A stretch of 60,992 bases of DNA, filler included. It is 8 parts of 8 records of this genome, joined end to end, with 100 filler letters (N's around TTAATTAATTAA, not from the genome) between each part and the next. Parts side by side here need not be neighbours in the genome. Positions count along the whole stretch, not along the records: positions 11,819 to 30,133 come from SRR20825015_525; 7 more parts are not named here. One strand, 5' to 3'. The notes under the pieces are model-generated. The model saw only the letters and a program-made list of their open reading frames with translations. It did no database searches and was not told the origin of the DNA. Made by a program: the position numbers and the translations under genes. Below are positions 1-60,992 of the stretch, in pieces (the first letter of the stretch is position 1; each line of letters starts with the position of its first letter).

Positions 1-272
1 CCGCTGGGTTGGGGGCATCCACCGCATCAGTTCAAACCTCCGGCCAAAGCCAGAGGTTTGTCAGCAGTCTGGAGCCTGCTGCAGAAACAGGCCATTGCCT
101 GTAATTGCAAAACCGCACGCGGGCCCATATCGTGGTTCGTGATGCATTCTGAAGGCTGTTCTGGACCGGCACACGCTCGCGGACGCAGACCGAAATGCAT
201 GCGTCAGGGACAGGATGTCTGAACCCGAAACGGCCAGTTGCTTGTTCTCATTCAATCAAACCGGAACGGGAA

Positions 273-1175
273 ATGGAAACAGCCTTCTTTCAATTCGAGA
301 CTGTTGCGGAGCTCGGTTCGATCCGGAAAGCGTCCGAACATCTGCATATTTCGCCCTCCTCCGTCAGCCGGCAGATACAGAAGCTTGAGTATGTCTACGG
401 CGTAGAGCTTCTGGTTCGCCAATCCCAGGGTGTCAGGCTCACACCCGCCGGAGAGTTGATCCTGCGTTATGTGAAAGGCCGCAACAAAGAGCTGCAACGG
501 CTGCGCGCGGAGATCGATGCGCTGAAAAATCTCGAAAGTGGCCATGTCATCGTCTACACGGTGGAAGGCATGATCGGCGGACTTCTGCCGCGCGCGCTTG
601 CCAGTTTTGGCAAGGCCCATCCCAACATCACCTATCAGGTGATGGTGGCAGGTACAGACGGCGTCATGCGGGCGGTTGCCGAGGATCGCTGCGATATCGG
701 CATTTCCTTCCAGCCTTTCCCGCGGGCGGATATTGATACGCTCCTCAGCCTGCGCCAGCCGGTGATGGCGGTGATGTCGCGTCATCATCCGCTGGCGGGA
801 AAACAGGAGCTCACCCTCGCAGAGGCCCGCCATCAGCCGGTTGGCCTGCCGGACCAGTCCTTCGGCATCCGCCAGCTTGTCGACCACGTGGTCAAGAGCG
901 AACAACTTGCGCTGAATATCAGGCTTGAAACCAATTCCATCGATATGATGCGCCAGTTTGCCCTGCAGGATATGGGCATTGTTTTCCTCCCCGCCTTCTC
1001 GTTCGAGCGGGAACTGGCGTCAGGGGAACTGATCGGCGTTCCGGTCAAGTCCACCGTGCTGGCGCTCTCGACCACCGAAGTGTGCAAACGCGCCGAGGTC
1101 GAACTCAGCCCGGCAGCGCGCCGCCTGGTCGAATATATCCGCAAAGTCGCCGATGATTTTGTTGGTGTTGCGTGA
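273..1175 (+). CDS. LysR-family transcriptional regulator
   Basis: N-terminal HTH (FETVAELGSIRKASEHLHISPSSVSRQIQKLE) plus LysR substrate-binding domain. Start moved to ATG 273 from track ORF 195. Confidence 0.93.
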   Translation: METAFFQFETVAELGSIRKASEHLHISPSSVSRQIQKLEYVYGVELLVRQSQGVRLTPAGELILRYVKGRNKELQRLRAEIDALKNLESGHVIVYTVEGMIGGLLPRALASFGKAHPNITYQVMVAGTDGVMRAVAEDRCDIGISFQPFPRADIDTLLSLRQPVMAVMSRHHPLAGKQELTLAEARHQPVGLPDQSFGIRQLVDHVVKSEQLALNIRLETNSIDMMRQFALQDMGIVFLPAFSFERELASGELIGVPVKSTVLALSTTEVCKRAEVELSPAARRLVEYIRKVADDFVGVA

Positions 1176-1183
1176 AATGCAAC
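1167..1183. promoter_or_regulatory. Putative LysR binding site GTTGC-N7-GCAAC (T-N11-A)
   Basis: Dyad GTTGCGTGAAATGCAAC overlapping the lysR stop codon, ~115 bp upstream of the ABC operon. Confidence 0.6.
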
Positions 1184-1297
1184 GCGGTGTGCCTGTATTA
1201 CTTCTTCCGTGAAGCGCGCTTTGTCCCTTAGGCTGTTGATGCGGGGGATTGTGAAATCTTCATGCTTTAAAAACAACGAGAACTGAGGGGTTCCGAA

Positions 1298-2500
1298 ATG
1301 ACGAAATTTACGAAGCCGTGGCTGCTTGCGCTCGCCGGCACCACAATGTTGCTGGCGCAGCCGGCACTTGCCAACGAAACAATCCGGGTTGGCGCTCCGC
1401 TTCCCCTGACAGGCCCGCTTTCGCCGGAGGGGCTGAAGCAGCAGCGTGGCTATGACCTGTGGGCGGAGACCGTCAACGAGGCCGGTGGCATCACGGCCGG
1501 CGACACCACCTATGATGTCGAGATTGTCTATGTCGACTATGAAAGCCAGACGCCGCGCGCCGTCCAGACCGCCGAGCGGCTGATCACCGCCGATGAGGTC
1601 AATTTCCTGTTCGCGCCGTTCGGTTCGGGCGCGGCGAAGGCGGCCAGCTCCGTCGCCGAGCGCTACCAGATCCCGATGGTCGCCGCGACGGCTTCGTCCG
1701 TCGAGGTTTACGACCAGGGCTATGAATATCTGTTCGGCACATTCACGCCCAACAATACGCTGACCGACCCGCTTGCCAGGATCGTGGCGGATTCCGGCGA
1801 GGATATTTCGACCGTCGCGATCTACGCCCGAAACGACCTTTTCCCGCTTTCCATAGCCAAGGAAATGGAACAGTCGGCGGCCGGGAATGGCATCGAAGTC
1901 ATTTCCTTCGACGAATACGCCATCGGCACGATGGATCACGCCTCCGCCATGACGTTGATGATGCGTTCCAAGCCGGACTGGATCTTCGCCACCGGCTATA
2001 TCAACGATCTCATCCTGATCCGTCGCCAGATGGCCGATCTCGGCATCGAGCCAAAGGCTCTGACGATGCTGGCGGGCCCGGCCTATCAGGAGTTCATCGA
2101 CGCAACCGGCGATCATTCGAACAATGTTTCGAGTGCAGCATGGTGGCACCCGGCCGTTGCCTATGACGGCGAGGATGTTTTCGGGACGACAGCGGACTTC
2201 GTGGCCGCCTTCGAGACGAAATACGACGCTACGCCAGACTACGCGGAAGCCTCCGCCGCCGCCGCCGGCGCCGTCCTGCAACTGGCCATCGAAGAAGCCG
2301 GCACGATCGAGCCGACCGCCGTGCGCGATGCGCTTGCAAGCATGGATACGATGACCTTCTACGGCCCGGTTCATTTCGGTGAGAACGGGCAGATCGATTC
2401 CCTCGAGCCGCCGGTCTTCCAGATCCAGGACGGTACGGCTATGACGATCTATCCCGACGCCATCAAGCAGGCCGATATGCGTTTCGGCGGCATCGAATAG
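1298..2500 (+). CDS. Branched-chain amino acid-type (Liv/HAAT) ABC transporter substrate-binding protein
   Basis: Signal peptide, IRVGAPLPLTGPLS motif, periplasmic binding protein type 1 pattern, RBS GAGGGG. Confidence 0.92.
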   Translation: MTKFTKPWLLALAGTTMLLAQPALANETIRVGAPLPLTGPLSPEGLKQQRGYDLWAETVNEAGGITAGDTTYDVEIVYVDYESQTPRAVQTAERLITADEVNFLFAPFGSGAAKAASSVAERYQIPMVAATASSVEVYDQGYEYLFGTFTPNNTLTDPLARIVADSGEDISTVAIYARNDLFPLSIAKEMEQSAAGNGIEVISFDEYAIGTMDHASAMTLMMRSKPDWIFATGYINDLILIRRQMADLGIEPKALTMLAGPAYQEFIDATGDHSNNVSSAAWWHPAVAYDGEDVFGTTADFVAAFETKYDATPDYAEASAAAAGAVLQLAIEEAGTIEPTAVRDALASMDTMTFYGPVHFGENGQIDSLEPPVFQIQDGTAMTIYPDAIKQADMRFGGIE

Positions 2501-2525
2501 TTCGGACAGCGACCTTCAGCGCGTT

Positions 2526-2552
2526 AGCGGCCGGCCGCAAGGGTCGGCCGCT
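2526..2552 (+). terminator. GC-rich hairpin after the SBP gene (mRNA-stabilising or terminator-like)
   Basis: AGCGGCCGGCC-GCAA-GGGTCGGCCGCT, no U-tract. Confidence 0.4.
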
Positions 2553-2572
2553 CAAACAGCGGAAAACATCCA

Positions 2573-3439
2573 ATGCTATATGCACAGATCCTCCTCAACG
2601 GGCTGGTGCTGGGCGGGCTCTATGCCTGTATCTCGGTCGGCTTCTCACTGGTGTGGGGCGTCCTGAACGTCATCAACGTGCTGCATGGCTCGTTCGTGGT
2701 TCTGGGCTCCTACATCGCCTATTTCGCCTATGTCCACCTTGGCATTCATCCGTTCGTCTCGGTCGTCATCGCCGGCGCGTTGCTCTTCGCACTCGGCTAT
2801 GTGGTGCAGCTCGGGCTGATCAACCGTGTCGTTGGCGCGCCGGTCCTGACGACACTGGTGCTGACCTTCGGCCTCGATCTTCTGCTCAACAACGGCATGC
2901 TTCTGGCCTTCAGCGCCGACTACCGCTCGGTGCAACTGGCCAACCCGCTTGGCAGCAAGGTCATCGCCGGCCTGGTGTTTCCGTTGGACCGGCTGGTCGC
3001 GATGCTGCTTGCGGGCGTGCTGACCGGCCTGCTCTATCTTCTGCTGGCTCGATCAAAGATCGGTCATGCCATCGTTGCGGTGCGCATGGACCGGGAGGCG
3101 GCGGCCCTGATGGGCGTTGACGTGAAGAAGATCTATGCGATCACCTTCGGCATTGGCGCGCTGATGGCGGGGGCCGCCGGCAGCCTTTTGAGCCTCGTCT
3201 TCCCGATCTCGCCGCTTGCAAGTTCCGAGTATCTTTCGATCGCCTTTATCGTTTGCGTGCTGGGTGGGCTCGGCAGTATTGCCGGTGCCATTGTCGGAGG
3301 TATAGCGCTTGGTCTCATCCAGAGTTTCGGCGCGCTCTTCATCGGCCCGCAACACGGACTGACGATTGCATTCGGCCTGCTCATTCTTCTCCTGATATTC
3401 AAGCCGACCGGCATTATGGGCCGCAGGGGGTATGAATGA
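2573..3439 (+). CDS. Liv-type ABC permease (LivH-like)
   Basis: QILLNGLVLGGLYA...GFSLVWGV..VINV.HG motif, multi-TM. Confidence 0.92.
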   Translation: MLYAQILLNGLVLGGLYACISVGFSLVWGVLNVINVLHGSFVVLGSYIAYFAYVHLGIHPFVSVVIAGALLFALGYVVQLGLINRVVGAPVLTTLVLTFGLDLLLNNGMLLAFSADYRSVQLANPLGSKVIAGLVFPLDRLVAMLLAGVLTGLLYLLLARSKIGHAIVAVRMDREAAALMGVDVKKIYAITFGIGALMAGAAGSLLSLVFPISPLASSEYLSIAFIVCVLGGLGSIAGAIVGGIALGLIQSFGALFIGPQHGLTIAFGLLILLLIFKPTGIMGRRGYE

Positions 3440-4380
3440 AACATCCGCTGATCGGCCTCTGCTTCTTCGCCATCATCGCCTTTCTTCCGGTGTTCGAAGA
3501 CAATTACATCCTGCGACTCGGCACGATGTTCGCCATGTATGCGGTACTGTCCCAGTCCTGGAACATCATTGGCGGCTATGCCGGCTACCCGTCCTTCGCG
3601 ACGGCCGCCTTCTTCGGGCTTGGCGCCTATACCGGTGCCATCCTGCAGGGGTTTGGCCTTTCCATGCCGCTTGCCTGGCTGGCTGCCGGGGTGATGGCTG
3701 CCGCATTCGCAGCCGTGATGGGGGCGGCCATCCTGCACCTGAAAGGCCATTATTTCGCAATTGCCAGTCTGGTGCTTGCCGAAGTTCTTCTGGAAATCAC
3801 CACCTCCTGGACCAGCCTGACGGGCGGCGGCATGGGCCTCAACCTGCCGATTATCCGCATGTCCGTGGGCGCTCAGGCGCGCCTGTTCTTCTGGGCGATG
3901 CTCGGCCTTGCCGTGCTCACCTTCCTGATGAGCTGGTATGTTTCAGCCGGACGCATCGGCTTTGCCCTGCGCTGTATCCGCCAGAACGAGGATGCCTCCT
4001 CGATGGTCGGCATCAACACCACACTCTACAAGATCATCGCCTTCGTCCTTTCCGCCCTGTTCGTCGGTTCGGCCGGCGCACTTTATGCCTCATGGGTGTT
4101 TTACATCGAGCCGCCGGATGTCTACTCGGTCATGACCACGATCCGTCCGATCGTGATGACCATGCTTGGCGGTCCCGGCACGCTTCTGGGTCCGGTCATC
4201 GGCTCCGGCATTTTCCTGATCATCGAAGAGGTCGTGTGGCGTAACTTCCTGTCTATCCATGCGGCCGTACTCGGCATTCTGATCGTCGGGCTGATTTTCT
4301 ATCTGCCCAACGGCGTTGTCGGCGCAGCCATGCGCAGGTTTCGAAAGCGCGAGAAAAACAAAGCGGGGACCAAGCCATGA
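3436..4380 (+). CDS. Liv-type ABC permease (LivM-like)
   Basis: SWNIIGGYAGYPSF and LKGHYFAIASL motifs, ATGA overlap with previous gene. Confidence 0.92.
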   Translation: MKHPLIGLCFFAIIAFLPVFEDNYILRLGTMFAMYAVLSQSWNIIGGYAGYPSFATAAFFGLGAYTGAILQGFGLSMPLAWLAAGVMAAAFAAVMGAAILHLKGHYFAIASLVLAEVLLEITTSWTSLTGGGMGLNLPIIRMSVGAQARLFFWAMLGLAVLTFLMSWYVSAGRIGFALRCIRQNEDASSMVGINTTLYKIIAFVLSALFVGSAGALYASWVFYIEPPDVYSVMTTIRPIVMTMLGGPGTLLGPVIGSGIFLIIEEVVWRNFLSIHAAVLGILIVGLIFYLPNGVVGAAMRRFRKREKNKAGTKP

Positions 4381-5132
4381 GTATCCTCGAACTCAGGGGC
4401 CTGACCCAGCGCTTTGGCGGGTTGACGGCGGTGAATAATGTCGACCTTTCGGTGGAGCCGGGCGAAATCGTCGGCCTGATCGGGCCCAACGGAGCGGGCA
4501 AGACCACGGTCGTCAATCTGGTCACCGGGGTCTTCAAGCCCACAAGCGGCAGCGTCACCTATGACGGTCGCCGTATCGACGGGATGAAGCCTTACCAGAT
4601 CAGTCGGCTCGGCGTGGCGCGGACCTATCAGGTCGTCCAGCCATTTCCCGAGATGACGGTGCTTGAAAATGTGATGGCGCCGGCGATTTTCGCTGCGGGC
4701 GCATCCTCGACGAGCGAGGCAATGCATGCCGCCGACGAGGCGATTGAATTCCTCGGGCTGAAACAGCATCGCGATACGCCTGCAAGCGAACTGACCCTTG
4801 CCGGCCGCAAGCGGCTGGAACTGGCCAAGAGCCTGGCGATGAAGCCAAAGGTCCTGCTGCTCGACGAGGTCAATGCCGGCCTCAACCCGGCGGAGATCGA
4901 GACCGCGCTCGAAATGATCCGGGCGATCGCCGCGCGCGGGGTCACCATCATCCTGATCGAGCATCTGATGAAGGTGGTGATGACGCTCTGCACCCGCATC
5001 GTGGTGCTGCATCACGGCGCCAAGATCGCCGAAGGCCGTCCGGACGAGATCACACAGAATGACAAGGTGATCGAGGCCTATCTCGGCAACCGCTATGCAA
5101 AGGCCAATGCCGGGGAGGCCAGCGATGTCTGA
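4377..5132 (+). CDS. Liv-type ABC ATP-binding protein (LivG-like)
   Basis: Walker A GPNGAGKTT, LLLDE, C-terminal VIEAYLG. Confidence 0.93.
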   Translation: MSILELRGLTQRFGGLTAVNNVDLSVEPGEIVGLIGPNGAGKTTVVNLVTGVFKPTSGSVTYDGRRIDGMKPYQISRLGVARTYQVVQPFPEMTVLENVMAPAIFAAGASSTSEAMHAADEAIEFLGLKQHRDTPASELTLAGRKRLELAKSLAMKPKVLLLDEVNAGLNPAEIETALEMIRAIAARGVTIILIEHLMKVVMTLCTRIVVLHHGAKIAEGRPDEITQNDKVIEAYLGNRYAKANAGEASDV

Positions 5133-5844
5133 TCCACTCTTTCAAATCAAGCAATTGGAAGCCGGCTACGGGGAAATCCGGGTTCTGTGGGGCATCGACC
5201 TTGTGGTCAATGCGGGAGAGATCGTCTGCCTGATCGGCTCCAACGGTGCGGGCAAGACCACTCTGCTGCGCACCGTCTCCGGCCTTCTGCAGCCCACGGC
5301 AGGCAGCATTTCCATCGAAGGCCAGGAACTGGCGGGCGCCGGCTCACGGCAGGTGCTTACGGGCGGCGTCGCCCATGTACCCGAAGGCCGCCGGCTGTTT
5401 CGCACCATGACGGTGAAGGACAACCTGATGATGGGGGCCTATCTCAGGAAGAGGGACATCTCGGTTCACGACGACCTCGACCGCGTCATGACCATGTTCC
5501 CGCGCCTTGCCGAACGCGCGCATCAGGATGCCTCGACGCTTTCGGGCGGCGAGCAGCAGATGTGCGCGATCGGCCGCGGCATCATGAGCCGGCCGAAACT
5601 CCTGATGATCGACGAGCTTTCGCTTGGTCTCGCGCCGCGCGCGGTCGAGCTTTTGAGCGAGTCCCTCATCGAGATCAACAAATCCGGCGTCGCCATTCTG
5701 CTTGTCGAGCAGGACGTGATGACCGCGCTCGACCTTGCCGATCGCGGCTATGTGATCGATCGCGGACGGATCTCCTTTGCAGCCACTTCAGAAGAACTTC
5801 GTCAGGAGCCAGCCGTGCGCGAAGCCTATATCGGCGCGGCCTGA
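5125..5844 (+). CDS. Liv-type ABC ATP-binding protein (LivF-like)
   Basis: GSNGAGKTT, LSGGEQQM, VPEGRRLF. Start ATG 5125 after GGAGG. Confidence 0.93.
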   Translation: MSDPLFQIKQLEAGYGEIRVLWGIDLVVNAGEIVCLIGSNGAGKTTLLRTVSGLLQPTAGSISIEGQELAGAGSRQVLTGGVAHVPEGRRLFRTMTVKDNLMMGAYLRKRDISVHDDLDRVMTMFPRLAERAHQDASTLSGGEQQMCAIGRGIMSRPKLLMIDELSLGLAPRAVELLSESLIEINKSGVAILLVEQDVMTALDLADRGYVIDRGRISFAATSEELRQEPAVREAYIGAA

Positions 5845-5871
5845 CAAGCAGAAATACAGAAAGCAAATCCG

Positions 5872-7350
5872 ATGAATGCCTCTCAAAACACCGATACACA
5901 GCAAGACGCAATCCTGTCGCCGTATGACGGCAGCGTTGTCGGCCACATGCCGGTTTCGAAGGATGCCGATATCGAGCAAGCTATCCTGACCGCCCAAAAG
6001 GGCTTCGACGTGATGCGCAAGCTGCCGCGTTTTGTGCGCGCCGATATTCTGGGCCGCACCGCCGACCTGATCGAGGCGCGCAAGGACGAGTTCGTCCGCC
6101 TTATCGCGGCGGAAGCGGGAAAGCCGCTCTATGACGCGCGCGGCGAGATCTCCCGGTCGCTTCTGAACCTGCGCGGCGCCGCGCGCGAGGCCCTCGCCTT
6201 CGGTGGTCAGGAAGTACCGCTGGATATCGATGGCGCCGTGTTCGAGTATCAGACGGCATCGGCCGATGGCAGTCCGCTCGATCTCTCCAAGGCCGATCTG
6301 GCCACCCTGAACGGCCTCGGCCGGCGCATCGGCCTTGCCCGCAGGTTTCCGATCGGGCCGATCCTTGCGATCACCCCGTTCAATTTCCCGCTGAACCTCG
6401 TGCTGCACAAGCTGGCGCCGGCCTTTGCCGTCGGCAATTCCGTGATCCTCAAACCGGCCCCGCAAACGCCGCTGACCAGCAGGCTTCTGGCAGAGGTCCT
6501 GTATGAGGCTGGTCTGCCGCAAGAGGCGCTGAGCGTGGTCCATTGCGACGTGCCGCTGGCGGAAAAGCTTGTGCGCGACGACCGCATTGCCATGGTCACC
6601 TTTACCGGCAGCGTTCCCGTCGGCTGGCATATCAAGTCACTGAGCGGCAAGAAGAAGGTCTCACTCGAGCTTGGCGGCAATGGCGCGGTTGTCGTCTCCG
6701 AAGATGCCGATATTGCCTTTGCCGCGGCGCGCTGCGTGCGTGGCGGCGTGGTCTATGGCGGCCAGTATTGCATTGGCGTCCAGCGCATTTTCGTGCACGA
6801 AAAGGTCTATGACGCTTTCGAGAAGGAACTGGTCAGCCGGGTCGAGGCCTGCAAGGTCGGCAATCCGATGGAAGAAGGGGTCGATGTCGGTCCGGTCATC
6901 GACGAGCGCTCGGCAATGCGTATCGAAAGCTGGATCAGGGAAGCCGTCGACCAGGGCGCGCGCATCCTGACCGGGGGCACCCGCGACCGGGCCGTCGTCA
7001 TGCCGACGGTTCTGACCGACACCAAACCCGACATGAAGGTCGAGGCGGAGGAAATCTTCGGTCCGGTCTTGACGCTGACGAAAGTGAAGGACGCGGAGGA
7101 AGGCGTCCGTCGCGCCGCAGACAGCCGGTTCGGCCTTCAGGGCGGGTTTTTCACGAATGACATGAAGGCAGCCTTCCGGGCGCTCGAGGACTGGGATGTC
7201 GGAGCGCTGATGATCAATGATGTGCCGATCTACCGTATCGACACCATGCCCTTTGGCGGCTGGAAGGATTCCGGGCTCGGGCGGGAGGGCACCCGCTATG
7301 CGATGGACAGCATGAGCGACATCAAACTGCTCGTGGTCAATTATGGCTGA
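5872..7350 (+). CDS. NAD(P)-dependent aldehyde dehydrogenase
   Basis: ITPFNFP, FTGS, LELGG (catalytic Glu), GQYC (catalytic Cys), EEIFGP, PFGG.K.SG.GREG. Confidence 0.93.
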   Translation: MNASQNTDTQQDAILSPYDGSVVGHMPVSKDADIEQAILTAQKGFDVMRKLPRFVRADILGRTADLIEARKDEFVRLIAAEAGKPLYDARGEISRSLLNLRGAAREALAFGGQEVPLDIDGAVFEYQTASADGSPLDLSKADLATLNGLGRRIGLARRFPIGPILAITPFNFPLNLVLHKLAPAFAVGNSVILKPAPQTPLTSRLLAEVLYEAGLPQEALSVVHCDVPLAEKLVRDDRIAMVTFTGSVPVGWHIKSLSGKKKVSLELGGNGAVVVSEDADIAFAAARCVRGGVVYGGQYCIGVQRIFVHEKVYDAFEKELVSRVEACKVGNPMEEGVDVGPVIDERSAMRIESWIREAVDQGARILTGGTRDRAVVMPTVLTDTKPDMKVEAEEIFGPVLTLTKVKDAEEGVRRAADSRFGLQGGFFTNDMKAAFRALEDWDVGALMINDVPIYRIDTMPFGGWKDSGLGREGTRYAMDSMSDIKLLVVNYG

Positions 7351-8158
7351 TCGCCGGAAAGTGGCCGTGGCCGGTCTCGGGTCGATCGGCCTGCGGGTCG
7401 CCGCGGCGCTCGATCAGGGGCTCGACGGGCTTGAACTGACGGCGGTTTCTGCCCGCGACCCCGGGGCTGCCGCTGCACGTCTGGCGACATTTCGGAAAAT
7501 TCCCGAAATCCTGCCGCTCGCGGACTTGCCGGACACGGCGGACATTGTCGTGGAGTGTCTGCCCCCGTCAGCTTTCTCCGCGATGGCAGCGCCGATGCTG
7601 CAACACCCGGAAAAGACATTCGTGGTTGCAAGCGTCGGGCAATTGCTGATGACGGAGGGCTTTCTCGATCAGGCGGGCGCGGCGTCCTTGCGCATTCTGG
7701 TGCCATCAGGGGCGATCGCCGGCCTGGACGGGTTGCGGGCTGCCCGCGAGATTGGCCTTGACGCCGTGACGCTGCAGACGCGCAAGCCGCCACATTCCTT
7801 CGGTGCGGTCGTCATGAACGGCGACGGGCCGGTGTCAACCGCAGGGATCGCAGAACCCGTCCGTCTCTTCGCCGGCAATGCCCGGCAATCGATCGCTGCC
7901 TTCCCCAGAAACATCAATGTGGCCGCCACCGTCGCGCTTGCCGGGATCGGGCCGGACAAAACGGCGGTCGAGATCTGGGCCGATCCCGGGATCAGCATGA
8001 ATACCCACGAACTCACCATTCGCTCAAGGGGCGGCACGCTCCGGATCGTCTCGGAGAACCTGCCCGATGACGAAAACCCGAAAAGCAGCGCTATAACCGC
8101 CTACAGCATCATCGCGGCATTGAGGCGAACGGGCGGTTTTCTTTCGGTCGGCTCCTGA
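7343..8158 (+). CDS. L-aspartate dehydrogenase (NadX)-like protein
   Basis: GLGSIG Rossmann motif, PSGAIAGLD, FP.NINVAATVALAG, NPKSS.ITAYS. Confidence 0.85.
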   Translation: MADRRKVAVAGLGSIGLRVAAALDQGLDGLELTAVSARDPGAAAARLATFRKIPEILPLADLPDTADIVVECLPPSAFSAMAAPMLQHPEKTFVVASVGQLLMTEGFLDQAGAASLRILVPSGAIAGLDGLRAAREIGLDAVTLQTRKPPHSFGAVVMNGDGPVSTAGIAEPVRLFAGNARQSIAAFPRNINVAATVALAGIGPDKTAVEIWADPGISMNTHELTIRSRGGTLRIVSENLPDDENPKSSAITAYSIIAALRRTGGFLSVGS

Positions 8159-8170
8159 TGGGGCGCCGGA

Positions 8171-8230
8171 TCTCTTTGTTTTCACGCACGTCCGGACCGA
8201 AAACCGGTATCCACTTTTCGCGGACGCGCT
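8171..8230. repeat. Rhizobiales-type intergenic palindromic repeat (Bru-RS/RIME-like, half element)
   Basis: TCTCTTTGTTTTCACGCACGTCCGGACCGAAAACCGGTATCCACTTTTCGCGGACGCGCT resembles, from recall, the AAAACCGG-N-CCACTTTT repeats of Brucella/Mesorhizobium. Confidence 0.55.
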
Positions 8231-8255
8231 TCAATCAGACAGGAAGGATTTGAGT

Positions 8256-9002
8256 ATGCGGACGAAAACCATGGCGGCAGGCGGTTATCAATACATCCCC
8301 GGCGTGATGCAGTATTCGGCGGGCGTCGGCGCGCTGGACGGCTATCGCATAGTCCGGGCCCGTTTTTTCGATGTCGTGCCGATGAAAGAGGGTTTTGAGC
8401 GCATCGCCCGCCATCTTGGCGAACTTGGCCGGCCGCTCGAGGCATTCTGCGCCTGTGAAATGCGCTCACCCGGCCAGTTTACCGAGGAAGGTTTTGCAAC
8501 CTTCAACACGCGCTATGCCGAAATGCTGCGTGCCTGGAACATCATGGAAGGCGATGACAATCCGGTCGCCCGTTCCAATATCTGCCCCGAAATCGGAGCC
8601 CCGGATGAACCCGGCTTTCATGCCTTCTGCTATACGGTCAAGGACGAAAACGCACCGGAGACATTCGCAATTGCGGGATCAGGCGAGGTGCCGGAAGGGC
8701 AGGAAAACTATCGCGATCATATCGTCCGCCCCGGCGAAACGAGCGCAGATGCCATTCGCGAGAAGGCTGCATTCGTGCTTGATGAAATGGAGCGTCGCAT
8801 GGGTTTCTTCGGCGCGAAATGGGCCGAGACGACCGGGGCGCAGATCTACTCCGTCCATGACATCCATCCGCTGATCGAAACGGAGCTTGCCCCGCGCGGC
8901 GTCCACCGCAACGGGCTCGCATGGCACTATAACCGCCCGCCGATCGTTGGATTGGAATATGAGATGGATTGCCGCCGGATCTTCGACGAAATCATCCTGT
9001 GA
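8256..9002 (+). CDS. CnbZ-like (2-amino-5-chloromuconate deaminase family) protein
   Basis: GGYQYIPGVMQYSAGV, FCACEMRSP.QF..EGF..FN, NPVARSN.CP, RPPI.GLEYEMDCR. Start ATG 8256 after AGGA. Confidence 0.75.
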   Translation: MRTKTMAAGGYQYIPGVMQYSAGVGALDGYRIVRARFFDVVPMKEGFERIARHLGELGRPLEAFCACEMRSPGQFTEEGFATFNTRYAEMLRAWNIMEGDDNPVARSNICPEIGAPDEPGFHAFCYTVKDENAPETFAIAGSGEVPEGQENYRDHIVRPGETSADAIREKAAFVLDEMERRMGFFGAKWAETTGAQIYSVHDIHPLIETELAPRGVHRNGLAWHYNRPPIVGLEYEMDCRRIFDEIIL

Positions 9003-9049
9003 TACCAACCCCGAATTGATCATCCGGATTTGGCATCATGCCTTCAAGG

Positions 9050-9121
9050 TGGCCGGCTATTGATCGGAATCATGGCCGGCTTCAAATCGGAATACCCGGC
9101 CGGCTAACTTCGGAATTCGCA
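9050..9121. mobile_element. Orphan IS21-family terminal repeat region
   Basis: Three TCGGAAT repeats at 23-bp spacing (9064, 9087, 9110) ending in CGCA; reverse strand reads TGCGAATTCCG..., typical of IS21 ends. No istAB present. Confidence 0.6.
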
Positions 9122-9136
9122 GGCCGATGCTCAAAC

Positions 9137-9485
9137 TCAACCACCGAGAACCAAATTGACCAGTTCGCCTTCCCAACGTTGAGTGGAGTATTGTTGTTCA
9201 AGGCGAGCGCGTCCGGCAGTGCCCATTTTCTGTCTCAGATCCGGTTCATTTACTAACCGCGACAGGTAATTTCGCCAATCGGGTTCATCATGCGCGAGGA
9301 AACCGGTGACGCCGTGGCCGACTTTTGCGCCGCCGATCTCAACCCAAGCGCTCGAGATCGGCAGCGGCAGCATCGTGGGGCACGAGCACGGTAATGCGAT
9401 GCCCGTCCTCCATCAGAGCTTCGACAAGAGATCGCCTGAAATTCCAGATATTCCAGACGGCATTCACCGTCATCAGAACATGCAT
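9137..9485 (-). pseudogene. Glycosyltransferase family 4 remnant (N- and C-terminal pieces, middle missing)
   Basis: 9485-9339 reads MHVLMTVNAVWNIWNFRRSLVEALMEDGHRITVLVP...*. A different frame gives VGHGVTGFLA..LSRLVNEPDLRQKMGTAGRARLEQQYS. Confidence 0.7.
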
Positions 9486-9672
9486 GAACCGCCTCGCCGA
9501 ATTGCACACCATCAGTGTAAGCGCTTTTAGCTATTTGACTGATAGAAGTGAAGTGGCTCGGCTTTGTGCTCTGTGAGATCTGCATCCGAACTGTCCTCCA
9601 GCCGGGGAAAACGCGGAAAGCTCCGACAGAAAACGGCCCAGTTTTCATGGCGCAGAGCAGGGGTAGGGCAAA

Positions 9673-9723
9673 ATGTATGGACGAGCAAAACTCGATCTGT
9701 TGCAGGCGCGATTGATTGATGCA
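9673..9723 (+). mobile_element. ISL3-family transposase C-terminal fragment
   Basis: MYGRAKLDLLQARL, characteristic ISL3 C-terminus. Confidence 0.6.
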
Positions 9724-9814
9724 TCAGCTTCTCGGCGGCAAAGCCGGTCATCTCGCGAAGCAAATCGGCATCAGTGCTCTTCTCAACAAGCGAGCGCAGG
9801 TTCATCATATCGTC
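9722..9814 (-). mobile_element. IS256-family transposase N-terminal fragment
   Basis: DDMMNLRSLVEKSTDADLLREMTGFAAEKLM, characteristic of alphaproteobacterial IS256 starts. Confidence 0.65.
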
Positions 9815-10001
9815 GGGCTGACGGGCCCAGCCCGACGAAGCGCCTCATCAGCCAACGAGGATATCGGTGGCCCGCGCACAATCCGGCGATCCTATCAACG
9901 CTATCAGGGAGCGCCGGCAGACCGGAACCCGTTCGACAGCCTTTCATTCCGGGAAAACCGTCACCCGACGTCCGCCATTCCCGGTCGGGCGGTTCGACCA
10001 G

Positions 10002-11718
10002 CTATTCGACCACCGCCGCATCACTGTCCTTGCGCCCTTTTCCAAACAGCCTCAGGATACCGCGCACGACATCGTCGATCAGCGTGTAGATCACCGGAAT
10101 GACCAGCAGGCTGAGCATGGTCGAGGTGATCAGCCCGCCGATGACGACGACGGCCATGGGCTGGCGGAAGCTCGGATCGCCCTCCACGAGGCTGAGCGCG
10201 GCTGGCAGCATGCCGGCCGACATGGCGACGGTGGTCATGATGATCGGCCGTGCCCGCTTGTGGCAGGCATCGACGATGGCTTCGAACCGCGCCATGCCAT
10301 GGCGCCGGGCCTCGATCGCGTATTCCACCAGCAGGATCGAGTTCTTCGAGACGATGCCCATCAGCAACAGCAGGCCGATCACCGCCGGCATCGAGAAACT
10401 CGTCCCGGTGATCACCAGCGGAAACAGCGCGCCGCCGAGCGCCAGCGGCAGGGCCATCAGGATGGTGATCGGCTGGAGGAAGTCGTGGAACAGCAGGACC
10501 AGCACGGCATAGACGCAGAAAATGCCGATCGCCATCGCCGTGGCGAAGCTTTGGAACAGCTCGGTCTGACGCTTCAGGTCGCCCTGTTCGACGAATGTGA
10601 CGCCGGCCGGAAGGTTCCGGTAGCTGTCGAGCTGCTGGGCTTCCCGGTTGACATCGGAGAGATTGCGGCCGTTGAGTTCGATCGTGACGGTCACATTGCG
10701 CGAGCGGTCGAGCCGGTCGATTTCGCTGGGCGCCGCGCCGATGGAAATGTCGGCGATCGTTCCAAGCGTGACATTGCCGTCTGTCCCTGCCACGGGAATG
10801 AGGCCGATCTGGTCCAGCGACTGGCGCGCGCGCTCTGCGAGCAGAACGCGGATATCCAGTTGCCGCTCCGGCAGGTTCAGATGCGACAGCGCCGAATCGT
10901 AGGCCCCCGCAGTCGCCACCCGGATCGCGTCCGAGATCGCCTGCGAGGTCACCCCATAGGAGGCGGCCTTCGCAAGATCCGGCGTGATGACGATTTCCGG
11001 CGACTGAAGGGCAGCGGATGAGGTGACATTGCCGATGCCCTGAATATTGGCGCGGATATCCTCTTCCAGCTGCGCGGCTGCGGACTCCAGCGTATCGGAA
11101 TTGTCGCCGGCAAGCGTCAGTTGCAGCTCGGTTCCGTTTCCGCCGCCGCCGATCTCGATCCGGGCCCCGGGAATGCCGTCGACCGCCTCGCGGATGTCGC
11201 TCTCGATCTCCGTCTGGGTCACGTCGCGGTCATCGATATTGGTCAGGTTGACGACCAGGGTGGCCGAGGTGACGGAATCGGAATCGCCGCTGCCGCCGCC
11301 CATGCCGCCGGTCGAAGCGCTGCCGGTCGCCTGGAAGATGCCGGTGACATGGTCGACCCCGGCGGCAAGGCTCGCAGCCTTCTTCGCGACGGCGTCGGTC
11401 TGTTCGATGGTCGAGCCGGGCGTCGTCGTGATCGATATCTGTGTCTGGCTGTCGTCGGAGGCCGGGAAGAAGCCGGTCGACAGATTGCCCATCAAGAGGA
11501 CGGTCGCCGCGAAGAACAGGATGACGCCGAGGACCGGGATCCACCGCCGCCGCAACTCGCCGCGCACGACCGCAATATAGCGGCGCATCAGCCAGCCGTC
11601 CCCGGACTTTGTCTTCGACGGCGTCTTCATCATATAGGCCGCCATCATCGGCGTCACGAAACGGGCGACGAGCAGCGAGCAGAGGACCGCGACCGAGGCG
11701 GTGATGCCGAACTGCTTG
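10002..11718 (-). CDS. RND efflux permease (AcrB/AcrD/AcrF family), 5' truncated by contig end
   Basis: GIVSKNSILLVE, RARPIIMTT, VVVIGGLITST.LSL.VIPV.Y. Frame stays open to the contig edge. Confidence 0.92.
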
Positions 11719-11818
11719 NNNNNNNNNNNNNNNNNNNNNNNNNNNNNNNNNNNNNNNNNNNNTTAATTAATTAANNNNNNNNNNNNNNNNNNNNNNNNNN
11801 NNNNNNNNNNNNNNNNNN
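11719..11818. other. Artificial contig linker (N44-TTAATTAATTAA-N44)
   Basis: Identical 100-nt linker occurs 7 times (also 30134, 35683, 38525, 40794, 54568, 57759); it has stops in all six frames. Confidence 0.98.
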
Positions 11819-12022
11819 CATCTGCTCCATCAGCCACGGGCCCTGGATGACGTCCGCGAAGCCCGGATAGTTTTCCACCTCGGAGGTGATCGTCATCTGT
11901 CCGCCCGGCTGCAGACCCGCAAGCACAACCGGTTTCAGGTTGGCGCGGGCCGTGTAGATGGCGGCGGTCAGTCCGGCGGCGCCGGATCCGATGATGACAA
12001 TTTTCTCGCGGTGTTCGGTCAT
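11819..12022 (-). CDS. trxB: Thioredoxin-disulfide reductase, 3' truncated
   Basis: [23 protein letters not shown]...[18 protein letters not shown]. Confidence 0.9.
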
Positions 12023-12121
12023 GGGGGCGGGCAGTCCTGCTATCTGGGGGCGTCGCGGCCGGTCTCTGAAGTGTTCTCCGAACATAAGCAACCGGCAGGA
12101 GCGGAACAAGCCGTGCGAGGG

Positions 12122-12535
12122 TCATTCATAAGAAGATCCTGCATGTTTAGGCAGTTCGTCATCGCAGACTGTCCAGGAGAGACGCTCGCGCCAGAACACG
12201 TGGAATTCCGGAGAGACCGAATCCGGCTCCTCCAGCGTGGCCGCGAACAGATGGATTTCATCCGGAAACCGATTTGAGCGGAAGGCCATAGGGGTTCCGC
12301 ATTGCCCGCAGAACAGACGCTCCACACCGGGGGAGGATGTGAAGATCGCGGGAATTTTGCCGGTGAAACGCACCGCGTTACGGGGGACGCCGATATAGGT
12401 AGTATAGGCGGAGCCTGTCTGCCGCCGGCAACTTTCGCAATGGCAATGCCCGGCCCAGTTCACCGGACCCGTAAAACTGAAGCCCGTGGCGCCGCAAAGA
12501 CAGTGCCCCCGCTGTTCGGATACCGTATTTGTCAT
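12122..12535 (-). CDS. GFA/CENP-V family protein
   Basis: GHCLCGA, CHCESCRRQTG, RLFCGQCGTP motifs. Start ATG 12535. Confidence 0.88.
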   Translation of the reverse strand: MTNTVSEQRGHCLCGATGFSFTGPVNWAGHCHCESCRRQTGSAYTTYIGVPRNAVRFTGKIPAIFTSSPGVERLFCGQCGTPMAFRSNRFPDEIHLFAATLEEPDSVSPEFHVFWRERLSWTVCDDELPKHAGSSYE

Positions 12536-12654
12536 GAGTTTTCCCCCGTTCCTGCCGTTTCCAAAACACCGAAAAGCGGATTCTTGACAGCTATTCGACG
12601 CGTCGTCATGTCTCGGGTCGAACCGGAAATTGCTCCCGCACTGGAATAGTATCC

Positions 12655-13455
12655 ATGCTCGCCTGGCCCGCTTGGCTGACAATCCTTCTTTTCGTGACCA
12701 ATCTGCTGTCGCTTGCCGCTCTGTTTTTTGTCACCCGGCGGATGCTGAAGCTCCGGCGACAGAAAAAACGGGCCTTTGCTTTTTCAGATTACCCGGTGCG
12801 TAAGGCGAAGCTGGAGGAAATCGCTCCCTGCTTCGCGATGAACGGCTATGGGCCGAGCCCGGATTCGGAAGTCAGGTTTATCGGCGGAGAAGGCGTGGTC
12901 TCGTCTCTCTCCGATCGGGAATCCTGGGTCATGGCGGCTTTGGCAAAGGGCGTGAAACGGGTCTTTGAGTTTGGCACCTGTTCCGGCAAGACCACACACG
13001 TCCTGGCGTTGAACGCAGCGCCGGATTCGGAAATCTTCACCCTGACACTGCATCCGGACGATCTGGCGGCGACGGAGTTCGGGTTTGGCGATGACAGGGA
13101 GCACAGGGCTATCGCGCTGTCAGAATCCTCATTCGAGACATTCTATTATAACGGCCGCTCCTCGGAACGGCATATCAGGCAGATTTTTTCCGACAGCAAA
13201 TCATACAATGAGGCCCCCTTGCGCGGCTCCGTGGATCTGGTCTTCGTGGATGGCGCGCATACCCGCTCTTACGTTGAGAACGATACCCGCAAGGCGTTGA
13301 ATATGCTGGCGGATGAAGGGGTCATCCTGTGGCATGACTACAAGCCTGGCGTGCCGGGCGTGTTCGCGTTCCTGAATGAACTTTCGAGAGTGCTGCCGCT
13401 GGTGCATATCGCGGATACGGATCTGGTAATGTACCGGCGCGAGAAAGCGGCCTGA
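12655..13455 (+). CDS. Class I SAM-dependent methyltransferase with N-terminal TM anchor
   Basis: VFEFGTCSGKTT, DLVFVDGAH, GVILWHDY. Confidence 0.85.
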   Translation: MLAWPAWLTILLFVTNLLSLAALFFVTRRMLKLRRQKKRAFAFSDYPVRKAKLEEIAPCFAMNGYGPSPDSEVRFIGGEGVVSSLSDRESWVMAALAKGVKRVFEFGTCSGKTTHVLALNAAPDSEIFTLTLHPDDLAATEFGFGDDREHRAIALSESSFETFYYNGRSSERHIRQIFSDSKSYNEAPLRGSVDLVFVDGAHTRSYVENDTRKALNMLADEGVILWHDYKPGVPGVFAFLNELSRVLPLVHIADTDLVMYRREKAA

Positions 13456-13481
13456 TAGGAGACCGAGACTAGCTGGCGGAG

Positions 13482-14033
13482 TTACAGCAGGTCTGCACAG
13501 GGGATTCGAATTATGTGCTCTGGTATGTTCGATTTGGCCTCGGGTGCCATGTATCGCATGCTGTAAAGGCTGATACCGAGCATGACGTTGATCGTACCAT
13601 CCACGGAGGCCATCGGCAGCAGCAGACGTTCAGCCTGCCAGATTTCCAGCGAGGCCATCTGCTCATTCAGGGCGCCATACTGGATCGCGGGCTGCTTGAC
13701 GATGGCATCCCAACGGTCCCGGACAACCGGATAGTCAATCTCTCCGACAATCTCGCGGATCGTGCGTCCCCGGATACTTCCGCCCCAGGCATCGTTCACA
13801 TTCTCGCCCGCAAGCTGACAGACAAAGTCCTGCCGTTCGGGGTCAAGCGCATAAATCCAGACGAAAGGCAGCTGGCCGGGAATGGTTATGGGGGAGAATG
13901 ACTGGCGGCGAGGCACCAGGGCATCGCCGCGGGCATCCAGCCAGGCAGCCAGAAAACCATGGAGCCTGGGGTCTGCATTCGGAACCTGCCTGCGGAATTC
14001 CGCTAGCGCCTTGTCTTTGGAAACTGTGTTCAT
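13482..14033 (-). CDS. PAS-like domain protein (PAS_5/DUF1457 type)
   Basis: W...RG..LVPRR.SF.P, LAGE.V, ERLLLPM.S.DG pattern common in Rhodospirillales. Confidence 0.75.
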   Translation of the reverse strand: MNTVSKDKALAEFRRQVPNADPRLHGFLAAWLDARGDALVPRRQSFSPITIPGQLPFVWIYALDPERQDFVCQLAGENVNDAWGGSIRGRTIREIVGEIDYPVVRDRWDAIVKQPAIQYGALNEQMASLEIWQAERLLLPMASVDGTINVMLGISLYSMRYMAPEAKSNIPEHIIRIPCADLL

Positions 14034-14157
14034 GCTGGAAGATGTATGTCCAGGTTAGGCGCATACATTATGCCGGGAATCGTTAATTTAACGTTTCCCG
14101 GTTTTCCGTGCGTGATGCGGCAGAATTCAGCGAGCGTGGTTGATGAGGCAATTCACA

Positions 14158-15174
14158 TCAGGTGAACAGCCGCTCGCCCTCCATGCCCTTGTAGAGACCC
14201 GCTACCTGTTCGGCATAACCGTTATAGAGCAGGGTCGGTATCCGGTCATTTCCGCCGCCGAGCGGGCGTTCGGAGGACTGGCTCCAGCGGGCATGCGGGA
14301 CCTCGGGGTTCACGTTCGCCCAGAAGCCGTATTCACTCGCCTGCAATTCTTCCCAGAAAGAGACCGGGCGTTCGGACGTGAAGGTAAAGCGGACGATGGA
14401 TTTGGTCGATTTGAAGCCGTATTTCCACGGCACGGCAAGCCGCAGCGGCGCGCCGTTCTGCCGGGGCATGGGTTTGCCGTAGATACCGGTGGCGATGAAG
14501 GCGAGGTCGTTCATCGCCTCCTCGATGGTCAGGCCCTCGATATAGGGCCAGGGATACCAGTGCTGCTTCTGACCCTTGGCGGTCTCCGGGTCCATGAAGG
14601 TTTCCATGCGGATATATTTCGCCGAGGACAGCGGCTCCGCTAGTTTGACCAGGGCGGACAGCGGGAAGCCGCTCCAGGGCACGACCATGGACCAGGCCTC
14701 GACGCAGCGGTGCCGGTAGACCCGCTCCTCAAGCGGCATCTGGTCCAGCAGATCGTCGATATCGATGGTCTTCGGCTGGGCCACATCGCCGTCGAGGGTC
14801 ACGGTCCAGGGCCGGATCTTCAGGGCCTGGGCGGCGCGGCTGATATCCTTGTGGCTGCCGAATTCGTAGAAATTGTTGTAGCTGGTGGCAAAGTCCGCAT
14901 CGGTGATCGGCCGGTTCGGCCCGCCGTCGGCATAAGCCGGGTTCCGCTTCACCGGGTAGAGATGGGAGGAGGGATCGGGCTCCACGGCGGCGAGCTGTTT
15001 CGCTGCATCCGCCTCGGCGCTTGCCTCATCGCTGCACCCGGCCAGGGCGGCGGCGGACAGGATCATCGGTCCGGCCGCGAGGCCTTTCAGCAGTGCGCGC
15101 CTGTTCTGAAAAACGGATTCAGGCGTGACCGCCCGTTCCGGTAATTCCCAGCCCTTCAGTCGCTTCAGCAGCAT
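14158..15174 (-). CDS. msrP: Protein-methionine-sulfoxide reductase catalytic subunit
   Basis: Tat motif RRALLK, YNNFYEFG, RHRCVEAWSMV, QNGAPLRL.VPWKYGFKS. Start ATG 15174. Confidence 0.93.
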   Translation of the reverse strand: MLLKRLKGWELPERAVTPESVFQNRRALLKGLAAGPMILSAAALAGCSDEASAEADAAKQLAAVEPDPSSHLYPVKRNPAYADGGPNRPITDADFATSYNNFYEFGSHKDISRAAQALKIRPWTVTLDGDVAQPKTIDIDDLLDQMPLEERVYRHRCVEAWSMVVPWSGFPLSALVKLAEPLSSAKYIRMETFMDPETAKGQKQHWYPWPYIEGLTIEEAMNDLAFIATGIYGKPMPRQNGAPLRLAVPWKYGFKSTKSIVRFTFTSERPVSFWEELQASEYGFWANVNPEVPHARWSQSSERPLGGGNDRIPTLLYNGYAEQVAGLYKGMEGERLFT

Positions 15175-15305
15175 GATGTTCCTCCGGCAATACCAAACTC
15201 GGGACCAAACCCAGGAACAGACATAGGGCAGGGAGCCGGGCACGGCCACTCACGTGCCGGTGAGAGGACCGTGTCCGGGCCATGTCCTGGGAAGTCTCGG
15301 GCGGC

Positions 15306-15803
15306 CTAGGCGGTCAGCGTTTCTTCCAGCGCGAGAACGGCAAGGCAGGCCCCGGCGGCTTCCCGGCCCTTGCCGACCATGTGCTCACGGAAGAAGGCCG
15401 TATGGTCCTCCGTCTCGTGGAAATGGTGTGGCGTCAGCACGACGGAGAAGACCGGCACGCCGGTATCGAGCTGCACCCGCATCAGCCCGTCCACAACGGC
15501 GCCGGCGACGAAATCGTGCCGGTAGATGCCGCCATCGACGACGAAGCCGCAGGCAATGACCGCCGCATAGCGCTCGCTGGCGATCAGCTTCATGGCCGTC
15601 AGCGGGATTTCGAAGGCGCCGGGGACGCGGAAGCAATCGATCTTCGATGTATCGAAGCCGCGCTGCTTCATCTCGTCGGTGAAGCCGTCCCGCGCGCGGT
15701 CGGTCATGTCGCTGTGCCAGCTCGCCTGGATGAAGGCGATCCGGTCGCCGGACGGGGTGCCGGTATCTTTTGGTGAGGTATTCATTTTCGGTTCCAACTC
15801 CAT
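15306..15803 (-). CDS. ribH2: 6,7-dimethyl-8-ribityllumazine synthase, type II
   Basis: IAFIQASWH, VPGAFEIP, GGIYRHDFV, VLTPHHFHE (type II signature). Start is 15803 or 15785. Confidence 0.9.
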   Translation of the reverse strand: MELEPKMNTSPKDTGTPSGDRIAFIQASWHSDMTDRARDGFTDEMKQRGFDTSKIDCFRVPGAFEIPLTAMKLIASERYAAVIACGFVVDGGIYRHDFVAGAVVDGLMRVQLDTGVPVFSVVLTPHHFHETEDHTAFFREHMVGKGREAAGACLAVLALEETLTA

Positions 15804-15874
15804 GCATCAATGACTGGAATCGAGGCCGAGTACAAACAGGGGGACGGACCCGCGAGGGCAGTCTCCGCTCCCAT

Positions 15875-16035
15875 GCCGTTCTCTTTCATCCGGACTGTGA
15901 CCGTCGGCTTCGGAGTTGCACCGAATCTGCTGACCCCGGCCAAGCCGGGCGCTCGCGGGCTTCATGAGCTTTCCCGTCGCAGGTTGGCCCATGTTACCGC
16001 CGGTGGGGAGTTTCGCCCCGCCCCGAGAACAATGC
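15875..16035 (-). ncRNA. FMN riboswitch (RFN element)
   Basis: Minus strand GTTCTCGGGGCGGGGCGAAACTCCCCACCGGCGGT...AGCCCGCGAGCG...CAGCAGATTCGGTGCAACTCCGAAGCCGACGGTCACAGTCCGGATGAAAGAGAA directly upstream of ribH2. Confidence 0.95.
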
Positions 16036-16151
16036 CGCCCCTTGCGAGGCGGCGGGCGGAGCCTAGCGCCGGCACCCACTTCGGGCAATCCCGAAACAGC
16101 CCTGCCGTTTTGCCTCTGGTATTGCGCCCGCCGCGTCCTATCTTCACGGCC

Positions 16152-17504
16152 ATGAAAGATCAGGAACGCAATTCCCTGGGCGGCCGCGTGAAGCGCTACG
16201 CACGGGTGACGGGTGCTGTCGGCGGCCTCGCGGCGCGGGTTGCGGGCGAGCGCTATCTCGGCATGAAGCTGGACAAGGGCACGCACGCGGCGGAGCTGCG
16301 TGAAGCTCTGGGCGGCCTGAAGGGACCGCTGATGAAGGTGGCGCAAATTCTGGCCACCATCCCGGACGCGCTGCCGAAGGAATATACCAACGAGCTGGTG
16401 CAGCTTCAGGCCGACGCGCCCAGCATGGGCTGGCTGTTCGTCAAGCGCCGGATGAGCCGGGAGCTGGGCGCCGGCTGGCAGCAGAAATTCGGCAGTTTCG
16501 AGCATGACGCAGCGGCGGCGGCGTCCCTCGGACAGGTGCACAAGGCGACGGATGCGGACGGCAACCCGCTGGCGGTGAAGCTGCAATATCCAGACATGCA
16601 GTCCGCCGTGGAGGCCGACCTGCGCCAGCTCCGGCTGATCTTCTCGATCTATGCCCGCTACGATAAAGCGATCCACACGGACGAGATCTACAAGGAACTC
16701 TCCGCCCGCCTGCGCGAGGAGCTGGACTACCAGCGCGAGGCTCGGCACATGGCGCTCTACGGCCTGATGCTGAAGGGCGAGCCCGGCGTGCATGTGCCCG
16801 AAAGCGTCGATGCCCTGACCACGCCGCGCGTGCTGACCATGAACTGGCTGGACGGGTCCAAACTGCTCGATTTCATTGCCGCGCATGACGATCAGGAGGC
16901 CCGCAACCAGGTCGCCCTCAACATGTTCCGGGCCTGGTATGTGCCGTTCTACGAGTACGGTGTGATCCACGGGGACCCGCATCTCGGCAACTATTCGGTC
17001 CGCGAGGACGGCTCCGTCAATCTGCTCGATTTCGGCTGCATCCGCGTCTTCCCGCCGAGCTTCGTCAAGGGCGTCATCGATCTCTACAACGCGCTGTCGA
17101 CTGACGACGAGGCGCTCGCGGTGCATGCCTATGAAAGCTGGGGGTTCCAGGGGCTGGACAAGGAAACCGTCGAAGTCCTGAACATGTGGGCCCGCTTCAT
17201 CTATGCCCCGCTGATGGAAGACAAGACCCGCCGCATCCAGGAAACCAACACCGGTATGTATGGCCGCGAGGTGGCGGAAAAGGTCCATGTCGAACTCCGC
17301 CGCCTGCGCGGCGTCAAACCACCCCGCGAATTCGTCCTGATGGACCGCGCGGCCATCGGGCTCGGCTCGGTGTTCCTGCATCTGAAGGCGGAAGTGAACT
17401 GGTACCGGCTGTTCCAGGATCTGATTGCGGATTTCGATGTGGATGTGCTGGCGAAGCGGCAGGCGGGGGCGATGGAGGAGGCGCGGGTGCCGGAGGCTGA
17501 GTGA
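16152..17504 (+). CDS. ABC1/AarF/UbiB-family kinase
   Basis: LKGPLMKVAQ, AAASLGQVH, AVKLQYP, EELDY..E, HGDPH.GN, LLDFG. Start ATG 16152; the longer track ORF runs through the riboswitch. Confidence 0.92.
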   Translation: MKDQERNSLGGRVKRYARVTGAVGGLAARVAGERYLGMKLDKGTHAAELREALGGLKGPLMKVAQILATIPDALPKEYTNELVQLQADAPSMGWLFVKRRMSRELGAGWQQKFGSFEHDAAAAASLGQVHKATDADGNPLAVKLQYPDMQSAVEADLRQLRLIFSIYARYDKAIHTDEIYKELSARLREELDYQREARHMALYGLMLKGEPGVHVPESVDALTTPRVLTMNWLDGSKLLDFIAAHDDQEARNQVALNMFRAWYVPFYEYGVIHGDPHLGNYSVREDGSVNLLDFGCIRVFPPSFVKGVIDLYNALSTDDEALAVHAYESWGFQGLDKETVEVLNMWARFIYAPLMEDKTRRIQETNTGMYGREVAEKVHVELRRLRGVKPPREFVLMDRAAIGLGSVFLHLKAEVNWYRLFQDLIADFDVDVLAKRQAGAMEEARVPEAE

Positions 17505-17650
17505 CATGGGGCGGGCCCGATATTAGGTGTTGCTTGTGGGCGCTAGATTTTAATGAAATTTAAAATTGGAAGATTGAAAGTGACTTAAAATTATTGCTCT
17601 GTTGGAAATGAGTATGTCGTTTCCCTGTTATTATCTTTGGAATTTTTGGA

Positions 17651-18379
17651 ATGCGTATCCGGCCTACCCGTAGCCTTGGGTTGTTTTTTATTTTGCTGGT
17701 CTTGTCGGCTTGTTCTTCTCGCCCGGAGTCGGGTTTCAAGAACCCAATAGGCGCCGATAAAGCTTACGTAGTCATCGGAACTGGGTATCGCGATGGTGGG
17801 GCCTTGGACATCTCGGGCATAGAGAATATTAAAATTCTTAATGGTCCGCTTAAGTTACAGTCAAATTTTTATCCTCAGTCGTCTATCGAGTTCCGACGGT
17901 TCGATCCGGAAACAGGTGAAAGTATCCGGAGGCCTGTATTAACTGCAAATGATCCAAATGGTATCTTTGCAGCCGTTGGTCTGGAACAATCAAAAATGAT
18001 TTCAGAGACTAACCATTCAAATTATAACAAGACTGTATATTGGTTGGTTGAGGTGAATGCAGGTAGGTTTCATTTAAACTATCAGATTTTTCATAAGGGA
18101 AATAAAAGAACTTATATTCATGCGTTAAAAAATAAAGTTCTCATAGAGGGGTTGCCTGTTTTTGACGTGGCTCCAGGAGATGTTGCCTATATTGGTGATT
18201 GGCTGGTGGCTCAGGGGATTTATCTGGCGATGAAGTATCCAGATCGATTTGGTGATCTTGAACTGAACAAGCTTTACCTTGCTCATACAGTGAATTTCGA
18301 AAGGATGAGCACGGCAATGGCAGGGCAAGGTGACCTGTCTAAAATTAGAACTGTGCCAATTCACCGATTTACGCATTGA
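17651..18379 (+). CDS. Hypothetical lipoprotein (AT-rich)
   Basis: Signal peptide with lipobox LSAC; base composition visibly AT-richer than flanks. Confidence 0.72.
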   Translation: MRIRPTRSLGLFFILLVLSACSSRPESGFKNPIGADKAYVVIGTGYRDGGALDISGIENIKILNGPLKLQSNFYPQSSIEFRRFDPETGESIRRPVLTANDPNGIFAAVGLEQSKMISETNHSNYNKTVYWLVEVNAGRFHLNYQIFHKGNKRTYIHALKNKVLIEGLPVFDVAPGDVAYIGDWLVAQGIYLAMKYPDRFGDLELNKLYLAHTVNFERMSTAMAGQGDLSKIRTVPIHRFTH

Positions 18380-18387
18380 TTCGGATC

Positions 18388-18462
18388 AGGCTGACGCCGG
18401 TTGCCCCGCTGCGTAACATGATGGGGCAGACCCGGCACGACCACACGTGCCAATCGTGTCAT
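18388..18462 (-). pseudogene. RAYT-type (Y1/HUH) tyrosine transposase, N-terminal 25-codon remnant
   Basis: MTRLARVVVPGLPHHVTQRGNRRQP, the canonical RAYT/Y1_Tnp start. Confidence 0.85.
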
Positions 18463-18489
18463 GCAAACGGTATGGGAGGGACAGTGATG

Positions 18490-18516
18490 GAATTGAGGCG
18501 TGTGTCCCTTTAATTC
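18490..18516 (-). repeat. 27-bp GGGGACA-type hairpin motif, copy A
   Basis: Minus strand GAATTAAAGGGACACACGCCTCAATTC, 27 bp upstream of the RAYT ATG. Confidence 0.85.
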
Positions 18517-18519
18517 CCC

Positions 18520-18549
18520 TATGCAAGTGAAGGGATGCGGGAACGATGA
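18520..18549 (+). pseudogene. hlyD 3' tail fragment (YASEGMRER*), copy 1
   Basis: 28/30 identical to 19783-19812; both differences are synonymous. Confidence 0.8.
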
Positions 18550-19394
18550 ATATAAAAGAAGAAAAAGTAAAAATATCCACATTGCCACCTTTTCTCACTA
18601 TATTTCCTGCGCGAAAATTAGTTCAAGGTAGCGAAGAACCAATAAAGTCGTGGAAATTACGATCTATTTTTTTATGCTATTTTTTAACAACTGTTGCATT
18701 TATTGACTATCCAGCAATATCAAATAATCACCTAATTATGATGATTCTGTGCGCAATTTTATTCACTACAAGCTATAAAATCAGCTCAAAAATTGTTGAC
18801 ATTAATAGCAATAAAGGAAATTTATTTTTTTCATCTGGTAACTATGGCGATCTTTTGAATGATTTTTTGTTCATATTTATTGCGCTTACACCAGTTATTT
18901 ATGTAGAGGTTTTGGTTTTAATTATTAACCCAAAATTGGCTGAGGGTTTTTTATTGTTTTCAAATATTAAAAATAGCTTACTTATTCATGATGATTTTGA
19001 TAGTAAATATTGGAGTTTATTGGGGGTAGTGAATTATATTATTTTGCAACATATTATTATTACTGTAATTGGGGTATGTTTTGTAATTTTTTCACTGCTT
19101 CGTAATTGCAAAAATATTAAATATAACAAATATGATGTATTTTCAAATATAGTAACGATGCTAACATGTTTAGCAATTACTATTATATCCGTCAAAGCAA
19201 TGTATGAATTATCTTTATGAGAAAGAATAAACACGAATTCGTTAACACGAAGCAGTGCGAGATCCTATATTATGCTGATAGGGCAATTAACATGTTTTCT
19301 TAGTTTCGCGTCTATTTCTGTTGTTTTGTTGTTTCAAAGTATTTCTATCGTGGTGGCTTCAATTTTTTCTGCTCGGGATGAAGTGAATGACTGA
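18546..19394 (+). pseudogene. AT-rich multi-TM hypothetical membrane protein with in-frame TGA at 19218-19220
   Basis: 224-codon hydrophobic ORF. The frame stays open 57 more codons, including a further TM segment, to TGA 19394, overlapping the next ATG at 19387. Confidence 0.6.
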
Positions 19395-19501
19395 TCAAAA
19401 TCAAAACAATAGTAGTTACGATATTGGAGTTGATGTTCACTTGTGGACTGTAAAAATAAATGAACTTCTTGTCGGCCTTGGTTTAGATATTTTTGAAGGG
19501 G
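19387..19501 (+). pseudogene. 5' fragment (38 codons) of the next gene, cut by motif B
   Basis: MTDQNQNNSSYDIGVDVHLW...; translationally coupled start, runs directly into the repeat. Confidence 0.55.
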
Positions 19502-19528
19502 AAATTAAGGGGACACACCATCTAATTG
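19502..19528 (+). repeat. 27-bp motif, copy B
   Basis: AAATTAAGGGGACACACCATCTAATTG. Confidence 0.85.
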
Positions 19529-19574
19529 CGCCGATTGATAGGCCGAGAGAATATGAACCGGTCTTAGACGCCAT

Positions 19575-19601
19575 AAATTAAGTAGTATGTCCCCTTAATT
19601 C
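19575..19601 (-). repeat. 27-bp motif, copy C
   Basis: Minus strand GAATTAAGGGGACATACTACTTAATTT. Confidence 0.85.
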
Positions 19602-19812
19602 AACAATAGGCCCGCAGGCAGCCCCGCAAATGCTGTCCTACACGGCGCGGATCGAGATCGAACGGGAACATCTGACTGTGGACGGCAGGGACGTGCGGCT
19701 GGTGCCCGGCATGTCCGTGACGGCGGATCTGCTGACGGGAGAGAGACGGGTGCTGGAATATGTGCTGCAGCCGGTGCTGCGTTATGCAAGTGAAGGGATG
19801 CGAGAGCGATGA
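19602..19812 (+). pseudogene. HlyD-family T1SS membrane fusion protein, C-terminal fragment
   Basis: YTARIEIEREHLTVDGRDVRLVPGMSVTADLLTGERRVLEYVLQPVLRYASEGMRER*; a GC-rich piece inside the AT-rich island. Confidence 0.85.
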
Positions 19813-20666
19813 TAAAAAACATGACTAATAGACGTTGTTTTGCTTTGTTTTTGCTTAACATAAGTTGTTTTATTGCTGTTATTTTGTTGGGAATTTTGAC
19901 TTCTAAGTCCTCATTCGCTCAATACATATTAGCTCAGAGTGAAGCATCTATTGATTACGAAGAATTTAAATTGAAATCAATGAAAAATATAAAAGAAGAT
20001 TTATTTCGATCTATTGTTGAATCTATTCGGGCAAAACTTATTGTCGACAATAATGTAGAGTTAAAAATAAGAAGTTATGGTGGGGATATTTTTTTCCGAA
20101 AGCATTATTCAAGTAATGTAGACAAAAATACAGCGATGAAAATTTCTTCTCAATTAAATCGATATGAAAAAATTCTTGATAAGAAATTTGTTGAAAAGAC
20201 GTTCAAAGAATTGAAAAATATGAATGTTTCTTATTTTACTTTTCTTTTTATGAGTAAGGATGATTACTATAAAATAAGTAATTTATATAAATCAGACGGA
20301 ATTAATATTGAGATAGATAATATGAAATCATTTCCGTGCACAGTTAAGAAATTTTCTTACGGTAATGACTTCATAAAACAAACTATGATGGTAGTTGTAG
20401 ATACAGGGGATTCCGTTGTTATTGACAACTGTATTGATAATGTTTTGTTCTATGCCTTTTATCCGGGGCAGTTGTTGGGGTTTATTGGGGGGGAAGGGGG
20501 CAGATATTTGATGGGAGTTCAAGATTTATTTAATATACGAGCGCTTTATGATGATAGGATGCCGTTCAAAATGGAGAAAATTGAAAATAACAGACATATG
20601 GATGTAATTATCAAAGAAACAAAATCTTGGTTAATCTCATGTTACGAAAACAATAAGTGTAAATAA
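19809..20666 (+). CDS. AT-rich hypothetical protein with N-terminal TM or signal segment
   Basis: 285-aa open frame, ATGA-coupled to the hlyD tail. Confidence 0.75.
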   Translation: MIKNMTNRRCFALFLLNISCFIAVILLGILTSKSSFAQYILAQSEASIDYEEFKLKSMKNIKEDLFRSIVESIRAKLIVDNNVELKIRSYGGDIFFRKHYSSNVDKNTAMKISSQLNRYEKILDKKFVEKTFKELKNMNVSYFTFLFMSKDDYYKISNLYKSDGINIEIDNMKSFPCTVKKFSYGNDFIKQTMMVVVDTGDSVVIDNCIDNVLFYAFYPGQLLGFIGGEGGRYLMGVQDLFNIRALYDDRMPFKMEKIENNRHMDVIIKETKSWLISCYENNKCK

Positions 20667-20675
20667 GGAGAAATT

Positions 20676-20730
20676 ATGTCAGGAATTTATAGTTCTAATT
20701 ATCCGTACAATAACTCTATTGATTTCACGT
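20676..20730 (+). pseudogene. 5' fragment (18 codons) of the next gene, cut by motif D
   Basis: Strong RBS TAAGGAG then MSGIYSSNYPYNNSIDFT; the stop is formed at the junction with the repeat. Confidence 0.55.
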
Positions 20731-20757
20731 AAATTAAGGGGACACACACCTTAATTC
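20731..20757 (+). repeat. 27-bp motif, copy D
   Basis: AAATTAAGGGGACACACACCTTAATTC, 6 bp past the RAYT stop codon. Confidence 0.85.
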
Positions 20758-20763
20758 AGCGAG

Positions 20764-21086
20764 TTACGACGGCTCTGTCGTGTCCGCCTTCGGGCCCGGT
20801 TTACGCTTTCTGAGAAGCCTTCCGAGCCGACGCTCAAGGTTCTTCAGGAATTCCTCGTCTCCCAATGGCCGTCCCGTTCTTTCATGCATCCGGATCAACT
20901 CCTCCTGCTCCAGCGATACGCCGCCATCAAGAAACCGCCGCCAATCCCCGATCATATCCGGCAAGTCTGGCGCAAGGATGCGATCGGCGGCTGCCTGCTT
21001 CTCCGGAACGAGGCCGAGATGGGCACGGGCGCTTGACCAGGGCCAGTCCTCAGGCCATCCAGCGAGCCGACGTCCACGCGGTTCAG
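20764..21086 (-). pseudogene. RAYT-type tyrosine transposase, C-terminal remnant (frameshifted)
   Basis: LNRVDVGSLD/fs/PEDWPWSSARAHLG...DWRRFL...IRMHERTGRPLGDEEFLKNLERRLGRLLRKRKPGPK. HUH motif and catalytic Tyr are absent. Confidence 0.85.
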
Positions 21087-21411
21087 TGAGCGACCATCAA
21101 TCAGCAGAATTCCGGCAGTAACTGCACCAGTACGGAGAAGGGCTACAGCAATTCTTCGGCCGGGCCGCTTACCCATGATGGTTGTACGGCGGCAAAGGCG
21201 GACGCGCGGCGTAAACTTTCCGCCCGGGTTCAGCAGAGCTGTCAGCCCTATATCCAGAGCAATGCGCCATGCTCGGTCATCAACATTAATAGCTGCACCT
21301 GATCCGTATCCGGGAGGGCGCTCCGTGCTTTTCTGAACGGCCTCGGCCTACGCAACCGTTTCCGGCTGTAGTGGTTGGATCTGGATGGTGACTCTCATAT
21401 CCAATTAAGGT

Positions 21412-21495
21412 CGTCATTCCCGCGCACGCGGAAACCACAGGGGATCCGCAGGTGGTGCTTGTTATTCCTGGGTCCCCACTGCTGTGGGGATGACG
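21412..21495. repeat. CGTC-type REP doublet (degenerate)
   Basis: CGTCATTCCCGCGCACGCGGAAACC ... GGGTCCCCACTGCTGTGGGGATGACG inverted pair. Confidence 0.7.
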
Positions 21496-21500
21496 ATGTT

Positions 21501-22160
21501 TTATGTGGTGGCCCGTTCGCGCGGCGCGCCATCGCCAAGCACGACCATATCCATGGGAATGTCCCATGGCATCGGGAAGATCGTCGGGATTGCGCATCCG
21601 GGCAGGCCGATCCCGATGATATGCGGGCGGGGTGAGAGGCCGGCCAGGGTCATGTCGTAATAGCCGCCGCCATTGCCCAGCCTGAAGCATTCATCGTCTA
21701 CGCCGACAAGCGGCGAGAGGACGAGGTCGGGCGTGCCGATAGCGCCCTCGGCGGGTACCGGGATGTTCCAGATGCCGCGGGCCATGCGGGCGCCCGGCTG
21801 CCATTCCCGGAAGTGCAGGGGCTGTTTTTTCACCACGACTTCCGGTAGCAGGATTTGCGCCCCCTGGCTGTGGGCTTCTTTCATCCAGGGGCGCATGTCG
21901 GGCTCCCCCAGCATCGGCCAGTAAACCGCGATGCGCCGTCCCTTAAGCGGTCCCGTAACCTGTTTCAGGTCCTTGATGATCGCTTCCGTGGCCGCGCCGC
22001 GCTGTTCCGGCGAGAAGGATTTTCTGACCTCATACAGCCGTTGCCGCTCGGCCTTCCGGAAACGGTTGACGTCACGCAGGGTATCAGGGTCGACCGGATG
22101 TCCTCCGATCAGCAAATGAGCGAAGCAAGGGGCTTCTCCACAATCGGTCCCATTCGACAT
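21501..22160 (-). CDS. 5-formyltetrahydrofolate cyclo-ligase family protein
   Basis: IAVYWPMLGEPD, PLVGVD...RLGNGGGYYD, PWDIPMD. Start ATG 22160. Confidence 0.88.
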   Translation of the reverse strand: MSNGTDCGEAPCFAHLLIGGHPVDPDTLRDVNRFRKAERQRLYEVRKSFSPEQRGAATEAIIKDLKQVTGPLKGRRIAVYWPMLGEPDMRPWMKEAHSQGAQILLPEVVVKKQPLHFREWQPGARMARGIWNIPVPAEGAIGTPDLVLSPLVGVDDECFRLGNGGGYYDMTLAGLSPRPHIIGIGLPGCAIPTIFPMPWDIPMDMVVLGDGAPRERATT

Positions 22161-22228
22161 CTGAAGTGACCTCCCGGGGATAATATTGTTATCGCGCACC
22201 TGGTGTTTACCAAGTTTTGAAAACAACC

Positions 22229-24727
22229 TTACCCCGTATATTTGGCCAGTACAGCATAGAGTGTGTTTGGATCGACCGGCTTGGCGATGTGGTCGACCAT
22301 TCCGGCGTCGCGGCTGTTCCGGCGGTCGTCATCGAAGGCATTCGCCGTCATGGCGATGATCGGCAGGGTGCTGTGATTCAGATCTCCGAGGATCATCCGG
22401 GCCGCGCTGAGGCCGTCCATTTCCGGCATTTGCAGGTCCATGAGGATGGCGGAGAAGGTTCCCGGCGGCTCCGCCAGCACGCTCTCGACAGCATGTTTCC
22501 CGGTTTCGGCAATCGTCACATCCATGCCGACCTGTTCCAGCAGTTCCCGGGCGACGCGCTGGTTCGCCGCATTATCCTCGGCCAGCAGCACACGCAGGCC
22601 CGAGAGCGCGTCCCGGTGATCCTGGTTGATCTCGGGGCGGGAATACTCCTTCGGAGTTGTCTGCCCAAAGGCCATGAGAAAGATATCCCGCAGTCGCGAT
22701 GGTGTCGCAGCCTTCGGAATCATGCCGTCCGTCTCGGCGGCAGACGCTTTCTCACGAATCTCGTTCCCGCCAAATGTCGTGATCAGCAGGCGCTTGACCT
22801 CGCTGCCTGCGATAGCCGGTCGGCTATGCAGTGCCGTGCGCAGGCGGGTTACAGTGTCCGGTGTGGCGAGGCCGTTATCCAGCATCAGGATGTCATAGGG
22901 AGGTTCGGCCACGCGCAGGGCTTCCTCCGCTGCGCTGCAGTCGGCCACCGCTGTAACGGTGACACCGAGCCGTTCAACGGAACGGGCTATGCTTTCTCTC
23001 GCCTTGCCTGAGGCATCGACGGCAAGGACACGCAAGCCAGTCAGGCCAGCGTGCGTCCTGGCGGGCGGGACTTCGGCCGGTGTTTCAAAGCTCACTGTAA
23101 TATGGAAGCTGCTGCCTTCGTCCTTGACGCTTTCCACACCGATTGAGCCACCCATCAGTGTGGTCAGGGCTTTGGAAATCGCCAGGCCAAGGCCGCTGCC
23201 GCCATAACGCCGCGTTGTCGAGGTGTCGGCCTGGCTGAAAGCCTGGAACAGGCTCTTGAACTGCTCCGGTGCCATGCCGATGCCGCTGTCGCTGACCACA
23301 AAGCGAAGCGTTGCGCTTGTCGCATCCTGCTCCACCAGATCAACGCGCAGGATAATCGAGCCTTTATGCGTGAATTTGGCCGCGTTGCTGGTGAGGTTGA
23401 GCAAAATCTGGGCGAGCCGGTACGGGTCCCCAATGAGCTGCTCGGGAACGTCGGTCCCGACCGAGAGGAGGAGGTCGACGTCCGGCGCGCTGATGCTGTT
23501 GCCAGTGAGCGCGATGACGTTTCCAAGCACGTCATCGCGATGAAACAGCAGATGCTCGAGCTCCAGCATGCCGGCGTCAATGCGCGAGAAATCGAGAATG
23601 TCGTCGAGAATTCTGAGAAGCAGATGGCTGGAACTTTCAACCTGTGACAGGTGCTCGTTCTGCTTCTGTGTCAGATCTCCGCGGAGGACGAGCTGGGTGA
23701 AGCCGATGATTGCGTTGAGTGGAGTCCGGATTTCATGGCTCATGTTGGCCAGAAAAGCGGATTTGGCGCGGGCAGCCGACTCGGCCTCGTCTCTTGCCTG
23801 GCGGATCTTTTCCTGATCCTCCATCCAGTCGGTGATGTCGACCAGAACCGAGACCCAGCCGCCGGATTCCGTTTTCCGGGTGCGCCGGTCGATATGTTTC
23901 TGCCGCATGGGCCAGTACTGGACCGAGTGATTGAAATCCTCGAACTCGTAGTAATCGAGATACTGTTGCCAGATTTCCTCGATCGTTTGTCCGGGGAACG
24001 AGTCCAGCTCTTCAACCTCGTAGCGTAAAAGGCCGTACATACCGCCCATCTTGTGCATGAGCTCTTCGGTGTAGCCCTGGATTTCGACGAAGGCGTCGTT
24101 CCAGGCCCGGAAGTTGAAGTCCTTGTCGTAAATGATGACCGGATGCGGGATCGCCTGCAGGGCGGCGTTCAGTTCCTCGTGCAATTGCCGGGATTCATCC
24201 TGTGCGGCGGCCAGATGGGTGTCCCGGTCGAGGAAAGACAGGAGTACCGCTGCTGTTGTGGCGGCGATGGACCGGAAAATTTCGCGGTCAATATCCGAGA
24301 AGGCGTTCTCTCGGTCGGCGATTGCCGCGATGGCTCCGACCGGACCCGAGGCCGTGATAAGAGGAGCGGCAAGGGTTGTCTGTTGGGACGATGGTGCCGG
24401 CGCCTTTTCTCCGGTCGATATGGATTGCCGAATGCGGATACAGCGGGACAGCGGCGAGTCCGGATCCTCAAGGGAAATGACGTGACCCTCCGCCGCCGGG
24501 TATGTAGTGGCCGGATACGTCGTCAGGCTCTTGCCCGTTGTGTCGATCAGGGCGATCTGGGATCGGTCGCATGACAGGATCTTCGGAAGACGCTGATCAA
24601 GCACCCGGCTGAGTGCCGGAATGCTGTCCACGGCCACAAGCGAACTCAAAAGGTCAGCCAGCTCGACGAATGGTAATCCGGGAGCAGTCTGGGCCGTGTC
24701 GGAGGTTGGTCCGGTCATGGGTGGCAT
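22229..24727 (-). CDS. Hybrid sensor histidine kinase (GAF-PAS-HisKA-HATPase-REC-REC)
   Basis: FLANMSHEIRTPLNAI, NAAKFT, DSGIG, GGSGLGLAI, VLLAEDN, LMDLQMPEMDG. Confidence 0.93.
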   Translation of the reverse strand: MPPMTGPTSDTAQTAPGLPFVELADLLSSLVAVDSIPALSRVLDQRLPKILSCDRSQIALIDTTGKSLTTYPATTYPAAEGHVISLEDPDSPLSRCIRIRQSISTGEKAPAPSSQQTTLAAPLITASGPVGAIAAIADRENAFSDIDREIFRSIAATTAAVLLSFLDRDTHLAAAQDESRQLHEELNAALQAIPHPVIIYDKDFNFRAWNDAFVEIQGYTEELMHKMGGMYGLLRYEVEELDSFPGQTIEEIWQQYLDYYEFEDFNHSVQYWPMRQKHIDRRTRKTESGGWVSVLVDITDWMEDQEKIRQARDEAESAARAKSAFLANMSHEIRTPLNAIIGFTQLVLRGDLTQKQNEHLSQVESSSHLLLRILDDILDFSRIDAGMLELEHLLFHRDDVLGNVIALTGNSISAPDVDLLLSVGTDVPEQLIGDPYRLAQILLNLTSNAAKFTHKGSIILRVDLVEQDATSATLRFVVSDSGIGMAPEQFKSLFQAFSQADTSTTRRYGGSGLGLAISKALTTLMGGSIGVESVKDEGSSFHITVSFETPAEVPPARTHAGLTGLRVLAVDASGKARESIARSVERLGVTVTAVADCSAAEEALRVAEPPYDILMLDNGLATPDTVTRLRTALHSRPAIAGSEVKRLLITTFGGNEIREKASAAETDGMIPKAATPSRLRDIFLMAFGQTTPKEYSRPEINQDHRDALSGLRVLLAEDNAANQRVARELLEQVGMDVTIAETGKHAVESVLAEPPGTFSAILMDLQMPEMDGLSAARMILGDLNHSTLPIIAMTANAFDDDRRNSRDAGMVDHIAKPVDPNTLYAVLAKYTG

Positions 24728-24814
24728 CTCTCAGGCATCGACGGAATATGCCCCGGAGAGGGCCATGCTTGGATGCATCTTAGCTTGGATACACGGCATG
24801 ACCATGGCAATAGG

Positions 24815-24839
24815 GGGCGGACCCGATTCAGGTCCGCCC
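24815..24839. terminator. Hairpin GGGCGGACC-N7-GGTCCGCCC
   Basis: Perfect 9-bp stem just downstream of ORF 24867-25178(-). Confidence 0.5.
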
Positions 24840-24866
24840 GATTTTGCAAGGCTCGGTTCCGTGGCC

Positions 24867-25178
24867 TTAACCTTTCCGGAACATGGCGGGTTCTTCGGAC
24901 TGGCTGATGACGCGGTGCTCGAAGGGACCGGAGCGCTTGATCGTCGAGCCGGGCTGAAGATCATATTCCTCGGCATCGGTTGTACCGTCGGCCCGGCGAA
25001 CTTCCCGGCGGAACAGAAAACGTGTCAGCGCGGTAACCGTGTAGGTCTCCCCAGCGCCGTATTTATGCCATTCGGTCGCGTCGCCTTTTTCAGGAAAAAC
25101 AACAAGCCGACCTTTGACGTTGGGTGAGCCGATCGCTACCCCATCGCCTTTACCCGTATCGTGATTATGAACAGTCAT
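24867..25178 (-). CDS. Small hypothetical protein (103 aa, beta-rich)
   Basis: Isolated ORF with protein-like composition, AT-rich upstream region and downstream hairpin. Confidence 0.55.
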   Translation of the reverse strand: MTVHNHDTGKGDGVAIGSPNVKGRLVVFPEKGDATEWHKYGAGETYTVTALTRFLFRREVRRADGTTDAEEYDLQPGSTIKRSGPFEHRVISQSEEPAMFRKG

Positions 25179-25517
25179 CGTGGCCCCACCCCGATTGATT
25201 GAGATAACGGATTTCTAATGTGAGAATTCCAATGCCGTCAATCGAATGTCTTCAATTGTTTGTTGAAAACAATATATAAAATATTTCTTTTATTGCGCGT
25301 AATATGTGTGGCGGCGGCAGCAAATGTCAGAAGCTCCACCAGCAGATCAATATTCAGCAGGAAAATCGGATCATCAAATCGTGCAAAGCAGCGCCCGGAT
25401 GGACGTTTGCCTGATTGCGCGGCGTTTTCGATGGGGCGGGGTGGATGTTTTCACCATTCCGCGTACCAGAGCAAGGTCTCGTGTCGCTGATGTTACTCGC
25501 GCCATTTATTCAATCGG

Positions 25518-26024
25518 CTAAATATTCAGCAGGAAAATCCGGGTTACCGCGATCGTGACCAGTTCCAGATAAAGCATCATCGCGATCATCATGCCGTAGC
25601 GCTGCAGGTCGCTGATCAATTTCGATTTACGCTTGCGGGCGGCAGTACTGAAACTGCCCCATTTCGAGGTGACGTAATCGATCTTCCGAGATTCCGCTGC
25701 CTGCCACCATTGCAGACTGAGGACGACGCCTGCGCTCGCAAGGCTGAAAATCCAGACCATGACCATAAGGAGTTGTGACAATGTCGGGTCCTCCCAATGG
25801 GTCCATTCCCCATAGGCCGTTGCCACCGATGCTCCGAGAGAAAAATAGAGCACGGCCCGCCATTGCTGATGCTTCGAGAAGCGGAGATTCTCGGAGGCGT
25901 CGGCATAGATCGCAAGGAACTCCGCGTGCGTCGTTTCCTCAAGTTCGCTCGGCGTGTCTTCCGCCGGATTGAACGGATCGGTGCGGTCTTCGTCTGTGTC
26001 GATCGGATTGAGCGGCTTCGCCAT
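25518..26024 (-). CDS. Hypothetical membrane protein (about 3 TM)
   Basis: RBS AAAGGA, acidic N-terminus, hydrophobic segments. Confidence 0.7.
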   Translation of the reverse strand: MAKPLNPIDTDEDRTDPFNPAEDTPSELEETTHAEFLAIYADASENLRFSKHQQWRAVLYFSLGASVATAYGEWTHWEDPTLSQLLMVMVWIFSLASAGVVLSLQWWQAAESRKIDYVTSKWGSFSTAARKRKSKLISDLQRYGMMIAMMLYLELVTIAVTRIFLLNI

Positions 26025-26383
26025 GATCGGATCCTTTCCGTCGTGTCTCCCTCTTTCAGGGATATCGGCGTCATCGGAAACAGGGATCGGAATTCCTTAC
26101 ATACTAACGCTAAACGTCTTGATTATTTAATGGAATCTGAGTGTGCCTGATTGCCGTTCCGCCGGAGAACCGGATGGTCACGTCGAAATTTGTCATGCTA
26201 GGTTTGATCACAGATGATGCCAGTCGCGGCGCGATTTTCGGGCGCCGTTTACAAGCAACAGGGGACGGTTGCGGTCAGCATGCATGCAGTGAGGCACTTT
26301 TGCCGGTTTTACGGCCGACAGCAGTCTGAAACACCGTTTCGTGATAGCCGCTCCGGAGCGTGTGGCGGGATGGTGGCCGCCGC

Positions 26384-28321
26384 ATGTCAATGACCCCGGA
26401 GCAGAGTGCTCGACAGTTTTCAGAACTGCTCGAGAAATCACTCGGTGCGCACCAAAAAGGGGATTTGGAGGGCGCCGCGAAAGGGTACCAGGCAATCCTT
26501 GACCGGTTTCCGAACCATGCGGTGACGCTGGATCTCTATGGCACATTGCTGCATCAGAGGGGGGAAGTCGGAAAGGCGCTTGAGTTTCTGGAGCGTGCTG
26601 TTGCCACGGCGCCCGAGCTGGCCTCCGCAAGGCTCCATTTGGGGGCGGTGCGGCTGGCCGCTGGTGATTCCGAGGGCGCACTGAAAGAGTTTCAGGCAGT
26701 TTGTGCGGTCGATGCGGGCAATGCAGAAGGATGGTTGGGGCAGGCGCAGGTGCTCGACCGGCTCAATCGGCTGGAAGAAGCGATCGCCGCTGCCCGCAGG
26801 GCTGTGGATATTCTACCGGCCCATGCCGTCACATTGGGGCGACTGGGCGCTCTGCTTCTGAAAGGAAGACAGGCAGAAGCAGCGTTGCCTGTTTTGGCAG
26901 AGGTGCATCGGGTCGATCCACTGGGGCTTGAGGCTTATCTGCACACGGCTCTGGCGTGGAAAGCCGTCGGAGATAGGGGGGCGGCCAGCAAGGCTGCACG
27001 CCGTGGAATTGTCATTGCGCCAGGCACGTTCGAGTTTTATCTGCAGCTTTCCGGCTCAAAGGCTGACCCGGAACATCGGTTAGATTATGTGGCCTGGGCC
27101 CGGTATGCGGTTACCTTGCGTCCTGGTAATGCGGATCTCTGGGCAAATCTTGCTGTGGAGTTTTCGCAGGAATATTTCAGTGATGCCGCAATCCGTGCAG
27201 GGAAGAGGGCTCAGCTGCTCGACCCCTTGAATGAAGCGTCCCATAACGGGTTAGCTGCGGATCTCTACCGAAGCCAATATATCGATGATGCGCGGCGGGC
27301 ATGCTATCGCGGAATAATTGCTTATCCTTACATTGCAGAGCTGAAGCTGATTGCGGCTGAAACGGAGCTGTGTCACGGCAATTTTGAAAAAGGCTGGGCT
27401 TTGTTCGAGGAGCGTCTCGATCCCAGACTGTCACCGAAGCGGATTGCGCTGCCGCCCTTGTGGGAGAACAGGGAGGAAGATCCAGGGCATCTTTTTATCG
27501 CCGCAGAACAAGGTATTGGCGATGAGTATGTATTTCTGAGCTTTCTTCCATTATTTGCGGAGAAGGTGAAGCAGCTTACGATCGAATGTGACGAACGGAA
27601 CCTTCTGCTCTTTACCCGGAGTTTCCCGGATCACAAATTTGTTGCGCGCCATATTCGTGCGGATGAGCAAGATCGTGCTGTTTTTGACTATAGCAATTGG
27701 CCGGGCCGCCAAGATGTGGATCATGCGATTTTTGCTGGTTCCTTGCCGGGCCTCTTTATCAGGAATGCGGAGATTCCCGGCCCATATGGTGGCTATCTCA
27801 AGGTCGATGAGGCGGAGAGGGCCACATGGAAAGCGAAATTCGACCAGCTAAGTGACAAGCCGAAGATTGGCATCTGTTGGCGCAGTGGCCTTGTGACAAA
27901 GATTCGCGCAGCCTATTTCACGAGCGCCGCCAATCTGGTGGGGGCTCTTGGGCCTGATGACGTCGAATTTGTGAGCCTCGTTTACGATGCGCGGGACGAA
28001 GAGTTGGATGAGGTCGAGAGGCTGTACGGTCGTCGGGTTTATGTTCCCGAAGGGATCGATCAGCGTAATGAGCTGGATCGTGTTGCTGCGATGCTTTCAG
28101 CGCTTGATTGCATCGTTGGTATGGGGGCTGCTCCTATTCTCCTCGGATCCGCGGTAGGAGTGGACGTTATCCATTTGGGGTGGTGCCGATTTCATTGTGC
28201 CGATGAGCATGATGTTGTTTTCGGAAATTGCCATCCGATGCTCAAGCGTCGTGACAGATTTGATATGAGGGTTGCCGTGCCTCGTGCGGCGGCGTTCCTG
28301 CCGACGGTGATCGGGCGCTGA
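26384..28321 (+). CDS. TPR-repeat protein with C-terminal glycosyltransferase-like domain
   Basis: Multiple TPRs, then EQGIGDE, KIGICWRSG, LD.IVG motifs. Confidence 0.8.
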   Translation: MSMTPEQSARQFSELLEKSLGAHQKGDLEGAAKGYQAILDRFPNHAVTLDLYGTLLHQRGEVGKALEFLERAVATAPELASARLHLGAVRLAAGDSEGALKEFQAVCAVDAGNAEGWLGQAQVLDRLNRLEEAIAAARRAVDILPAHAVTLGRLGALLLKGRQAEAALPVLAEVHRVDPLGLEAYLHTALAWKAVGDRGAASKAARRGIVIAPGTFEFYLQLSGSKADPEHRLDYVAWARYAVTLRPGNADLWANLAVEFSQEYFSDAAIRAGKRAQLLDPLNEASHNGLAADLYRSQYIDDARRACYRGIIAYPYIAELKLIAAETELCHGNFEKGWALFEERLDPRLSPKRIALPPLWENREEDPGHLFIAAEQGIGDEYVFLSFLPLFAEKVKQLTIECDERNLLLFTRSFPDHKFVARHIRADEQDRAVFDYSNWPGRQDVDHAIFAGSLPGLFIRNAEIPGPYGGYLKVDEAERATWKAKFDQLSDKPKIGICWRSGLVTKIRAAYFTSAANLVGALGPDDVEFVSLVYDARDEELDEVERLYGRRVYVPEGIDQRNELDRVAAMLSALDCIVGMGAAPILLGSAVGVDVIHLGWCRFHCADEHDVVFGNCHPMLKRRDRFDMRVAVPRAAAFLPTVIGR

Positions 28322-28339
28322 AAAACGCTGTATGCCAAG

Positions 28340-28678
28340 TCAGAGATCCAGCAGCAGGAGCCCCGCAGCGAAACTCCCCGCGCCAGCCGCGGCTCCCACC
28401 AGCAGGTTGCGTCTTGCCAGAAAGAAGACGGCAAAGCCGATTGCTACCGCGCCGAGCCTGAGAATGAGCGGTGTTTCGGCCAGATCACCCGTTGGCAGCA
28501 CGGCCATACGGGATATCAGGCCGGCGACAGTGGCGTAGGACACACAGCCGATCCAACGGAAGAGAGCACCTTCCGTGTCGATCCTGGAAGCCAGCATGGC
28601 GCCGAGCACGCGCCAGAGAAAGGTGACCGAAGCCGCCAGCAGGACCAGCGCAAGCGGGGGGATCGCGGCGGCGTTCAT
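28340..28678 (-). CDS. AzlD-family branched-chain amino acid export protein
   Basis: Small hydrophobic protein (TFLWR.LG, CVSYA.VAGL), ATGA-coupled to azlC. Start ATG 28678. Confidence 0.8.
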   Translation of the reverse strand: MNAAAIPPLALVLLAASVTFLWRVLGAMLASRIDTEGALFRWIGCVSYATVAGLISRMAVLPTGDLAETPLILRLGAVAIGFAVFFLARRNLLVGAAAGAGSFAAGLLLLDL

Positions 28679-29400
28679 CGGCGTTTCCCCAGAATAAGAT
28701 AGGCGATGGTGCCGCCGATCAGGCCTGTCAGGATAACCCCGTAATTTGGCTCGATACTGTGTAGAGGCGGACCCAGAACCGCGCCGGCGCAGACTGCGAG
28801 GATCACCAGGCGGTCCCGGTTGAGCGCGAACAGCAGCGAGAGAAAGATGACATTGAGAAAGACCAGCGTCAGTCTGATGGTTGCCGGCATGTCCGCCGAC
28901 AGCCAGTAACCGGCCAGCGTGCCGATGCATCCCATAATGATGCAGAGCCCTCCGACCGGCCAGTAATAGGCCAGCGCTGAAGGCAAACTCATGCGTTGCG
29001 CTGCCGCCATTCCCATCGGCCAGGTAGAGGCGGACATCAACTGGGCAAGCAGGATCCGTTTTAATGGGTGAGGGGCGACCGACCGAAAGGTGCCGACCAT
29101 GATGGTTGCCATCGGGAAGAACCGGATGCTTGCCATGGATACAGCCAGCAGGGTTACGAACAGATCCGCGCCCGAGGCCTTGAGGTCCGCCATTGCCACC
29201 TGACCGGGCATGGCCCAGACGAGTGCCGTTGAGAGTACTGCCTCGAAAGCGGAAAAGCCGTTGGCATGTGCAAGAGAGCCGTATCCGAGCATGGTTGCGA
29301 AGACGACAATCGACGGAACCGCAAGGCCGTGCCTCACGCCTTCACGGAAGGCTTCTCTGCGATTGGGGCCGTGTTCGATCCCGGATTTTTGCTCGCTCAC
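28675..29400 (-). CDS. AzlC-family permease
   Basis: EAFREGVR, VWAMPGQV, IRFFPM motifs. Confidence 0.85.
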   Translation of the reverse strand: MSEQKSGIEHGPNRREAFREGVRHGLAVPSIVVFATMLGYGSLAHANGFSAFEAVLSTALVWAMPGQVAMADLKASGADLFVTLLAVSMASIRFFPMATIMVGTFRSVAPHPLKRILLAQLMSASTWPMGMAAAQRMSLPSALAYYWPVGGLCIIMGCIGTLAGYWLSADMPATIRLTLVFLNVIFLSLLFALNRDRLVILAVCAGAVLGPPLHSIEPNYGVILTGLIGGTIAYLILGKRR

Positions 29401-29559
29401 AACCGCCTCATACGTTTTAACTCTTCCAGGGAGCGAAATTTGACAGATTGCGTCTGGATTTGGCTATAAAAAGCAGACAGACTGCCGACCTGAAACTGGT
29501 GAAAAAGCATAAAAAACAAATCACCGTCAGATCCGAGCGAGCCATGGGAGGCCGTGTAA

Positions 29560-30133
29560 ATGCATGATGACCGACTGATCGAAGTCGACGATCTTCGGGT
29601 TCACTTTCCGCTTGATGACCAGACGGTCAAGGCGGTTGATGGGGTCTCCTGGCATATTGACCGGGGCGAGACGCTGGCTGTTGTCGGTGAATCGGGGTCC
29701 GGTAAGTCCGTGACGGCGATGTCGCTGATGCGACTGACCGATTACGCCGGCGGGCATATTGCGTCCGGCAAGGTCGATTTCCGGCGCAAGAACGGTGAGG
29801 TGATTGATATCGCCGGTGCCGATCAGGGCACGATGCGAAATATTCGCGGCAACGATATTTCGATGATCTTCCAGGAGCCGATGACCTCTCTCAACCCGGT
29901 CTTCACTATCGGGTTCCAGATCGCCGAGACCATCATGCTGCACCAGGGCAAGAGCGAGCAGGAAGCGCTCGACATGGCTCTGGAGATGCTGAAGCTGGTG
30001 CGTATTCCGGAACCGGAAAAGCAGCTGACCCAGTATCCGCACCAGTTGTCCGGCGGTATGCGTCAGCGGGTGATGATCGCGATGGCGCTGAGCTGCCGTC
30101 CGAGCCTGCTGATCGCCGACGAGCCGACCACCG
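29560..30133 (+). CDS. Dipeptide/oligopeptide ABC ATP-binding protein, 3' truncated
   Basis: GESGSGKS, MIFQEPMTSLNP, YPHQLSGGMRQR. Confidence 0.92.
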
Positions 30134-30671
30134 NNNNNNNNNNNNNNNNNNNNNNNNNNNNNNNNNNNNNNNNNNNNTTAATTAATTAANNNNNNNNNNN
30201 NNNNNNNNNNNNNNNNNNNNNNNNNNNNNNNNNACGTTCATCAAGGTTGTCTCTGTGTGAGACCTAACTTGGGAAGTTCTGTGAAGAGTGTCTGTGTGAT
30301 ATAGTTGAAACGTTTATGTGGAATCACGAGCAGGACGTAGCGTTGTGGAAGTTGAGGTCGTGGAGTGCTAAGGATTGGGAGTACCTGTTTGGAGTCGAGA
30401 GCCCTGTGCTCGCTGTGTCGCCCGTCTTCGATACCTACGACTAGTCATCCAGCGGAGAAGCAAATCAAGAACGTCTTGCGTGCACATTAGAAAGCAAGAA
30501 CAACAGCAAAAATATCAGGAAAAAAAAAACAACAACCACAAAAAGAACAACACTGCAAATCTTGACAGAAGAAAATGATATCAGTGGCCGCTTCAAGAAA
30601 ATTTTCCGTAAGTGGCTTTTCCTCTCCCTCTAAATGCTGTGACAATACGCTAACGTGGATGCAACCCCTTC

Positions 30672-32123
30672 ATGCAGACTGTCCTCGGTGGTGGTATGGC
30701 CGTCGCCAAACGAATTCTCCGAGTCTCGCCGTTTGCTGCTGGATTTGACCATGTCCTTCCAGCACACCGCTTGGACTCCAGGAAAGCAATCCAAGTAGAA
30801 GCTCGAGAGCCACACTTTGGGGCAAGCCTCCACTTCCAAGACTGCGCCGAAAGAAAGGCTTTCAGCCCCCACAGCAGTTCCCAGTGCGAACAGCCCATCG
30901 TGTCCGCCAAGGTTGTGAGCGGAGAGAAAGTACTTGTTCAGTGGGAAGATGGTGCGCTTGGAGAGTTTCACTCCCTTTGGCTTCGCGATTGCTGCCGATG
31001 CTCACAATGCTTCCACCCTCAAGCGCTGGAGCGAGTAGTTGACACTGTCAACATCCCCCTGGACGTCCATCCCGTCAACCTGTCCATCAACGAAGATGGA
31101 TTCCTCTCCATCACCTGGGATCGTGGTCAGAACTACCACACTAGCACCTTTGATGCCGATTGGCTTCGCGACAACTGTTACTCCTTTGTCAGAGTGTCTG
31201 ACGAGCAGGCCGTTCAGGACGCGCTGAGTGGTAAGGTGGATCCTATTCCGTGGGGATCTGAGATCGGATCCAACCTCCCAAAGCTCCGATGGGACAACAT
31301 CATGGAGGATGACAAGGGATTGTTGTCTTTCGTCACAACTGTGCAGCGGTACGGGTTCGCCGTCCTTGAAAACGTCCCCATAGAGTCTGGGAATAGTGTC
31401 AAGCTCGCCAAACGTATTGGCTTCCCGAGAGAGACCTTCTGGGGAACTGACTGGGCCGTGAAGTCGGAAATTCAACCAGCCAACCTTTCCCTCACGGGCG
31501 CCCCTCTCCACGGACACACAGACTTTTCCTGGAGCAAACAGCCGCCTGGACTTCAGTTCCTGCACTGCCTCAAGTTTGATGGTGGTCCCGAGGTCGGAGG
31601 CGAGTCCACTTTGATGGATGGGAAGAAAGTGTGCGACGTGTTGAAGCGCGAGAGGCCGGATTACTTCCACCTGTTGGCCACTGTCCCAATCTCCTTCCAG
31701 TTTGCTTCTGCTGATCTGCTCTACGAGCACTCAGCTCCCATGATTGAAGTCGATTCTTCCGGAAATGTTGTGGGAGTGCGTCATAATCACGCCAACCGAG
31801 GGCCCATCAACGCACCCGGCCACTTGATGAAGGACATGTACGCTGCCATTCAGTACTTCTCTCTGCTTCTCCGTGATGCCAGATACGAACTGCGCTTCAG
31901 GTTGCAAGCGGGAGATCTCCTGGTCTTTGACAATAAGAGGCTTCTTCACGGGAGATGTGGCTACGATCCCACCCAGACGTCGCGGCATCTGGAAGGTTGC
32001 TATGTTGACATTGACGAGTTTGAATCCGTGTCAAGAGTCGTCCAGTCTCGTATCGCCAACCGCAGTAGCCAGAAGGTCCAAGGCCTTCCAGCTATTGATG
32101 GGGCTGTGCCCACCCTGCGGTAG
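30672..32123 (+). CDS. Gamma-butyrobetaine/trimethyllysine dioxygenase-like Fe(II)/2OG enzyme (TauD family), eukaryotic
   Basis: WLRDCCRCSQCFH (GBBH N-terminal Zn site), HTD, FDN.RLLHGR. Start uncertain (30672 or 30696). Confidence 0.88.
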   Translation: MQTVLGGGMAVAKRILRVSPFAAGFDHVLPAHRLDSRKAIQVEAREPHFGASLHFQDCAERKAFSPHSSSQCEQPIVSAKVVSGEKVLVQWEDGALGEFHSLWLRDCCRCSQCFHPQALERVVDTVNIPLDVHPVNLSINEDGFLSITWDRGQNYHTSTFDADWLRDNCYSFVRVSDEQAVQDALSGKVDPIPWGSEIGSNLPKLRWDNIMEDDKGLLSFVTTVQRYGFAVLENVPIESGNSVKLAKRIGFPRETFWGTDWAVKSEIQPANLSLTGAPLHGHTDFSWSKQPPGLQFLHCLKFDGGPEVGGESTLMDGKKVCDVLKRERPDYFHLLATVPISFQFASADLLYEHSAPMIEVDSSGNVVGVRHNHANRGPINAPGHLMKDMYAAIQYFSLLLRDARYELRFRLQAGDLLVFDNKRLLHGRCGYDPTQTSRHLEGCYVDIDEFESVSRVVQSRIANRSSQKVQGLPAIDGAVPTLR

Positions 32124-32274
32124 GGTTGGGACGCATGACGCGCGGGGGAGTGAATAAACTTGACCTCACAAACACCTGCTTTCGGTTTCTGTTGTTGACT
32201 GAAGAATTTATTCAAACTTTACGAAAATCAGATATTGAGAGACTATTCTATGCAGGGCTGAGCCGCTTCTCTTT

Positions 32275-33141
32275 CTACTCGTCATAGACATTAGGTCCCT
32301 CGTAGTGAATAACCTCGCCCTTAGCCAACCTCATCTCGATCAGAGAAGTAGGGAATTCATCCGTGTCTCCGAGCTCGAGAAAGCCAACAATCCTGTCATT
32401 GTTCACACCATCGATGAACATGGGGATGCAGGGAAGGGTTCGGATCTAATTGAATACTGTGTTAGAAAAACAATATGCGTTTTTTCTTTGTGTGTTGTCG
32501 ACGTCTTACCCCAAGCTTCTCAACGAAAAACGGGGCTTTGTCGGCATCGATCTTGAGGAAGCGAGTCTCCAGATGCTTCTTGGCAAGTTTGGACAGGTGC
32601 ATGTCAACAATCTTGCAGCGTTCAAAGTCACGATGGTAAAAGTGGACAACGGCGCGTTCACTTCCAGTCACGGACTTGAGAAACTCGTCTTGCTTGATTT
32701 CACTGTAAGAACAAAAGAATGAGCATGAGAATTTGATGTCAACTGGCGAGGAAGTGATATGTGAAACCGCAGATCGACTCACGTATATTCGCCATGACCC
32801 TTAGCCTTCCACTCAGCCTTCTTGTCGTGGGCACGCTTCATTTGCTCCAGTCGAGCTTGTCGGAGCCGAGCGAATTCGAGGTCTTCATCGTCATCGAAGA
32901 GAGGGTCGTCCTCCTCATGGTCAGACATCTCCTTTTCTTCCTTCTCTCTCTCAATCTCCTCTTTGGATTTGGATTGAGAGAACATGGGTCCCTTGTACGA
33001 CGTATCCTTGGCGGGGCCGATGGACTCGCCGTTGACCATTTTCTTGGCCACGTCACGAAGGACGGCATCCTGGACCACAGACTGGGCAGCTTGCGATAGG
33101 AGGTTCTTATCCTTTCCTTGGAGTTTGGTTCTGTCTTGCAT
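32275..33141 (-). CDS. Phosducin-like protein 3 / TXNDC9, three exons (33141-32783, 32702-32510, 32445-32275)
   Basis: GT-AG introns 32703-32782 and 32446-32509 join GHGEYT|EIKQDEFL...VHFY..FERCKIVD.HL..LA.KH.ETRF.KIDA.KAPF.VEKLG|IRTLPC...DRIVGF.ELG in frame. Confidence 0.9.
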
Positions 33142-33531
33142 TGCTCTTGATTTGAATTTTTGTTGTCGGTCGTGGGTTGTTGGTTGCAGGTTGCTGTTGC
33201 GTCAACCTTGGTCTGCGTTTGGGGTCAAACTTGCATTAGCGATTTTTGACTCACAAAGACATTTTTGGCGCGAAGTAGCGGTTATTTTTGTCACGTGACT
33301 ATTAGTTTTTTCTTTCGACCAATGAGGAGCCACCATGTAACAGTAAAATACCTTGAAGTCTAATGGTCTTCACGGACTCGGGCGGTGTGTGTCATGCCCA
33401 CATCAAGTATGGGGAATGCAAGCGACGGCAAACGTGTCCATACAGCCACCCTCCACTGGTATGAGCGCCCAGACACACAGTTACCAACAGTGTTGATGCT
33501 TTCGTCCTCAAAATTCACTTTGCAGAATGCC

Positions 33532-35066
33532 ATGGCGTCTCAGAGTGCTCCCATGTACTATCCCCAAGATGCAGCGGCATACGGTAGGATATGGTTTGAG
33601 AAAGCGTGTGAAGGAATACAGACTCACTAACACTACGTAACATCCAGGGTACCAGCAGATGCCGGGACCAGGTAGAGCCACCCTTCTAAGTGGCACTTTC
33701 AAACAAAACCACTCGTCTACCACGCGTATCCACTAACACCGGCTCCCTTCATTCGCCCTCACCAACACACACCACAACCGATCCACAACCTCAAGTCTGC
33801 AAGTTTGGTTCTTCGTGTAAGTACGGTCCCGGCCAATGTGCTTACTTCCATCCAGAGGCTATGGCATATGCAGACTCCATGTACCAAGCCCAGGTCCAGG
33901 CTCAGCAACAGGCACAGGTTCAAATGATGATGGGCATGGGCATGAGCATGGGCTATACTGGTGGTTACGCATATCATCAGGATCCAGCATTGCAGCATTC
34001 ACACAACCTTGCGAGAGGAGAAGACATGGTCGTGTCTGAGGCTTCTGAACAAGCAGCGCTGGTGGAAGTCCTTGACTATGACGAACAACCACAACTACAG
34101 TCGCCGATCCCTGGGACACATCACGATCCTGAGATTGTTGGCCGTGAGCCAGTGCCCACGAGTGTTAATGAACGTAAGAAGACAGGAGGCAGCGCTTATC
34201 CAAATGTTCAACAAGGGTCAGAGGGGAACGACACCTCTCATCCAGAACAGAGGTATACACAGAATGAAGGAATTGCTTCTCAACGAAACCAGCGCCAAGG
34301 CGACACCACCCACACACTCGTGCAACCTAAGCAATCACCACGCCGGGGAGGAAGCAGAGGCAACAATGGCTCTGCACAAGAGGATAGAATGAGTGATGAA
34401 AATGGTGGGATGAGTGTGGAGCAGAAACAGCAGAGGCGTACTCACCAGTCTACGCACCGACAAGAAGATGGGCAGCGACAGGGACGGAAGGACCGGGAGG
34501 AGACACGACACCCACGACCAGAACAAGCACACGAATCACGAGAAAAGTACCAACACAAACCGGGACCAGACCAATGGGAAAGGCGATCCTCTGGTCGGTC
34601 GGTAGGTCCCACTCGCCGTCTGGACTACTGGACTCGAGACCAACACTGGCACCGCCACAAGTCGACCTCGTCCGACACTCATGGTGGTGGTGGCAACTGG
34701 AAGCTTGCCAATCGACAAACACCAAAACATTCTCGAGGCGGCAGTGGTGTGGGACAGCGGTCGGGTAGCGAACCTGTAGTTCTCACTGAGGAGAATTCGA
34801 ATACGTCCAAAAGTGAGAGCGGAAGTGTCAACGGTACACATGATCGGTCAACACCACCACCATCATCTTCGCGGGCTTCCCCCAAGCAGCCACCTCAAGA
34901 AGGAAAAGATGACGTCCTGGCGGCAGAGGAAAAGGACCGTGCGATCATGGCAGCCCAGGAAGCCGAAAGAGAGAAAGCCAGGCGTGCTAAAGGAAGCAAG
35001 TTTGCCAGTCCTCTGCACAGTAGCAGAGGATCTAGCCGAGGAGGCAACCGATCTCGTGGGCGTTAG
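33532..35066 (+). CDS. Eukaryotic low-complexity protein with one CCCH-type zinc finger; predicted exons 33532-33583, 33648-33671, 33796-35066
   Basis: CKFGSSCKYGPGQCAYFHP; two GT-AG introns, each with a CACTAAC branch point; Q/R/S-rich tail. Confidence 0.6.
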
Positions 35067-35250
35067 TGTCTCTCCGTTTGGCTCTCTTTGTCTGTCTCTT
35101 TGTATGACTTTGTTTGTTTGTCTCTTTGTCTGTCTCTTGTCTGTCTCTTTGTTTGCCTTTGTCGGTTTCTTCATCTCTCTTGGTCTGTCTTTTTCTGTCC
35201 CTTTATCTCTTTTTTGTCTGTCACTTTATCTCTCTCTCTGTTTGTATCTA
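35067..35250. repeat. Pyrimidine-rich low-complexity tract (TCTCT/TTTG units)
   Basis: Visible simple-sequence repeats between convergent eukaryotic genes. Confidence 0.7.
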
Positions 35251-35782
35251 TGATGGCAACCTCCCTTCCCCGACTCCATAAAATACAGTATGAATCAACA
35301 AAACCAACAAGAATGTTGAACTGTTTTGTTCATGAATGTTCTTGATCTATTTATTGGATAGTTCCCTCCGCCAAGCACGAATTTGGCGTTGTTCACCTAC
35401 AATATTACTATTGAGAGATAGTGTGGCACTTCACTCCTCGGAGGGGCGCTCCCTGGGAGTGGGGGTACTGGGACGGGTACGAGAATTTTCTGGGCGTCCT
35501 TGCGGTCTCGCCCCACGACTTTGAGGTCTGCCTTCCTCATGGGGTCTCTCCTCTGGTCTAGACGGAGGCTGGGGACGAGATACTCTCCTAGAGGCTCCTC
35601 TCGTTCGTTCCCTGACCTCAGGGAGCGGTGGCTCCTGAGGCTTGGGCTCCGGGATGGGAGTGGGAGTGGGAGTGGGAGTGGGNNNNNNNNNNNNNNNNNN
35701 NNNNNNNNNNNNNNNNNNNNNNNNNNTTAATTAATTAANNNNNNNNNNNNNNNNNNNNNNNNNNNNNNNNNNNNNNNNNNNN

Positions 35783-38373
35783 TTGCAAATCTCTGGGATC
35801 TCGCTTATCTTGTTGTTACCGACATTCAACACAGTGAGACTGGTCAGGTTGCCCAGACAGTGTGGGAGACGGATCAGATTGTTCCGACTAACGTCCAGAA
35901 ACTCTAACTTGGATAGCGTACACACTTGGTCTGGGATGGAGGTCAAGTTGGTGTGGGCGGCACGCATTGTAGTGAGGTGAGAGAGTAGATTGAGTGTGGG
36001 ATCGAGGCGGTCGATGGGGTTGTTGTGGATGTCGAGGATAGAGAGTGTGTCGATGATGCTGTGCTCAAGCTCGAATGGAGGCAGGCCAGTGAGGTGGTTG
36101 TTGTCCAACACCAAATCTTTCAGTCGGAGGTGGTAAAGCGCGGACGGAATTTCCACCAAGTTGTTGTGACGCACCGTCAAAACTTCAATGTTTTTCAGCT
36201 TGTGCATATCTCCAGGAAGATGAGAGATTTTGTTGTGCGATAACTGCAGTACACGCAGCGCCTCTAGCGACACCAAAGACTTGGGCAGTCCGTCGTCACT
36301 CAGACGGTTACTCGAGGCCTCGAGAACTTGCAGAGTCGAGATTGACGACGACAGGTCGGGGAGTGTCCCCATCGAGTTGAAATTGATGGAGAGTCGCGTG
36401 AGCGCCGGCCATACTGGTGTATTGGGAAGGCGGGACAATTTGTTCTGAGAGACATCCAACACCTCGAGCGTTGGGTGGCGAGAGAGGAACACCGGAAGTT
36501 GCGTTAGACTGTTACGGCTAAAGTCACCTATCACTAAGTTTAGGCGACCCTCCTCGCACTCGGGCAAAACCTCCAATTTGTTGTTGGAAGCGTGGAATGC
36601 GGTGAGCTGCGAACACGAACAGACTCTACTTGACATCTCCGAGATGTAGTTGTTATCGACTTTGAGAGTTTGCAACGACGTTGGAAGGGGGGCGTGTAGA
36701 CTCTGCATGTAAGCATCTGTAGCCAGCAAAGTGTGAAGGGAAGAAAGCTTGGACAACTCATCAGGTAACGACTTAATCCGGGTAAACGAAACGTCCAATC
36801 TCTCGAGCAGTTTCACTTCACCCAACCAATCGGGTAGTTTGCTAATGGCATTGTGTGCCAAATTCAACTCTCGAAGCCGCGACAGCGTTCGGACGAACGG
36901 AGGGACGTTTTCCAACTCGTTCCGGCTCAGATCGACTCGTTTGATCCTCTTCAAGTCCGGCACGACAATGTTGGGGGACTTTAGCCGGTTGGAGGAGAGG
37001 TCCAAACTCTCCCATCCGTCTCCCGAGTTGACCGCCATGGATGACGTGACGCTGGTGATGGTGCGCTGGGTCTCCTCGAAGGTCTCATCGGTCAGCTCTT
37101 GCCCACCCAACATAATCTCACCCGTCTTCGGGCTGATGTTGCGACCAACCACCCCCTGCTCGACGTGCGCTGCGACTGTAACGTCAATCTCCGGAATGAG
37201 ACCCAACACTTCCGCGATCGACACGTAAGGGACGTTGGGCGGTCGATGCATCACCACAACCTCCACCTCGAACTCATCCTTGTCTTTCTGTTTTCTCCAC
37301 CGCGATTTGTCGCCATCCTTCGACTTGCCGCGGGTAGGACCACGGCTGCTGTCAGAGAAGACGTCCGAGTTTAACGAATTTGCGAACAGCTCGATTGTGT
37401 AGCGCGTGTGACTGCCGTCCTCACTCGGATGACCTTCAATGTTCTCGCGCAATAGCGATTCGTACACTTTCGTCACTTCGTAACGCCCATCTTTCCCACA
37501 CAAAACGTACGTTAGTGTGCCGTGAGCGAGATCCTTCACGTCCTCTCGCTCTTTCTTCCCTCCAAACATTCTCCTTCTGTCAAAACCCTTTGCGGCAGCA
37601 ACAGGCACAGCTGTCAAAGGTGTATTCGGATGCTTCTCAGACTGTTTCTTCTTTCGCACTTTCACCAACACGTCCACGTCCATGAGCATGCAATGATCGT
37701 ACGGAAACACACACACATGCCGCAGAACCGTATTCCACGGTGGACGGCCAATACTGTCAGTCAAACCCCCTTTCACGCCCCGAAGTTGCCATTGGTTCTG
37801 CAACGACCGAACCAACTTCGCGGCTTGCACTGATCCTTTAGACGCCTTCAACATCTCGGAATCACAACGAGGCTCCTGACTCACCGCTGACTCTTCGAGA
37901 GGTGACAATCCGAACAAGTGACAAGCTTCAGCTTTTCGTTGGCGCAGTTGACAAGACACTCTCTGATCGGCCACTTGTCGTTGTTGTCGATGCGTCGGCT
38001 TCAGTGCATACGCAGGAGCGACCATCATCGTCATCTCAAGGGCCACAAACGAGTCTGCGACTGTAGTGAAGCGAAACGACGTTTTGTCGCTACTCGGAAT
38101 CTTTCCTTGCGAGACGTGGACGCGCGGTTGCACCAACCGGTGCAATGATGGGCCATACACCTTTTCTGCACCCTTCACATCCGATGGCGACAGTTGAAAA
38201 TACCGCCGCTGCGACCCCCCGCACCACCAGTAAGACATCACTGAATCCCTATCAAAATCTGCGGTTGTTGTGGCATTGGCGGCATTCGGTAATGTTACGT
38301 CCTCATTCTCGAAGGGAGAAAAAGCGTTTTCAATGCCCTTTTCATCCGAGTCGTCGTCCGTATCAGCGGTCAC
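35783..38373 (-). CDS. Leucine-rich repeat protein (probably eukaryotic), 3' truncated
   Basis: Long run of LxxLxLxxNxLxxLP repeats after a ~450-aa unrecognised N-terminal region; GT-rich simple repeat upstream. Confidence 0.85.
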
Positions 38374-38624
38374 TTTCCCAACTATTTCAATGTGAAGGAG
38401 ATCTTCTTGACAATCCTTCGATACCGCAGCTGTAACACACGCGTGAGGATGTTGGATGTTTTAGATGTTTCAGTTTGTGTTTGTGTTTGTGTACTTGTGT
38501 TTGCGTTTGTCTTTTTGTGTGTGCNNNNNNNNNNNNNNNNNNNNNNNNNNNNNNNNNNNNNNNNNNNNTTAATTAATTAANNNNNNNNNNNNNNNNNNNN
38601 NNNNNNNNNNNNNNNNNNNNNNNN

Positions 38625-39176
38625 GACGTCGACAGCCTCGTCGCCGATCTGACCCGCGACCATCCCGGGATCGACCTGCTGATCAACAACGCCGGGGTGC
38701 AGGTGGAGATGGACCTCTTTGCCCTGCCCCCGGCGCAAGCCACCGAATTCGCCCGGCACGAGATCGCCACCAACCTCGACTCGGTCGTCGCCCTGACGCT
38801 GGGCCTGCTGCCAATCCTCGCCCGGCAGGAACGGGCGGCCATCGTCACCATCACCTCGGGCCTCGCCATCGCGCCCAAGGCCGCCTCGCCGGTCTATGGC
38901 GCGACCAAGGCGGCGGCGCGCTCCTTCACCCGGGCGCTGCGCTATCAATGCCAGCGCGCCGCGCCCCATCTGCAGGTGAGCGAGGCGATCATGTCGCTGG
39001 TCGCCACCGACATGACCGAGGGGCGCGGATCGGGCAAGATCACCCCGGCGCAGGCCGCCGACGCGGTGCTGGCGGGGCTGGAGCGGGGACAGGCCGAGAT
39101 CTGGGTCGGCAAGGCCAGGCTGCTGCGCCTCGTCAACCGGCTGTCGCCGGGGCTGGCCGCGCGCCTGCTCCGATAG
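38625..39176 (+). CDS. Short-chain dehydrogenase/reductase, 5' truncated
   Basis: LLINNAG, SGLAIAP, YGATKAA catalytic motif. Confidence 0.88.
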   Translation, partial: DVDSLVADLTRDHPGIDLLINNAGVQVEMDLFALPPAQATEFARHEIATNLDSVVALTLGLLPILARQERAAIVTITSGLAIAPKAASPVYGATKAAARSFTRALRYQCQRAAPHLQVSEAIMSLVATDMTEGRGSGKITPAQAADAVLAGLERGQAEIWVGKARLLRLVNRLSPGLAARLLR

Positions 39177-39241
39177 CGCCGGGGCCGCACTGGACAAGCG
39201 CCGGACCGCATCCTAGCCTCGGCCCGGCAACGGAGGATGCG

Positions 39242-40381
39242 ATGGCCCCTGAGGTGATGCGCGTGGCCGAGACCCCGGCCGACGACCCGCAGGCGGCGGC
39301 AACGCTGGCGCGGTCGCTGGGTCCCGGCCCCTTCGCGCTGGTGGTGGTCTTCGTCTCGCCCCGCGCGCCGGAACGCGAGCGTCTGGTGCGCGCCCTCTCC
39401 CGCGACCTGGCCCCGGCCCCGGTCATTGGCTGCACCACCGCGGGCGAGATCGCGGCGCAGGGCTATGCCGAGGGGATGATCGTCGCCGCCGCCTTCCCCG
39501 CCGCCCATTTCGCCGCCGAACCGCTGCTGATCCCGGATCTGTCGTCGCTCGACGCGCAGGCGGTGATCGGCGACCTGATCCGCGCCCGGGGGGCGCTGGC
39601 CCGCAGCCGCCCGGATTGGGAGCATGAATTCGTCTATCTGCTGGTCGACGGCCTGTCGGCAAAGGAGGACGAACTCGCCTCGCTCCTCTCCCCCGGCCTG
39701 GGGGCCACGCCCCTGTTCGGCGGCTCGGCGGCCGATGGCACCCGGTTTCTGGAGACCTTCGTCTTCCACGGCGGCAAGGCCTTGCGCAACGCCGCCGTGG
39801 TGACGATCCTGCGCACCGATTGTCCGGTCAAGGTCTTCAAATTCGACCATTTCCGCCCGACCGACACCCGCATGGTGGTCACCCGCGCCGATCCCGCCCG
39901 CCGCACCGTTCAGGCGATCAACGCCGAACCCGCCGCCCGCGAATATGCCCGCCTGCTGGGCAAGGATCCGGGCCAGCTGACCCCCTTCACCTTTGCCGCC
40001 CATCCGGTCGTGGTGCGCGTCGGCGGGCGCCACCATGTCCGCTCGATCCGGCAGGTGGACGAGAACGGCGATCTGATCTTCTATTCCGCCATCGACGAGG
40101 GGCTAGTGCTGACGCTGGCCGAACCCCTCGACATGGCGGATCATCTGGCGGGCGCGCTGGCCGGGCTCACCGGCGCCCAACGCCCCGCCGCGATCCTCGC
40201 CTGTGATTGCGTGCTGCGCCGGATGGAGGCGCAGGAAAAGCAGCTCACCGGCCGCATCTCGACCCTCTTGCGCGACTATGGCGTGACGGGCTTTTCCACC
40301 TATGGCGAGCAGCTGAACGCCATGCATGTGAACCAGACCCTGACCGGCGTCGCCCTCTATCCTCCCGGGGCGGCCCCGTGA
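39242..40381 (+). CDS. FIST-domain sensor protein (NosP-like)
   Basis: IGCTTAGEI, LFGGSAAD, CDC.LRR, GFSTYGEQ...HVNQT. ATG 39242 after GGAGG. Confidence 0.88.
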   Translation: MAPEVMRVAETPADDPQAAATLARSLGPGPFALVVVFVSPRAPERERLVRALSRDLAPAPVIGCTTAGEIAAQGYAEGMIVAAAFPAAHFAAEPLLIPDLSSLDAQAVIGDLIRARGALARSRPDWEHEFVYLLVDGLSAKEDELASLLSPGLGATPLFGGSAADGTRFLETFVFHGGKALRNAAVVTILRTDCPVKVFKFDHFRPTDTRMVVTRADPARRTVQAINAEPAAREYARLLGKDPGQLTPFTFAAHPVVVRVGGRHHVRSIRQVDENGDLIFYSAIDEGLVLTLAEPLDMADHLAGALAGLTGAQRPAAILACDCVLRRMEAQEKQLTGRISTLLRDYGVTGFSTYGEQLNAMHVNQTLTGVALYPPGAAP

Positions 40382-40793
40382 GCCCGCGCAGCCTTCTGAA
40401 CCCCGAGGACAGCCCCGCCCGCCAGACCGACAAGCTCCTGCAGATCGTCGAGGTGCTGATGCGCCGTGTCGAGCAGGGAACCGACCTGTCGGGTGCCGCC
40501 TATGCCCAGTTCGAGCGCGCGGCGATGCTGGAGGAACAGGTCCGCGCCCGCACCCGCGAGCTGGAGGCGGCGCTCGACCTTCTGAACCAGTCGAACGCCC
40601 GCCTCGCCGCCGCCAACCGCGAGACCGAGGCTGCGCGCCGCAACCTCGCCGATGCCATCGAGACGGTGCAGGAGGGTTTCGGCCTCTTCGGTCCCGACGA
40701 CGTGCTGGTGATGTGCAATTCGCGCTTCGGCCTGCAGCTGAGCGACATCCAGCCGGCGCTGGTGCCGGGGCTCAGCTTCGCCCGCTACGTGGA
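40378..40793 (+). CDS. NahK-like hybrid histidine kinase N-terminus, truncated
   Basis: GTG start overlapping the FIST stop; LMRRVE...AYAQFE.A..LEEQVR.RT..L coiled coil, then PAS. Confidence 0.75.
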
Positions 40794-40893
40794 NNNNNNN
40801 NNNNNNNNNNNNNNNNNNNNNNNNNNNNNNNNNNNNNTTAATTAATTAANNNNNNNNNNNNNNNNNNNNNNNNNNNNNNNNNNNNNNNNNNNN

Positions 40894-41730
40894 GACCACC
40901 GAGAAGATCGCAAGCACCGCCAGCGCGGGAGCGGCCAGCGGCAACACGATGCGCCAGTAGATCTGCCATTCGGAGGCGTTGTCCATCCGCGCGGCATCCA
41001 GCAATTCGTCGGGGATCGTCAGCATATACTGGCGCAACAGGAACACGCCCGTGGGCGTTGCCACCGTCGGCAGGATGACGCCCCAGAGCGAATTGTAGAG
41101 GCCGACCGCGCTGACAACCGAATAGAGCGGCACCAGCAGCACCGAAAGCGGCACCATCAGCGTACCGACAATCAGCATCAGCACCGCGTCGCGTCCCCGG
41201 AACTTGTATTTCGACAGCGCGAACGCCGCCATCGAATTGGTCACCAGCGTGATCAGCGTCGCCATCACCGTCACGAACACGGAATTGCGCAGATAGAGCA
41301 GAAAATCATTGCTCTCGAGCGGGGTGACGTAGTTCTCCGTGGCAAAGCCGATCTCGCGCACGGGCGTCCGGTCGGCGATGTTGACCTTGACGATTTCGCC
41401 GGGATCGGCCGGGTCCACCATCTGCGCGACGATGCCGATGCGGCGCACTTCGGCCATCACCTTTGTCGAGCCATCCGGCAACGTCACATGGTGGAGATTG
41501 AGCGGCTTGTCGTAGCCTTCGACCTCAACCTGCTGGCTGACATAGGGCAGGATGGTGGGCGGGAATTCGGCCAGTTGCGCCGGGGACTTGAAGGAGGAAA
41601 AGACCAGCCACAGCGCCGGGCCGAACATGATGATCAGCCCGCCCACCAGCCAGACCCAGGTGACGATATCGGTCCAGTGCCATCCGCTTCCACCGCGCCG
41701 GCGGAACAGGAACTTCGAAACGGCGTTCAT
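40894..41730 (-). CDS. Carbohydrate ABC permease (MalG-like), 3' truncated
   Basis: IPDELLDAARMDNA EAA-type loop. Confidence 0.9.
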
Positions 41731-42749
41731 TCGCGCGCTCCCTTTTTCTCGTTGCGCCGCCCGAGACCGAGTTGCGCCAGCGTCAGCACCACCAGCACCA
41801 GTCCCATCAGGATCGAGGCGGCGGCGGCGAGGCCCGGATTGCGCAGCAGCGAGGCGAAACCGACCTCGTAGATATACTGGGTCAGATACATGGTGGAGGT
41901 GCCGGGTCCGCCGCCCGTCAGTACATAGACCTCGTCGAATATCTGTACCGCGCGGATCAGCGACAGCACGATGACCACCAGCAGGTTCGGCATCAACAGC
42001 GGCAGCGTGAGCCGCCAGAACACCCTTGCAGGTTTGGTGCCGTCCATCTCGGCGGCCTCGTAAAGGTCGCGCGGGATCGCCTGAAGACCGGCGAGAAGGA
42101 TCAGGGTGAAAAAGCCCATATGCGCCCAGACGGAAACCGATACCGCCGCCGTAAAGGCCGGCAGACGCTCCGTCAGCCAGTCATGGGTATCGGCCCCGAA
42201 GGAATAGAGGACATAGTTGAGCAGTCCCTGACGCTGCAGGATCCAGCGCCAGATCAGGCCGACGACGACCGGCGAGAGCAGGACCGGAAAGAAGAACACG
42301 GCCCGCCAGAACCCCCTGCCCGCAATCTTGCGGTTGAGAATGAGCGCGGTGATCATCGCCGTGAGCGTCATCAGCGAAACCTGGAAGAACACGAAGATGG
42401 CGGTGTTCTGCGCCGCCTTCCAGAACAGATCTTCCCGGCACGTGCCCGGATCGAGGTAATTGCCGCAATCGAGAAGCCGGCCATATTGTTCGAGGCCGAC
42501 AAAGGTCCGGTCGGCGAGGAAATACGCCGAGCCGGAGGTCATCGAATAGAAAAAATTCATGACCAGCGGGATCAGCACGAACACGCCGAAAATCGCCATG
42601 TTCGGCGCCAGGAAGAACGCCGCCATGCCGCCGGTGCCTGTGGCCCGCTGCCACGCCTTCAGCGGCGGGTTCAAAAGCGCGGCCAGCCACATGACCGGCA
42701 CTGTTACCACAGAGCCGGCCACGTGCTTTATGTCGGACAGGTTCGCCAC
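41727..42749 (-). CDS. Carbohydrate ABC permease (MalF-like)
   Basis: LAGLQAIPRDLYEAAEMDG, LTGGGP. Confidence 0.92.
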   Translation of the reverse strand: MANLSDIKHVAGSVVTVPVMWLAALLNPPLKAWQRATGTGGMAAFFLAPNMAIFGVFVLIPLVMNFFYSMTSGSAYFLADRTFVGLEQYGRLLDCGNYLDPGTCREDLFWKAAQNTAIFVFFQVSLMTLTAMITALILNRKIAGRGFWRAVFFFPVLLSPVVVGLIWRWILQRQGLLNYVLYSFGADTHDWLTERLPAFTAAVSVSVWAHMGFFTLILLAGLQAIPRDLYEAAEMDGTKPARVFWRLTLPLLMPNLLVVIVLSLIRAVQIFDEVYVLTGGGPGTSTMYLTQYIYEVGFASLLRNPGLAAAASILMGLVLVVLTLAQLGLGRRNEKKGARE

Positions 42750-42763
42750 TGTCTCGCGCTTGC

Positions 42764-44026
42764 CTATTGTGCGACCTTGTCGGCGATGTCCTGGTCGATG
42801 CGCGTCCAGGCCTCGTCGAGGGTCAGTTCACCGGCCATGACCTGGCTGATGCGGGTGACAAGCGCGCCGTAATAGGCGGAGGCCCACTTCCATGCCGGCA
42901 GCGCGTCTGCCGCCGGCAGTGTCTCGGCGGAGGACTTTACAAAGGCATCAAGAGCCGGGCCGACATTCTTGTCGTCGGTGGCCCACTTCATGCCGCCAGC
43001 GGCAATCACGCCCTTGTGGCCGGGAAGGAACAATGTGCGCTCGGAGAACTCCTTCACCACCGGAGCGCTGGACAGATATTCCATGACCTTGGCAACATCT
43101 TCCGGGTTCTTGGTGTATTTGATCCCGACGAGTGCAGCACCACCCTTCAGGCCGGAGCAACCGACCGTGCCGCAGGGCGATCCGGTTGCCACCCAGTCGA
43201 AGCCGTCGCCGATCTTGGTCGACAGGTTGGCGACCTGCCAGCTTCCCGAATAGTAGAACGGGATCTGGGCATTGATGAAATCGTCGGCGGCCGCGCGATA
43301 GGTGGAGCCGGCGGCAGACACCCAGGTGTCCTTCAGCATCAGGCCGTTATTGGTCCAGTCGACGAGCTTGGTTGCGAAGGTCTTGGTTCCCTCGTCAACC
43401 GGCGCCGGCATTCCGTCGGGGCCGATATAGTTGGCGCCATAGGACACGTTCGGGCCGGAGATGCGATGGCCGGAGCGATCGATGGCGAAGGCCGCCGCCG
43501 TCTGCTGGCTCTTGGCCACCTCCGCCGAGGCATTGACCCAGTCATCCCAGGTGGCCTTGTCGCCCGGCAGATCCACGCCCGCCTGCTCGAACAGGGTCTT
43601 GTTGGCAAAACCGCCGGTCAGCGTCAGTTGCGTCATGAAACCGGTGATGGCATCCGATCCGTCCGGACGCATCCAGTCGGCCTGGGCGCCGAAATTCTCC
43701 TCCCAGTAAGCCGGATCGGCAAGGTAGGGCCTGAGATCGAGCCAGTGTTGCGCCAACGCCTTGAGGTCGGTGACGCGGGCGATATCGGGGCCCTGTCCGG
43801 CTTCGAGCTGGATCGGAAGCTGCTCCTGGATCACCTTGTAGGCAACATTGTCGAGCGTGACGTTGATATCCGGATTGTCCTTCATGAAGCGGTCGACAAG
43901 GTCCTGCATGACCTCGCCCTCGACACCGTCCGAATACCACATGATGCGCACATCGCCCGCGAATGCGGATGTCGAGGCCATGAACCCCGCCGCAACGATG
44001 GATAGAATGCTGACTGCATTTCTCAT
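42764..44026 (-). CDS. Carbohydrate ABC substrate-binding protein
   Basis: Signal peptide, GQGPDIARV, RBS GAGGA. Confidence 0.92.
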   Translation of the reverse strand: MRNAVSILSIVAAGFMASTSAFAGDVRIMWYSDGVEGEVMQDLVDRFMKDNPDINVTLDNVAYKVIQEQLPIQLEAGQGPDIARVTDLKALAQHWLDLRPYLADPAYWEENFGAQADWMRPDGSDAITGFMTQLTLTGGFANKTLFEQAGVDLPGDKATWDDWVNASAEVAKSQQTAAAFAIDRSGHRISGPNVSYGANYIGPDGMPAPVDEGTKTFATKLVDWTNNGLMLKDTWVSAAGSTYRAAADDFINAQIPFYYSGSWQVANLSTKIGDGFDWVATGSPCGTVGCSGLKGGAALVGIKYTKNPEDVAKVMEYLSSAPVVKEFSERTLFLPGHKGVIAAGGMKWATDDKNVGPALDAFVKSSAETLPAADALPAWKWASAYYGALVTRISQVMAGELTLDEAWTRIDQDIADKVAQ

Positions 44027-44136
44027 ATCATTTCCTCCTCTTCAACGGGCCTTCGCCCTTGCCGATCATCGGCCTCATATTGCCCGCCTTGCGGCGGGCG
44101 TCTCCCGTGGGCCTCTCCCTGCCCTCCGGCAAAATT

Positions 44137-46641
44137 TTATTGTCGGAACGTCCGCGCCTCGCCCGCGATCGTCCACTCCGCCGGATCGAGCCTGCGGCCT
44201 TCGGCTTCGACAGAGCCGTCAGCCCCGAAGCGAACCATACCGTATTCCGGATCGTCCACCACAATATCGCCATTGGCCTCATCGACAAGTCCGAGTGCCC
44301 CGAAGTCGTCCTCAAGGGCGTCCAAGCTGTGCCGGTCGCCCAGACGCACGATCCATGTCGCCTTGCGGCCTGGTGCGCGAAGCTCGTTGCCCGCCGTCGG
44401 CCCTGTCGTCACAAGCGCGAGACCGGTGTCGACCCTCAGCATCACGCAGCCGCTGCCGCTCAGCGCCAGCGCCGTATTGCCTTCAATGCGGGCTTCGTCG
44501 AATGCGGCCTGCGGAAACCATGCATGGGTGAAATCCGGCTGCTCGTCCGCGCAATCGAAACGCACCACGGCAAGGCCGCGATACTGGTGCACGCGCGGCA
44601 ATGTGCCCGAACCACCCCAATAGGACGGCCGTCCGTAACCCGAATGCAGCACCTCGCCCGGATGATTGATCCAGATGGTCGCGTCCGGGTTGTCGCCGAG
44701 GCGCAGATGCACCACCGTCTCCTGATAGCCCCACTGGTTCCAGCGATAGGCGGCGGCGCTGCCAAGCGCATAGGAGGCTGTCTTGTAATGATAGAGCCGG
44801 GCAAACCTGTCCTGCCCCTGCGCAAAGGTCCACTCATGCCCTTCACCGCCGGAAACCGAGGCGACAGCCGCCAGTTCCTCCGGTATCTGCAAACCGTGAT
44901 CGCGCAGGCACAGCGCCAGTTGCGGCAGCGCGTGAAAGCGCATGCCGTAATTGCCCCGCCCCCAGATCATCCGCGCAATGCCCGAGAGTTCGAGCGATCG
45001 CGACGCCCGCAATGTATGCTCATAGGAGCGGCCCTGTGCGCCGGTCATGACGCCGTGATGGGCCGAGCGGGCGAGGATTTCGACAAGCCGGATGATGGCC
45101 TTGCCCGCGCGCGCCGCGATATCGCCGTCGGGCGCCAGCGCATAGAGCGCGCACAACCCCTTCAGGTCGATCGGGAAATAGGGCGCGGAGTTGAACTCGG
45201 CCATCTCCCATTTCTCGAAGTGATCGAGCCAGGCGCGCACCCGTGCGGCCCCAACCGCCGATTGTTCGGTACCCGTCCGCTGCGAGCGGACAAACCGGGC
45301 CTCGGGCAGCATATGCCCCGCCAGATAAGCGGCGGTATGAAACAGCAGCGCGTGGTTCTCGGAGAAATACCATTGCACGTCATTGCCCGGCTCATCCATC
45401 CAGTACCGATAATTGAGGATGGCGGCATCGACGCGTTCGCGAACCTCAGCGCCGATCTCATCGCCATAGGCGGCGCGGCACCAGATCAGCGGTACGAGAA
45501 TGAAATCGGCGCAATCGTGGCAATCCTCGATCGCCGGCAGCGCGCTTGCGATCATCGCGTCGGTCGCCTCGCCGGTCATGCCGACGCCGAACCGCGCCAG
45601 AGCGCGCACCGTATCGGCCTCGGCGTGGTTGGCGACTTCGCCCAGGGCTTCATCGATACGCGCCGCGAGGCTCGCCGGCGCAAGCCCCTGACGCGCCACA
45701 TGGCAGAGTTCGACGCCGAAGACGCGCGAAACCGCATAATCGCCGCAGGAAAGCGTCACCTTGAAATGGCGGAAGTCGGCAGGCAGGTCGGCGGTATCGG
45801 CGACCGCCAGCCGCAGCGATCCAGCCGCAAGCGTCCGCACGACACTCAGCGGCTTCTCGATCGACATGAAGTCGCCCTCGATCACCACCTTCGCCGTCAC
45901 ATCGACCGGCAGGCCGGTATCGGCGACCAGGGCGACCTCGCCGTCGCCATAGGCCGGCTTTTCGAAATGCATCGCGGCGAGCATGGCTTCCATCGCATCC
46001 GCAACCGGAGCCTCCACGGGGACAGGCAATGCGTGTTCGACCGCCGGGCCGGAAAGATAGTCGAGCTGGAAATAATAGCGCGCGTCGCGCTCGGCCAGAT
46101 CGTCGAAGAAGATGCCGATAACATTGTCGCCGGCCTGAAGCTGGACGGTAAACTCTTCTATCGTCTCCAGATTGCGCCCGTAAGGCGCCATGAAGCCGGC
46201 CTCACGGCCATTGATAAACAGCACCGCGCCTCCGCAGGTGCGAAGTGCAAGCCGCGCCTCGCCCGCCGATTGCGCCCGGATCGTCGTTTCGGCAAAGGTC
46301 GCAAGCTCGGTGGCGCGGAACCAGAAGCCCGAAAGGTCCACGCGCGGCGAGCCGAACGGCAGCCATGTGCGCGCAAGCGCGGGCATTGCCTCCCCGACCT
46401 TGGGCCGCTTGCCTCGTCTTTCGGCGGCAAACAGCGTCCGGCAGGGATATTCGTGCGGGATGAAATTCTTGTGCTTGGTGAGGAAGAAGAACGGGTCCAT
46501 TTCCCCCTGCATCGGCTGGTCGGGCGCATCGTAGCGCGCCTCGGCCGTGGCCGAAAGCCGCCAGTAGACGACCGGCCGGCCCGCCTGAAGCGGACGCCTG
46601 AGCGTGAAATCCGGTTCCAACTGGTTCAAAGCCGAATTCAT
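44137..46641 (-). CDS. Conserved hypothetical 834-aa protein in a uronate-utilisation operon (candidate carbohydrate-active enzyme)
   Basis: Coding-like codon pattern, ATGA-coupled to kduI; YRYWMDEPGNDVQWYFSENH, EFNS.PY. Confidence 0.75.
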   Translation of the reverse strand: MNSALNQLEPDFTLRRPLQAGRPVVYWRLSATAEARYDAPDQPMQGEMDPFFFLTKHKNFIPHEYPCRTLFAAERRGKRPKVGEAMPALARTWLPFGSPRVDLSGFWFRATELATFAETTIRAQSAGEARLALRTCGGAVLFINGREAGFMAPYGRNLETIEEFTVQLQAGDNVIGIFFDDLAERDARYYFQLDYLSGPAVEHALPVPVEAPVADAMEAMLAAMHFEKPAYGDGEVALVADTGLPVDVTAKVVIEGDFMSIEKPLSVVRTLAAGSLRLAVADTADLPADFRHFKVTLSCGDYAVSRVFGVELCHVARQGLAPASLAARIDEALGEVANHAEADTVRALARFGVGMTGEATDAMIASALPAIEDCHDCADFILVPLIWCRAAYGDEIGAEVRERVDAAILNYRYWMDEPGNDVQWYFSENHALLFHTAAYLAGHMLPEARFVRSQRTGTEQSAVGAARVRAWLDHFEKWEMAEFNSAPYFPIDLKGLCALYALAPDGDIAARAGKAIIRLVEILARSAHHGVMTGAQGRSYEHTLRASRSLELSGIARMIWGRGNYGMRFHALPQLALCLRDHGLQIPEELAAVASVSGGEGHEWTFAQGQDRFARLYHYKTASYALGSAAAYRWNQWGYQETVVHLRLGDNPDATIWINHPGEVLHSGYGRPSYWGGSGTLPRVHQYRGLAVVRFDCADEQPDFTHAWFPQAAFDEARIEGNTALALSGSGCVMLRVDTGLALVTTGPTAGNELRAPGRKATWIVRLGDRHSLDALEDDFGALGLVDEANGDIVVDDPEYGMVRFGADGSVEAEGRRLDPAEWTIAGEARTFRQ

Positions 46642-47471
46642 TTGAGCTCCCTGATCGCCACCGGATCGACATCGGTATAAGCCTGATTTTCACCGGTCAT
46701 GCCCCACACGAAGGCATAGGGGCCGGTGCCCGCGCCCATATGGATCGACCATGCCGGCGAGATCACGATATCCCCATTTGCGACGACCAGATGGCGGGTG
46801 TTGTCGGGACGACCCATCAGGTGGAAGACCCGGTCTTCGTCGCCGAGATCGAAGTAGCAATAGGCCTCCATGCGCCGCTCATGGAGATGGGGCGGCATGG
46901 TGTTCCAGATGCTGCCCGGCGCCGGATCGGTAATCCCCATCAAAAGCAGGCAGGAGGGCGCGACCTCGGGGTGGATATACATCCGCAGTTCGCGCTTGTT
47001 GGACTTTGCCGCGTCACCCATCACCAGCGGCTTGGATTCTTCCCTTTTGATCAGGCGGTGCGCAATGTCCGCCCCGGCGGGAACCGAGTTCATGTAGAAC
47101 CGCGCCGGATTTTTGGCATCCGCGCTTTCGAGCGTCACGTTCTGCGCGCCGCGTCCGATATATAGTATGTCGCGATTTTCGAGGTCATGGCGCTTGCCAT
47201 CGACCGTGATCGCGCCTGGGCCGCCGAGATTGGCGATCCCCATTTCGCGCGCGTCGAAAAACGCCTTCGTCCCGACCTCGGCCCCTTCGCCGAAGGAGAG
47301 CGCGCCGGATGTCGGAACCGCGCCGCCGACGATCATCCGGTCGACATGGGTATAGGCGAACCGGATTTCGCCGCTGGTGAACAGTTCCTCGACCATGAAC
47401 TCGTCGCGCAGCCGCGCCGTGTTCATGTTGTCGATATCGGCAGGCGAAGCGCCGTAAAGCGTTTTCAGCAT
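46638..47471 (-). CDS. kduI: 5-dehydro-4-deoxy-D-glucuronate isomerase
   Basis: YTHVDR, WNTMPPHLHERRMEAY, SPAWSIH.GAGT, W.M.GENQ. Confidence 0.93.
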   Translation of the reverse strand: MLKTLYGASPADIDNMNTARLRDEFMVEELFTSGEIRFAYTHVDRMIVGGAVPTSGALSFGEGAEVGTKAFFDAREMGIANLGGPGAITVDGKRHDLENRDILYIGRGAQNVTLESADAKNPARFYMNSVPAGADIAHRLIKREESKPLVMGDAAKSNKRELRMYIHPEVAPSCLLLMGITDPAPGSIWNTMPPHLHERRMEAYCYFDLGDEDRVFHLMGRPDNTRHLVVANGDIVISPAWSIHMGAGTGPYAFVWGMTGENQAYTDVDPVAIRELK

Positions 47472-48568
47472 GCTGTCCTCATCCTTTCATTACTGTGATG
47501 CAGCCCTTCGGCAAGGCAGAGGATTGCCAGCGCCTGGCCGTAGCCTGTGGGCTGCACCGGAATATCGCGGTAGAACTGGAGATCATGGCCCATGCGGGTG
47601 CCGTAGGAAACGTTTGAGACCACGCCATCGGCGCTGATATTGGCCATGACCGCGGCCAGCGCCTTCAGCCCCGCAGCCTCGCAGCCGGGCGGGCCGAGGC
47701 CCTTGCGGGCGGCCTTCATCAGCCCGAAGCCGAAACCGGCCGTCGCGGAAATCTCCTCATAGGACGACGGGTCGTCGACCAGCGTGGTCCATGCGCCCGA
47801 CGGCGTCTGGAACTTCAGCAGCGCCTCGATCTGGGTCTCAAGAACCCCGAGCAGATAGGCCTCCACCGCAGGCGACAGATCGCAGAGTTCGATCAGTTCG
47901 AGAATGCCGACCGTGATCCAGGCATTACCCCGGCCCCAAAGCGCGCCAGCGAAATTGTGCCGGCCGGCAAAGGTCCAGCCGTGATACCAGAGACCGGATT
48001 TCGGATCGGCGAGATAGCGGGCGTGAACCAGAAACTGCCGCTCCGCCTCGTCGACAAACCGCCTTTCGCCCGACGCCTGCCCGTAGGAGGCCAGGAACAG
48101 GGCGACCATGAACAGCGTGTCGTCCCACAATTCATTGTCGTTGATCTTGTCGGAAACATCATGCTGGAAGCCGCCCTCGGGCGTTCTCGGCATGTCGGCG
48201 ACCACCCGCTCGGCCCAGTCGCGCAGGACGGCCTCGTAGCGCGGCTGGCGCTTGTGACGCCAGATTTCGCTCAACGCCAGCATCGGCGCGGTGGTGTTGA
48301 CATTCATTTTCGGCAGGCCTGCCGCAATCCGGCGGTCGTACCAGTTCTCGAGGGTCTTCAGATGCGCGTCGTCGCCGGTGTGCCGCCAAAGGCGCACGAG
48401 CCCGTAAAGTCCGACGCCCTGCGGCCATTCCCAACTGTCGAAGCTGACGTAGTCGCCCGGCGTGCCATCGAGATTGGGCTCGTTGAAGCGCCCGTCGTGG
48501 CGCAGTCCCGTCATCCCGCGCACCAGCGCCGACAGCACATCGGAAATCTGATCGGCCGTTGTCGGCAT
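47465..48568 (-). CDS. Unsaturated (rhamno)galacturonyl hydrolase, GH105/GH88 family
   Basis: WEWPQGVGLYG, LWDDTLFM, GLWYHGW, WGRGNAW, YGQALA. Confidence 0.9.
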   Translation of the reverse strand: MPTTADQISDVLSALVRGMTGLRHDGRFNEPNLDGTPGDYVSFDSWEWPQGVGLYGLVRLWRHTGDDAHLKTLENWYDRRIAAGLPKMNVNTTAPMLALSEIWRHKRQPRYEAVLRDWAERVVADMPRTPEGGFQHDVSDKINDNELWDDTLFMVALFLASYGQASGERRFVDEAERQFLVHARYLADPKSGLWYHGWTFAGRHNFAGALWGRGNAWITVGILELIELCDLSPAVEAYLLGVLETQIEALLKFQTPSGAWTTLVDDPSSYEEISATAGFGFGLMKAARKGLGPPGCEAAGLKALAAVMANISADGVVSNVSYGTRMGHDLQFYRDIPVQPTGYGQALAILCLAEGLHHSNERMRTAC

Positions 48569-48618
48569 GTTTCCTCCCATTCATTCCTCCGACGCGAACT
48601 GTTCCACACAAAAAGCTG

Positions 48619-48645
48619 TTGCGCAATTTGCAAATTTTTTGCAAA
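48619..48645. promoter_or_regulatory. Palindromic operator-like array TTGCGCAA TTTGCAAA-N3-TTTGCAAA
   Basis: Three related 8-bp palindromes between the divergent GH105 and LacI genes. Confidence 0.55.
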
Positions 48646-48671
48646 ATTGGACATATCAAGGAGAACGGTCC

Positions 48672-49712
48672 ATTCAGGGAAAGCGCGGCAAGCCGAACAG
48701 ACGGGTACGGCTGGAGGAAATAGCCCGCAATTGCGGGGTCTCGGTTTCGACCGCATCACGCGCGCTTTCGGGCACTGGCGGGGTCAAGGACGAGATGCGC
48801 GCGCGCATCGTCGAGACGGCGCTCGCGCTCGGCTATGTCAACCCGACCTCGGCCGCCGGACGACGGATCATCCTGGCGACATCCAGCGTGGCGATGATCG
48901 ACCACCAGCGCAACCAGTTCACCTTTCACGTGCTGGACGGTCTGCAGGAACGGGCTGCCGCGCTCGGCATCGAACTGGTCACCCGCGCGGTCGCCACGCC
49001 GGAGGATGAGGCGCTGCTGCTGGCGGAAGGAGAACAGGACGCCTCGGTCGCCGGTTGCCTGTTCCTGACCCTTGATGACGCGCAGGTTCTGACCCGCTCC
49101 GAGGGATTCTCCAAACCGATCGTGCTGATCAACGGCGATGATCCGGCCATGCGCCACTCCAGCGTGACGCCCTGCAACCGGTCCGCCGCGCAGCTTGCCG
49201 CCGGCCATCTTCTGGATCAGGGCCACAGCCGTATCCTGTTTCTGATGCATCCGGGCCGGCGCACGATCGAGCGCCGTTTCGAAGGCTGGCGCGATGCGAT
49301 GCGCTCACGCGGCGTCGACGACATTGACGATCTCGTCGTAACGGTCGACGACTGGCTGCCCGAACTCGCGAGCCGGGCGATCGCCGGACGGCTTGCCGAG
49401 CGCGGTCCCGATTTCACCGCCGTGCTGACCGCCGGAGACAGCCTCGCCTACGGCGCGATGCTCGCCATCAAGCAGGCGGGTTATCGGGTGCCGGAGGACT
49501 TTTCGGTGGTCGGCATGGATGACCTGCCGCTTTCCGGCTTTTCCGACCCGCCGCTGACGACGATGCACATTCCGATGCGCCACATCGGCTCTGCCGCGCT
49601 CAGCCTGCTGCTCGACGATCTCGGCGTCACCCGCCTGCCCGCGCGGCGCGTCGAACTGGCCTGCTGGTTGGTCGAGCGCGCGTCGACCGCGCCGGTAAGG
49701 CTACACCGTTAG
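48672..49712 (+). CDS. LacI-family transcriptional regulator (probable ATT start)
   Basis: LEEIARNCGVSVSTASRAL HTH, VPEDFSVVGMDD, PPLTT; SD AAGGAG 8 nt before in-frame ATT. Confidence 0.88.
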   Translation: MQGKRGKPNRRVRLEEIARNCGVSVSTASRALSGTGGVKDEMRARIVETALALGYVNPTSAAGRRIILATSSVAMIDHQRNQFTFHVLDGLQERAAALGIELVTRAVATPEDEALLLAEGEQDASVAGCLFLTLDDAQVLTRSEGFSKPIVLINGDDPAMRHSSVTPCNRSAAQLAAGHLLDQGHSRILFLMHPGRRTIERRFEGWRDAMRSRGVDDIDDLVVTVDDWLPELASRAIAGRLAERGPDFTAVLTAGDSLAYGAMLAIKQAGYRVPEDFSVVGMDDLPLSGFSDPPLTTMHIPMRHIGSAALSLLLDDLGVTRLPARRVELACWLVERASTAPVRLHR

Positions 49713-49908
49713 CGAGCGCACTCCTGCCGCCAGGACGGTCGATTGATACGCCAGAGGAACCGCGCCGATACTTTTTTCACCGCCACGAAAATTGTCGGCG
49801 CTGAAACGCGGTTTTTTGTTTACGCGCGCGTTTCAAAAGGATTAGCGAAAAGAAAACCGCAGGCCAACTTGGTCGCGATTGTATCGAATTTCATATGGAG
49901 GACATGAC

Positions 49909-50946
49909 ATGCAGGCACTGGTTCTGGAGAGAAAGGGCGAGCTTTCGCTGCGTGACTTCGACCTACCGGCAGCGCTGGGCGCGAAGGATGTGCGCATCAA
50001 GACCCACACGGTCGGCATTTGCGGCTCCGATGTTCACTATTACACCCACGGCAAGATCGGCCATTTCGTCGTTCGCGAACCGATGATCCTGGGTCATGAA
50101 GCCTCCGGCACCGTGATCGAAACCGGATCCGAGGTCACGCACCTGAAGCCGGGAGACCGGGTCTGCATGGAGCCTGGCATCCCCGATTTCACATCGCGCG
50201 CCTCCAAGCTCGGCATCTACAATGTCGATCCCGCCGTGCGGTTCTGGGCGACGCCGCCGATCCATGGCTGCCTGACGCCGGAGGTGATCCACCCGGCCGC
50301 CTTCACCTACAAACTGCCCGACACGGTGAGCTTCGCGGAGGGCGCGATGGTCGAGCCGTTTGCGATCGGCATGCAGGCGGCGCTGCGGGCCCGCATCCAG
50401 CCCGGCGACATCGCGGTCGTCACGGGAGCCGGGCCGATCGGCATGATGGCGGCGCTGGCAGCGCTTGCGGGCGGTTGCGCCAAGGTTATCGTCGCCGATC
50501 TGGCGCAGCCGAAGCTCGATATCATCGGCGCATATGAAGGGATCGAGACGGTCAATATCCGCAACCGACCCGCCGCCGAAGCCGTGGCCGAGGCCACCGG
50601 CGGCTGGGGCGCCGACGTGGTCTTCGAATGCTCGGGCGCAGCACCCGCGATCCTTGGCGTCGACAAGCTTGCCCGCCCAGGCGGCGCCGTCGTGCTGGTC
50701 GGCATGCCGGTCGAGCCTGTTCCCGTCGATATCGTCGGGTTGCAGGCCAAGGAACTCAGGGTCGAAACCGTGTTCCGCTATGCCAATGTCTATGATCGCG
50801 CGGTCGCATTGATCGCCTCGGGCAAGGTCGATCTCAAGCCGCTGATCTCGGACACCGTGCCGTTTGCCGAAAGCATCGCTGCCTTCGACCGCGCCGTCGA
50901 GGCCCGCGAAACCGACGTGAAACTCCAGATCGTCATGCCGGATTGA
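49909..50946 (+). CDS. Zn-dependent polyol dehydrogenase (xylitol dehydrogenase/D-xylulose reductase-like)
   Basis: [27 protein letters not shown]. Start ATG 49909. Confidence 0.9.
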
Positions 50947-51384
50947 TCCGTCAGTTGCCGGCCCCGCGCTCCCGTGGGGTCAGTATCCGGGCTGGAACCT
51001 TGCGGGTCCCGAATTGTTGGATTCGCGCCTTAAAATCTGCAAGAAAAGTATAAGGGTCGAATGGTGTTTATCCGTCGGCGACCTGCCGAATGACGATTGG
51101 CAGGTCATGGCATTCCTGCAGCATTTTCCTTGATTTAAGTCGTAAAACCGCGAATTTCTCGCTGCAATGCGGTATCGGGCTTCCGCATTGCCAACGTTCG
51201 GGCTTCGCTCACGGACAGCGCCCTGTCGATTTCCACCTTTTTTCAAGCAAAAAAGTATCAGTAAATTTTCTGTGGTGATGTTGAGGCGGACGTCGGGCGC
51301 AGCGTAATGTTTTCTCAACGCCGATGCCGTGGAGGGAGCCACGACACATGCCGCAAGGCGATCGACGGCGAGGGAGGATCGAGG

Positions 51385-52269
51385 ATGCAGCCGGATCTGG
51401 AGCTTGTTCATATTCGCAAGGGTGAATCCTTCGCGGCATGGAAGCATGGCTACCCGTTCCGCACCGTGCGCTGGCACTATCACCCCGAATACGAGATCCA
51501 TCTGGTCGTGGCGACGTCCGGCAAATTCTATATCGGCGACTTCATCGGCGATTTCGGGCCCGGCCAGTTGATCATGACCGGACCGAACCTGCCACAGAAC
51601 TGGATCAGCGATGTCGAGACCGATGAAATCGTTCCGGCGCGGTCGCTGATCATCCAGTTTCCCGAAAAATTCATCGAGGACGCCTGTGCGGCCATGCCGG
51701 AAATGCAGGCGATCGGGCCATTGCTGGAACGCTGTCATCGCGGCCTTCTGTTCGACGACGCCACGAGCCGGGTCGTGCGGCCACTGATGGAACGGTTGAT
51801 CGAGGCGCGCGGCATGGAACGTCTTTCACTGTTCTGGCAGGTGCTCGACATTCTCGCCGAGGCACCCGAACCGGAAGTGCTCGCCAGTCTCAGCTACGAG
51901 CTCGACGTTGCCGATATCGATTCCTGTGGGGTCAATCGCGCCATCGCCTATCTGCGGGAACACCTCACGGAGCCGGTCGACGAGAGCGAACTCGCCGGCC
52001 TCGTGGGACAGAGCGCAAGCGCCTTTTCGCGTGCCTTCAAGCGGCACACGGGCACCACGCTGGTTCGTTACAAGAACCAGCTGCGGATCGATCTCGCCTG
52101 CCGGCTTCTTCTCGATTCCGAGGAGATCAGGGTGGCCGAGATCTGTTACGAAGTCGGGTTTTCGAACCTGTCGAACTTCAATCGCCACTTCCTGAAGTTC
52201 AAGGGCATGTCGCCCTCGCAATTCAGGACGACATTTGCGGCCAACGGGGCTCTGGCCATGGCCGACTAA
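51385..52269 (+). CDS. AraC-family transcriptional regulator
   Basis: WHYHPEYEIH cupin plus GFSNLSNFNRHF HTH. Start ATG 51385. Confidence 0.92.
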   Translation: MQPDLELVHIRKGESFAAWKHGYPFRTVRWHYHPEYEIHLVVATSGKFYIGDFIGDFGPGQLIMTGPNLPQNWISDVETDEIVPARSLIIQFPEKFIEDACAAMPEMQAIGPLLERCHRGLLFDDATSRVVRPLMERLIEARGMERLSLFWQVLDILAEAPEPEVLASLSYELDVADIDSCGVNRAIAYLREHLTEPVDESELAGLVGQSASAFSRAFKRHTGTTLVRYKNQLRIDLACRLLLDSEEIRVAEICYEVGFSNLSNFNRHFLKFKGMSPSQFRTTFAANGALAMAD

Positions 52270-52365
52270 GCCCGGACGAAACAACCTGATTCAGCAATTC
52301 GGGCGACATGGTGTTGTCCGGAAACGGGAGGCCTTTGCCTGCCCGCACCAATGGGAGGACTTGAA

Positions 52366-53280
52366 ATGAATGTTCTGACGAAGACACTGTCCATTGCAGC
52401 CCTTGCCGCTACGACGGCGCTGCCGGCGCTTGCCCAGGATGACGGCCTGAAGATCGGCATGACCTTTCAGGAGATGAACAATCCCTATTTCGTCTCGATG
52501 AAGGAAGCGCTCGATGAAGCCGCCGCCAGCCTCGGCGCCGAGGTGATCGTGACCGATGCAGGCCATGATGTCGCCAAGCAGATTTCCGACGTTGAAGACA
52601 TGCTGCAGCAGAATATCGACATTCTCCTGCTCAACCCGACCGACAGCGCCGGCGTCGAGGCCGCCGTCAACATGGCCAAGCAGCAGGGCGTGATCGTTGT
52701 CGCCGTGGATGCCAATGCCGCGGGCCCGGTCGATACATTTGTCGGATCCAAGAACCGCGATGCGGGTTATCAGTCGTGCAAATATCTCGGCGAGGCGCTG
52801 GGCGGCTCGGGCGAAGTCGCGATCCTTGACGGGATTCCGGTGATCCCGATCCTCGAGCGCGTCGAGGGCTGCAAGGCCGCGCTTGGCGAGTTCGACGGCA
52901 TAGAGCTGGTCGATACGCAGAACGGCCGGCAGGACCGCTCGGTGGCGCTGGGCGTGGTTGAAAACATGATCCAGTCGCACCCGAACCTTGCCGGTATCTT
53001 CTCGGTCAATGACGGCGGCGCGATGGGTGCGCTTGCGGCCATTCAGGGGTCCGGCAAGGACATCAAGCTGACCTCCGTCGATGGCGCTCCGGAAGCCGTC
53101 AAGGCGATCAGCGACGGTACGCCGTTCATCGAGACCACGGCGCAGTTCCCGCGCGACCAGGTGCGCGTCGGTCTCGCCATGGCGCTCGCCCAGATGTGGG
53201 GCGCCCGCGTGGTTCCGAAGGAAGTTCCGATCGACGTGCGTGTGGTCGATTCCGAAAACGCAGCGGATTTCAGCTGGTAA
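52366..53280 (+). CDS. Sugar/polyol ABC substrate-binding protein (RbsB-like)
   Basis: Signal peptide, [13 protein letters not shown]. Start ATG 52366. Confidence 0.92.
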
Positions 53281-53354
53281 CATCTCCTCCAGGCCGCCCC
53301 CGCGTTCCGATCGAACCGGGGGCGGGCTTCCTCTTCCATGCTCGGGATAAGATC

Positions 53355-54567
53355 ATGCTGGAATTGCAAGGCATCAAGAAAAGCTTCGGAAGGATCGAGG
53401 TCCTGCATGGGGTCGACCTCCATGTCGAGGCGGGTGAAATCCATGCGCTTCTGGGGGAAAACGGAGCCGGCAAGTCGACCCTGATGAAGATCGTCTGCGG
53501 CATCTTCCGGCCGAGTGAAGGCACGATCCGCGTTGACGGCAACGAGTGTCATTTCGCCGATTATGACGAGGCGATCGATGCCGGCATCGGTATCGTGTTC
53601 CAGGAATTCAGCCTTGTTCCCTATCTTAACGCCGTCGAGAACATGTTTCTGGCGCGTGAGATCAGCAACCGCTTCGGCCTGCTCGACCGCAGGGCGATGC
53701 GACAACGCGCCCGCGAGATCCTGCGCCGGCTCGACGTCGACCTTCCGCTCGATGTTCCGGTCGGCCGGCTTTCGGTTGCCGAACAGCAGTTCGTCGAGAT
53801 CGCCAAGGCCCTGTCTCTCAACGCGCGGATACTGGTGCTGGACGAGCCGACGGCAACGTTGACGCCATCGGAGGTCGAGCACCTGTTCAAGGTGATGCGT
53901 GAATTGCGCAGCCAGGGCGTCGCGGTCGTCTTCATATCCCACCATCTCGAGGAGATTTTCGAGATCTGTGACCGCATCACGGTGCTGCGCGACGGCGAAT
54001 TCGTCGCCACCTGCCGCGTGGCCGAGGTCGATCACGACCGACTCGTCGAAATGATGGTCGGGCGGCGCATCGAGAACAGCTTTCCGCCCAAGCCTGCCGC
54101 GACACCGGACGCGCCGATGCGGCTGGAGGTTCAGGAAATCCAGTTGCACAAGGGCGGGCCGGTCTCGAAATTCGAACTGCGCGAGGGCGAAATCCTGGGC
54201 TTCGCCGGTCTGGTCGGCTCGGGCCGCACCGAGACGGCGCTGGCCATGCTCGGGGCCCATCCGGCAAGCCGCTGCAAGATGCTGATCGACGGCGCGGAAA
54301 CGCGCCTTTCCTCACCGGCCGACGGTCTGGCGCGGGGCATCGGCCTGCTGCCGGAAAGCCGCAAGACGGAAGGGCTGATCACCAGCTTTTCGATCTTGCA
54401 GAATGTTTCCCTCAACAATTACCGCAAATACCGGGCCGCCCGCTTCTTCATCGACATGAACAAGGAGATGTCCTCCACGCAAACCGCGATGGACCAGGTG
54501 CGCGTCAAGGCACAGGGACCCCGCGCCCGTGTTGATACGCTGTCGGGCGGCAACCAGCAGAAGGTGG
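53355..54567 (+). CDS. Sugar ABC ATP-binding protein (RbsA-like), 3' truncated
   Basis: [27 protein letters not shown]. Confidence 0.92.
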
Positions 54568-54667
54568 NNNNNNNNNNNNNNNNNNNNNNNNNNNNNNNNN
54601 NNNNNNNNNNNTTAATTAATTAANNNNNNNNNNNNNNNNNNNNNNNNNNNNNNNNNNNNNNNNNNNN

Positions 54668-55187
54668 CTGGATGTATAACGGCCAGTTCGGCATGATCTC
54701 GGGCCTGCTGCAGAACTTCGGCATCACCGATGGCCCCATCGCCTGGCTGGCCTATGGCGAGACCGCCTTCTGGGCCACGATCATCACCGATGTGTGGATC
54801 GGCGTGCCCATGGTCACCATCTATTTCCTGGCCGCCATGCAGTCGATTCCGCGCGATCTACATGAAGCTGCCTGGACCGATGGCGCGGGCCGCTTCTATC
54901 GCTTCCGCCGCATCACCGTGCCGCTGATGGTGCCTGCCATCATCACCATGAGCCTGCTTTCGCTCATCGCCACCTTCAATTCCTTCGACATCATCTGGAT
55001 CCTGACCCAGGGCGGTCCGTCCGGTTCGACCACCACGATGATCATCGACACCTACAAGACCGCCATGGGGTCGCGCAGATATGGCGAGGGTGCGGCGCGT
55101 GCCGTGGTCATCTCGCTCTTCGTGACCGCCTTCTGCATTGTTTACTTCCGTGCCGTCCGCAAGCTCCAGCAGGGAGAAGCCAAATGA
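54668..55187 (+). CDS. Carbohydrate ABC permease, 5' truncated
   Basis: IPRDLHEAAWTDGA, LTQGGP. Confidence 0.9.
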
Positions 55188-56131
55188 GCGACGTCGCCCG
55201 TTCCACAGAAGTCGCGGCCGCCGATTCCAAGGCCAGTGTCCAGCCCCAGGCCAAGGCCCGCCGCGGTCTCTGGTCGGCCAGCCGCCCGATGATCGACCGC
55301 TACAGCCTGATCGAGGTGATCGGTCTCTATGCCGGCATCGCGCTGTTCCTGTTCTTCGTGCTGGCCCCGTTCATCGAAGGCTTCCTGGTGTCATTGAAGC
55401 CACTGGCCCAGCTCTTCTCGACGCCCTACAGCTTCATTCCCGAAAACGGGTCCTTCGCGGCCTATTTCAGCATGTGGGAATCCGTGCCTGCCCTGGGCAT
55501 GCACATCTTCAATTCCTTCTTCATCTCCACCGTGGTCACGGCCATCGTGGTCGCCATCGTGGTGCCCGCCGCCTATGCCTTTGCCCGCTTCAACTTCACC
55601 GGCGCCGGCCTGCTGCTGGCCGGGTTCCTGGCGGTCAACATGTTCTCGGGCGCGGTGCTGCTGATCCCGCTGTTCCGCCTGATGCGTACGCTTGGTCTGC
55701 TCAACACCTATTGGGCCATGATCGTGCCGGGCGCGGCCTTCCTCATTCCCTCGTCCGTCTGGCTCTTGCGCACCTATATGATGCGCATCCCGCGCGAGTT
55801 GGACGAAGCCGCCTGGGTCGATGGTGCAAGCCGCCTCTACACCCTGCGTCGTGTCATCCTGCCGCTGGCCATGCCGGGCGTCGTCGTGGTCGCTATCATG
55901 ACCTTCATCGGTGCTTACGCCCAGCAGTTCATTTTCGCGCTGACCTTCAACTCCAAGACAGAATTCATGCCGCTGCCGGTTGGGCTCTTCGCCTTCTTCG
56001 GCAAGCAGGAAGTGATCTGGAACGAGTTGATGGCGGCGTCCTTCGTCGGAATCCTGCCGGTCATGATCGTCATCGTGTTCCTGCAGCGCTATCTCGTCGC
56101 CGGTCTCACCGCCGGCGCCGTGAAGCAGTAA
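55184..56131 (+). CDS. Carbohydrate ABC permease
   Basis: IPRELDEAAWVDGA, QRYLVAGLTAGAVK. Confidence 0.92.
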   Translation: MSDVARSTEVAAADSKASVQPQAKARRGLWSASRPMIDRYSLIEVIGLYAGIALFLFFVLAPFIEGFLVSLKPLAQLFSTPYSFIPENGSFAAYFSMWESVPALGMHIFNSFFISTVVTAIVVAIVVPAAYAFARFNFTGAGLLLAGFLAVNMFSGAVLLIPLFRLMRTLGLLNTYWAMIVPGAAFLIPSSVWLLRTYMMRIPRELDEAAWVDGASRLYTLRRVILPLAMPGVVVVAIMTFIGAYAQQFIFALTFNSKTEFMPLPVGLFAFFGKQEVIWNELMAASFVGILPVMIVIVFLQRYLVAGLTAGAVKQ

Positions 56132-56260
56132 CTGGCGCGGCGCCAATCCGGACCTGGTCCGGTCCGGTGCCGCACCAATCAAGGTTTGGAGATCGTTCAA
56201 CAGCCAATGTTGAACGGCTCCGAGAGGGCCGAGGGGCCCGCAATCAAGGGAGACTACCAA

Positions 56261-57481
56261 GTGAAAAAGACAATCGGTTTGGTAACCGTGTCCATGCTGG
56301 CTCTGGCCGGCGCCGCCCCGGCGGCCTATGCGCAGGACCAGGAAATCGCCTTCATCAACTGTGGTGACGAGCTGACCGCTGGCTATGCCGACTACTTCGC
56401 CGAGTGGGAAGCCGAAAACCCCGGCTTCAAGGTCATGCCCGAGATCGTGGGCTGGGGCCAGTGCCAGGACAAGGTGACCACGCTCGCTGCTGCCGGTACC
56501 CCGGTCGCGCTGGCCTATGTCGGCTCGCGTACCCTCAAGCAGTTCGCCATCAACGATCTGATCGTTCCCGTGCCGATGACGGACGAGGAAAAGGCATCCT
56601 ACTACAACTACGTGCCCGACACCGTCACCTTCGACGGCACCCAGTGGGGCGTTCCGGTTGCCTTCTCGACCAAGGCCCTGTTCTGGAACAAGGATCTGTT
56701 CGAAGAAGCCGGCCTCGACCCTGAAGTGCCGCCCGCGACCTGGGAAGAAAAGATCGCTTTCGCCAAGCAGATCACCGAGAACACCGATGCCGCCGGCTAC
56801 GGTGCTGTTGCCAAGACCTTCGACAACACCATGCACCAGTTCCTGCATTGGGTTTACACCAATGACGGCCTGATCATCGACGCCGATGGCAACATCGTTG
56901 CCGACTCGCCGCAGGTCCTGGCGGCCCTGACCGCCCTGGATGATATCATCCCCTATTCCGAAGAAGGCCCGACCGCTTACGAGCAGAACGAAGTCCGTGC
57001 CATCTGGCTCGATGGTGGCGTCGCCATGATCGAAGCTTCGGTCGGTGCTGCCCTTCGCGCTGAAGAAGCCGGCATGAACTGGGGCGTCGCTGCCCTGCCG
57101 CAGGGGCCGGACGCCAAGGGTCCCGGTACGCTGCTGATCACTGACTCGCTGGCCGTCTTCAAGGGCACCGGTGTTGAAGAGCAGGCCATTAGCCTGGCCA
57201 AGTTCATCACCGCTCCCGAGCGTCAGTGGGCTGCCGAAATGGCCCAGGGCCTGACCCCGCTGCGTCCGCTTGAGCCGCAGACTTCGGAACTGGTTGCCGA
57301 GAAGCCCTACTGGAAGCCGTTCCTCGACGGCATCGAGTTCGGTGGTCCCGAGCCGCTGTTCACCGACTATATCGGTCTGCAGAACACCATGATTGAAATG
57401 GTCCAGTCGGTCGTCACCGGCGCTGCCGAGCCTGCTGACGCCCTGACCAAGGCCGCCGGCGAACTCGAGCTCTACAAATAG
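56261..57481 (+). CDS. Carbohydrate ABC substrate-binding protein
   Basis: GTG start after GGGAGA, signal peptide, FWNKDLFEEAGLD. Confidence 0.92.
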   Translation: MKKTIGLVTVSMLALAGAAPAAYAQDQEIAFINCGDELTAGYADYFAEWEAENPGFKVMPEIVGWGQCQDKVTTLAAAGTPVALAYVGSRTLKQFAINDLIVPVPMTDEEKASYYNYVPDTVTFDGTQWGVPVAFSTKALFWNKDLFEEAGLDPEVPPATWEEKIAFAKQITENTDAAGYGAVAKTFDNTMHQFLHWVYTNDGLIIDADGNIVADSPQVLAALTALDDIIPYSEEGPTAYEQNEVRAIWLDGGVAMIEASVGAALRAEEAGMNWGVAALPQGPDAKGPGTLLITDSLAVFKGTGVEEQAISLAKFITAPERQWAAEMAQGLTPLRPLEPQTSELVAEKPYWKPFLDGIEFGGPEPLFTDYIGLQNTMIEMVQSVVTGAAEPADALTKAAGELELYK

Positions 57482-57495
57482 GTCCTCCTGACCTG

Positions 57496-57519
57496 GCCGT
57501 CGCCCTTCGGGGCGGCGGC
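57496..57519 (+). terminator. cUUCGg-capped hairpin after the SBP gene
   Basis: GCCGTCGCCC-TTCG-GGGCGGCGGC. Confidence 0.55.
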
Positions 57520-57638
57520 TTCGAATCGGCCGTCAGGCAAAATTGCTCCGGTGGAGCAATTTTAGGAAAGAAGGCCATGCGGGCTTTGCCCGGGTGGCGG
57601 GTTACCGCAGAAATTATTTACCGCCGGAGACGCGAACC

Positions 57639-57758
57639 ATGTCGCAACTGAGCCTCAAGCGCCTCGAAAAATCCTTCAACGAAGCCCGCATCATCAAGGG
57701 CATCGATCTCGATGTGAGCGAAGGCGAGTTCGTGGTTTTCGTCGGCCCCTCGGGCTGC
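57639..57758 (+). CDS. MalK/UgpC-like ABC ATP-binding protein, 5' fragment
   Basis: GIDLDVSEGEFVVFVGPSGC. Confidence 0.88.
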
Positions 57759-57858
57759 NNNNNNNNNNNNNNNNNNNNNNNNNNNNNNNNNNNNNNNNNN
57801 NNTTAATTAATTAANNNNNNNNNNNNNNNNNNNNNNNNNNNNNNNNNNNNNNNNNNNN

Positions 57859-57910
57859 CATCACCGGCGTCGACTTCCCCGTCGACGGCGGCTCGACCCC
57901 GGGGCTCTGA
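57859..57910 (+). CDS. SDR oxidoreductase C-terminal fragment
   Basis: ITGVDFPVDGG...*. Confidence 0.6.
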
Positions 57911-57989
57911 CGTCCGCGCCCAGGCTCGGCGACGAGCCCGCCTCCGGCCCCTTCTGCCGGCCGCCGGACGAACGCAGGAGCCGCGCGGT

Positions 57990-58766
57990 TCAGCGGCGCT
58001 GGTTCTCGAAGAACGCGTTGATGCGCTGGACCGCCTCCGGGCTGGTCTGGGTCAGCGCCGCCGCCAGCGATTCGGTGAAGAGGCCGGCGCGCGCCGGCAT
58101 CTCCGCGATCTGGGCCAGCGCCTGCAGGATCATCCGGTTCGACAGCGGCGCGTTGTCCGCCACCTCACGGGCGTACTCCATGGCCTGCTCGCAGGCGCCC
58201 CCCGGCTCCGCCAATCGCTGGAAGAGGCCGGCGGCCAGCCCTTCCTGCGCATCGATCTCCCTCCCCGACAGCATGAGCTCCATCAGCCGGCTTGTGCCGA
58301 TCAGCCGGCCGACCCGCACCGACGCTCCGCCGCCGACGAAGATGCCGCGCCGCCCCTCCGGCAGGCAGAACCGGCAGTTCGGATCGGCGATCCGCACGTG
58401 CGCGGCCGACGCGAGCTCAAGACCGGCTCCGACCACATAGCCCTTCAGCGCGCAGACGACCGGAATGGTGCTGTCGGCGATGGACTGCGTCACCCGATGC
58501 CAGAGCGCGGAGATGTCCAGCACGGCTTCCGGGGTCCGCTCCTTGTGCTCGGACAGGTCCAGGCCGGCGCTGAAGTTGTCGCCGTCCGCCCGGATCACCA
58601 CGGCCTTCCACTCCGGCCGAATGTCGGCAAAGGCCGCGCCCACGGCAACGATCATCTCCGCGCTGATGGCGTTGCGCTTGTCCGGCCGGTTCAGGGTGAC
58701 GATGCCGAGCGCACCCTCCGTCTCGACCCGAACCGTCGACGCTGACGAATGAATTGACCGATCCAA
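57990..58766 (-). CDS. Crotonase/enoyl-CoA hydratase family protein
   Basis: LNRPDKRNAI, FSAGLDL, GAGLELA, LPEG.RGIFVGGG. Confidence 0.92.
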   Translation of the reverse strand: MDRSIHSSASTVRVETEGALGIVTLNRPDKRNAISAEMIVAVGAAFADIRPEWKAVVIRADGDNFSAGLDLSEHKERTPEAVLDISALWHRVTQSIADSTIPVVCALKGYVVGAGLELASAAHVRIADPNCRFCLPEGRRGIFVGGGASVRVGRLIGTSRLMELMLSGREIDAQEGLAAGLFQRLAEPGGACEQAMEYAREVADNAPLSNRMILQALAQIAEMPARAGLFTESLAAALTQTSPEAVQRINAFFENQRR

Positions 58767-58908
58767 TTTTCACACACCGTTATGTTTCAGGGACACCGGA
58801 GAGGTTGGCGTTGGCACCGTATCAAGCCCCGACCCAACGATCCAGTCAGCTTGACAAGCAGTTTTTCATATGTCCAATTTTTACGGCAACGTAAATTGAG
58901 ATGTCGAT

Positions 58909-60120
58909 GTGAAGCCGATCGCAGAGATCCCCTACGGCGCCTACTGGTCGAGCCCCTTTGCCCGCTGGCAGGGCGCGCTGGCGAACGCGCACAGTCTCGA
59001 GCTCGCGGCGGCGACGGCGCGGCATGAGACGGCGCGGCGGGGCATCGATGTCGGGGAGTTCGATTTCGGGGTGCTGGGTATGACGGTGCCCCAGCGCGGC
59101 AGCTTCTACGGGCTGCCGTGGCTGATGGGCATGCTCGGCGCGGAGCAGGCCGCCGGCCCGACGGTCAGCCAGGCCTGCGCCACCGGCGCGCGGGCCTTGG
59201 CGATGGGCTGCGAGGAGGTCGCGAGCGGCCGCTCCGGCATGGCGCTGGTGATCACCGCCGACCGGGTCTCCAACGGTCCGCAGATCATCTACCCGTGCCC
59301 CAACGCCCAGGGCGGGGCCGGCGACTACGAGAACTGGATCCTCGACAACTTCGCCCGCGACCCCTTCGCCGGCTGCGCGATGATTGAAACCGCGGAGAAC
59401 GTCGCGGCCCGCTTCGGCATATCGATGGCCGAACAGCACGACGTGGTGCAGATGCGCTATGCACAGTACCAGGAGGCGCTGAAGGACGATCGCGCCTTCC
59501 AGAAGCGCTACATGACGCTGCCCTTCGAGGTCCCGGCGTCGGGGCGACGCGGACAGCCGGTGGTGCTGGCCGGCGACGAAGGCATCTATCCGACCACGCC
59601 CGAGAAGCTCGCCGGCCTCTCCCCCGCCGTCGAGGGCGGCACGGTCAGCTTCGCGGCCCAGACGCATCCCGCCGATGGCAACGCCGCGCTCATCGCCGCC
59701 GCGCCGGACAAGGCCGTCGCGCTGTCCGCCGACCCCGGCATCCGGATCCGTCCCGTGGCGTTCGGCCAGAGCCGCGCGGCAAAGGGCTTCATGCCGGCCG
59801 CCCCCATCGAGGCCGCCCGCGCCGCGCTGACCAGCGCCGGCCTGACCATCTCCGACATGTCGGCCGTCAAGTCCCACAACCCGTTCGCGGTGAACGACAT
59901 CGCCTTCGCCAGGAGCTTTGGCATCGATCTGGCGAGCATGAACAATTTCGGCTGCTCGCTGATCTGGGGCCACCCGCAGGGTCCGACCGGCATCCGCGCG
60001 ATCATCGAGATGATCGAGGAACTGGTGCTGAAGGGCGGCGGCTACGGCCTCTTCCAGGGCTGCGCGGCCGGCGACAGCGCCATGGCGGTGATCGTGCGGG
60101 TGGACGACCGGGGCGCATGA
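58909..60120 (+). CDS. Thiolase family protein
   Basis: QACATG, HNPFA, GHPQGPTG, GCAAGD. Confidence 0.9.
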   Translation: MKPIAEIPYGAYWSSPFARWQGALANAHSLELAAATARHETARRGIDVGEFDFGVLGMTVPQRGSFYGLPWLMGMLGAEQAAGPTVSQACATGARALAMGCEEVASGRSGMALVITADRVSNGPQIIYPCPNAQGGAGDYENWILDNFARDPFAGCAMIETAENVAARFGISMAEQHDVVQMRYAQYQEALKDDRAFQKRYMTLPFEVPASGRRGQPVVLAGDEGIYPTTPEKLAGLSPAVEGGTVSFAAQTHPADGNAALIAAAPDKAVALSADPGIRIRPVAFGQSRAAKGFMPAAPIEAARAALTSAGLTISDMSAVKSHNPFAVNDIAFARSFGIDLASMNNFGCSLIWGHPQGPTGIRAIIEMIEELVLKGGGYGLFQGCAAGDSAMAVIVRVDDRGA

Positions 60121-60992
60121 CCATGCCGGACGCCTTCCCCTCGGTCGTTCACATGCTGGCCCATGCGGCCGGCGCCCATCCGCACAAGGAAGCCCTGGTG
60201 TGCGGCGGCGACCGGCTCACCTATGCGCAGTACGCGACCGCCGTGGCCCGCTTCGCGTCGGAACTCGCCGGGCTGGGCGCTTCCGGCGGGCGCGTGGCGC
60301 TGATCCTGCCGAACTCCACCGACTTCGCGATCGCCGCCTTCGCCAGCCTGGCGGCCGGCGCCCAGACGGCGCCGCTGAACCCGCTCTACACCGCCCACGA
60401 GCTCGGCGAGATCCTGCAGGACTGCCAGCCCGATGTCGTGCTGGTCGCCCCCGAGGCGCGGGAGAAGATCGCCAGCCTGACCGGCCGGCTCGATCTCGGC
60501 ACGGTGATCGAGATCGGCCCGCAGGCCCGCAGCCTTCGGGACGGCGCGGCGGGGCCCGCCGCGACGGTGCCCCTCCCCGCTCCTGACGCCCTCGGCATCC
60601 TCCAGTACACCGGCGGCACCACCGGCAAGCCGAAGGGCGTCGACATCACCCACCGCGCGACGGCGACGAACGTCTCCCAGCGCCAGGCGGTGGTGCCCAT
60701 CGGGACCGATGACCGGCTGCTCGTGATGACGCCGCTCTATCACGTCTATGCCAGCTCGATGGGCCTGTTCGCGGCCGCCTACGCCGCCGCCACGCTGGTC
60801 ATCCTGCCCCGCTACACCCCGGAGATCGCCCTGACGACGATCGGCCGGGAGCGGATCAGCTTCTTTGCCGGAAGCCCGACCATCTATCACGGCCTGCTCG
60901 CCCATCCGCTGATGGAGCGGACGGACTTCAGCGAACTGAGCCTCTGCTTCTCCGGCGCGTCCGCCTTGCCGGCGAAGACGCTGGAGGACTGG
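60117..60992 (+). CDS. AMP-dependent acyl-CoA synthetase, truncated by window end (absent from the ORF track)
   Basis: ATG overlapping the thiolase stop; MTMPDAFPSVVHML...; AMP-binding motif ILQYTGGTTGKPKGV near 60600-60640. Confidence 0.9.
   Translation, partial: MTMPDAFPSVVHMLAHAAGAHPHKEALVCGGDRLTYAQYATAVARFASELAGLGASGGRVALILPNSTDFAIAAFASLAAGAQTAPLNPLYTAHELGEILQDCQPDVVLVAPEAREKIASLTGRLDLGTVIEIGPQARSLRDGAAGPAATVPLPAPDALGILQYTGGTTGKPKGVDITHRATATNVSQRQAVVPIGTDDRLLVMTPLYHVYASSMGLFAAAYAAATLVILPRYTPEIALTTIGRERISFFAGSPTIYHGLLAHPLMERTDFSELSLCFSGASALPAKTLEDW

Follow-up and report, generated by a model that had tools for sequence, protein, structure and literature searches.

A decaying RAYT-repeat island carrying slices of a type I secretion locus in a marine Nisaea genome

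Elements of the IS200/IS605 family, such as IS608 ('peel and paste'), are self-mobile and have both of their hairpins on one strand, and it is established from IS608 that HUH/Y1 enzymes cleave and rejoin single-stranded DNA beside hairpins. Integrons combine the IntI integrase and an attI site with attC sites that stand in direct orientation after each promoterless cassette. The CDI and Rhs systems provide known examples of orphan toxin-immunity modules. The RAYTs, of which the E. coli enzyme performs single-strand cleavage and rejoining beside hairpins (PMC3733652), are described in the available parts of the preprint literature as domesticated, single-copy and vertically inherited. The RAYTs of the TIRYT type ('TIRtrons') correspond to the TnpA_REP subclass 2.1, with the repeat consensus GGGG[AT][CG]A[CG] and, as a class trait, a C-terminal helix-turn-helix domain (Bac_DnaA_C, HTH_23 or HTH_28), according to the accessible text of Di Nocera et al. 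2013 (PMC3733652) and Quentin et al. 2018 (PMC6006769).

We analysed a stretch of 60,992 nucleotides (the window: eight parts of eight records of one genome, joined end to end with filler), where a decaying RAYT-repeat island of a marine Nisaea genome lies between an ABC1/UbiB-type kinase gene and a 5-formyltetrahydrofolate cyclo-ligase gene (Table 1). The kinase is 92-96% identical to those of the closest Nisaea loci (L001, L002, L005 and L006), and the GC content is 0.24-0.38 in the cassettes versus about 0.62 outside. On the left side, a lipobox-like LSAC closes the N-terminus of the cargo 0 protein, which had no match in Pfam, NCBIfam or PADLOC; 11 nt lie between the stop codon of cargo 0 and the truncated fragment of the RAYT start, and cargo 0 is present on contigs of the sequencing runs X4, X5, X6 and X8. 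On the right side, the fragment at 21089..21316, whose L001 counterpart lies inside a 110-aa ORF, is the deletion scar of the island.

Table 1. Features of the island and of its flanks (coordinates are those of the window).
Feature	Coordinates	Strand	Remarks
ABC1/UbiB-type kinase gene	15810..17504	+	Pfam PF03109, E 1.5e-56; conserved left flank
Cargo 0, lipoprotein-like ORF (242 aa)	17651..18379	+	GC 0.43
RAYT remnant, residues 1-24 only	18391..18462	-	tblastn versus L006 (sister-species) RAYT, 83% identity
REP copy A	18490..18516	-	5' face rightward, into cassette 1; DNA fold -4.7 kcal/mol, z -3.3
hlyD last 10 codons including stop	18520..18549	+	direct repeat of 19783-19812
X1, multi-pass membrane protein gene (282 codons)	18546..19394	+	GC 0.27; in-frame TGA at 19218-19220
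Y1', first 38 codons of an ORF ending at REP B	19387..19500	+	
REPIN-like doublet: REP B(+), 46-48-bp spacer, REP C(-)	19502..19602	.	inverted pair
hlyD 3' fragment (about last 70 codons)	19602..19812	+	starts at 5' face of REP C
X2, intact gene (285 aa)	19809..20666	+	one N-terminal hydrophobic segment, residues 8-37
Y2', 18-codon ORF start	20677..20733	+	stop codon created at REP D junction
REP copy D	20731..20757	+	5' face leftward, into cassette 2; DNA fold -7.2 kcal/mol, z -5.9
RAYT remnant, residues 119-229 (C-terminal extension)	20767..21096	-	67% identity to sister-species RAYT
Fragment of sequence found 3' of ABC1 gene in L001 and L002	21089..21316	.	blastn 82% and 77%
5-formyltetrahydrofolate cyclo-ligase gene	21501..22226	-	Pfam PF01812, E 1.9e-29; conserved right flank

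The RAYT terminal repeat, hereafter REP, is the approximately 27-bp GGGGACAC. Using as search pattern a 16-nt core taken from the window, with up to 3 mismatches, we found four copies in the window: A, 18500-18515(-); B, 19503-19518(+); C, 19585-19600(-); and D, 20732-20747(+). The shuffled window gave a mean of 0.17 copies and reached four in none of 100 shuffles, so that the four 27-bp motif copies noticed in a sequence-only reading are real. A repeat finder extended these copies to 25-29 nt as the inverted pairs A/D, C/D, B/C and A/B, and their arrangement, (-)cassette(+) 46 bp (-)cassette(+), is the inverted-pair geometry that had been claimed. Their description as hairpin repeats stands in part: as DNA, three of the four copies fold clearly better than shuffles (z of -3.3, -0.6, -4.7 and -5.9), but the single-copy hairpins are weak (-2.7 to -7.2 kcal/mol). 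The copies B and C form an inverted pair with a short spacer, and this stretch (19498-19605) folds as DNA into one long hairpin (-14.7 kcal/mol, z -2.9), as expected for a REPIN. The same (+,-) geometry is found in the REP-RAYT-REP of L006 and in the doublets of L062, L063 and L074 (35-80-bp spacers).

Judging from sequence comparisons, the window REP is the terminal repeat of a TIRYT-type RAYT, a predicted HUH/Y1 enzyme that is intact in sister Nisaea species. The attribution of the motif to a RAYT agrees with the presence of intact 229-aa RAYTs between inverted REP copies in L006 (REPs at 12955(+) and 13714(-)), L005 (16746(+) and 17505(-)), L116, L117 and L118. The Pfam Y1_Tnp family (PF01797) matches the RAYTs of L006 (E 2.5e-9) and L005 (E 5.1e-11). 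In an alignment of six RAYTs, which comprised four of the flanked intact ones and the L119 sequence (broken by a frameshift stretch) and left out L118, the HUH motif (HVH) and the tyrosine (within a conserved R-Y-x-E-L-N-P stretch) were found. The Y1 domain is followed by a conserved extension of about 100 aa, for which no family is reported: Pfam at E <= 0.01 gives Y1_Tnp only. The genomes G001 and G002 have one full-length RAYT match each, G001 also having C-terminal fragments, and a family search gave a match in 11 of 63 genomes, mostly one each (two in G056, covering residues 1-221 and 1-228). At up to 2 mismatches, REPs number 7-29 in six genomes with a RAYT versus 6-9 in three RAYT-less ones, and a reversed-pattern control gave 0-1 copies.

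The Nisaea system resembles the TIRYTs by its Y1/HUH RAYT-like gene with a C-terminal extension, by its inverted flanking repeats containing GGGG[AT][CG]A[CG], and by the occurrence of one intact copy in most bearing genomes together with a moderately abundant repeat family elsewhere (6-29 per genome). The GGGG(A/T)(C/G)A-type repeat class that the sequence-only reading had named is in print, in the available parts of PMC3733652 and PMC6006769. In contrast, the TIRYT descriptions, as far as they are accessible, contain neither variable low-GC genes adjoining the repeat 5' face nor a RAYT locus with stacked secretion-locus fragments. The REPIN-RAYT systems, as presented in the accessible text of Bertels & Rainey 2011 (PMC3116915, PMC3337134), have in common with Nisaea a pair of inverted REPs separated by a short spacer (here B-46-C), a single-copy RAYT at one chromosomal locus across species, and repeats that are commoner where a RAYT is present; they differ by hundreds of copies per genome (versus 6-29) and by a GTAG rather than GGGG tag.

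The window retains RAYT residues 1-24 and 119-229 only, and the local copy is consequently dead; the C-terminal remnant has lost the HUH region, and its tyrosine region is degenerate. These N- and C-terminal remnants do flank the island, as first noticed. The possibility that an insertion divided a single gene into these two pieces was rejected, since the C-terminal remnant precedes the N-terminal one in the coding direction. The two fragments are rather relics of separate repeat-RAYT-repeat units.

By homology, each cassette holds the same slice of a type I secretion (RTX) locus, namely the 3' end of hlyD, which is the adaptor gene, a complete and variable gene X of low GC, and the opening codons of Y, a giant RTX gene. 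In the intact locus L079, the order is C39-like ABC exporter, HlyD, X (276 aa) and Y, and the Y protein (more than 1583 aa) has 16 RTX-repeat stretches preceded by a Gly/Ala-rich hydrophobic stretch. In cassette 1, the hlyD piece begins 3 nt past REP A and equals codons 552-561 of the L079 hlyD (blastn 96.7%). X1 shows 5 hydrophobic segments in its read-through translation and is probably a pseudogene; its homologues P0003 and P0004 (282 aa; 95% and 85% identical) have a Gly at the position of the TGA. Y1' shares 54% identity over 28 aa with its L062 counterpart, a fragment that likewise stops at a REP. In cassette 2, the hlyD fragment is 97% identical in amino acids to the L006 hlyD and matches positions 366-422 of 422 of TIGR01843 (E 7.9e-18). 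As this match is partial and lies below the full-length cut-off (64.6 versus 208.65 bits), the hlyD pieces of the window are to be seen as gene fragments, not genes. X2 is 66% identical to P0001 and 24% identical (blastp, E 3e-9) to the L079 X, the gene after hlyD in that intact locus; its predicted structure (pLDDT 77) gave weak matches to metzincin-like folds, none of them at E <= 0.001. No defence or immunity family in Pfam, NCBIfam or PADLOC matched the three cargo proteins of the window; hints of a putative toxin-immunity pairing are limited to the hydrophobic stretch in the L079 Y and to the X genes, which encode membrane or exported proteins. The cargo is cut at the motifs, as claimed earlier, with hlyD fragments starting at or near REPs C and A, and ORF starts running into B and D. 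The capture of arbitrary foreign DNA of about 1 kb, which had also been put forward, does not agree with the finding that both units are the same secretion-locus slice.

Similar slices occur elsewhere in the genus. X and the N-terminus of Y differ across the three intact loci (L079, L120 and L121), and none of these three has a REP at up to 3 mismatches. Orphan modules with a preserved hlyD stop were found in 10 genomes, and all of them (17/17) have a REP(+) 282-1572 bp downstream, the intervals having a GC content of 0.26-0.46. Their X and Y' are mostly without mutual blastp match, a few X being distantly related, and Y is truncated by the REPs at codons ranging from 18 to about 211. At the other end, a REP adjoins the 5' end of only 4 of 20 hlyD pieces, and the other 16 start in unrelated DNA, which indicates that the majority of left ends did not arise at a REP. 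In L005, three stacked units share identical junctions between a RAYT fragment and a hlyD fragment and carry different cargo. This joining away from the motif, like the 20-nt hlyD repeat used in one natural variant (see below), does not support the capture platform proposed earlier.

Throughout the genus, DNA varies on the 5' face of the REP, where low-GC single-gene islets of differing content adjoin it at conserved chromosomal sites. A low-GC 300-nt flank occurs on the 5' side in 22 of 52 REP clusters and on the 3' side in 4 of 52, against a background of 102 of 2126 windows; 30 of the 52 clusters have no low-GC 5' flank. Among the adjacent (-,+) REP pairs (n = 14), eight have gaps of at least 640 bp, with a GC content of 0.30-0.54, and the adjacent (+,-) pairs (n = 8) contain a RAYT in three cases, a 35-80-bp spacer in five, and nothing else. 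In IS200/IS605, the enzyme belongs to the same superfamily and hairpin-guided single-strand cleavage is a feature of IS608, but in Nisaea the repeats stand in inverted orientation, and the DNA that varies is external to the REP-RAYT-REP unit. Classic REPs, according to the accessible part of PMC3390384, mark the core genome and leave atypical islands as 'REP deserts', whereas the Nisaea repeats adjoin atypical DNA.

Gene content at these repeats turns over between species. At a first orthologous locus, four species have four different inter-REP cargoes, including an AIPR/AbiU-like gene and a pentapeptide-repeat gene, and a fifth species has neither island nor REP. At a second one, the empty site of one species reads gene stop, 8 nt and REP, and in four other species the REP 5' face is bordered by 0.45-2 kb of cargo that differs between them. 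We consider it very unlikely that the REPs came second, that is to say that mobile REP, REPIN or RAYT units inserted preferentially in or beside AT-rich, horizontally acquired DNA, the cassettes being parts of an older low-GC island that these insertions and subsequent deletions cut up. This would suit the position of the B-46-C doublet between the cassettes, the cutting of Y at varying codons, and the mobile non-autonomous nature attributed to REPINs in the available parts of PMC3337134 and PMC3116915. First, however, the REPs at the two orthologous sites are common to four to five species while the cargo differs, and at one site the REP stands without cargo. Second, insertion into AT-rich DNA predicts low GC on both sides, and it is seen on the 5' side only. 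Third, the Y start (left of B) and the hlyD interior (right of C) are never contiguous in intact loci, so that a simple insertion fails to explain the B-C junction.

Variants with a single cassette occur in public runs, where they were read from assembled contigs, in which rare forms are not visible. An X5 contig has 18519 joined to 19783, with 20 nt common across the joint, and thus carries cassette 2 only; an X8 contig has 19498 joined to 20734 via 52 other letters, and carries cassette 1 only. An X6 contig retains the doublet, and its differences from the window fall precisely on the 5' faces of REPs B and C, with 95 nt fewer at the B face, and 87 nt fewer replaced by 6 other letters at the C face. 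The cassette variation anticipated at the motif boundaries is thus present as gain, loss or replacement, both in relatives and in public runs. REP-bounded islets also occur in G003, G004 and G005, where no intact RAYT was found; the turnover may therefore be old or RAYT-independent. As to the assembly itself, repeats of 27-37 nt break short-read assemblies, and the whole stretch is not covered by any single contig. It is nevertheless extremely improbable that the array is a repeat-caused artefact, because all sampled words (100%) of the stretch are found in three public runs, X4 contigs match it at 99+%, an X6 contig of 7857 nt continues from cassette 1 across the doublet and into hlyD', the outer junctions are bridged by contigs of X5 and X8, and equivalent arrays exist in the independent assemblies L005, L062 and L118.

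We propose, with a probability of roughly 0.6, that a Nisaea TIRYT-type RAYT has here its home locus, in which 'cargo + R' units are stacked and decaying, R standing for REP(+)-RAYT-REP(-). The in-frame stop of X1, missing from its 95%- and 85%-identical homologues, agrees with such decay. The data show the anatomy, the connection of REP and RAYT, the polarity, the turnover among species and the natural variants with one cassette. The window would hold three R units, decayed to different degrees, namely RAYT codons 1-24 with REP A, then REP B-46 bp-REP C without RAYT, and finally REP D with RAYT codons 119-229. Units would be gained, lost and exchanged through recombination at their repeated boundaries: on the left the 3' end of hlyD, which is conserved, and on the right the REP together with the RAYT sequence next to it. 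The turnover may be driven by breakage or joining at the REP 5' face, for which RAYT nicking or the hairpin itself could be the trigger, and the X genes might be retained temporarily because their products act like immunity proteins towards the N-terminal part of Y, which is polymorphic.

It seems unlikely that, in a sharpened form of the sequence-only reading, the RAYT is instead the catalyst of an integron-like platform for single-stranded DNA, which would nick the REP 5' edge, remain bound to the REP 5' end and join it to any 3'-OH, for instance that of incoming single-stranded DNA, thereby stacking arbitrary DNA. Such an activity would account for the strict polarity with the REP 5' face as the variable side, for the cargo-side junctions without common sequence (and without microhomology in run X6), for the lone REP kept at the empty site, for the tandem partial REP 'heads' lying directly 5' of many REPs, and for the larger number of REPs in RAYT-bearing genomes; HUH/Y1 enzymes, moreover, cut and rejoin single-stranded DNA beside hairpins. 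However, the window cargo is not arbitrary, being twice the same secretion-locus slice; at least one gain-or-loss event went through 20 nt of hlyD homology; the joints between the L005 units do not lie at REPs; islets bounded by REPs are also present in genomes that yielded no intact RAYT; and the RAYT of the window is dead. Any catalysis of capture by the RAYT is putative.

The stacked units that we propose share with integrons the hairpin-capable short sites at cassette boundaries, the stacked variable genes with skewed GC, and a content differing between strains at a fixed platform. The identity with an integron is rejected: neither an integrase-like ORF (ORFs, Pfam) nor an attC-type core was seen in the island, the sites are inverted around the cassette rather than direct, they are dispersed over the chromosome, and the cassettes hold gene fragments. 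The integron-like character proposed earlier fails on the attC core, the orientation and the dispersal. To our knowledge, the Nisaea REP bears no likeness to dif. The Acinetobacter dif modules (PMC6449649, PMC13141974), as their available descriptions go, are likewise discrete modules with inversely oriented sites of about 28 bp in varying combinations, but pdif sites are XerC/XerD targets on plasmids, whereas the Nisaea site is a chromosomal RAYT terminal repeat.

It is quite unlikely, in our view, that the TIRYT-type RAYT and the GGGGACAC repeats constitute an HUH-based cassette-docking system, a counterpart of integrons and dif modules operating by REP-edge nicking and collecting defence or immunity genes. 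Single-stranded DNA would then be nicked at the REP 5' edge and that end joined to unrelated 3' ends, and small defence or immunity genes would be gathered, stacked and swapped at REP sites chromosome-wide, the cargo including putative orphan genes for immunity to a polymorphic RTX bacteriocin that is exported via type I secretion. If this were true, it would provide a cellular function for a class of domesticated transposases. The Nisaea family makes the organisation of gene turnover by an HUH enzyme directly testable, since it offers a clear rule, with variable and atypical genes on one face of the repeat, as well as empty sites, natural variants with one cassette, and arrays stacked where the RAYT itself resides, and its few copies can each be examined individually.

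A second lead is the type I secretion/RTX system itself, with its N-terminal variable part and a neighbour gene that leaves orphan copies genome-wide. In the literature covered, which is incomplete and in part accessible only as excerpts, we found no paper on variable genes at one face of a RAYT repeat, nor on an N-terminally variable RTX system with orphan copies. Parallels are offered by the rAID-1 orphan immunity arrays (bioRxiv 10.1101/471110, available part) and by the orphan toxin-immunity modules, which also show skewed-GC orphan genes beside a recombinase-type gene with repetitive intergenic sequence, and where each unit has a truncated piece of a conserved neighbour gene; in Nisaea, such a truncated conserved piece is indeed associated with a strain-variable region. 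Nisaea differs from these systems by having a relative of HUH transposases in place of a XerD-like recombinase, by a source that is a type I secretion locus, in which the variable part is N-terminal and the immunity putative, and by modules that are dispersed and are also kept in genomes without an intact secretion locus.

On the best reading, the window locus is made of three 'cargo + R' units, in which R, a transposase-like RAYT gene held between inverted copies of the GGGG-tagged repeat (REP(+)-RAYT-REP(-)), occurs in three states of decay, and the cargo is, in order, a lipoprotein-like gene and two orphan slices of a secretion locus. The observation made in the sequence-only reading is confirmed, and its interpretation is supported in part. 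The 16-nt core of the repeat (hereafter REP, or motif) occurs four times across the 61-kb window, as had been noticed, against a mean of 0.17 expected by shuffling (none of 100 shuffles reaching four). The copies grow to 25-29 nt and pair as inverted repeats with a repeat finder. Folded as single-stranded DNA, copies A, B, C and D reach −4.7, −2.7, −3.7 and −7.2 kcal/mol, respectively; three of the four fold clearly better than shuffled sequences. The B-spacer-C doublet, which folds into one long hairpin (−14.7 kcal/mol, DNA fold), is a REPIN.

Features of the repeat island (positions along the window)
Feature	Position	Strand
RAYT remnant, residues 1-24	18391-18462	-
REP A, 16-nt core	18500	-
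In-frame TGA of X1	19218-19220	
REP B, 16-nt core	19503	+
REP C, 16-nt core	19585	-
REP D, 16-nt core	20732	+
RAYT remnant, residues 119-229	20767-21096	-

The motif agrees with GGGG[AT][CG]A[CG], which Di Nocera 2013 (PMC3733652) gives as the consensus of the inverted repeats at TIRYT genes; these genes are equated with TnpA_REP subclass 2.1 (Quentin 2018, PMC6006769), in the accessible text of these two papers. The enzyme and its repeat belong to this published class, which is the RAYT subgroup with GGGG(A/T)(C/G)A-type flanks named in the earlier reading. At up to two mismatches, the motif occurs 24, 17, 29, 7, 27 and 8 times in six RAYT-bearing genomes; for three genomes in which the search turned up no intact RAYT, the counts are 9, 6 and 9 (0-1 for a reversed-pattern control). 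A dif/Xer-type site is suggested by the 10-7-10 layout of the motif, but is considered unlikely in view of the conserved half, which takes in the spacer, and of the fit to the published RAYT repeat consensus. A terminator is likewise rejected: an AT-rich stem without a T run is not what one would expect of it, and the cargo genes lie on both strands.

Two RAYT remnants flank the island, as the earlier reading had it. On the coding strand, the C-terminal remnant lies upstream of the N-terminal one; this order is permuted and therefore not that of a single gene interrupted by an inserted island. The 46-bp spacer of the B-C doublet is probably not a RAYT shrunk by internal deletion either, since by eye it has no likeness to the RAYT flanks. 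The ABC1 kinase of the window is 92-96% identical to those of four Nisaea loci (L001, L002, L005 and L006, from N. denitrificans, N. nitritireducens and related assemblies). Directly after this gene, N. denitrificans DSM 18348 (L006) carries a 5'-truncated hlyD, a 120-aa low-GC membrane gene, motif(+), RAYT and motif(-); this RAYT, on the minus strand, is intact (229 aa), matches Pfam Y1_Tnp, and retains the HUH motif and the tyrosine. What follows the ABC1 kinase varies within the genus, and two loci have no motif there: L004, with a 262-aa low-GC ORF (11648-12436), and L001, with ordinary high-GC genes (7830-15500).

An intact RAYT between inverted motif copies also occurs at L005, L116, L117 and L118. 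RAYT was matched in 11 of 63 genomes by family search, and has an hlyD 3' fragment and a low-GC gene no more than 3 kb away at 6 of the 12 RAYT loci examined, 4 of the other 6 being short contigs or contig ends. The positive loci include one from another genus of the family (L122, 6992-9934), where a RAYT of 46% identity, in the opposite relative orientation, stands 82 bp after a 277-aa low-GC gene overlapping the stop of an hlyD, and is flanked by a 12-nt inverted repeat akin to the Nisaea motif.

The two cassettes (985 bp and 1129 bp) have a GC content of 0.24-0.38, against about 0.62 for the genome. Cassette 2 opens, with no gap after repeat C, on the last ~70 codons of hlyD, which encodes a type I secretion adaptor (TIGR01843 positions 366-422 of 422), and cassette 1 on the last 10 hlyD codons, from 3 nt beyond repeat A. 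In both, the start of a low-GC gene, X1 or X2, shares nucleotides with the hlyD stop, and the 3' end consists of the first 38 (at repeat B) or 18 (at repeat D) codons of another ORF. X1 has 282 codons, five hydrophobic segments and an in-frame TGA, where homologues of 95% and 85% identity have glycine; X2 is intact (285 aa), with one N-terminal hydrophobic segment. The intact secretion locus L079, from another Nisaea genome, encodes, in order, a C39-like-domain ABC exporter, HlyD (560 aa), an X protein (276 aa) distantly like X2 (E 3e-9), and Y, an RTX-repeat protein of more than 1583 aa with a Gly/Ala-rich hydrophobic stretch ahead of the RTX repeats. Two other intact loci, L120 and L121, have other small X genes and other N-termini of the giant protein. 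Both cassettes are therefore homologous slices of this secretion locus (hlyD-X-Y), beginning within hlyD and running a short way into Y, rather than random foreign pieces of about 1 kb.

Each of the three intact loci resembles one for an RTX toxin or bacteriocin whose N-terminal domain is polymorphic, with a neighbouring immunity-like gene. We infer that the X genes may encode immunity-like partners of the polymorphic N-terminal RTX domain. First, the three intact loci differ from one another both in X and in the N-terminus of Y. Second, the X genes encode membrane or exported proteins. Third, Y of L079 has its Gly/Ala-rich hydrophobic stretch. In each of the genomes (L079 4417-14000, L120, L121), X is different, and so are the low-GC 1-2 kb coding for the N-terminus of the giant RTX protein.

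X1 and X2 are rare (two relatives each in a large protein collection), and neither they nor the lipoprotein-like ORF has a match in Pfam, NCBIfam or PADLOC; PADLOC run on 10 cargo proteins gave one match, the AbiU-like gene of L077. A fold search with X2 gave no match at E <= 0.001; its weak matches (E 0.014-0.1, target-normalised TM-scores 0.47-0.58) are metzincin-like metalloprotease catalytic domains, a weak hint of a possible likeness, and X2 has no HExxH. The surroundings yielded no tRNA gene (14000-26000), no Rfam match at E <= 0.1 (17000-22000) and, by distant blastn, no plasmid match; at 30000-39000 the GC content (0.45-0.55) is lower than the window mean.

Close hlyD copies are mostly 3' fragments, and a genome has them at several chromosomal positions. 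In all 17 orphan modules that keep the hlyD stop, a motif of the same orientation follows 282-1572 bp downstream, and the DNA between has a GC content of 0.26-0.46; the motif was found, at up to three mismatches, in none of the three intact secretion loci. L005 has three stacked units, each made of an hlyD 3' piece, differing cargo, a motif and RAYT residues 149-229, with identical RAYT|hlyD fusion points from unit to unit and an intact RAYT in the last. At L062, short hlyD pieces are held between motif copies. A motif at the hlyD 5' end occurs in only 4 of 20 hlyD pieces, including the two of the window. Two hlyD fragments, from different species and chromosomal sites (L007 11775 and L073 6121), start at one codon (~402 of 561), their upstream DNA and X genes being unrelated. 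In L005, RAYT residues 149-229, the C-terminal extension beyond the Y1 domain, are kept twice as open 105-aa ORFs with a new N-terminus (13635-13952 and 14982-15299).

The repeat is polar with respect to this low-GC DNA. Of 52 clusters of the motif, taken from nine genomes and the window, 22 have a 300-nt flank low in GC (<0.47) on the 5' side (the AATTAAGGGG side), and 4 on the 3' side; in 108 kb of Nisaea sequence chosen independently of the motif, 4.8% of 300-nt windows are that low. Adjacent (-,+) pairs enclose long low-GC stretches (8 of the 14 gaps measure at least 640 bp), whereas adjacent (+,-) pairs hold only a RAYT (3/8) or a 35-80-bp spacer (5/8); the variable DNA therefore lies outside the REP-RAYT-REP/REPIN unit, at the 5' face of the repeat. 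Classic REPs are described, in the available part of PMC3390384, as core-region markers, atypical islands being 'REP deserts'; the Nisaea repeats instead adjoin low-GC DNA.

Cassette content differs among relatives at motif boundaries, as the earlier reading predicted. Locus 1 comes after a conserved 225-aa gene; here four species have four different cargoes (an AIPR/AbiU-like gene, a pentapeptide-repeat gene and two unassigned), flanked by inverted motif copies degenerate to varying degree; a fifth species has neither island nor motif there. Locus 2 comes after a conserved 136-aa gene, whose stop codon is followed in one species by 8 nt and the motif, with zero cargo, while four species have differing cargo of 0.45-2 kb at the same repeat 5' face, the 3' flank being common to all. 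At both loci, the repeats look older than the cargo.

Variants of the window locus itself occur in contigs of four public sequencing runs (X4, X5, X6 and X8; distinct from the genes X1 and X2), compared over 16800-22300; in X6 and X8, parts not covered were counted as absent only where a contig joins across. X4 agrees with the window. In one X5 contig, 18519 is joined to 19783 with 20 nt common across the joint, leaving cassette 2 alone; this variant is a recombination between the two hlyD 3' ends. In one X8 contig, 19498 is joined to 20734 with 52 other letters between, leaving cassette 1 alone, so the breakpoints are at repeats B and D. One X6 contig (7857 nt) retains cassette 1 and the B-C doublet; it is 95 nt short at the 5' face of B, and at that of C 87 nt are replaced by 6 other letters. 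Three of the four junction differences are thus at repeat 5' faces and one is in the hlyD repeat. The contigs demonstrate that such forms exist, not their frequency or mechanism.

We propose that cassettes are gained, lost and exchanged via their repeated boundaries. The use of hlyD homology in this turnover follows directly from the X5 variant and the L005 junctions, and the special instability of the REP 5' face from the polarity of the repeat, the cargo-free site at locus 2 and the variant contigs of X6 and X8. The maker of the cuts may be RAYT: it would nick at the REP 5' edge (GGAATTAAGGGG... side) and join that end to any 3'-OH, which would explain both the polarity and the absence of a sequence requirement on the cargo side. 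Turnover at the 5' face could also reflect a passive effect of the hairpin, or old events. REP-bounded islets are also present where no intact RAYT was found.

The window array, likened to an integron in the earlier reading, is not one: no integrase and no attC-type sites were seen in the island, its flanking sites are inverted, and its cargo consists of gene fragments. By analogy, it would work most like the orphan-module arrays of polymorphic toxin loci, the recombinase-associated orphan immunity arrays (as far as 10.1101/471110 was accessible) and, in geometry, dif modules bounded by inversely oriented sites (in the accessible portions of PMC6449649 and PMC13141974). TIRYT enzymes with their repeats, and REPINs, are already known; a search covering part of the literature found no paper in which repeats of the RAYT type are tied to a polar turnover of cassettes or to orphan pieces of a secretion locus.

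Two to four partial or whole 'heads' of the repeat, in tandem and in direct orientation, stand immediately on the 5' side of a full repeat in L085 (5565-5623), L075 (3858-3918), L072 (6177-6216) and L118 (10476-10619). A separate family, of CGTC-tagged palindromic repeats, is present as a pair at 21410-21490 of the window and, at locus 2 of L075, L082 and L089, comes after the GGGGACAC repeats.

Follow-up and report, generated by a model that had tools for sequence, protein, structure and literature searches.

Hairpin-bounded cassettes from a type I secretion locus of marine Nisaea: a probable archive of immunity genes that differs among strains

Polymorphic toxins accompanied by stores of orphan immunity genes are known for T5SS (CDI), T6SS, T7SS and Rhs proteins. 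We found no description of a type I secretion system (T1SS) polymorphic toxin with such a store in the literature searched, in which few subscription journals were covered. In the available part of Zhang et al. 2012 (PMC3482391), T1SS comes up solely in connection with the export of RTX toxins, and no such system is described. Large RTX proteins that act against other bacteria as alphaproteobacterial T1SS substrates have been reported, with rhizobiocin RzcA as an example (PMC3034196), and the CdzAB/CdzCD/CdzI bacteriocin of Caulobacter is likewise an alphaproteobacterial T1SS substrate used against bacteria (PMC5380434). The accessible sections of the review state that it is not known how RTX bacteriocins act, and they name no immunity gene (PMC3034196). 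In contrast to the locus analyzed here, neither a modular N-terminus nor orphan cassettes are described in the corresponding excerpts of these two sources (PMC3034196, PMC5380434).

The window studied here, the whole stretch of 60,992 nucleotides (filler between its joined parts included), comes from marine Nisaea and was compared with related Nisaea genomes (G numbers) and loci (L numbers). Two of its AT-rich cassettes are shortened versions of the variable slot in a T1SS operon that serves a giant RTX protein; they resemble an archive, different from strain to strain, of what are probably immunity genes. The closest parallels are the CDI (cdiA-CT/cdiI) and Rhs orphan modules, which, in the part of Zhang et al. 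2012 available to us (PMC3482391), likewise show a conserved scaffold of which one end is exchangeable and sharply bounded, a small neighboring gene that varies in step with that end, and displaced low-GC modules made of a conserved stub, a toxin-coding fragment and a small gene, often near mobile-element genes. In Nisaea, however, the arrangement is reversed, with the variable part at the N-terminus and the small gene in front of it; export is by a T1SS, the retained stub derives from the neighboring gene hlyD and not from the toxin gene, and the orphans are far from any secretion locus. The rAID-1 arrays of Bacteroidales, as presented in the consulted part of their preprint (bioRxiv 10.1101/471110), also consist of low-GC orphan genes by one conserved DNA-breaking enzyme, with repeats between genes and strain-variable content, and are found without the matching weapon. 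Their hallmark enzyme is a XerD-family tyrosine recombinase, whereas the Nisaea enzyme matches Y1_Tnp and REP_Tyr_transpos and is a Y1 HUH (RAYT-like) transposase associated with hairpins. Moreover, rAID-1 genes are experimentally tested T6SS immunity homologues, while the putative Nisaea immunity genes match no immunity family and form short arrays of 1-3 units. Among the features of the rAID-1-type gene set, low GC (26-34%) and co-orientation of genes are present here, and homology to known immunity families was not found in Pfam.

Both cassettes are bordered by hairpin repeats of about 26 nt, as located with a repeat finder. Cassette 1 has as its left border a REP-like hairpin in R orientation (GTGTGTCCCTTTAATT; 18490..18519, repeat 18490-18515; fold z -2.4), followed on the plus strand by a first hlyD tail of nine codons and stop (18520..18549, YASEGMRER*), variable gene 1 (18546..19394), which encodes a multi-pass membrane protein with five hydrophobic segments, and the first 38 codons of an RTX-type gene (19387..19502). 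This last fragment, 54% identical to the matching fragment of locus L004, is cut by a REPIN-like inverted hairpin doublet arranged as L-48 nt-R (19503..19600, repeats 19503-19527 and 19576-19600; -14.7 kcal/mol, z -2.7), which occupies the position of the transposase gene in other arrays. Cassette 2, also on the plus strand, comprises a 5′-truncated hlyD (19601..19812; residues 494-560 by tblastn, with about three more homologous codons upstream), variable gene 2 (19809..20666, 285 aa) and an 18-codon RTX-type gene start (20676..20732), the TAA stop of which overlaps a REP-like hairpin in L orientation (AATTAAGGGGACACACACCTTAATTC; 20732..20757; -7.3 kcal/mol, z -6.1). Remnants of the RAYT-like Y1 transposase lie on the minus strand at either side, covering residues 1-24 (18391..18462, 83% identity by tblastn with the intact L002 enzyme) and 119-229 (20767..21096, 66.7% identity by tblastn); residues 25-118, which include the NHVH/HUH motif of the L002 enzyme, have no counterpart in the window. 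The AT-rich 'cassette 0' further left (17540..18385, plus strand) carries a 242-aa lipoprotein ORF (17651-18379) without an hlyD tail, and GC falls past the stop of an ABC1-kinase gene at 17504. Relatives of cassette 0 in G003 and G004 are solely GC-rich core genes without hairpins, and its cargo differs in kind from that of cassettes 1 and 2.

The 30-nt string at 18520-18549 recurs at 19783-19812. An earlier note on this DNA, made by a model from the letters alone, had regarded the two tails as alleles, and they do share an identical 20-nt core and differ at just two synonymous positions (CGG/CGA and GAA/GAG). Its descriptions of the hlyD TGA overlapping the next ATG as ATGA in both cassettes, of truncated next genes (ATG at 19387 with 38 codons up to the hairpin at 19503; ATG at 20676 with 18 codons) and of two unrelated middle genes, one multi-pass and the other with a single N-terminal hydrophobic segment, proved accurate. 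The HlyD piece of '~70 codons' that it gave for cassette 2 needed a slight correction to about 67-70 codons, with nucleotide homology to other loci beginning at 19601-19609. Both middle genes were said to be captured end to end; this is true of their extent, but the cassette 1 copy is not intact, as its ORF of 224 codons ends at an in-frame TGA (19218-19220) and the same frame continues to 19394. Counting that stop, the frame has 282 codons (283 with the final stop), compared with 284 aa in the related L004 gene, and the start at 19387 overlaps the end of the 40-codon tail ORF beyond the in-frame stop.

Over 19609-19809 the window shares 95.5% identity with residues 494-560 of the intact HlyD from Nisaea locus L007, a protein that matches Pfam HlyD_3 and HlyD_D23 and whose gene follows one for a C39-like/ABC exporter. 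By homology, the window pieces are thus best described as fragments of a HlyD-family T1SS membrane fusion protein, and chance does not explain a match of 30 nt that contains a 20-nt identical core and lies in a frame so similar to HlyD. The tail is also present in 14 Nisaea loci, and the nucleotide homology between the window and 12 loci breaks off at the hlyD stop codon (19812-19816). Full-length cognate hlyD is missing from four of the five Nisaea genomes searched, which have only 5′-truncated pieces starting at residue 131, 197, 208 or 344; their cassettes are therefore orphans, in line with what the note had supposed. N. denitrificans DSM 18348 has four orphans and no intact cognate hlyD, and no HlyB was found upstream of any cassette. 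Within a single genome the hlyD tails show 88.8-93.9% mutual identity, which marks them as old copies.

Two other Nisaea genomes show the order that had been predicted from the cassettes, hlyB-hlyD-variable gene-RTX, in which the post-hlyD gene varies between L007 and G005 and is followed by a giant RTX gene for a protein of more than 3,000 residues. L007 consists of hlyB (C39-like domain plus ABC), hlyD for 560 aa, a variable gene of 31% GC that is coupled by ATGA, and an RTX gene that is AT-rich over its first ~1.7 kb. The protein encoded by this last gene is longer than 3,053 aa and has 47 matches to the RTX repeat; the giant RTX proteins carry a Calx-beta domain. The RTX body of the second intact locus, in G005, is 43% identical to that of L007 over 2,563 aligned columns, with homology beginning at G005 residue 306, aligned to L007 residue 564. 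Both the RTX N-terminus and the variable gene are unrelated between the two, so that variation of the RTX protein is confined to its first 300-560 residues in this comparison of two intact loci. Such a sharp switch between strains from conserved scaffold to unrelated terminus is, on these two sequences, of the kind that polymorphic toxins show. Neither Pfam nor sequence searches of the PDB nor homologue searches revealed a toxin domain in the RTX N-termini, and the single-sequence fold of the G005 N-terminus (pLDDT 40) was unusable. Some N-terminal RTX fragments have glycine/alanine-rich hydrophobic stretches reminiscent of glycine-zipper toxins. A metagenome scan with the hlyD tail returned only five near relatives, and one of them (L044), identical to L007 in ORF lengths and N-termini, appears to be that same locus. 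An AT-rich coupled gene after hlyD occurs in none of 24 distant HlyD loci examined (of 25, L015-L039), just one of which (L027) has a large RTX ORF nearby. In the sampled loci, the donor architecture is confined to Nisaea. A donor locus of the HlyD2 type was not found in G001-G005 or in species-representative genomes.

All cassettes were located via the hlyD tail, and its presence in them is therefore a matter of ascertainment. In each of the 17 cassettes traced to the right end, that end is a REP-like hairpin, placed -5 to +627 nt from the variable gene stop and within 110 nt in 12 of them. The variable ORF is uninterrupted in 16 of the 17, and every variable protein has hydrophobic segments (nine multi-pass, eight single N-terminal). 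What remains of the RTX gene in orphan cassettes is 0-211 codons of variable sequence, then the hairpin. Equal hlyD breakpoints are combined with different variable genes in L003 and L010 (codon 402) and in L008 and L014 (codon 384-385). Trimming does not always spare the variable gene, since hairpin-bounded pieces with an internal hlyD fragment alone exist (L004 11246-11467 and L013 10448-10576). The variable genes of L010 and L042 are 31% identical and their next-gene starts 35%; cassette 1 and L004 have next-gene starts that are 54% identical and weakly similar variable genes (23% identity over 200 residues), and unrelated variable genes precede unrelated RTX starts. Co-variation of the variable gene with the RTX start is thus suggested by two pairs, a small sample. 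Except for a DUF2927 protein in L041, no variable protein matched a curated family, and none matched an immunity family (Pfam, n = 9; NCBIfam, n = 7). Promoter scanning of the window gave no enrichment over shuffles; in L008, seven sites were predicted against 2.2 expected, every one internal to the AT-rich gene, the left end of which had no site. The left-end motif CACCGCCTAATATTC was considered as a T1SS operon promoter and rejected, being missing upstream of hlyB in L007 and L001. No Rfam match was obtained in the window region or L008.

Typical REP systems have hundreds of copies per genome. The hairpin motif here, a REP-like type carrying GGAATTAAGG...CCTTAATTCC, has only 7-18 copies per genome with up to one mismatch (0-1 for a control pattern), and instead of being dispersed between genes these cluster at few AT-rich cassettes; four were found in the window and 29 in the 14 loci, every time just 3′ of a cassette. 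The HUH transposase that the note had linked to the cassettes was recognized as a RAYT-like Y1 enzyme with a Pfam Y1_Tnp match (PF01797, 5e-11, above the cut-off). The L002 enzyme, with 229 aa and NHVH and YTELNP motifs, lies between inverted hairpins at 10633 and 11394; it scores under the 80-bit cut-off of NCBIfam REP_Tyr_transpos (4e-15, 55.8 bits). An intact transposase is present as one copy in each of four of the five genomes, flanked by inverted REPs and array-adjacent every time, while the window has remnants only. We considered whether the cassettes had been inserted into one transposase gene and rejected this, as the order of the remnants is opposite to the prediction. A Y1 transposase flanked by inverted palindromic repeats, and inverted repeat doublets that fold as a long hairpin like the one at 19503-19600, are shared with REP/REPIN-RAYT systems as described in the available parts of PMC3116915, PMC3337134 and PMC5581495. 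A further difference is that the paired repeats of Nisaea enclose coding cargo, AT-rich and 1-2 kb long. The same hairpins are found elsewhere around AT-rich cargo of other kinds (AIPR, HATPase_c+DUF4325 and M78 peptidase proteins), and 35-nt mini-cassettes between hairpins exist. The arrays also resemble integrons in having promoter-less single-gene units with imperfect palindrome borders, arrayed on a fixed platform next to a single recombination enzyme, but they lack IntI, attC and attI. No tyrosine recombinase was found between the core genes that flank the window cassettes. Unlike integron cassettes, both ends of Nisaea cassettes fall at variable points of the donor locus, which indicates that capture is not via a cassette-borne site.

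Cassette content differs between strains. Close strains hold cassette 1 alone, cassette 2 alone or both, and the joints sit in the hlyD-tail repeat or at a hairpin. Contigs of X5 and X9, from two studies, have 18519 joined to 19783, with the joint inside the identical 20-nt core of the two hlyD tails, and the X8 contig has 19498 joined to 20734. One chromosomal site carries different cassettes in the window, L002, L005, L010 and L041. Three chromosomal sites are distinguished: one flanked by the genes for ABC1 kinase and 5-formyltetrahydrofolate cyclo-ligase, the L003/L004 site and the L008/L014 site. In G005, the variable allele of the L005 cassette is 99-100% identical over 167 nt to that of the intact locus. 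Variable gene 2 has at least two synonymous and at least 11 non-synonymous differences between the window and strain X5, a pattern that fits relaxed and diversifying selection equally well.

The product of variable gene 2 is predicted to be a periplasmic DUF2927-like protein behind an N-terminal hydrophobic segment, with a metzincin fold that lacks the zinc motif. None of the 14 members of its family reaches the gathering score of Pfam DUF2927 (PF11150); remote kinship to the true DUF2927 protein in the equivalent slot of L041 is indicated by hhalign (probability 87.9%, E 3e-6), and 26 of 30 Atlas feature hits carry DUF2927. The predicted fold aligns with MMP-12, -9, -2 and -20 over 137-145 residues (Z 8.0-8.6), with Foldseek E values against metzincins of 1e-3 to 3e-2. 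The HExxHxxGxxH zinc site is absent from the family, in which no His or Glu column is conserved and invariance is limited to four Cys together with F, D and Y. Canonical DUF2927 genes, at 30 loci in 29 further alphaproteobacterial genomes, are of native GC and lack an HlyD or RTX neighbor within 1.5 kb; therefore, the fold by itself is uninformative about immunity.

The anatomy of the cassettes makes orphan immunity genes the best reading of the retained genes, one to which we give about an even chance. The exchangeable end of the RTX protein is expected at the N-terminus because T1SS substrates have a C-terminal secretion signal, and we infer that the N-terminal domains are toxic and that the variable genes protect against them. 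Against this stand the missing family matches, both immunity families for the variable proteins and toxin domains for the RTX N-termini, and the nonsense codon in the cassette 1 gene. An unlikely competitor takes the giant RTX products for adhesins of the cell surface or for S-layer-like proteins, with the variable gene as a type-specific accessory for retention, maturation or chaperoning, much as LapG and LapD serve LapA, and with functionless remains as orphans. The size of the RTX proteins (more than 3,000 aa), their many RTX repeats and Calx-beta domain are adhesin-like, variable gene 2 encodes a periplasmic protein with a protease-like metzincin fold, and the nonsense codon of cassette 1 and a pN/pS near 1 among the variable gene 2 differences listed are in keeping with this reading. 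Yet the metzincin-like family lacks the HExxH zinc ligands and hence is no protease, and an accessory would be useless in the four genomes of five without the T1SS. The orphan cassettes are nonetheless trimmed tightly around the variable gene, and its ORF is open in 16 of 17. Small multi-pass membrane proteins, moreover, are encoded by half of the variable genes, an architecture shared by immunity proteins to pore-forming colicins.

The same hairpins also bracket unrelated cargo, and hlyD-only fragments and 35-nt mini-cassettes exist, as would be expected if REP/RAYT elements simply prefer AT-rich DNA and cause adjacent deletions and rearrangements that leave unselected, functionless remains. 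The broken transposase of the window and the nonsense codon of variable gene 1 fit this as well. We regard such neutral by-products as improbable, because in all 17 cassettes the right end leaves the variable gene untouched, although by our estimate about a quarter to a third of the AT-rich slot belongs to it, 16 of 17 ORFs are open although the hlyD tails are old, and orthologous sites retain a cassette while its content differs. A further proposal of the note was that the cassettes are silent and their hlyD tail is a homology arm for allele swapping. On this view the hlyD piece of a donor cassette would serve to swap a new variable gene and N-terminus into an expressed T1SS, in the manner of pilS into pilE. 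Recombination does occur within the hlyD-tail core in X5 and X9, the L005 cassette shares its variable allele with the intact G005 locus, and the shared hlyD breakpoints with different variable genes (L003/L010, L008/L014) are in keeping with it. However, an expression locus as target of the swap is lacking in four of the five genomes, so the proposal does not apply there; a downstream arm is lacking, as 0-211 variable RTX codons are followed by a hairpin missing from the intact L007 and L001; and the toxin-like N-terminal part, which would need swapping as well, is not stored. We consider this role very unlikely.

In the orphan immunity reading, the orphan modules were excised from the variable slot of a T1SS locus of Nisaea, where the first 300-560 RTX residues are swapped from strain to strain jointly with an upstream variable gene for an envelope protein, a mirror image of a polymorphic toxin and its immunity gene. 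Each orphan retains a 5′-truncated hlyD piece, the entire variable gene and up to 211 RTX codons, with a hairpin at the end. Units of cassette, hairpin, transposase and hairpin stack in tandem at few fixed chromosomal sites, possibly with a catalytic part for the transposase, whose copies decay afterwards and leave remnants alone, as in the window. Recombination in the conserved hlyD piece and at hairpins probably exchanges and removes content, and the retained genes most likely shield the cell envelope from the N-terminal domains of other strains' RTX proteins. More speculatively, and as a possibility that we advance with clear reserve, a single domesticated RAYT with few REP hairpins could form a gene-capture platform in Nisaea based on single-strand HUH chemistry, a functional integron analogue that stocks fixed sites with AT-rich defensive cargo. 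The commonest cargo would be immunity genes of undescribed mirror-image polymorphic toxins, giant T1SS-exported RTX proteins whose N-terminal killing domains are exchangeable and whose immunity genes lie upstream.

The locus places a divergent branch of DUF2927, a family that is uncharacterised, in a genomic context and offers a concrete, testable model in a marine genus that is culturable and non-pathogenic. It opens the questions of giant RTX proteins as modular antibacterial weapons and of RAYT/REP elements as cargo carriers. If the capture-platform reading is true, RAYTs would gain a cellular function and T1SS would join the secretion routes of polymorphic toxins.

GC content is ~37% at 17.5-20.8 kb, against ~60% for the whole window, and a 30-nt string occurs twice in the window (18520-18549 and 19783-19812). 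The earlier note had taken two alleles of an hlyD tail to lie here, differing at two synonymous sites, with each hlyD stop coupled to the next start. Both the sequence and a repeat search bear this out: an ATGA overlap ends each string copy, and the frame ending in the second matches residues 494-560 of a full-length Nisaea HlyD at 95.5% identity. Two mutually unrelated variable genes follow. Variable gene 1 (18546-19220) encodes a multi-pass membrane protein, with an open reading frame up to an in-frame TGA, and variable gene 2 (19809-20666) a protein with a single N-terminal hydrophobic segment; the two cassettes are completed by third-gene starts, of which the one at 19387 runs for 38 codons and the one at 20676 for 18. 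The claim that the middle genes were captured end to end holds for their extent, but variable gene 1 is broken by the TGA at 19218-19220. Its frame continues to 19394, giving 282 codons counting the TGA, and its relative in the Nisaea cassette locus L004 has 284 aa. The cassette borders are ~26-nt hairpin repeats, for which a DNA hairpin fold was computed.

Two other low-GC features were noted in the window. An AT-rich lipoprotein gene (17651-18379) separates the ABC1-kinase gene from the first transposase remnant; as its only relatives in the Nisaea genomes are GC-rich core genes at 28-30% identity, it looks like a foreign version of a resident gene family. In a second lower-GC region (45-55%), at 30000-39000, lie a 458-aa open reading frame lacking a Pfam match (33690-35066) and, on the minus strand, the gene for an 880-aa protein with leucine-rich repeats (35731-38373).

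A 60-residue tail searched against one genome per species matched 39 loci, 14 of them in Nisaea (family Thalassobaculaceae). The window's flanking genes are 93-96% identical to those of some of the Nisaea loci, which places the window in a Nisaea species. The proposed donor order of hlyB, hlyD, variable gene and RTX effector is present intact in locus L007, as an ABC exporter with a C39-like domain, a 560-aa HlyD, an ATGA-coupled variable gene (276 aa, 31% GC) and an open reading frame of >3,053 aa with 47 RTX-repeat matches, a Calx-beta domain and an AT-rich first ~1.7 kb. Cys is absent from the first 56 residues of the exporter; a C39-like domain without Cys is a mark of RTX exporters. A second intact locus is spread across contigs of genome G005. 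An alignment of the RTX proteins of the two loci spans 2,563 columns at 43% identity, starting at G005 residue 306 and L007 residue 564, while their N-termini are unrelated, as are the upstream variable genes. When the window is compared with 12 loci, nucleotide similarity stops at the hlyD stop codon. As homology ends there and resumes inside the RTX protein, the exchangeable block comprises the variable gene and the RTX N-terminus. The RTX N-termini had no match to anything searched, and some of the short N-terminal pieces are hydrophobic and glycine/alanine-rich.

The suggestion that the retained genes are orphans agrees with the Nisaea loci, where hlyD is 5'-truncated in all but the two intact ones and no hlyB was found 5' of any truncated piece. 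The breakpoints mostly differ (residues 131, 133, 197, 204, 244, 353, 382, 397, 403, 494 and 508), and the shortest remnant is a 9-codon stub. In whole-genome searches, full-length cognate hlyD was found in one of five Nisaea genomes, G005; the other four, including N. denitrificans DSM 18348 and G004, which is recorded as a complete chromosome, yielded hlyD fragments only. Tails of one genome are 88.8-93.9% identical among themselves, a divergence equal to that between genomes, and are thus not recent duplicates.

Cassette content differs between strains and species. Two related strains (X5 and X9, from two studies) lack cassette 1 and have contigs in which position 18519 is joined to 19783 within the 20-nt identical core of both hlyD tails; in a contig of a third strain, X8, 19498 is joined to 20734 with 52 other letters between, and cassette 2 is absent. 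Orthologous sites also differ in content by species. The window, L002, L005, L010 and L041 represent one site; it lies 3' of the ABC1-kinase gene, and the 5-formyltetrahydrofolate cyclo-ligase gene follows it in the window, L010 and L041. Between L003 and L004, which have flanks in common, both the hlyD breakpoint and the variable gene differ; L008 and L014 have the same breakpoint and different variable genes. A second T1SS (HlyD 37-39% identical) is the source of the L041 cassettes; no intact version of it was found in the five genomes or in species-representative genomes, which points to acquisition from outside these genomes. G005 has two copies of one variable gene (L084; L085/L086), of which one adjoins the RTX gene and the other belongs to a cassette. 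They are identical at the start and diverge from ~25 codons before the stop, where the cassette junction may cut the gene's 3' end.

At the chromosomal site shared with the window, a single cassette in L002 precedes an intact transposase gene (229 aa, NHVH and YTELNP motifs) that lies between inverted hairpins. The protein matches Pfam Y1_Tnp above the cut-off, in line with the HUH transposase association noted earlier, and scores below the cut-off of the NCBIfam REP-associated tyrosine transposase model. An intact transposase is single-copy in each of four genomes, G004 having a remnant only, and always adjoins a cassette array. The window retains remnants of residues 1-24 (18462 to 18391) and 119-229 (21096 to 20767), whose order fits a model of tandem units of cassette, hairpin, transposase and hairpin, from which transposase copies would later have been deleted; the doublet at 19503-19600 would be the leftover of the middle transposase copy. 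The L041 array of Nisaea sp. A1-SPW-09 (G002:C5:497000-511000, locus positions 4185-10266) directly displays this pattern, with three tandem units, two having C-terminal transposase fragments and the last an intact gene. At both internal junctions a C-terminal fragment is fused to a 127-codon hlyD piece, and these junctions are near-identical repeats with different variable genes on either side. The hairpin motif is rare: each genome has 7-18 copies, where a control pattern gave 0-1, and across the 312 kb scanned it is confined to cassette ends. Mini-cassettes between hairpins (L004 11214-11620; L013 10444-10600), whose sole content is an internal piece of hlyD (residues 470-544 or 491-533) or ~35 nt of hlyD, look like products of repeated hairpin-mediated rearrangement. 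Related strains have a 12-nt insertion, in two sequence versions, at window position 21088 inside the transposase remnant. Five cassettes from different sites (L003 ~9610, L004 ~8830, L006 ~8730, L008 ~9585, L014 ~9915) have the motif CACCGCCTAATATTC 66-100 nt 5' of the hlyD breakpoint; these are its only matches in the five genomes (control 0), and it is absent 5' of hlyB in the intact loci.

The variable genes form several unrelated families. All 17 proteins have hydrophobic segments (multi-pass in nine, a single N-terminal segment in eight), and those scanned (nine against Pfam, seven against NCBIfam) gave no curated-family match, except for an L041 protein that is a true DUF2927. Variable gene 2 is a remote relative of DUF2927 (hhalign probability 87.9%; Atlas feature matches 26/30 DUF2927), and its family is rare, with two matches in a 5.8-billion-cluster search and 10 clusters among 1.84 billion representatives by profile. 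Its AlphaFold model (pLDDT 82, pTM 0.75) is similar to the catalytic domains of metzincins, with MMPs at Z 8.0-8.6 and Foldseek E values of 1e-3 to 3e-2. Four Cys and an F, D and Y are invariant in the family alignment, in which no zinc-binding His or Glu is conserved, and we read the product as a predicted disulfide-bonded, non-catalytic periplasmic protein. At 30 loci in other Alphaproteobacteria, the GC content of ordinary DUF2927 genes is native, and neither HlyD nor RTX genes lie within 1.5 kb of them.

We hold the structural account of the cassettes with high confidence. Judged from sequence, the variable genes might be orphan immunity genes of a mirror-image polymorphic toxin, a reading for which the case is evenly balanced. 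Orphan immunity fits an exchangeable block with sharply defined borders, two pairs in which the RTX start varies together with the variable gene, the predicted envelope location of every variable product and the keeping of cassettes in genomes without the secretion system. It also fits the tight trimming around the variable gene, with a hairpin -5 to +627 nt from its stop in 17/17 cassettes (within 110 nt in 12), and the open frames, uninterrupted in 16 of 17. Counting against immunity are the lack of an immunity-type family match or recognisable toxin domain, the nonsense codon in the cassette 1 gene, the hairpin-bounded fragments with hlyD sequence only, and ascertainment, all cassettes having been found through the hlyD tail. 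So does the 2:11 ratio among the differences listed between the window and X5 in variable gene 2 (at least 2 synonymous, at least 11 non-synonymous). Orphan immunity arrays are known for the T6SS (10.1101/471110), and the mechanism of RTX bacteriocins is given as unknown in PMC3034196; RAYT/REPIN biology has already been described. In a literature search that covered few subscription journals, we found neither a T1SS polymorphic toxin whose immunity gene lies upstream, nor an orphan array for the T1SS, nor REP pairs that carry cargo.

Further AT-rich cargo lies between the same hairpins in N. denitrificans and relatives (L090 2712-4601, L097 1424-4521, L091 87-3522): an AIPR abortive-infection protein (PF10592, 7e-35), a HATPase_c+DUF4325 protein and an M78 peptidase (ImmA/IrrE). 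The hairpin/transposase system is therefore not restricted to fragments of a T1SS, and the cargo that it brackets suggests a general defence-like set.
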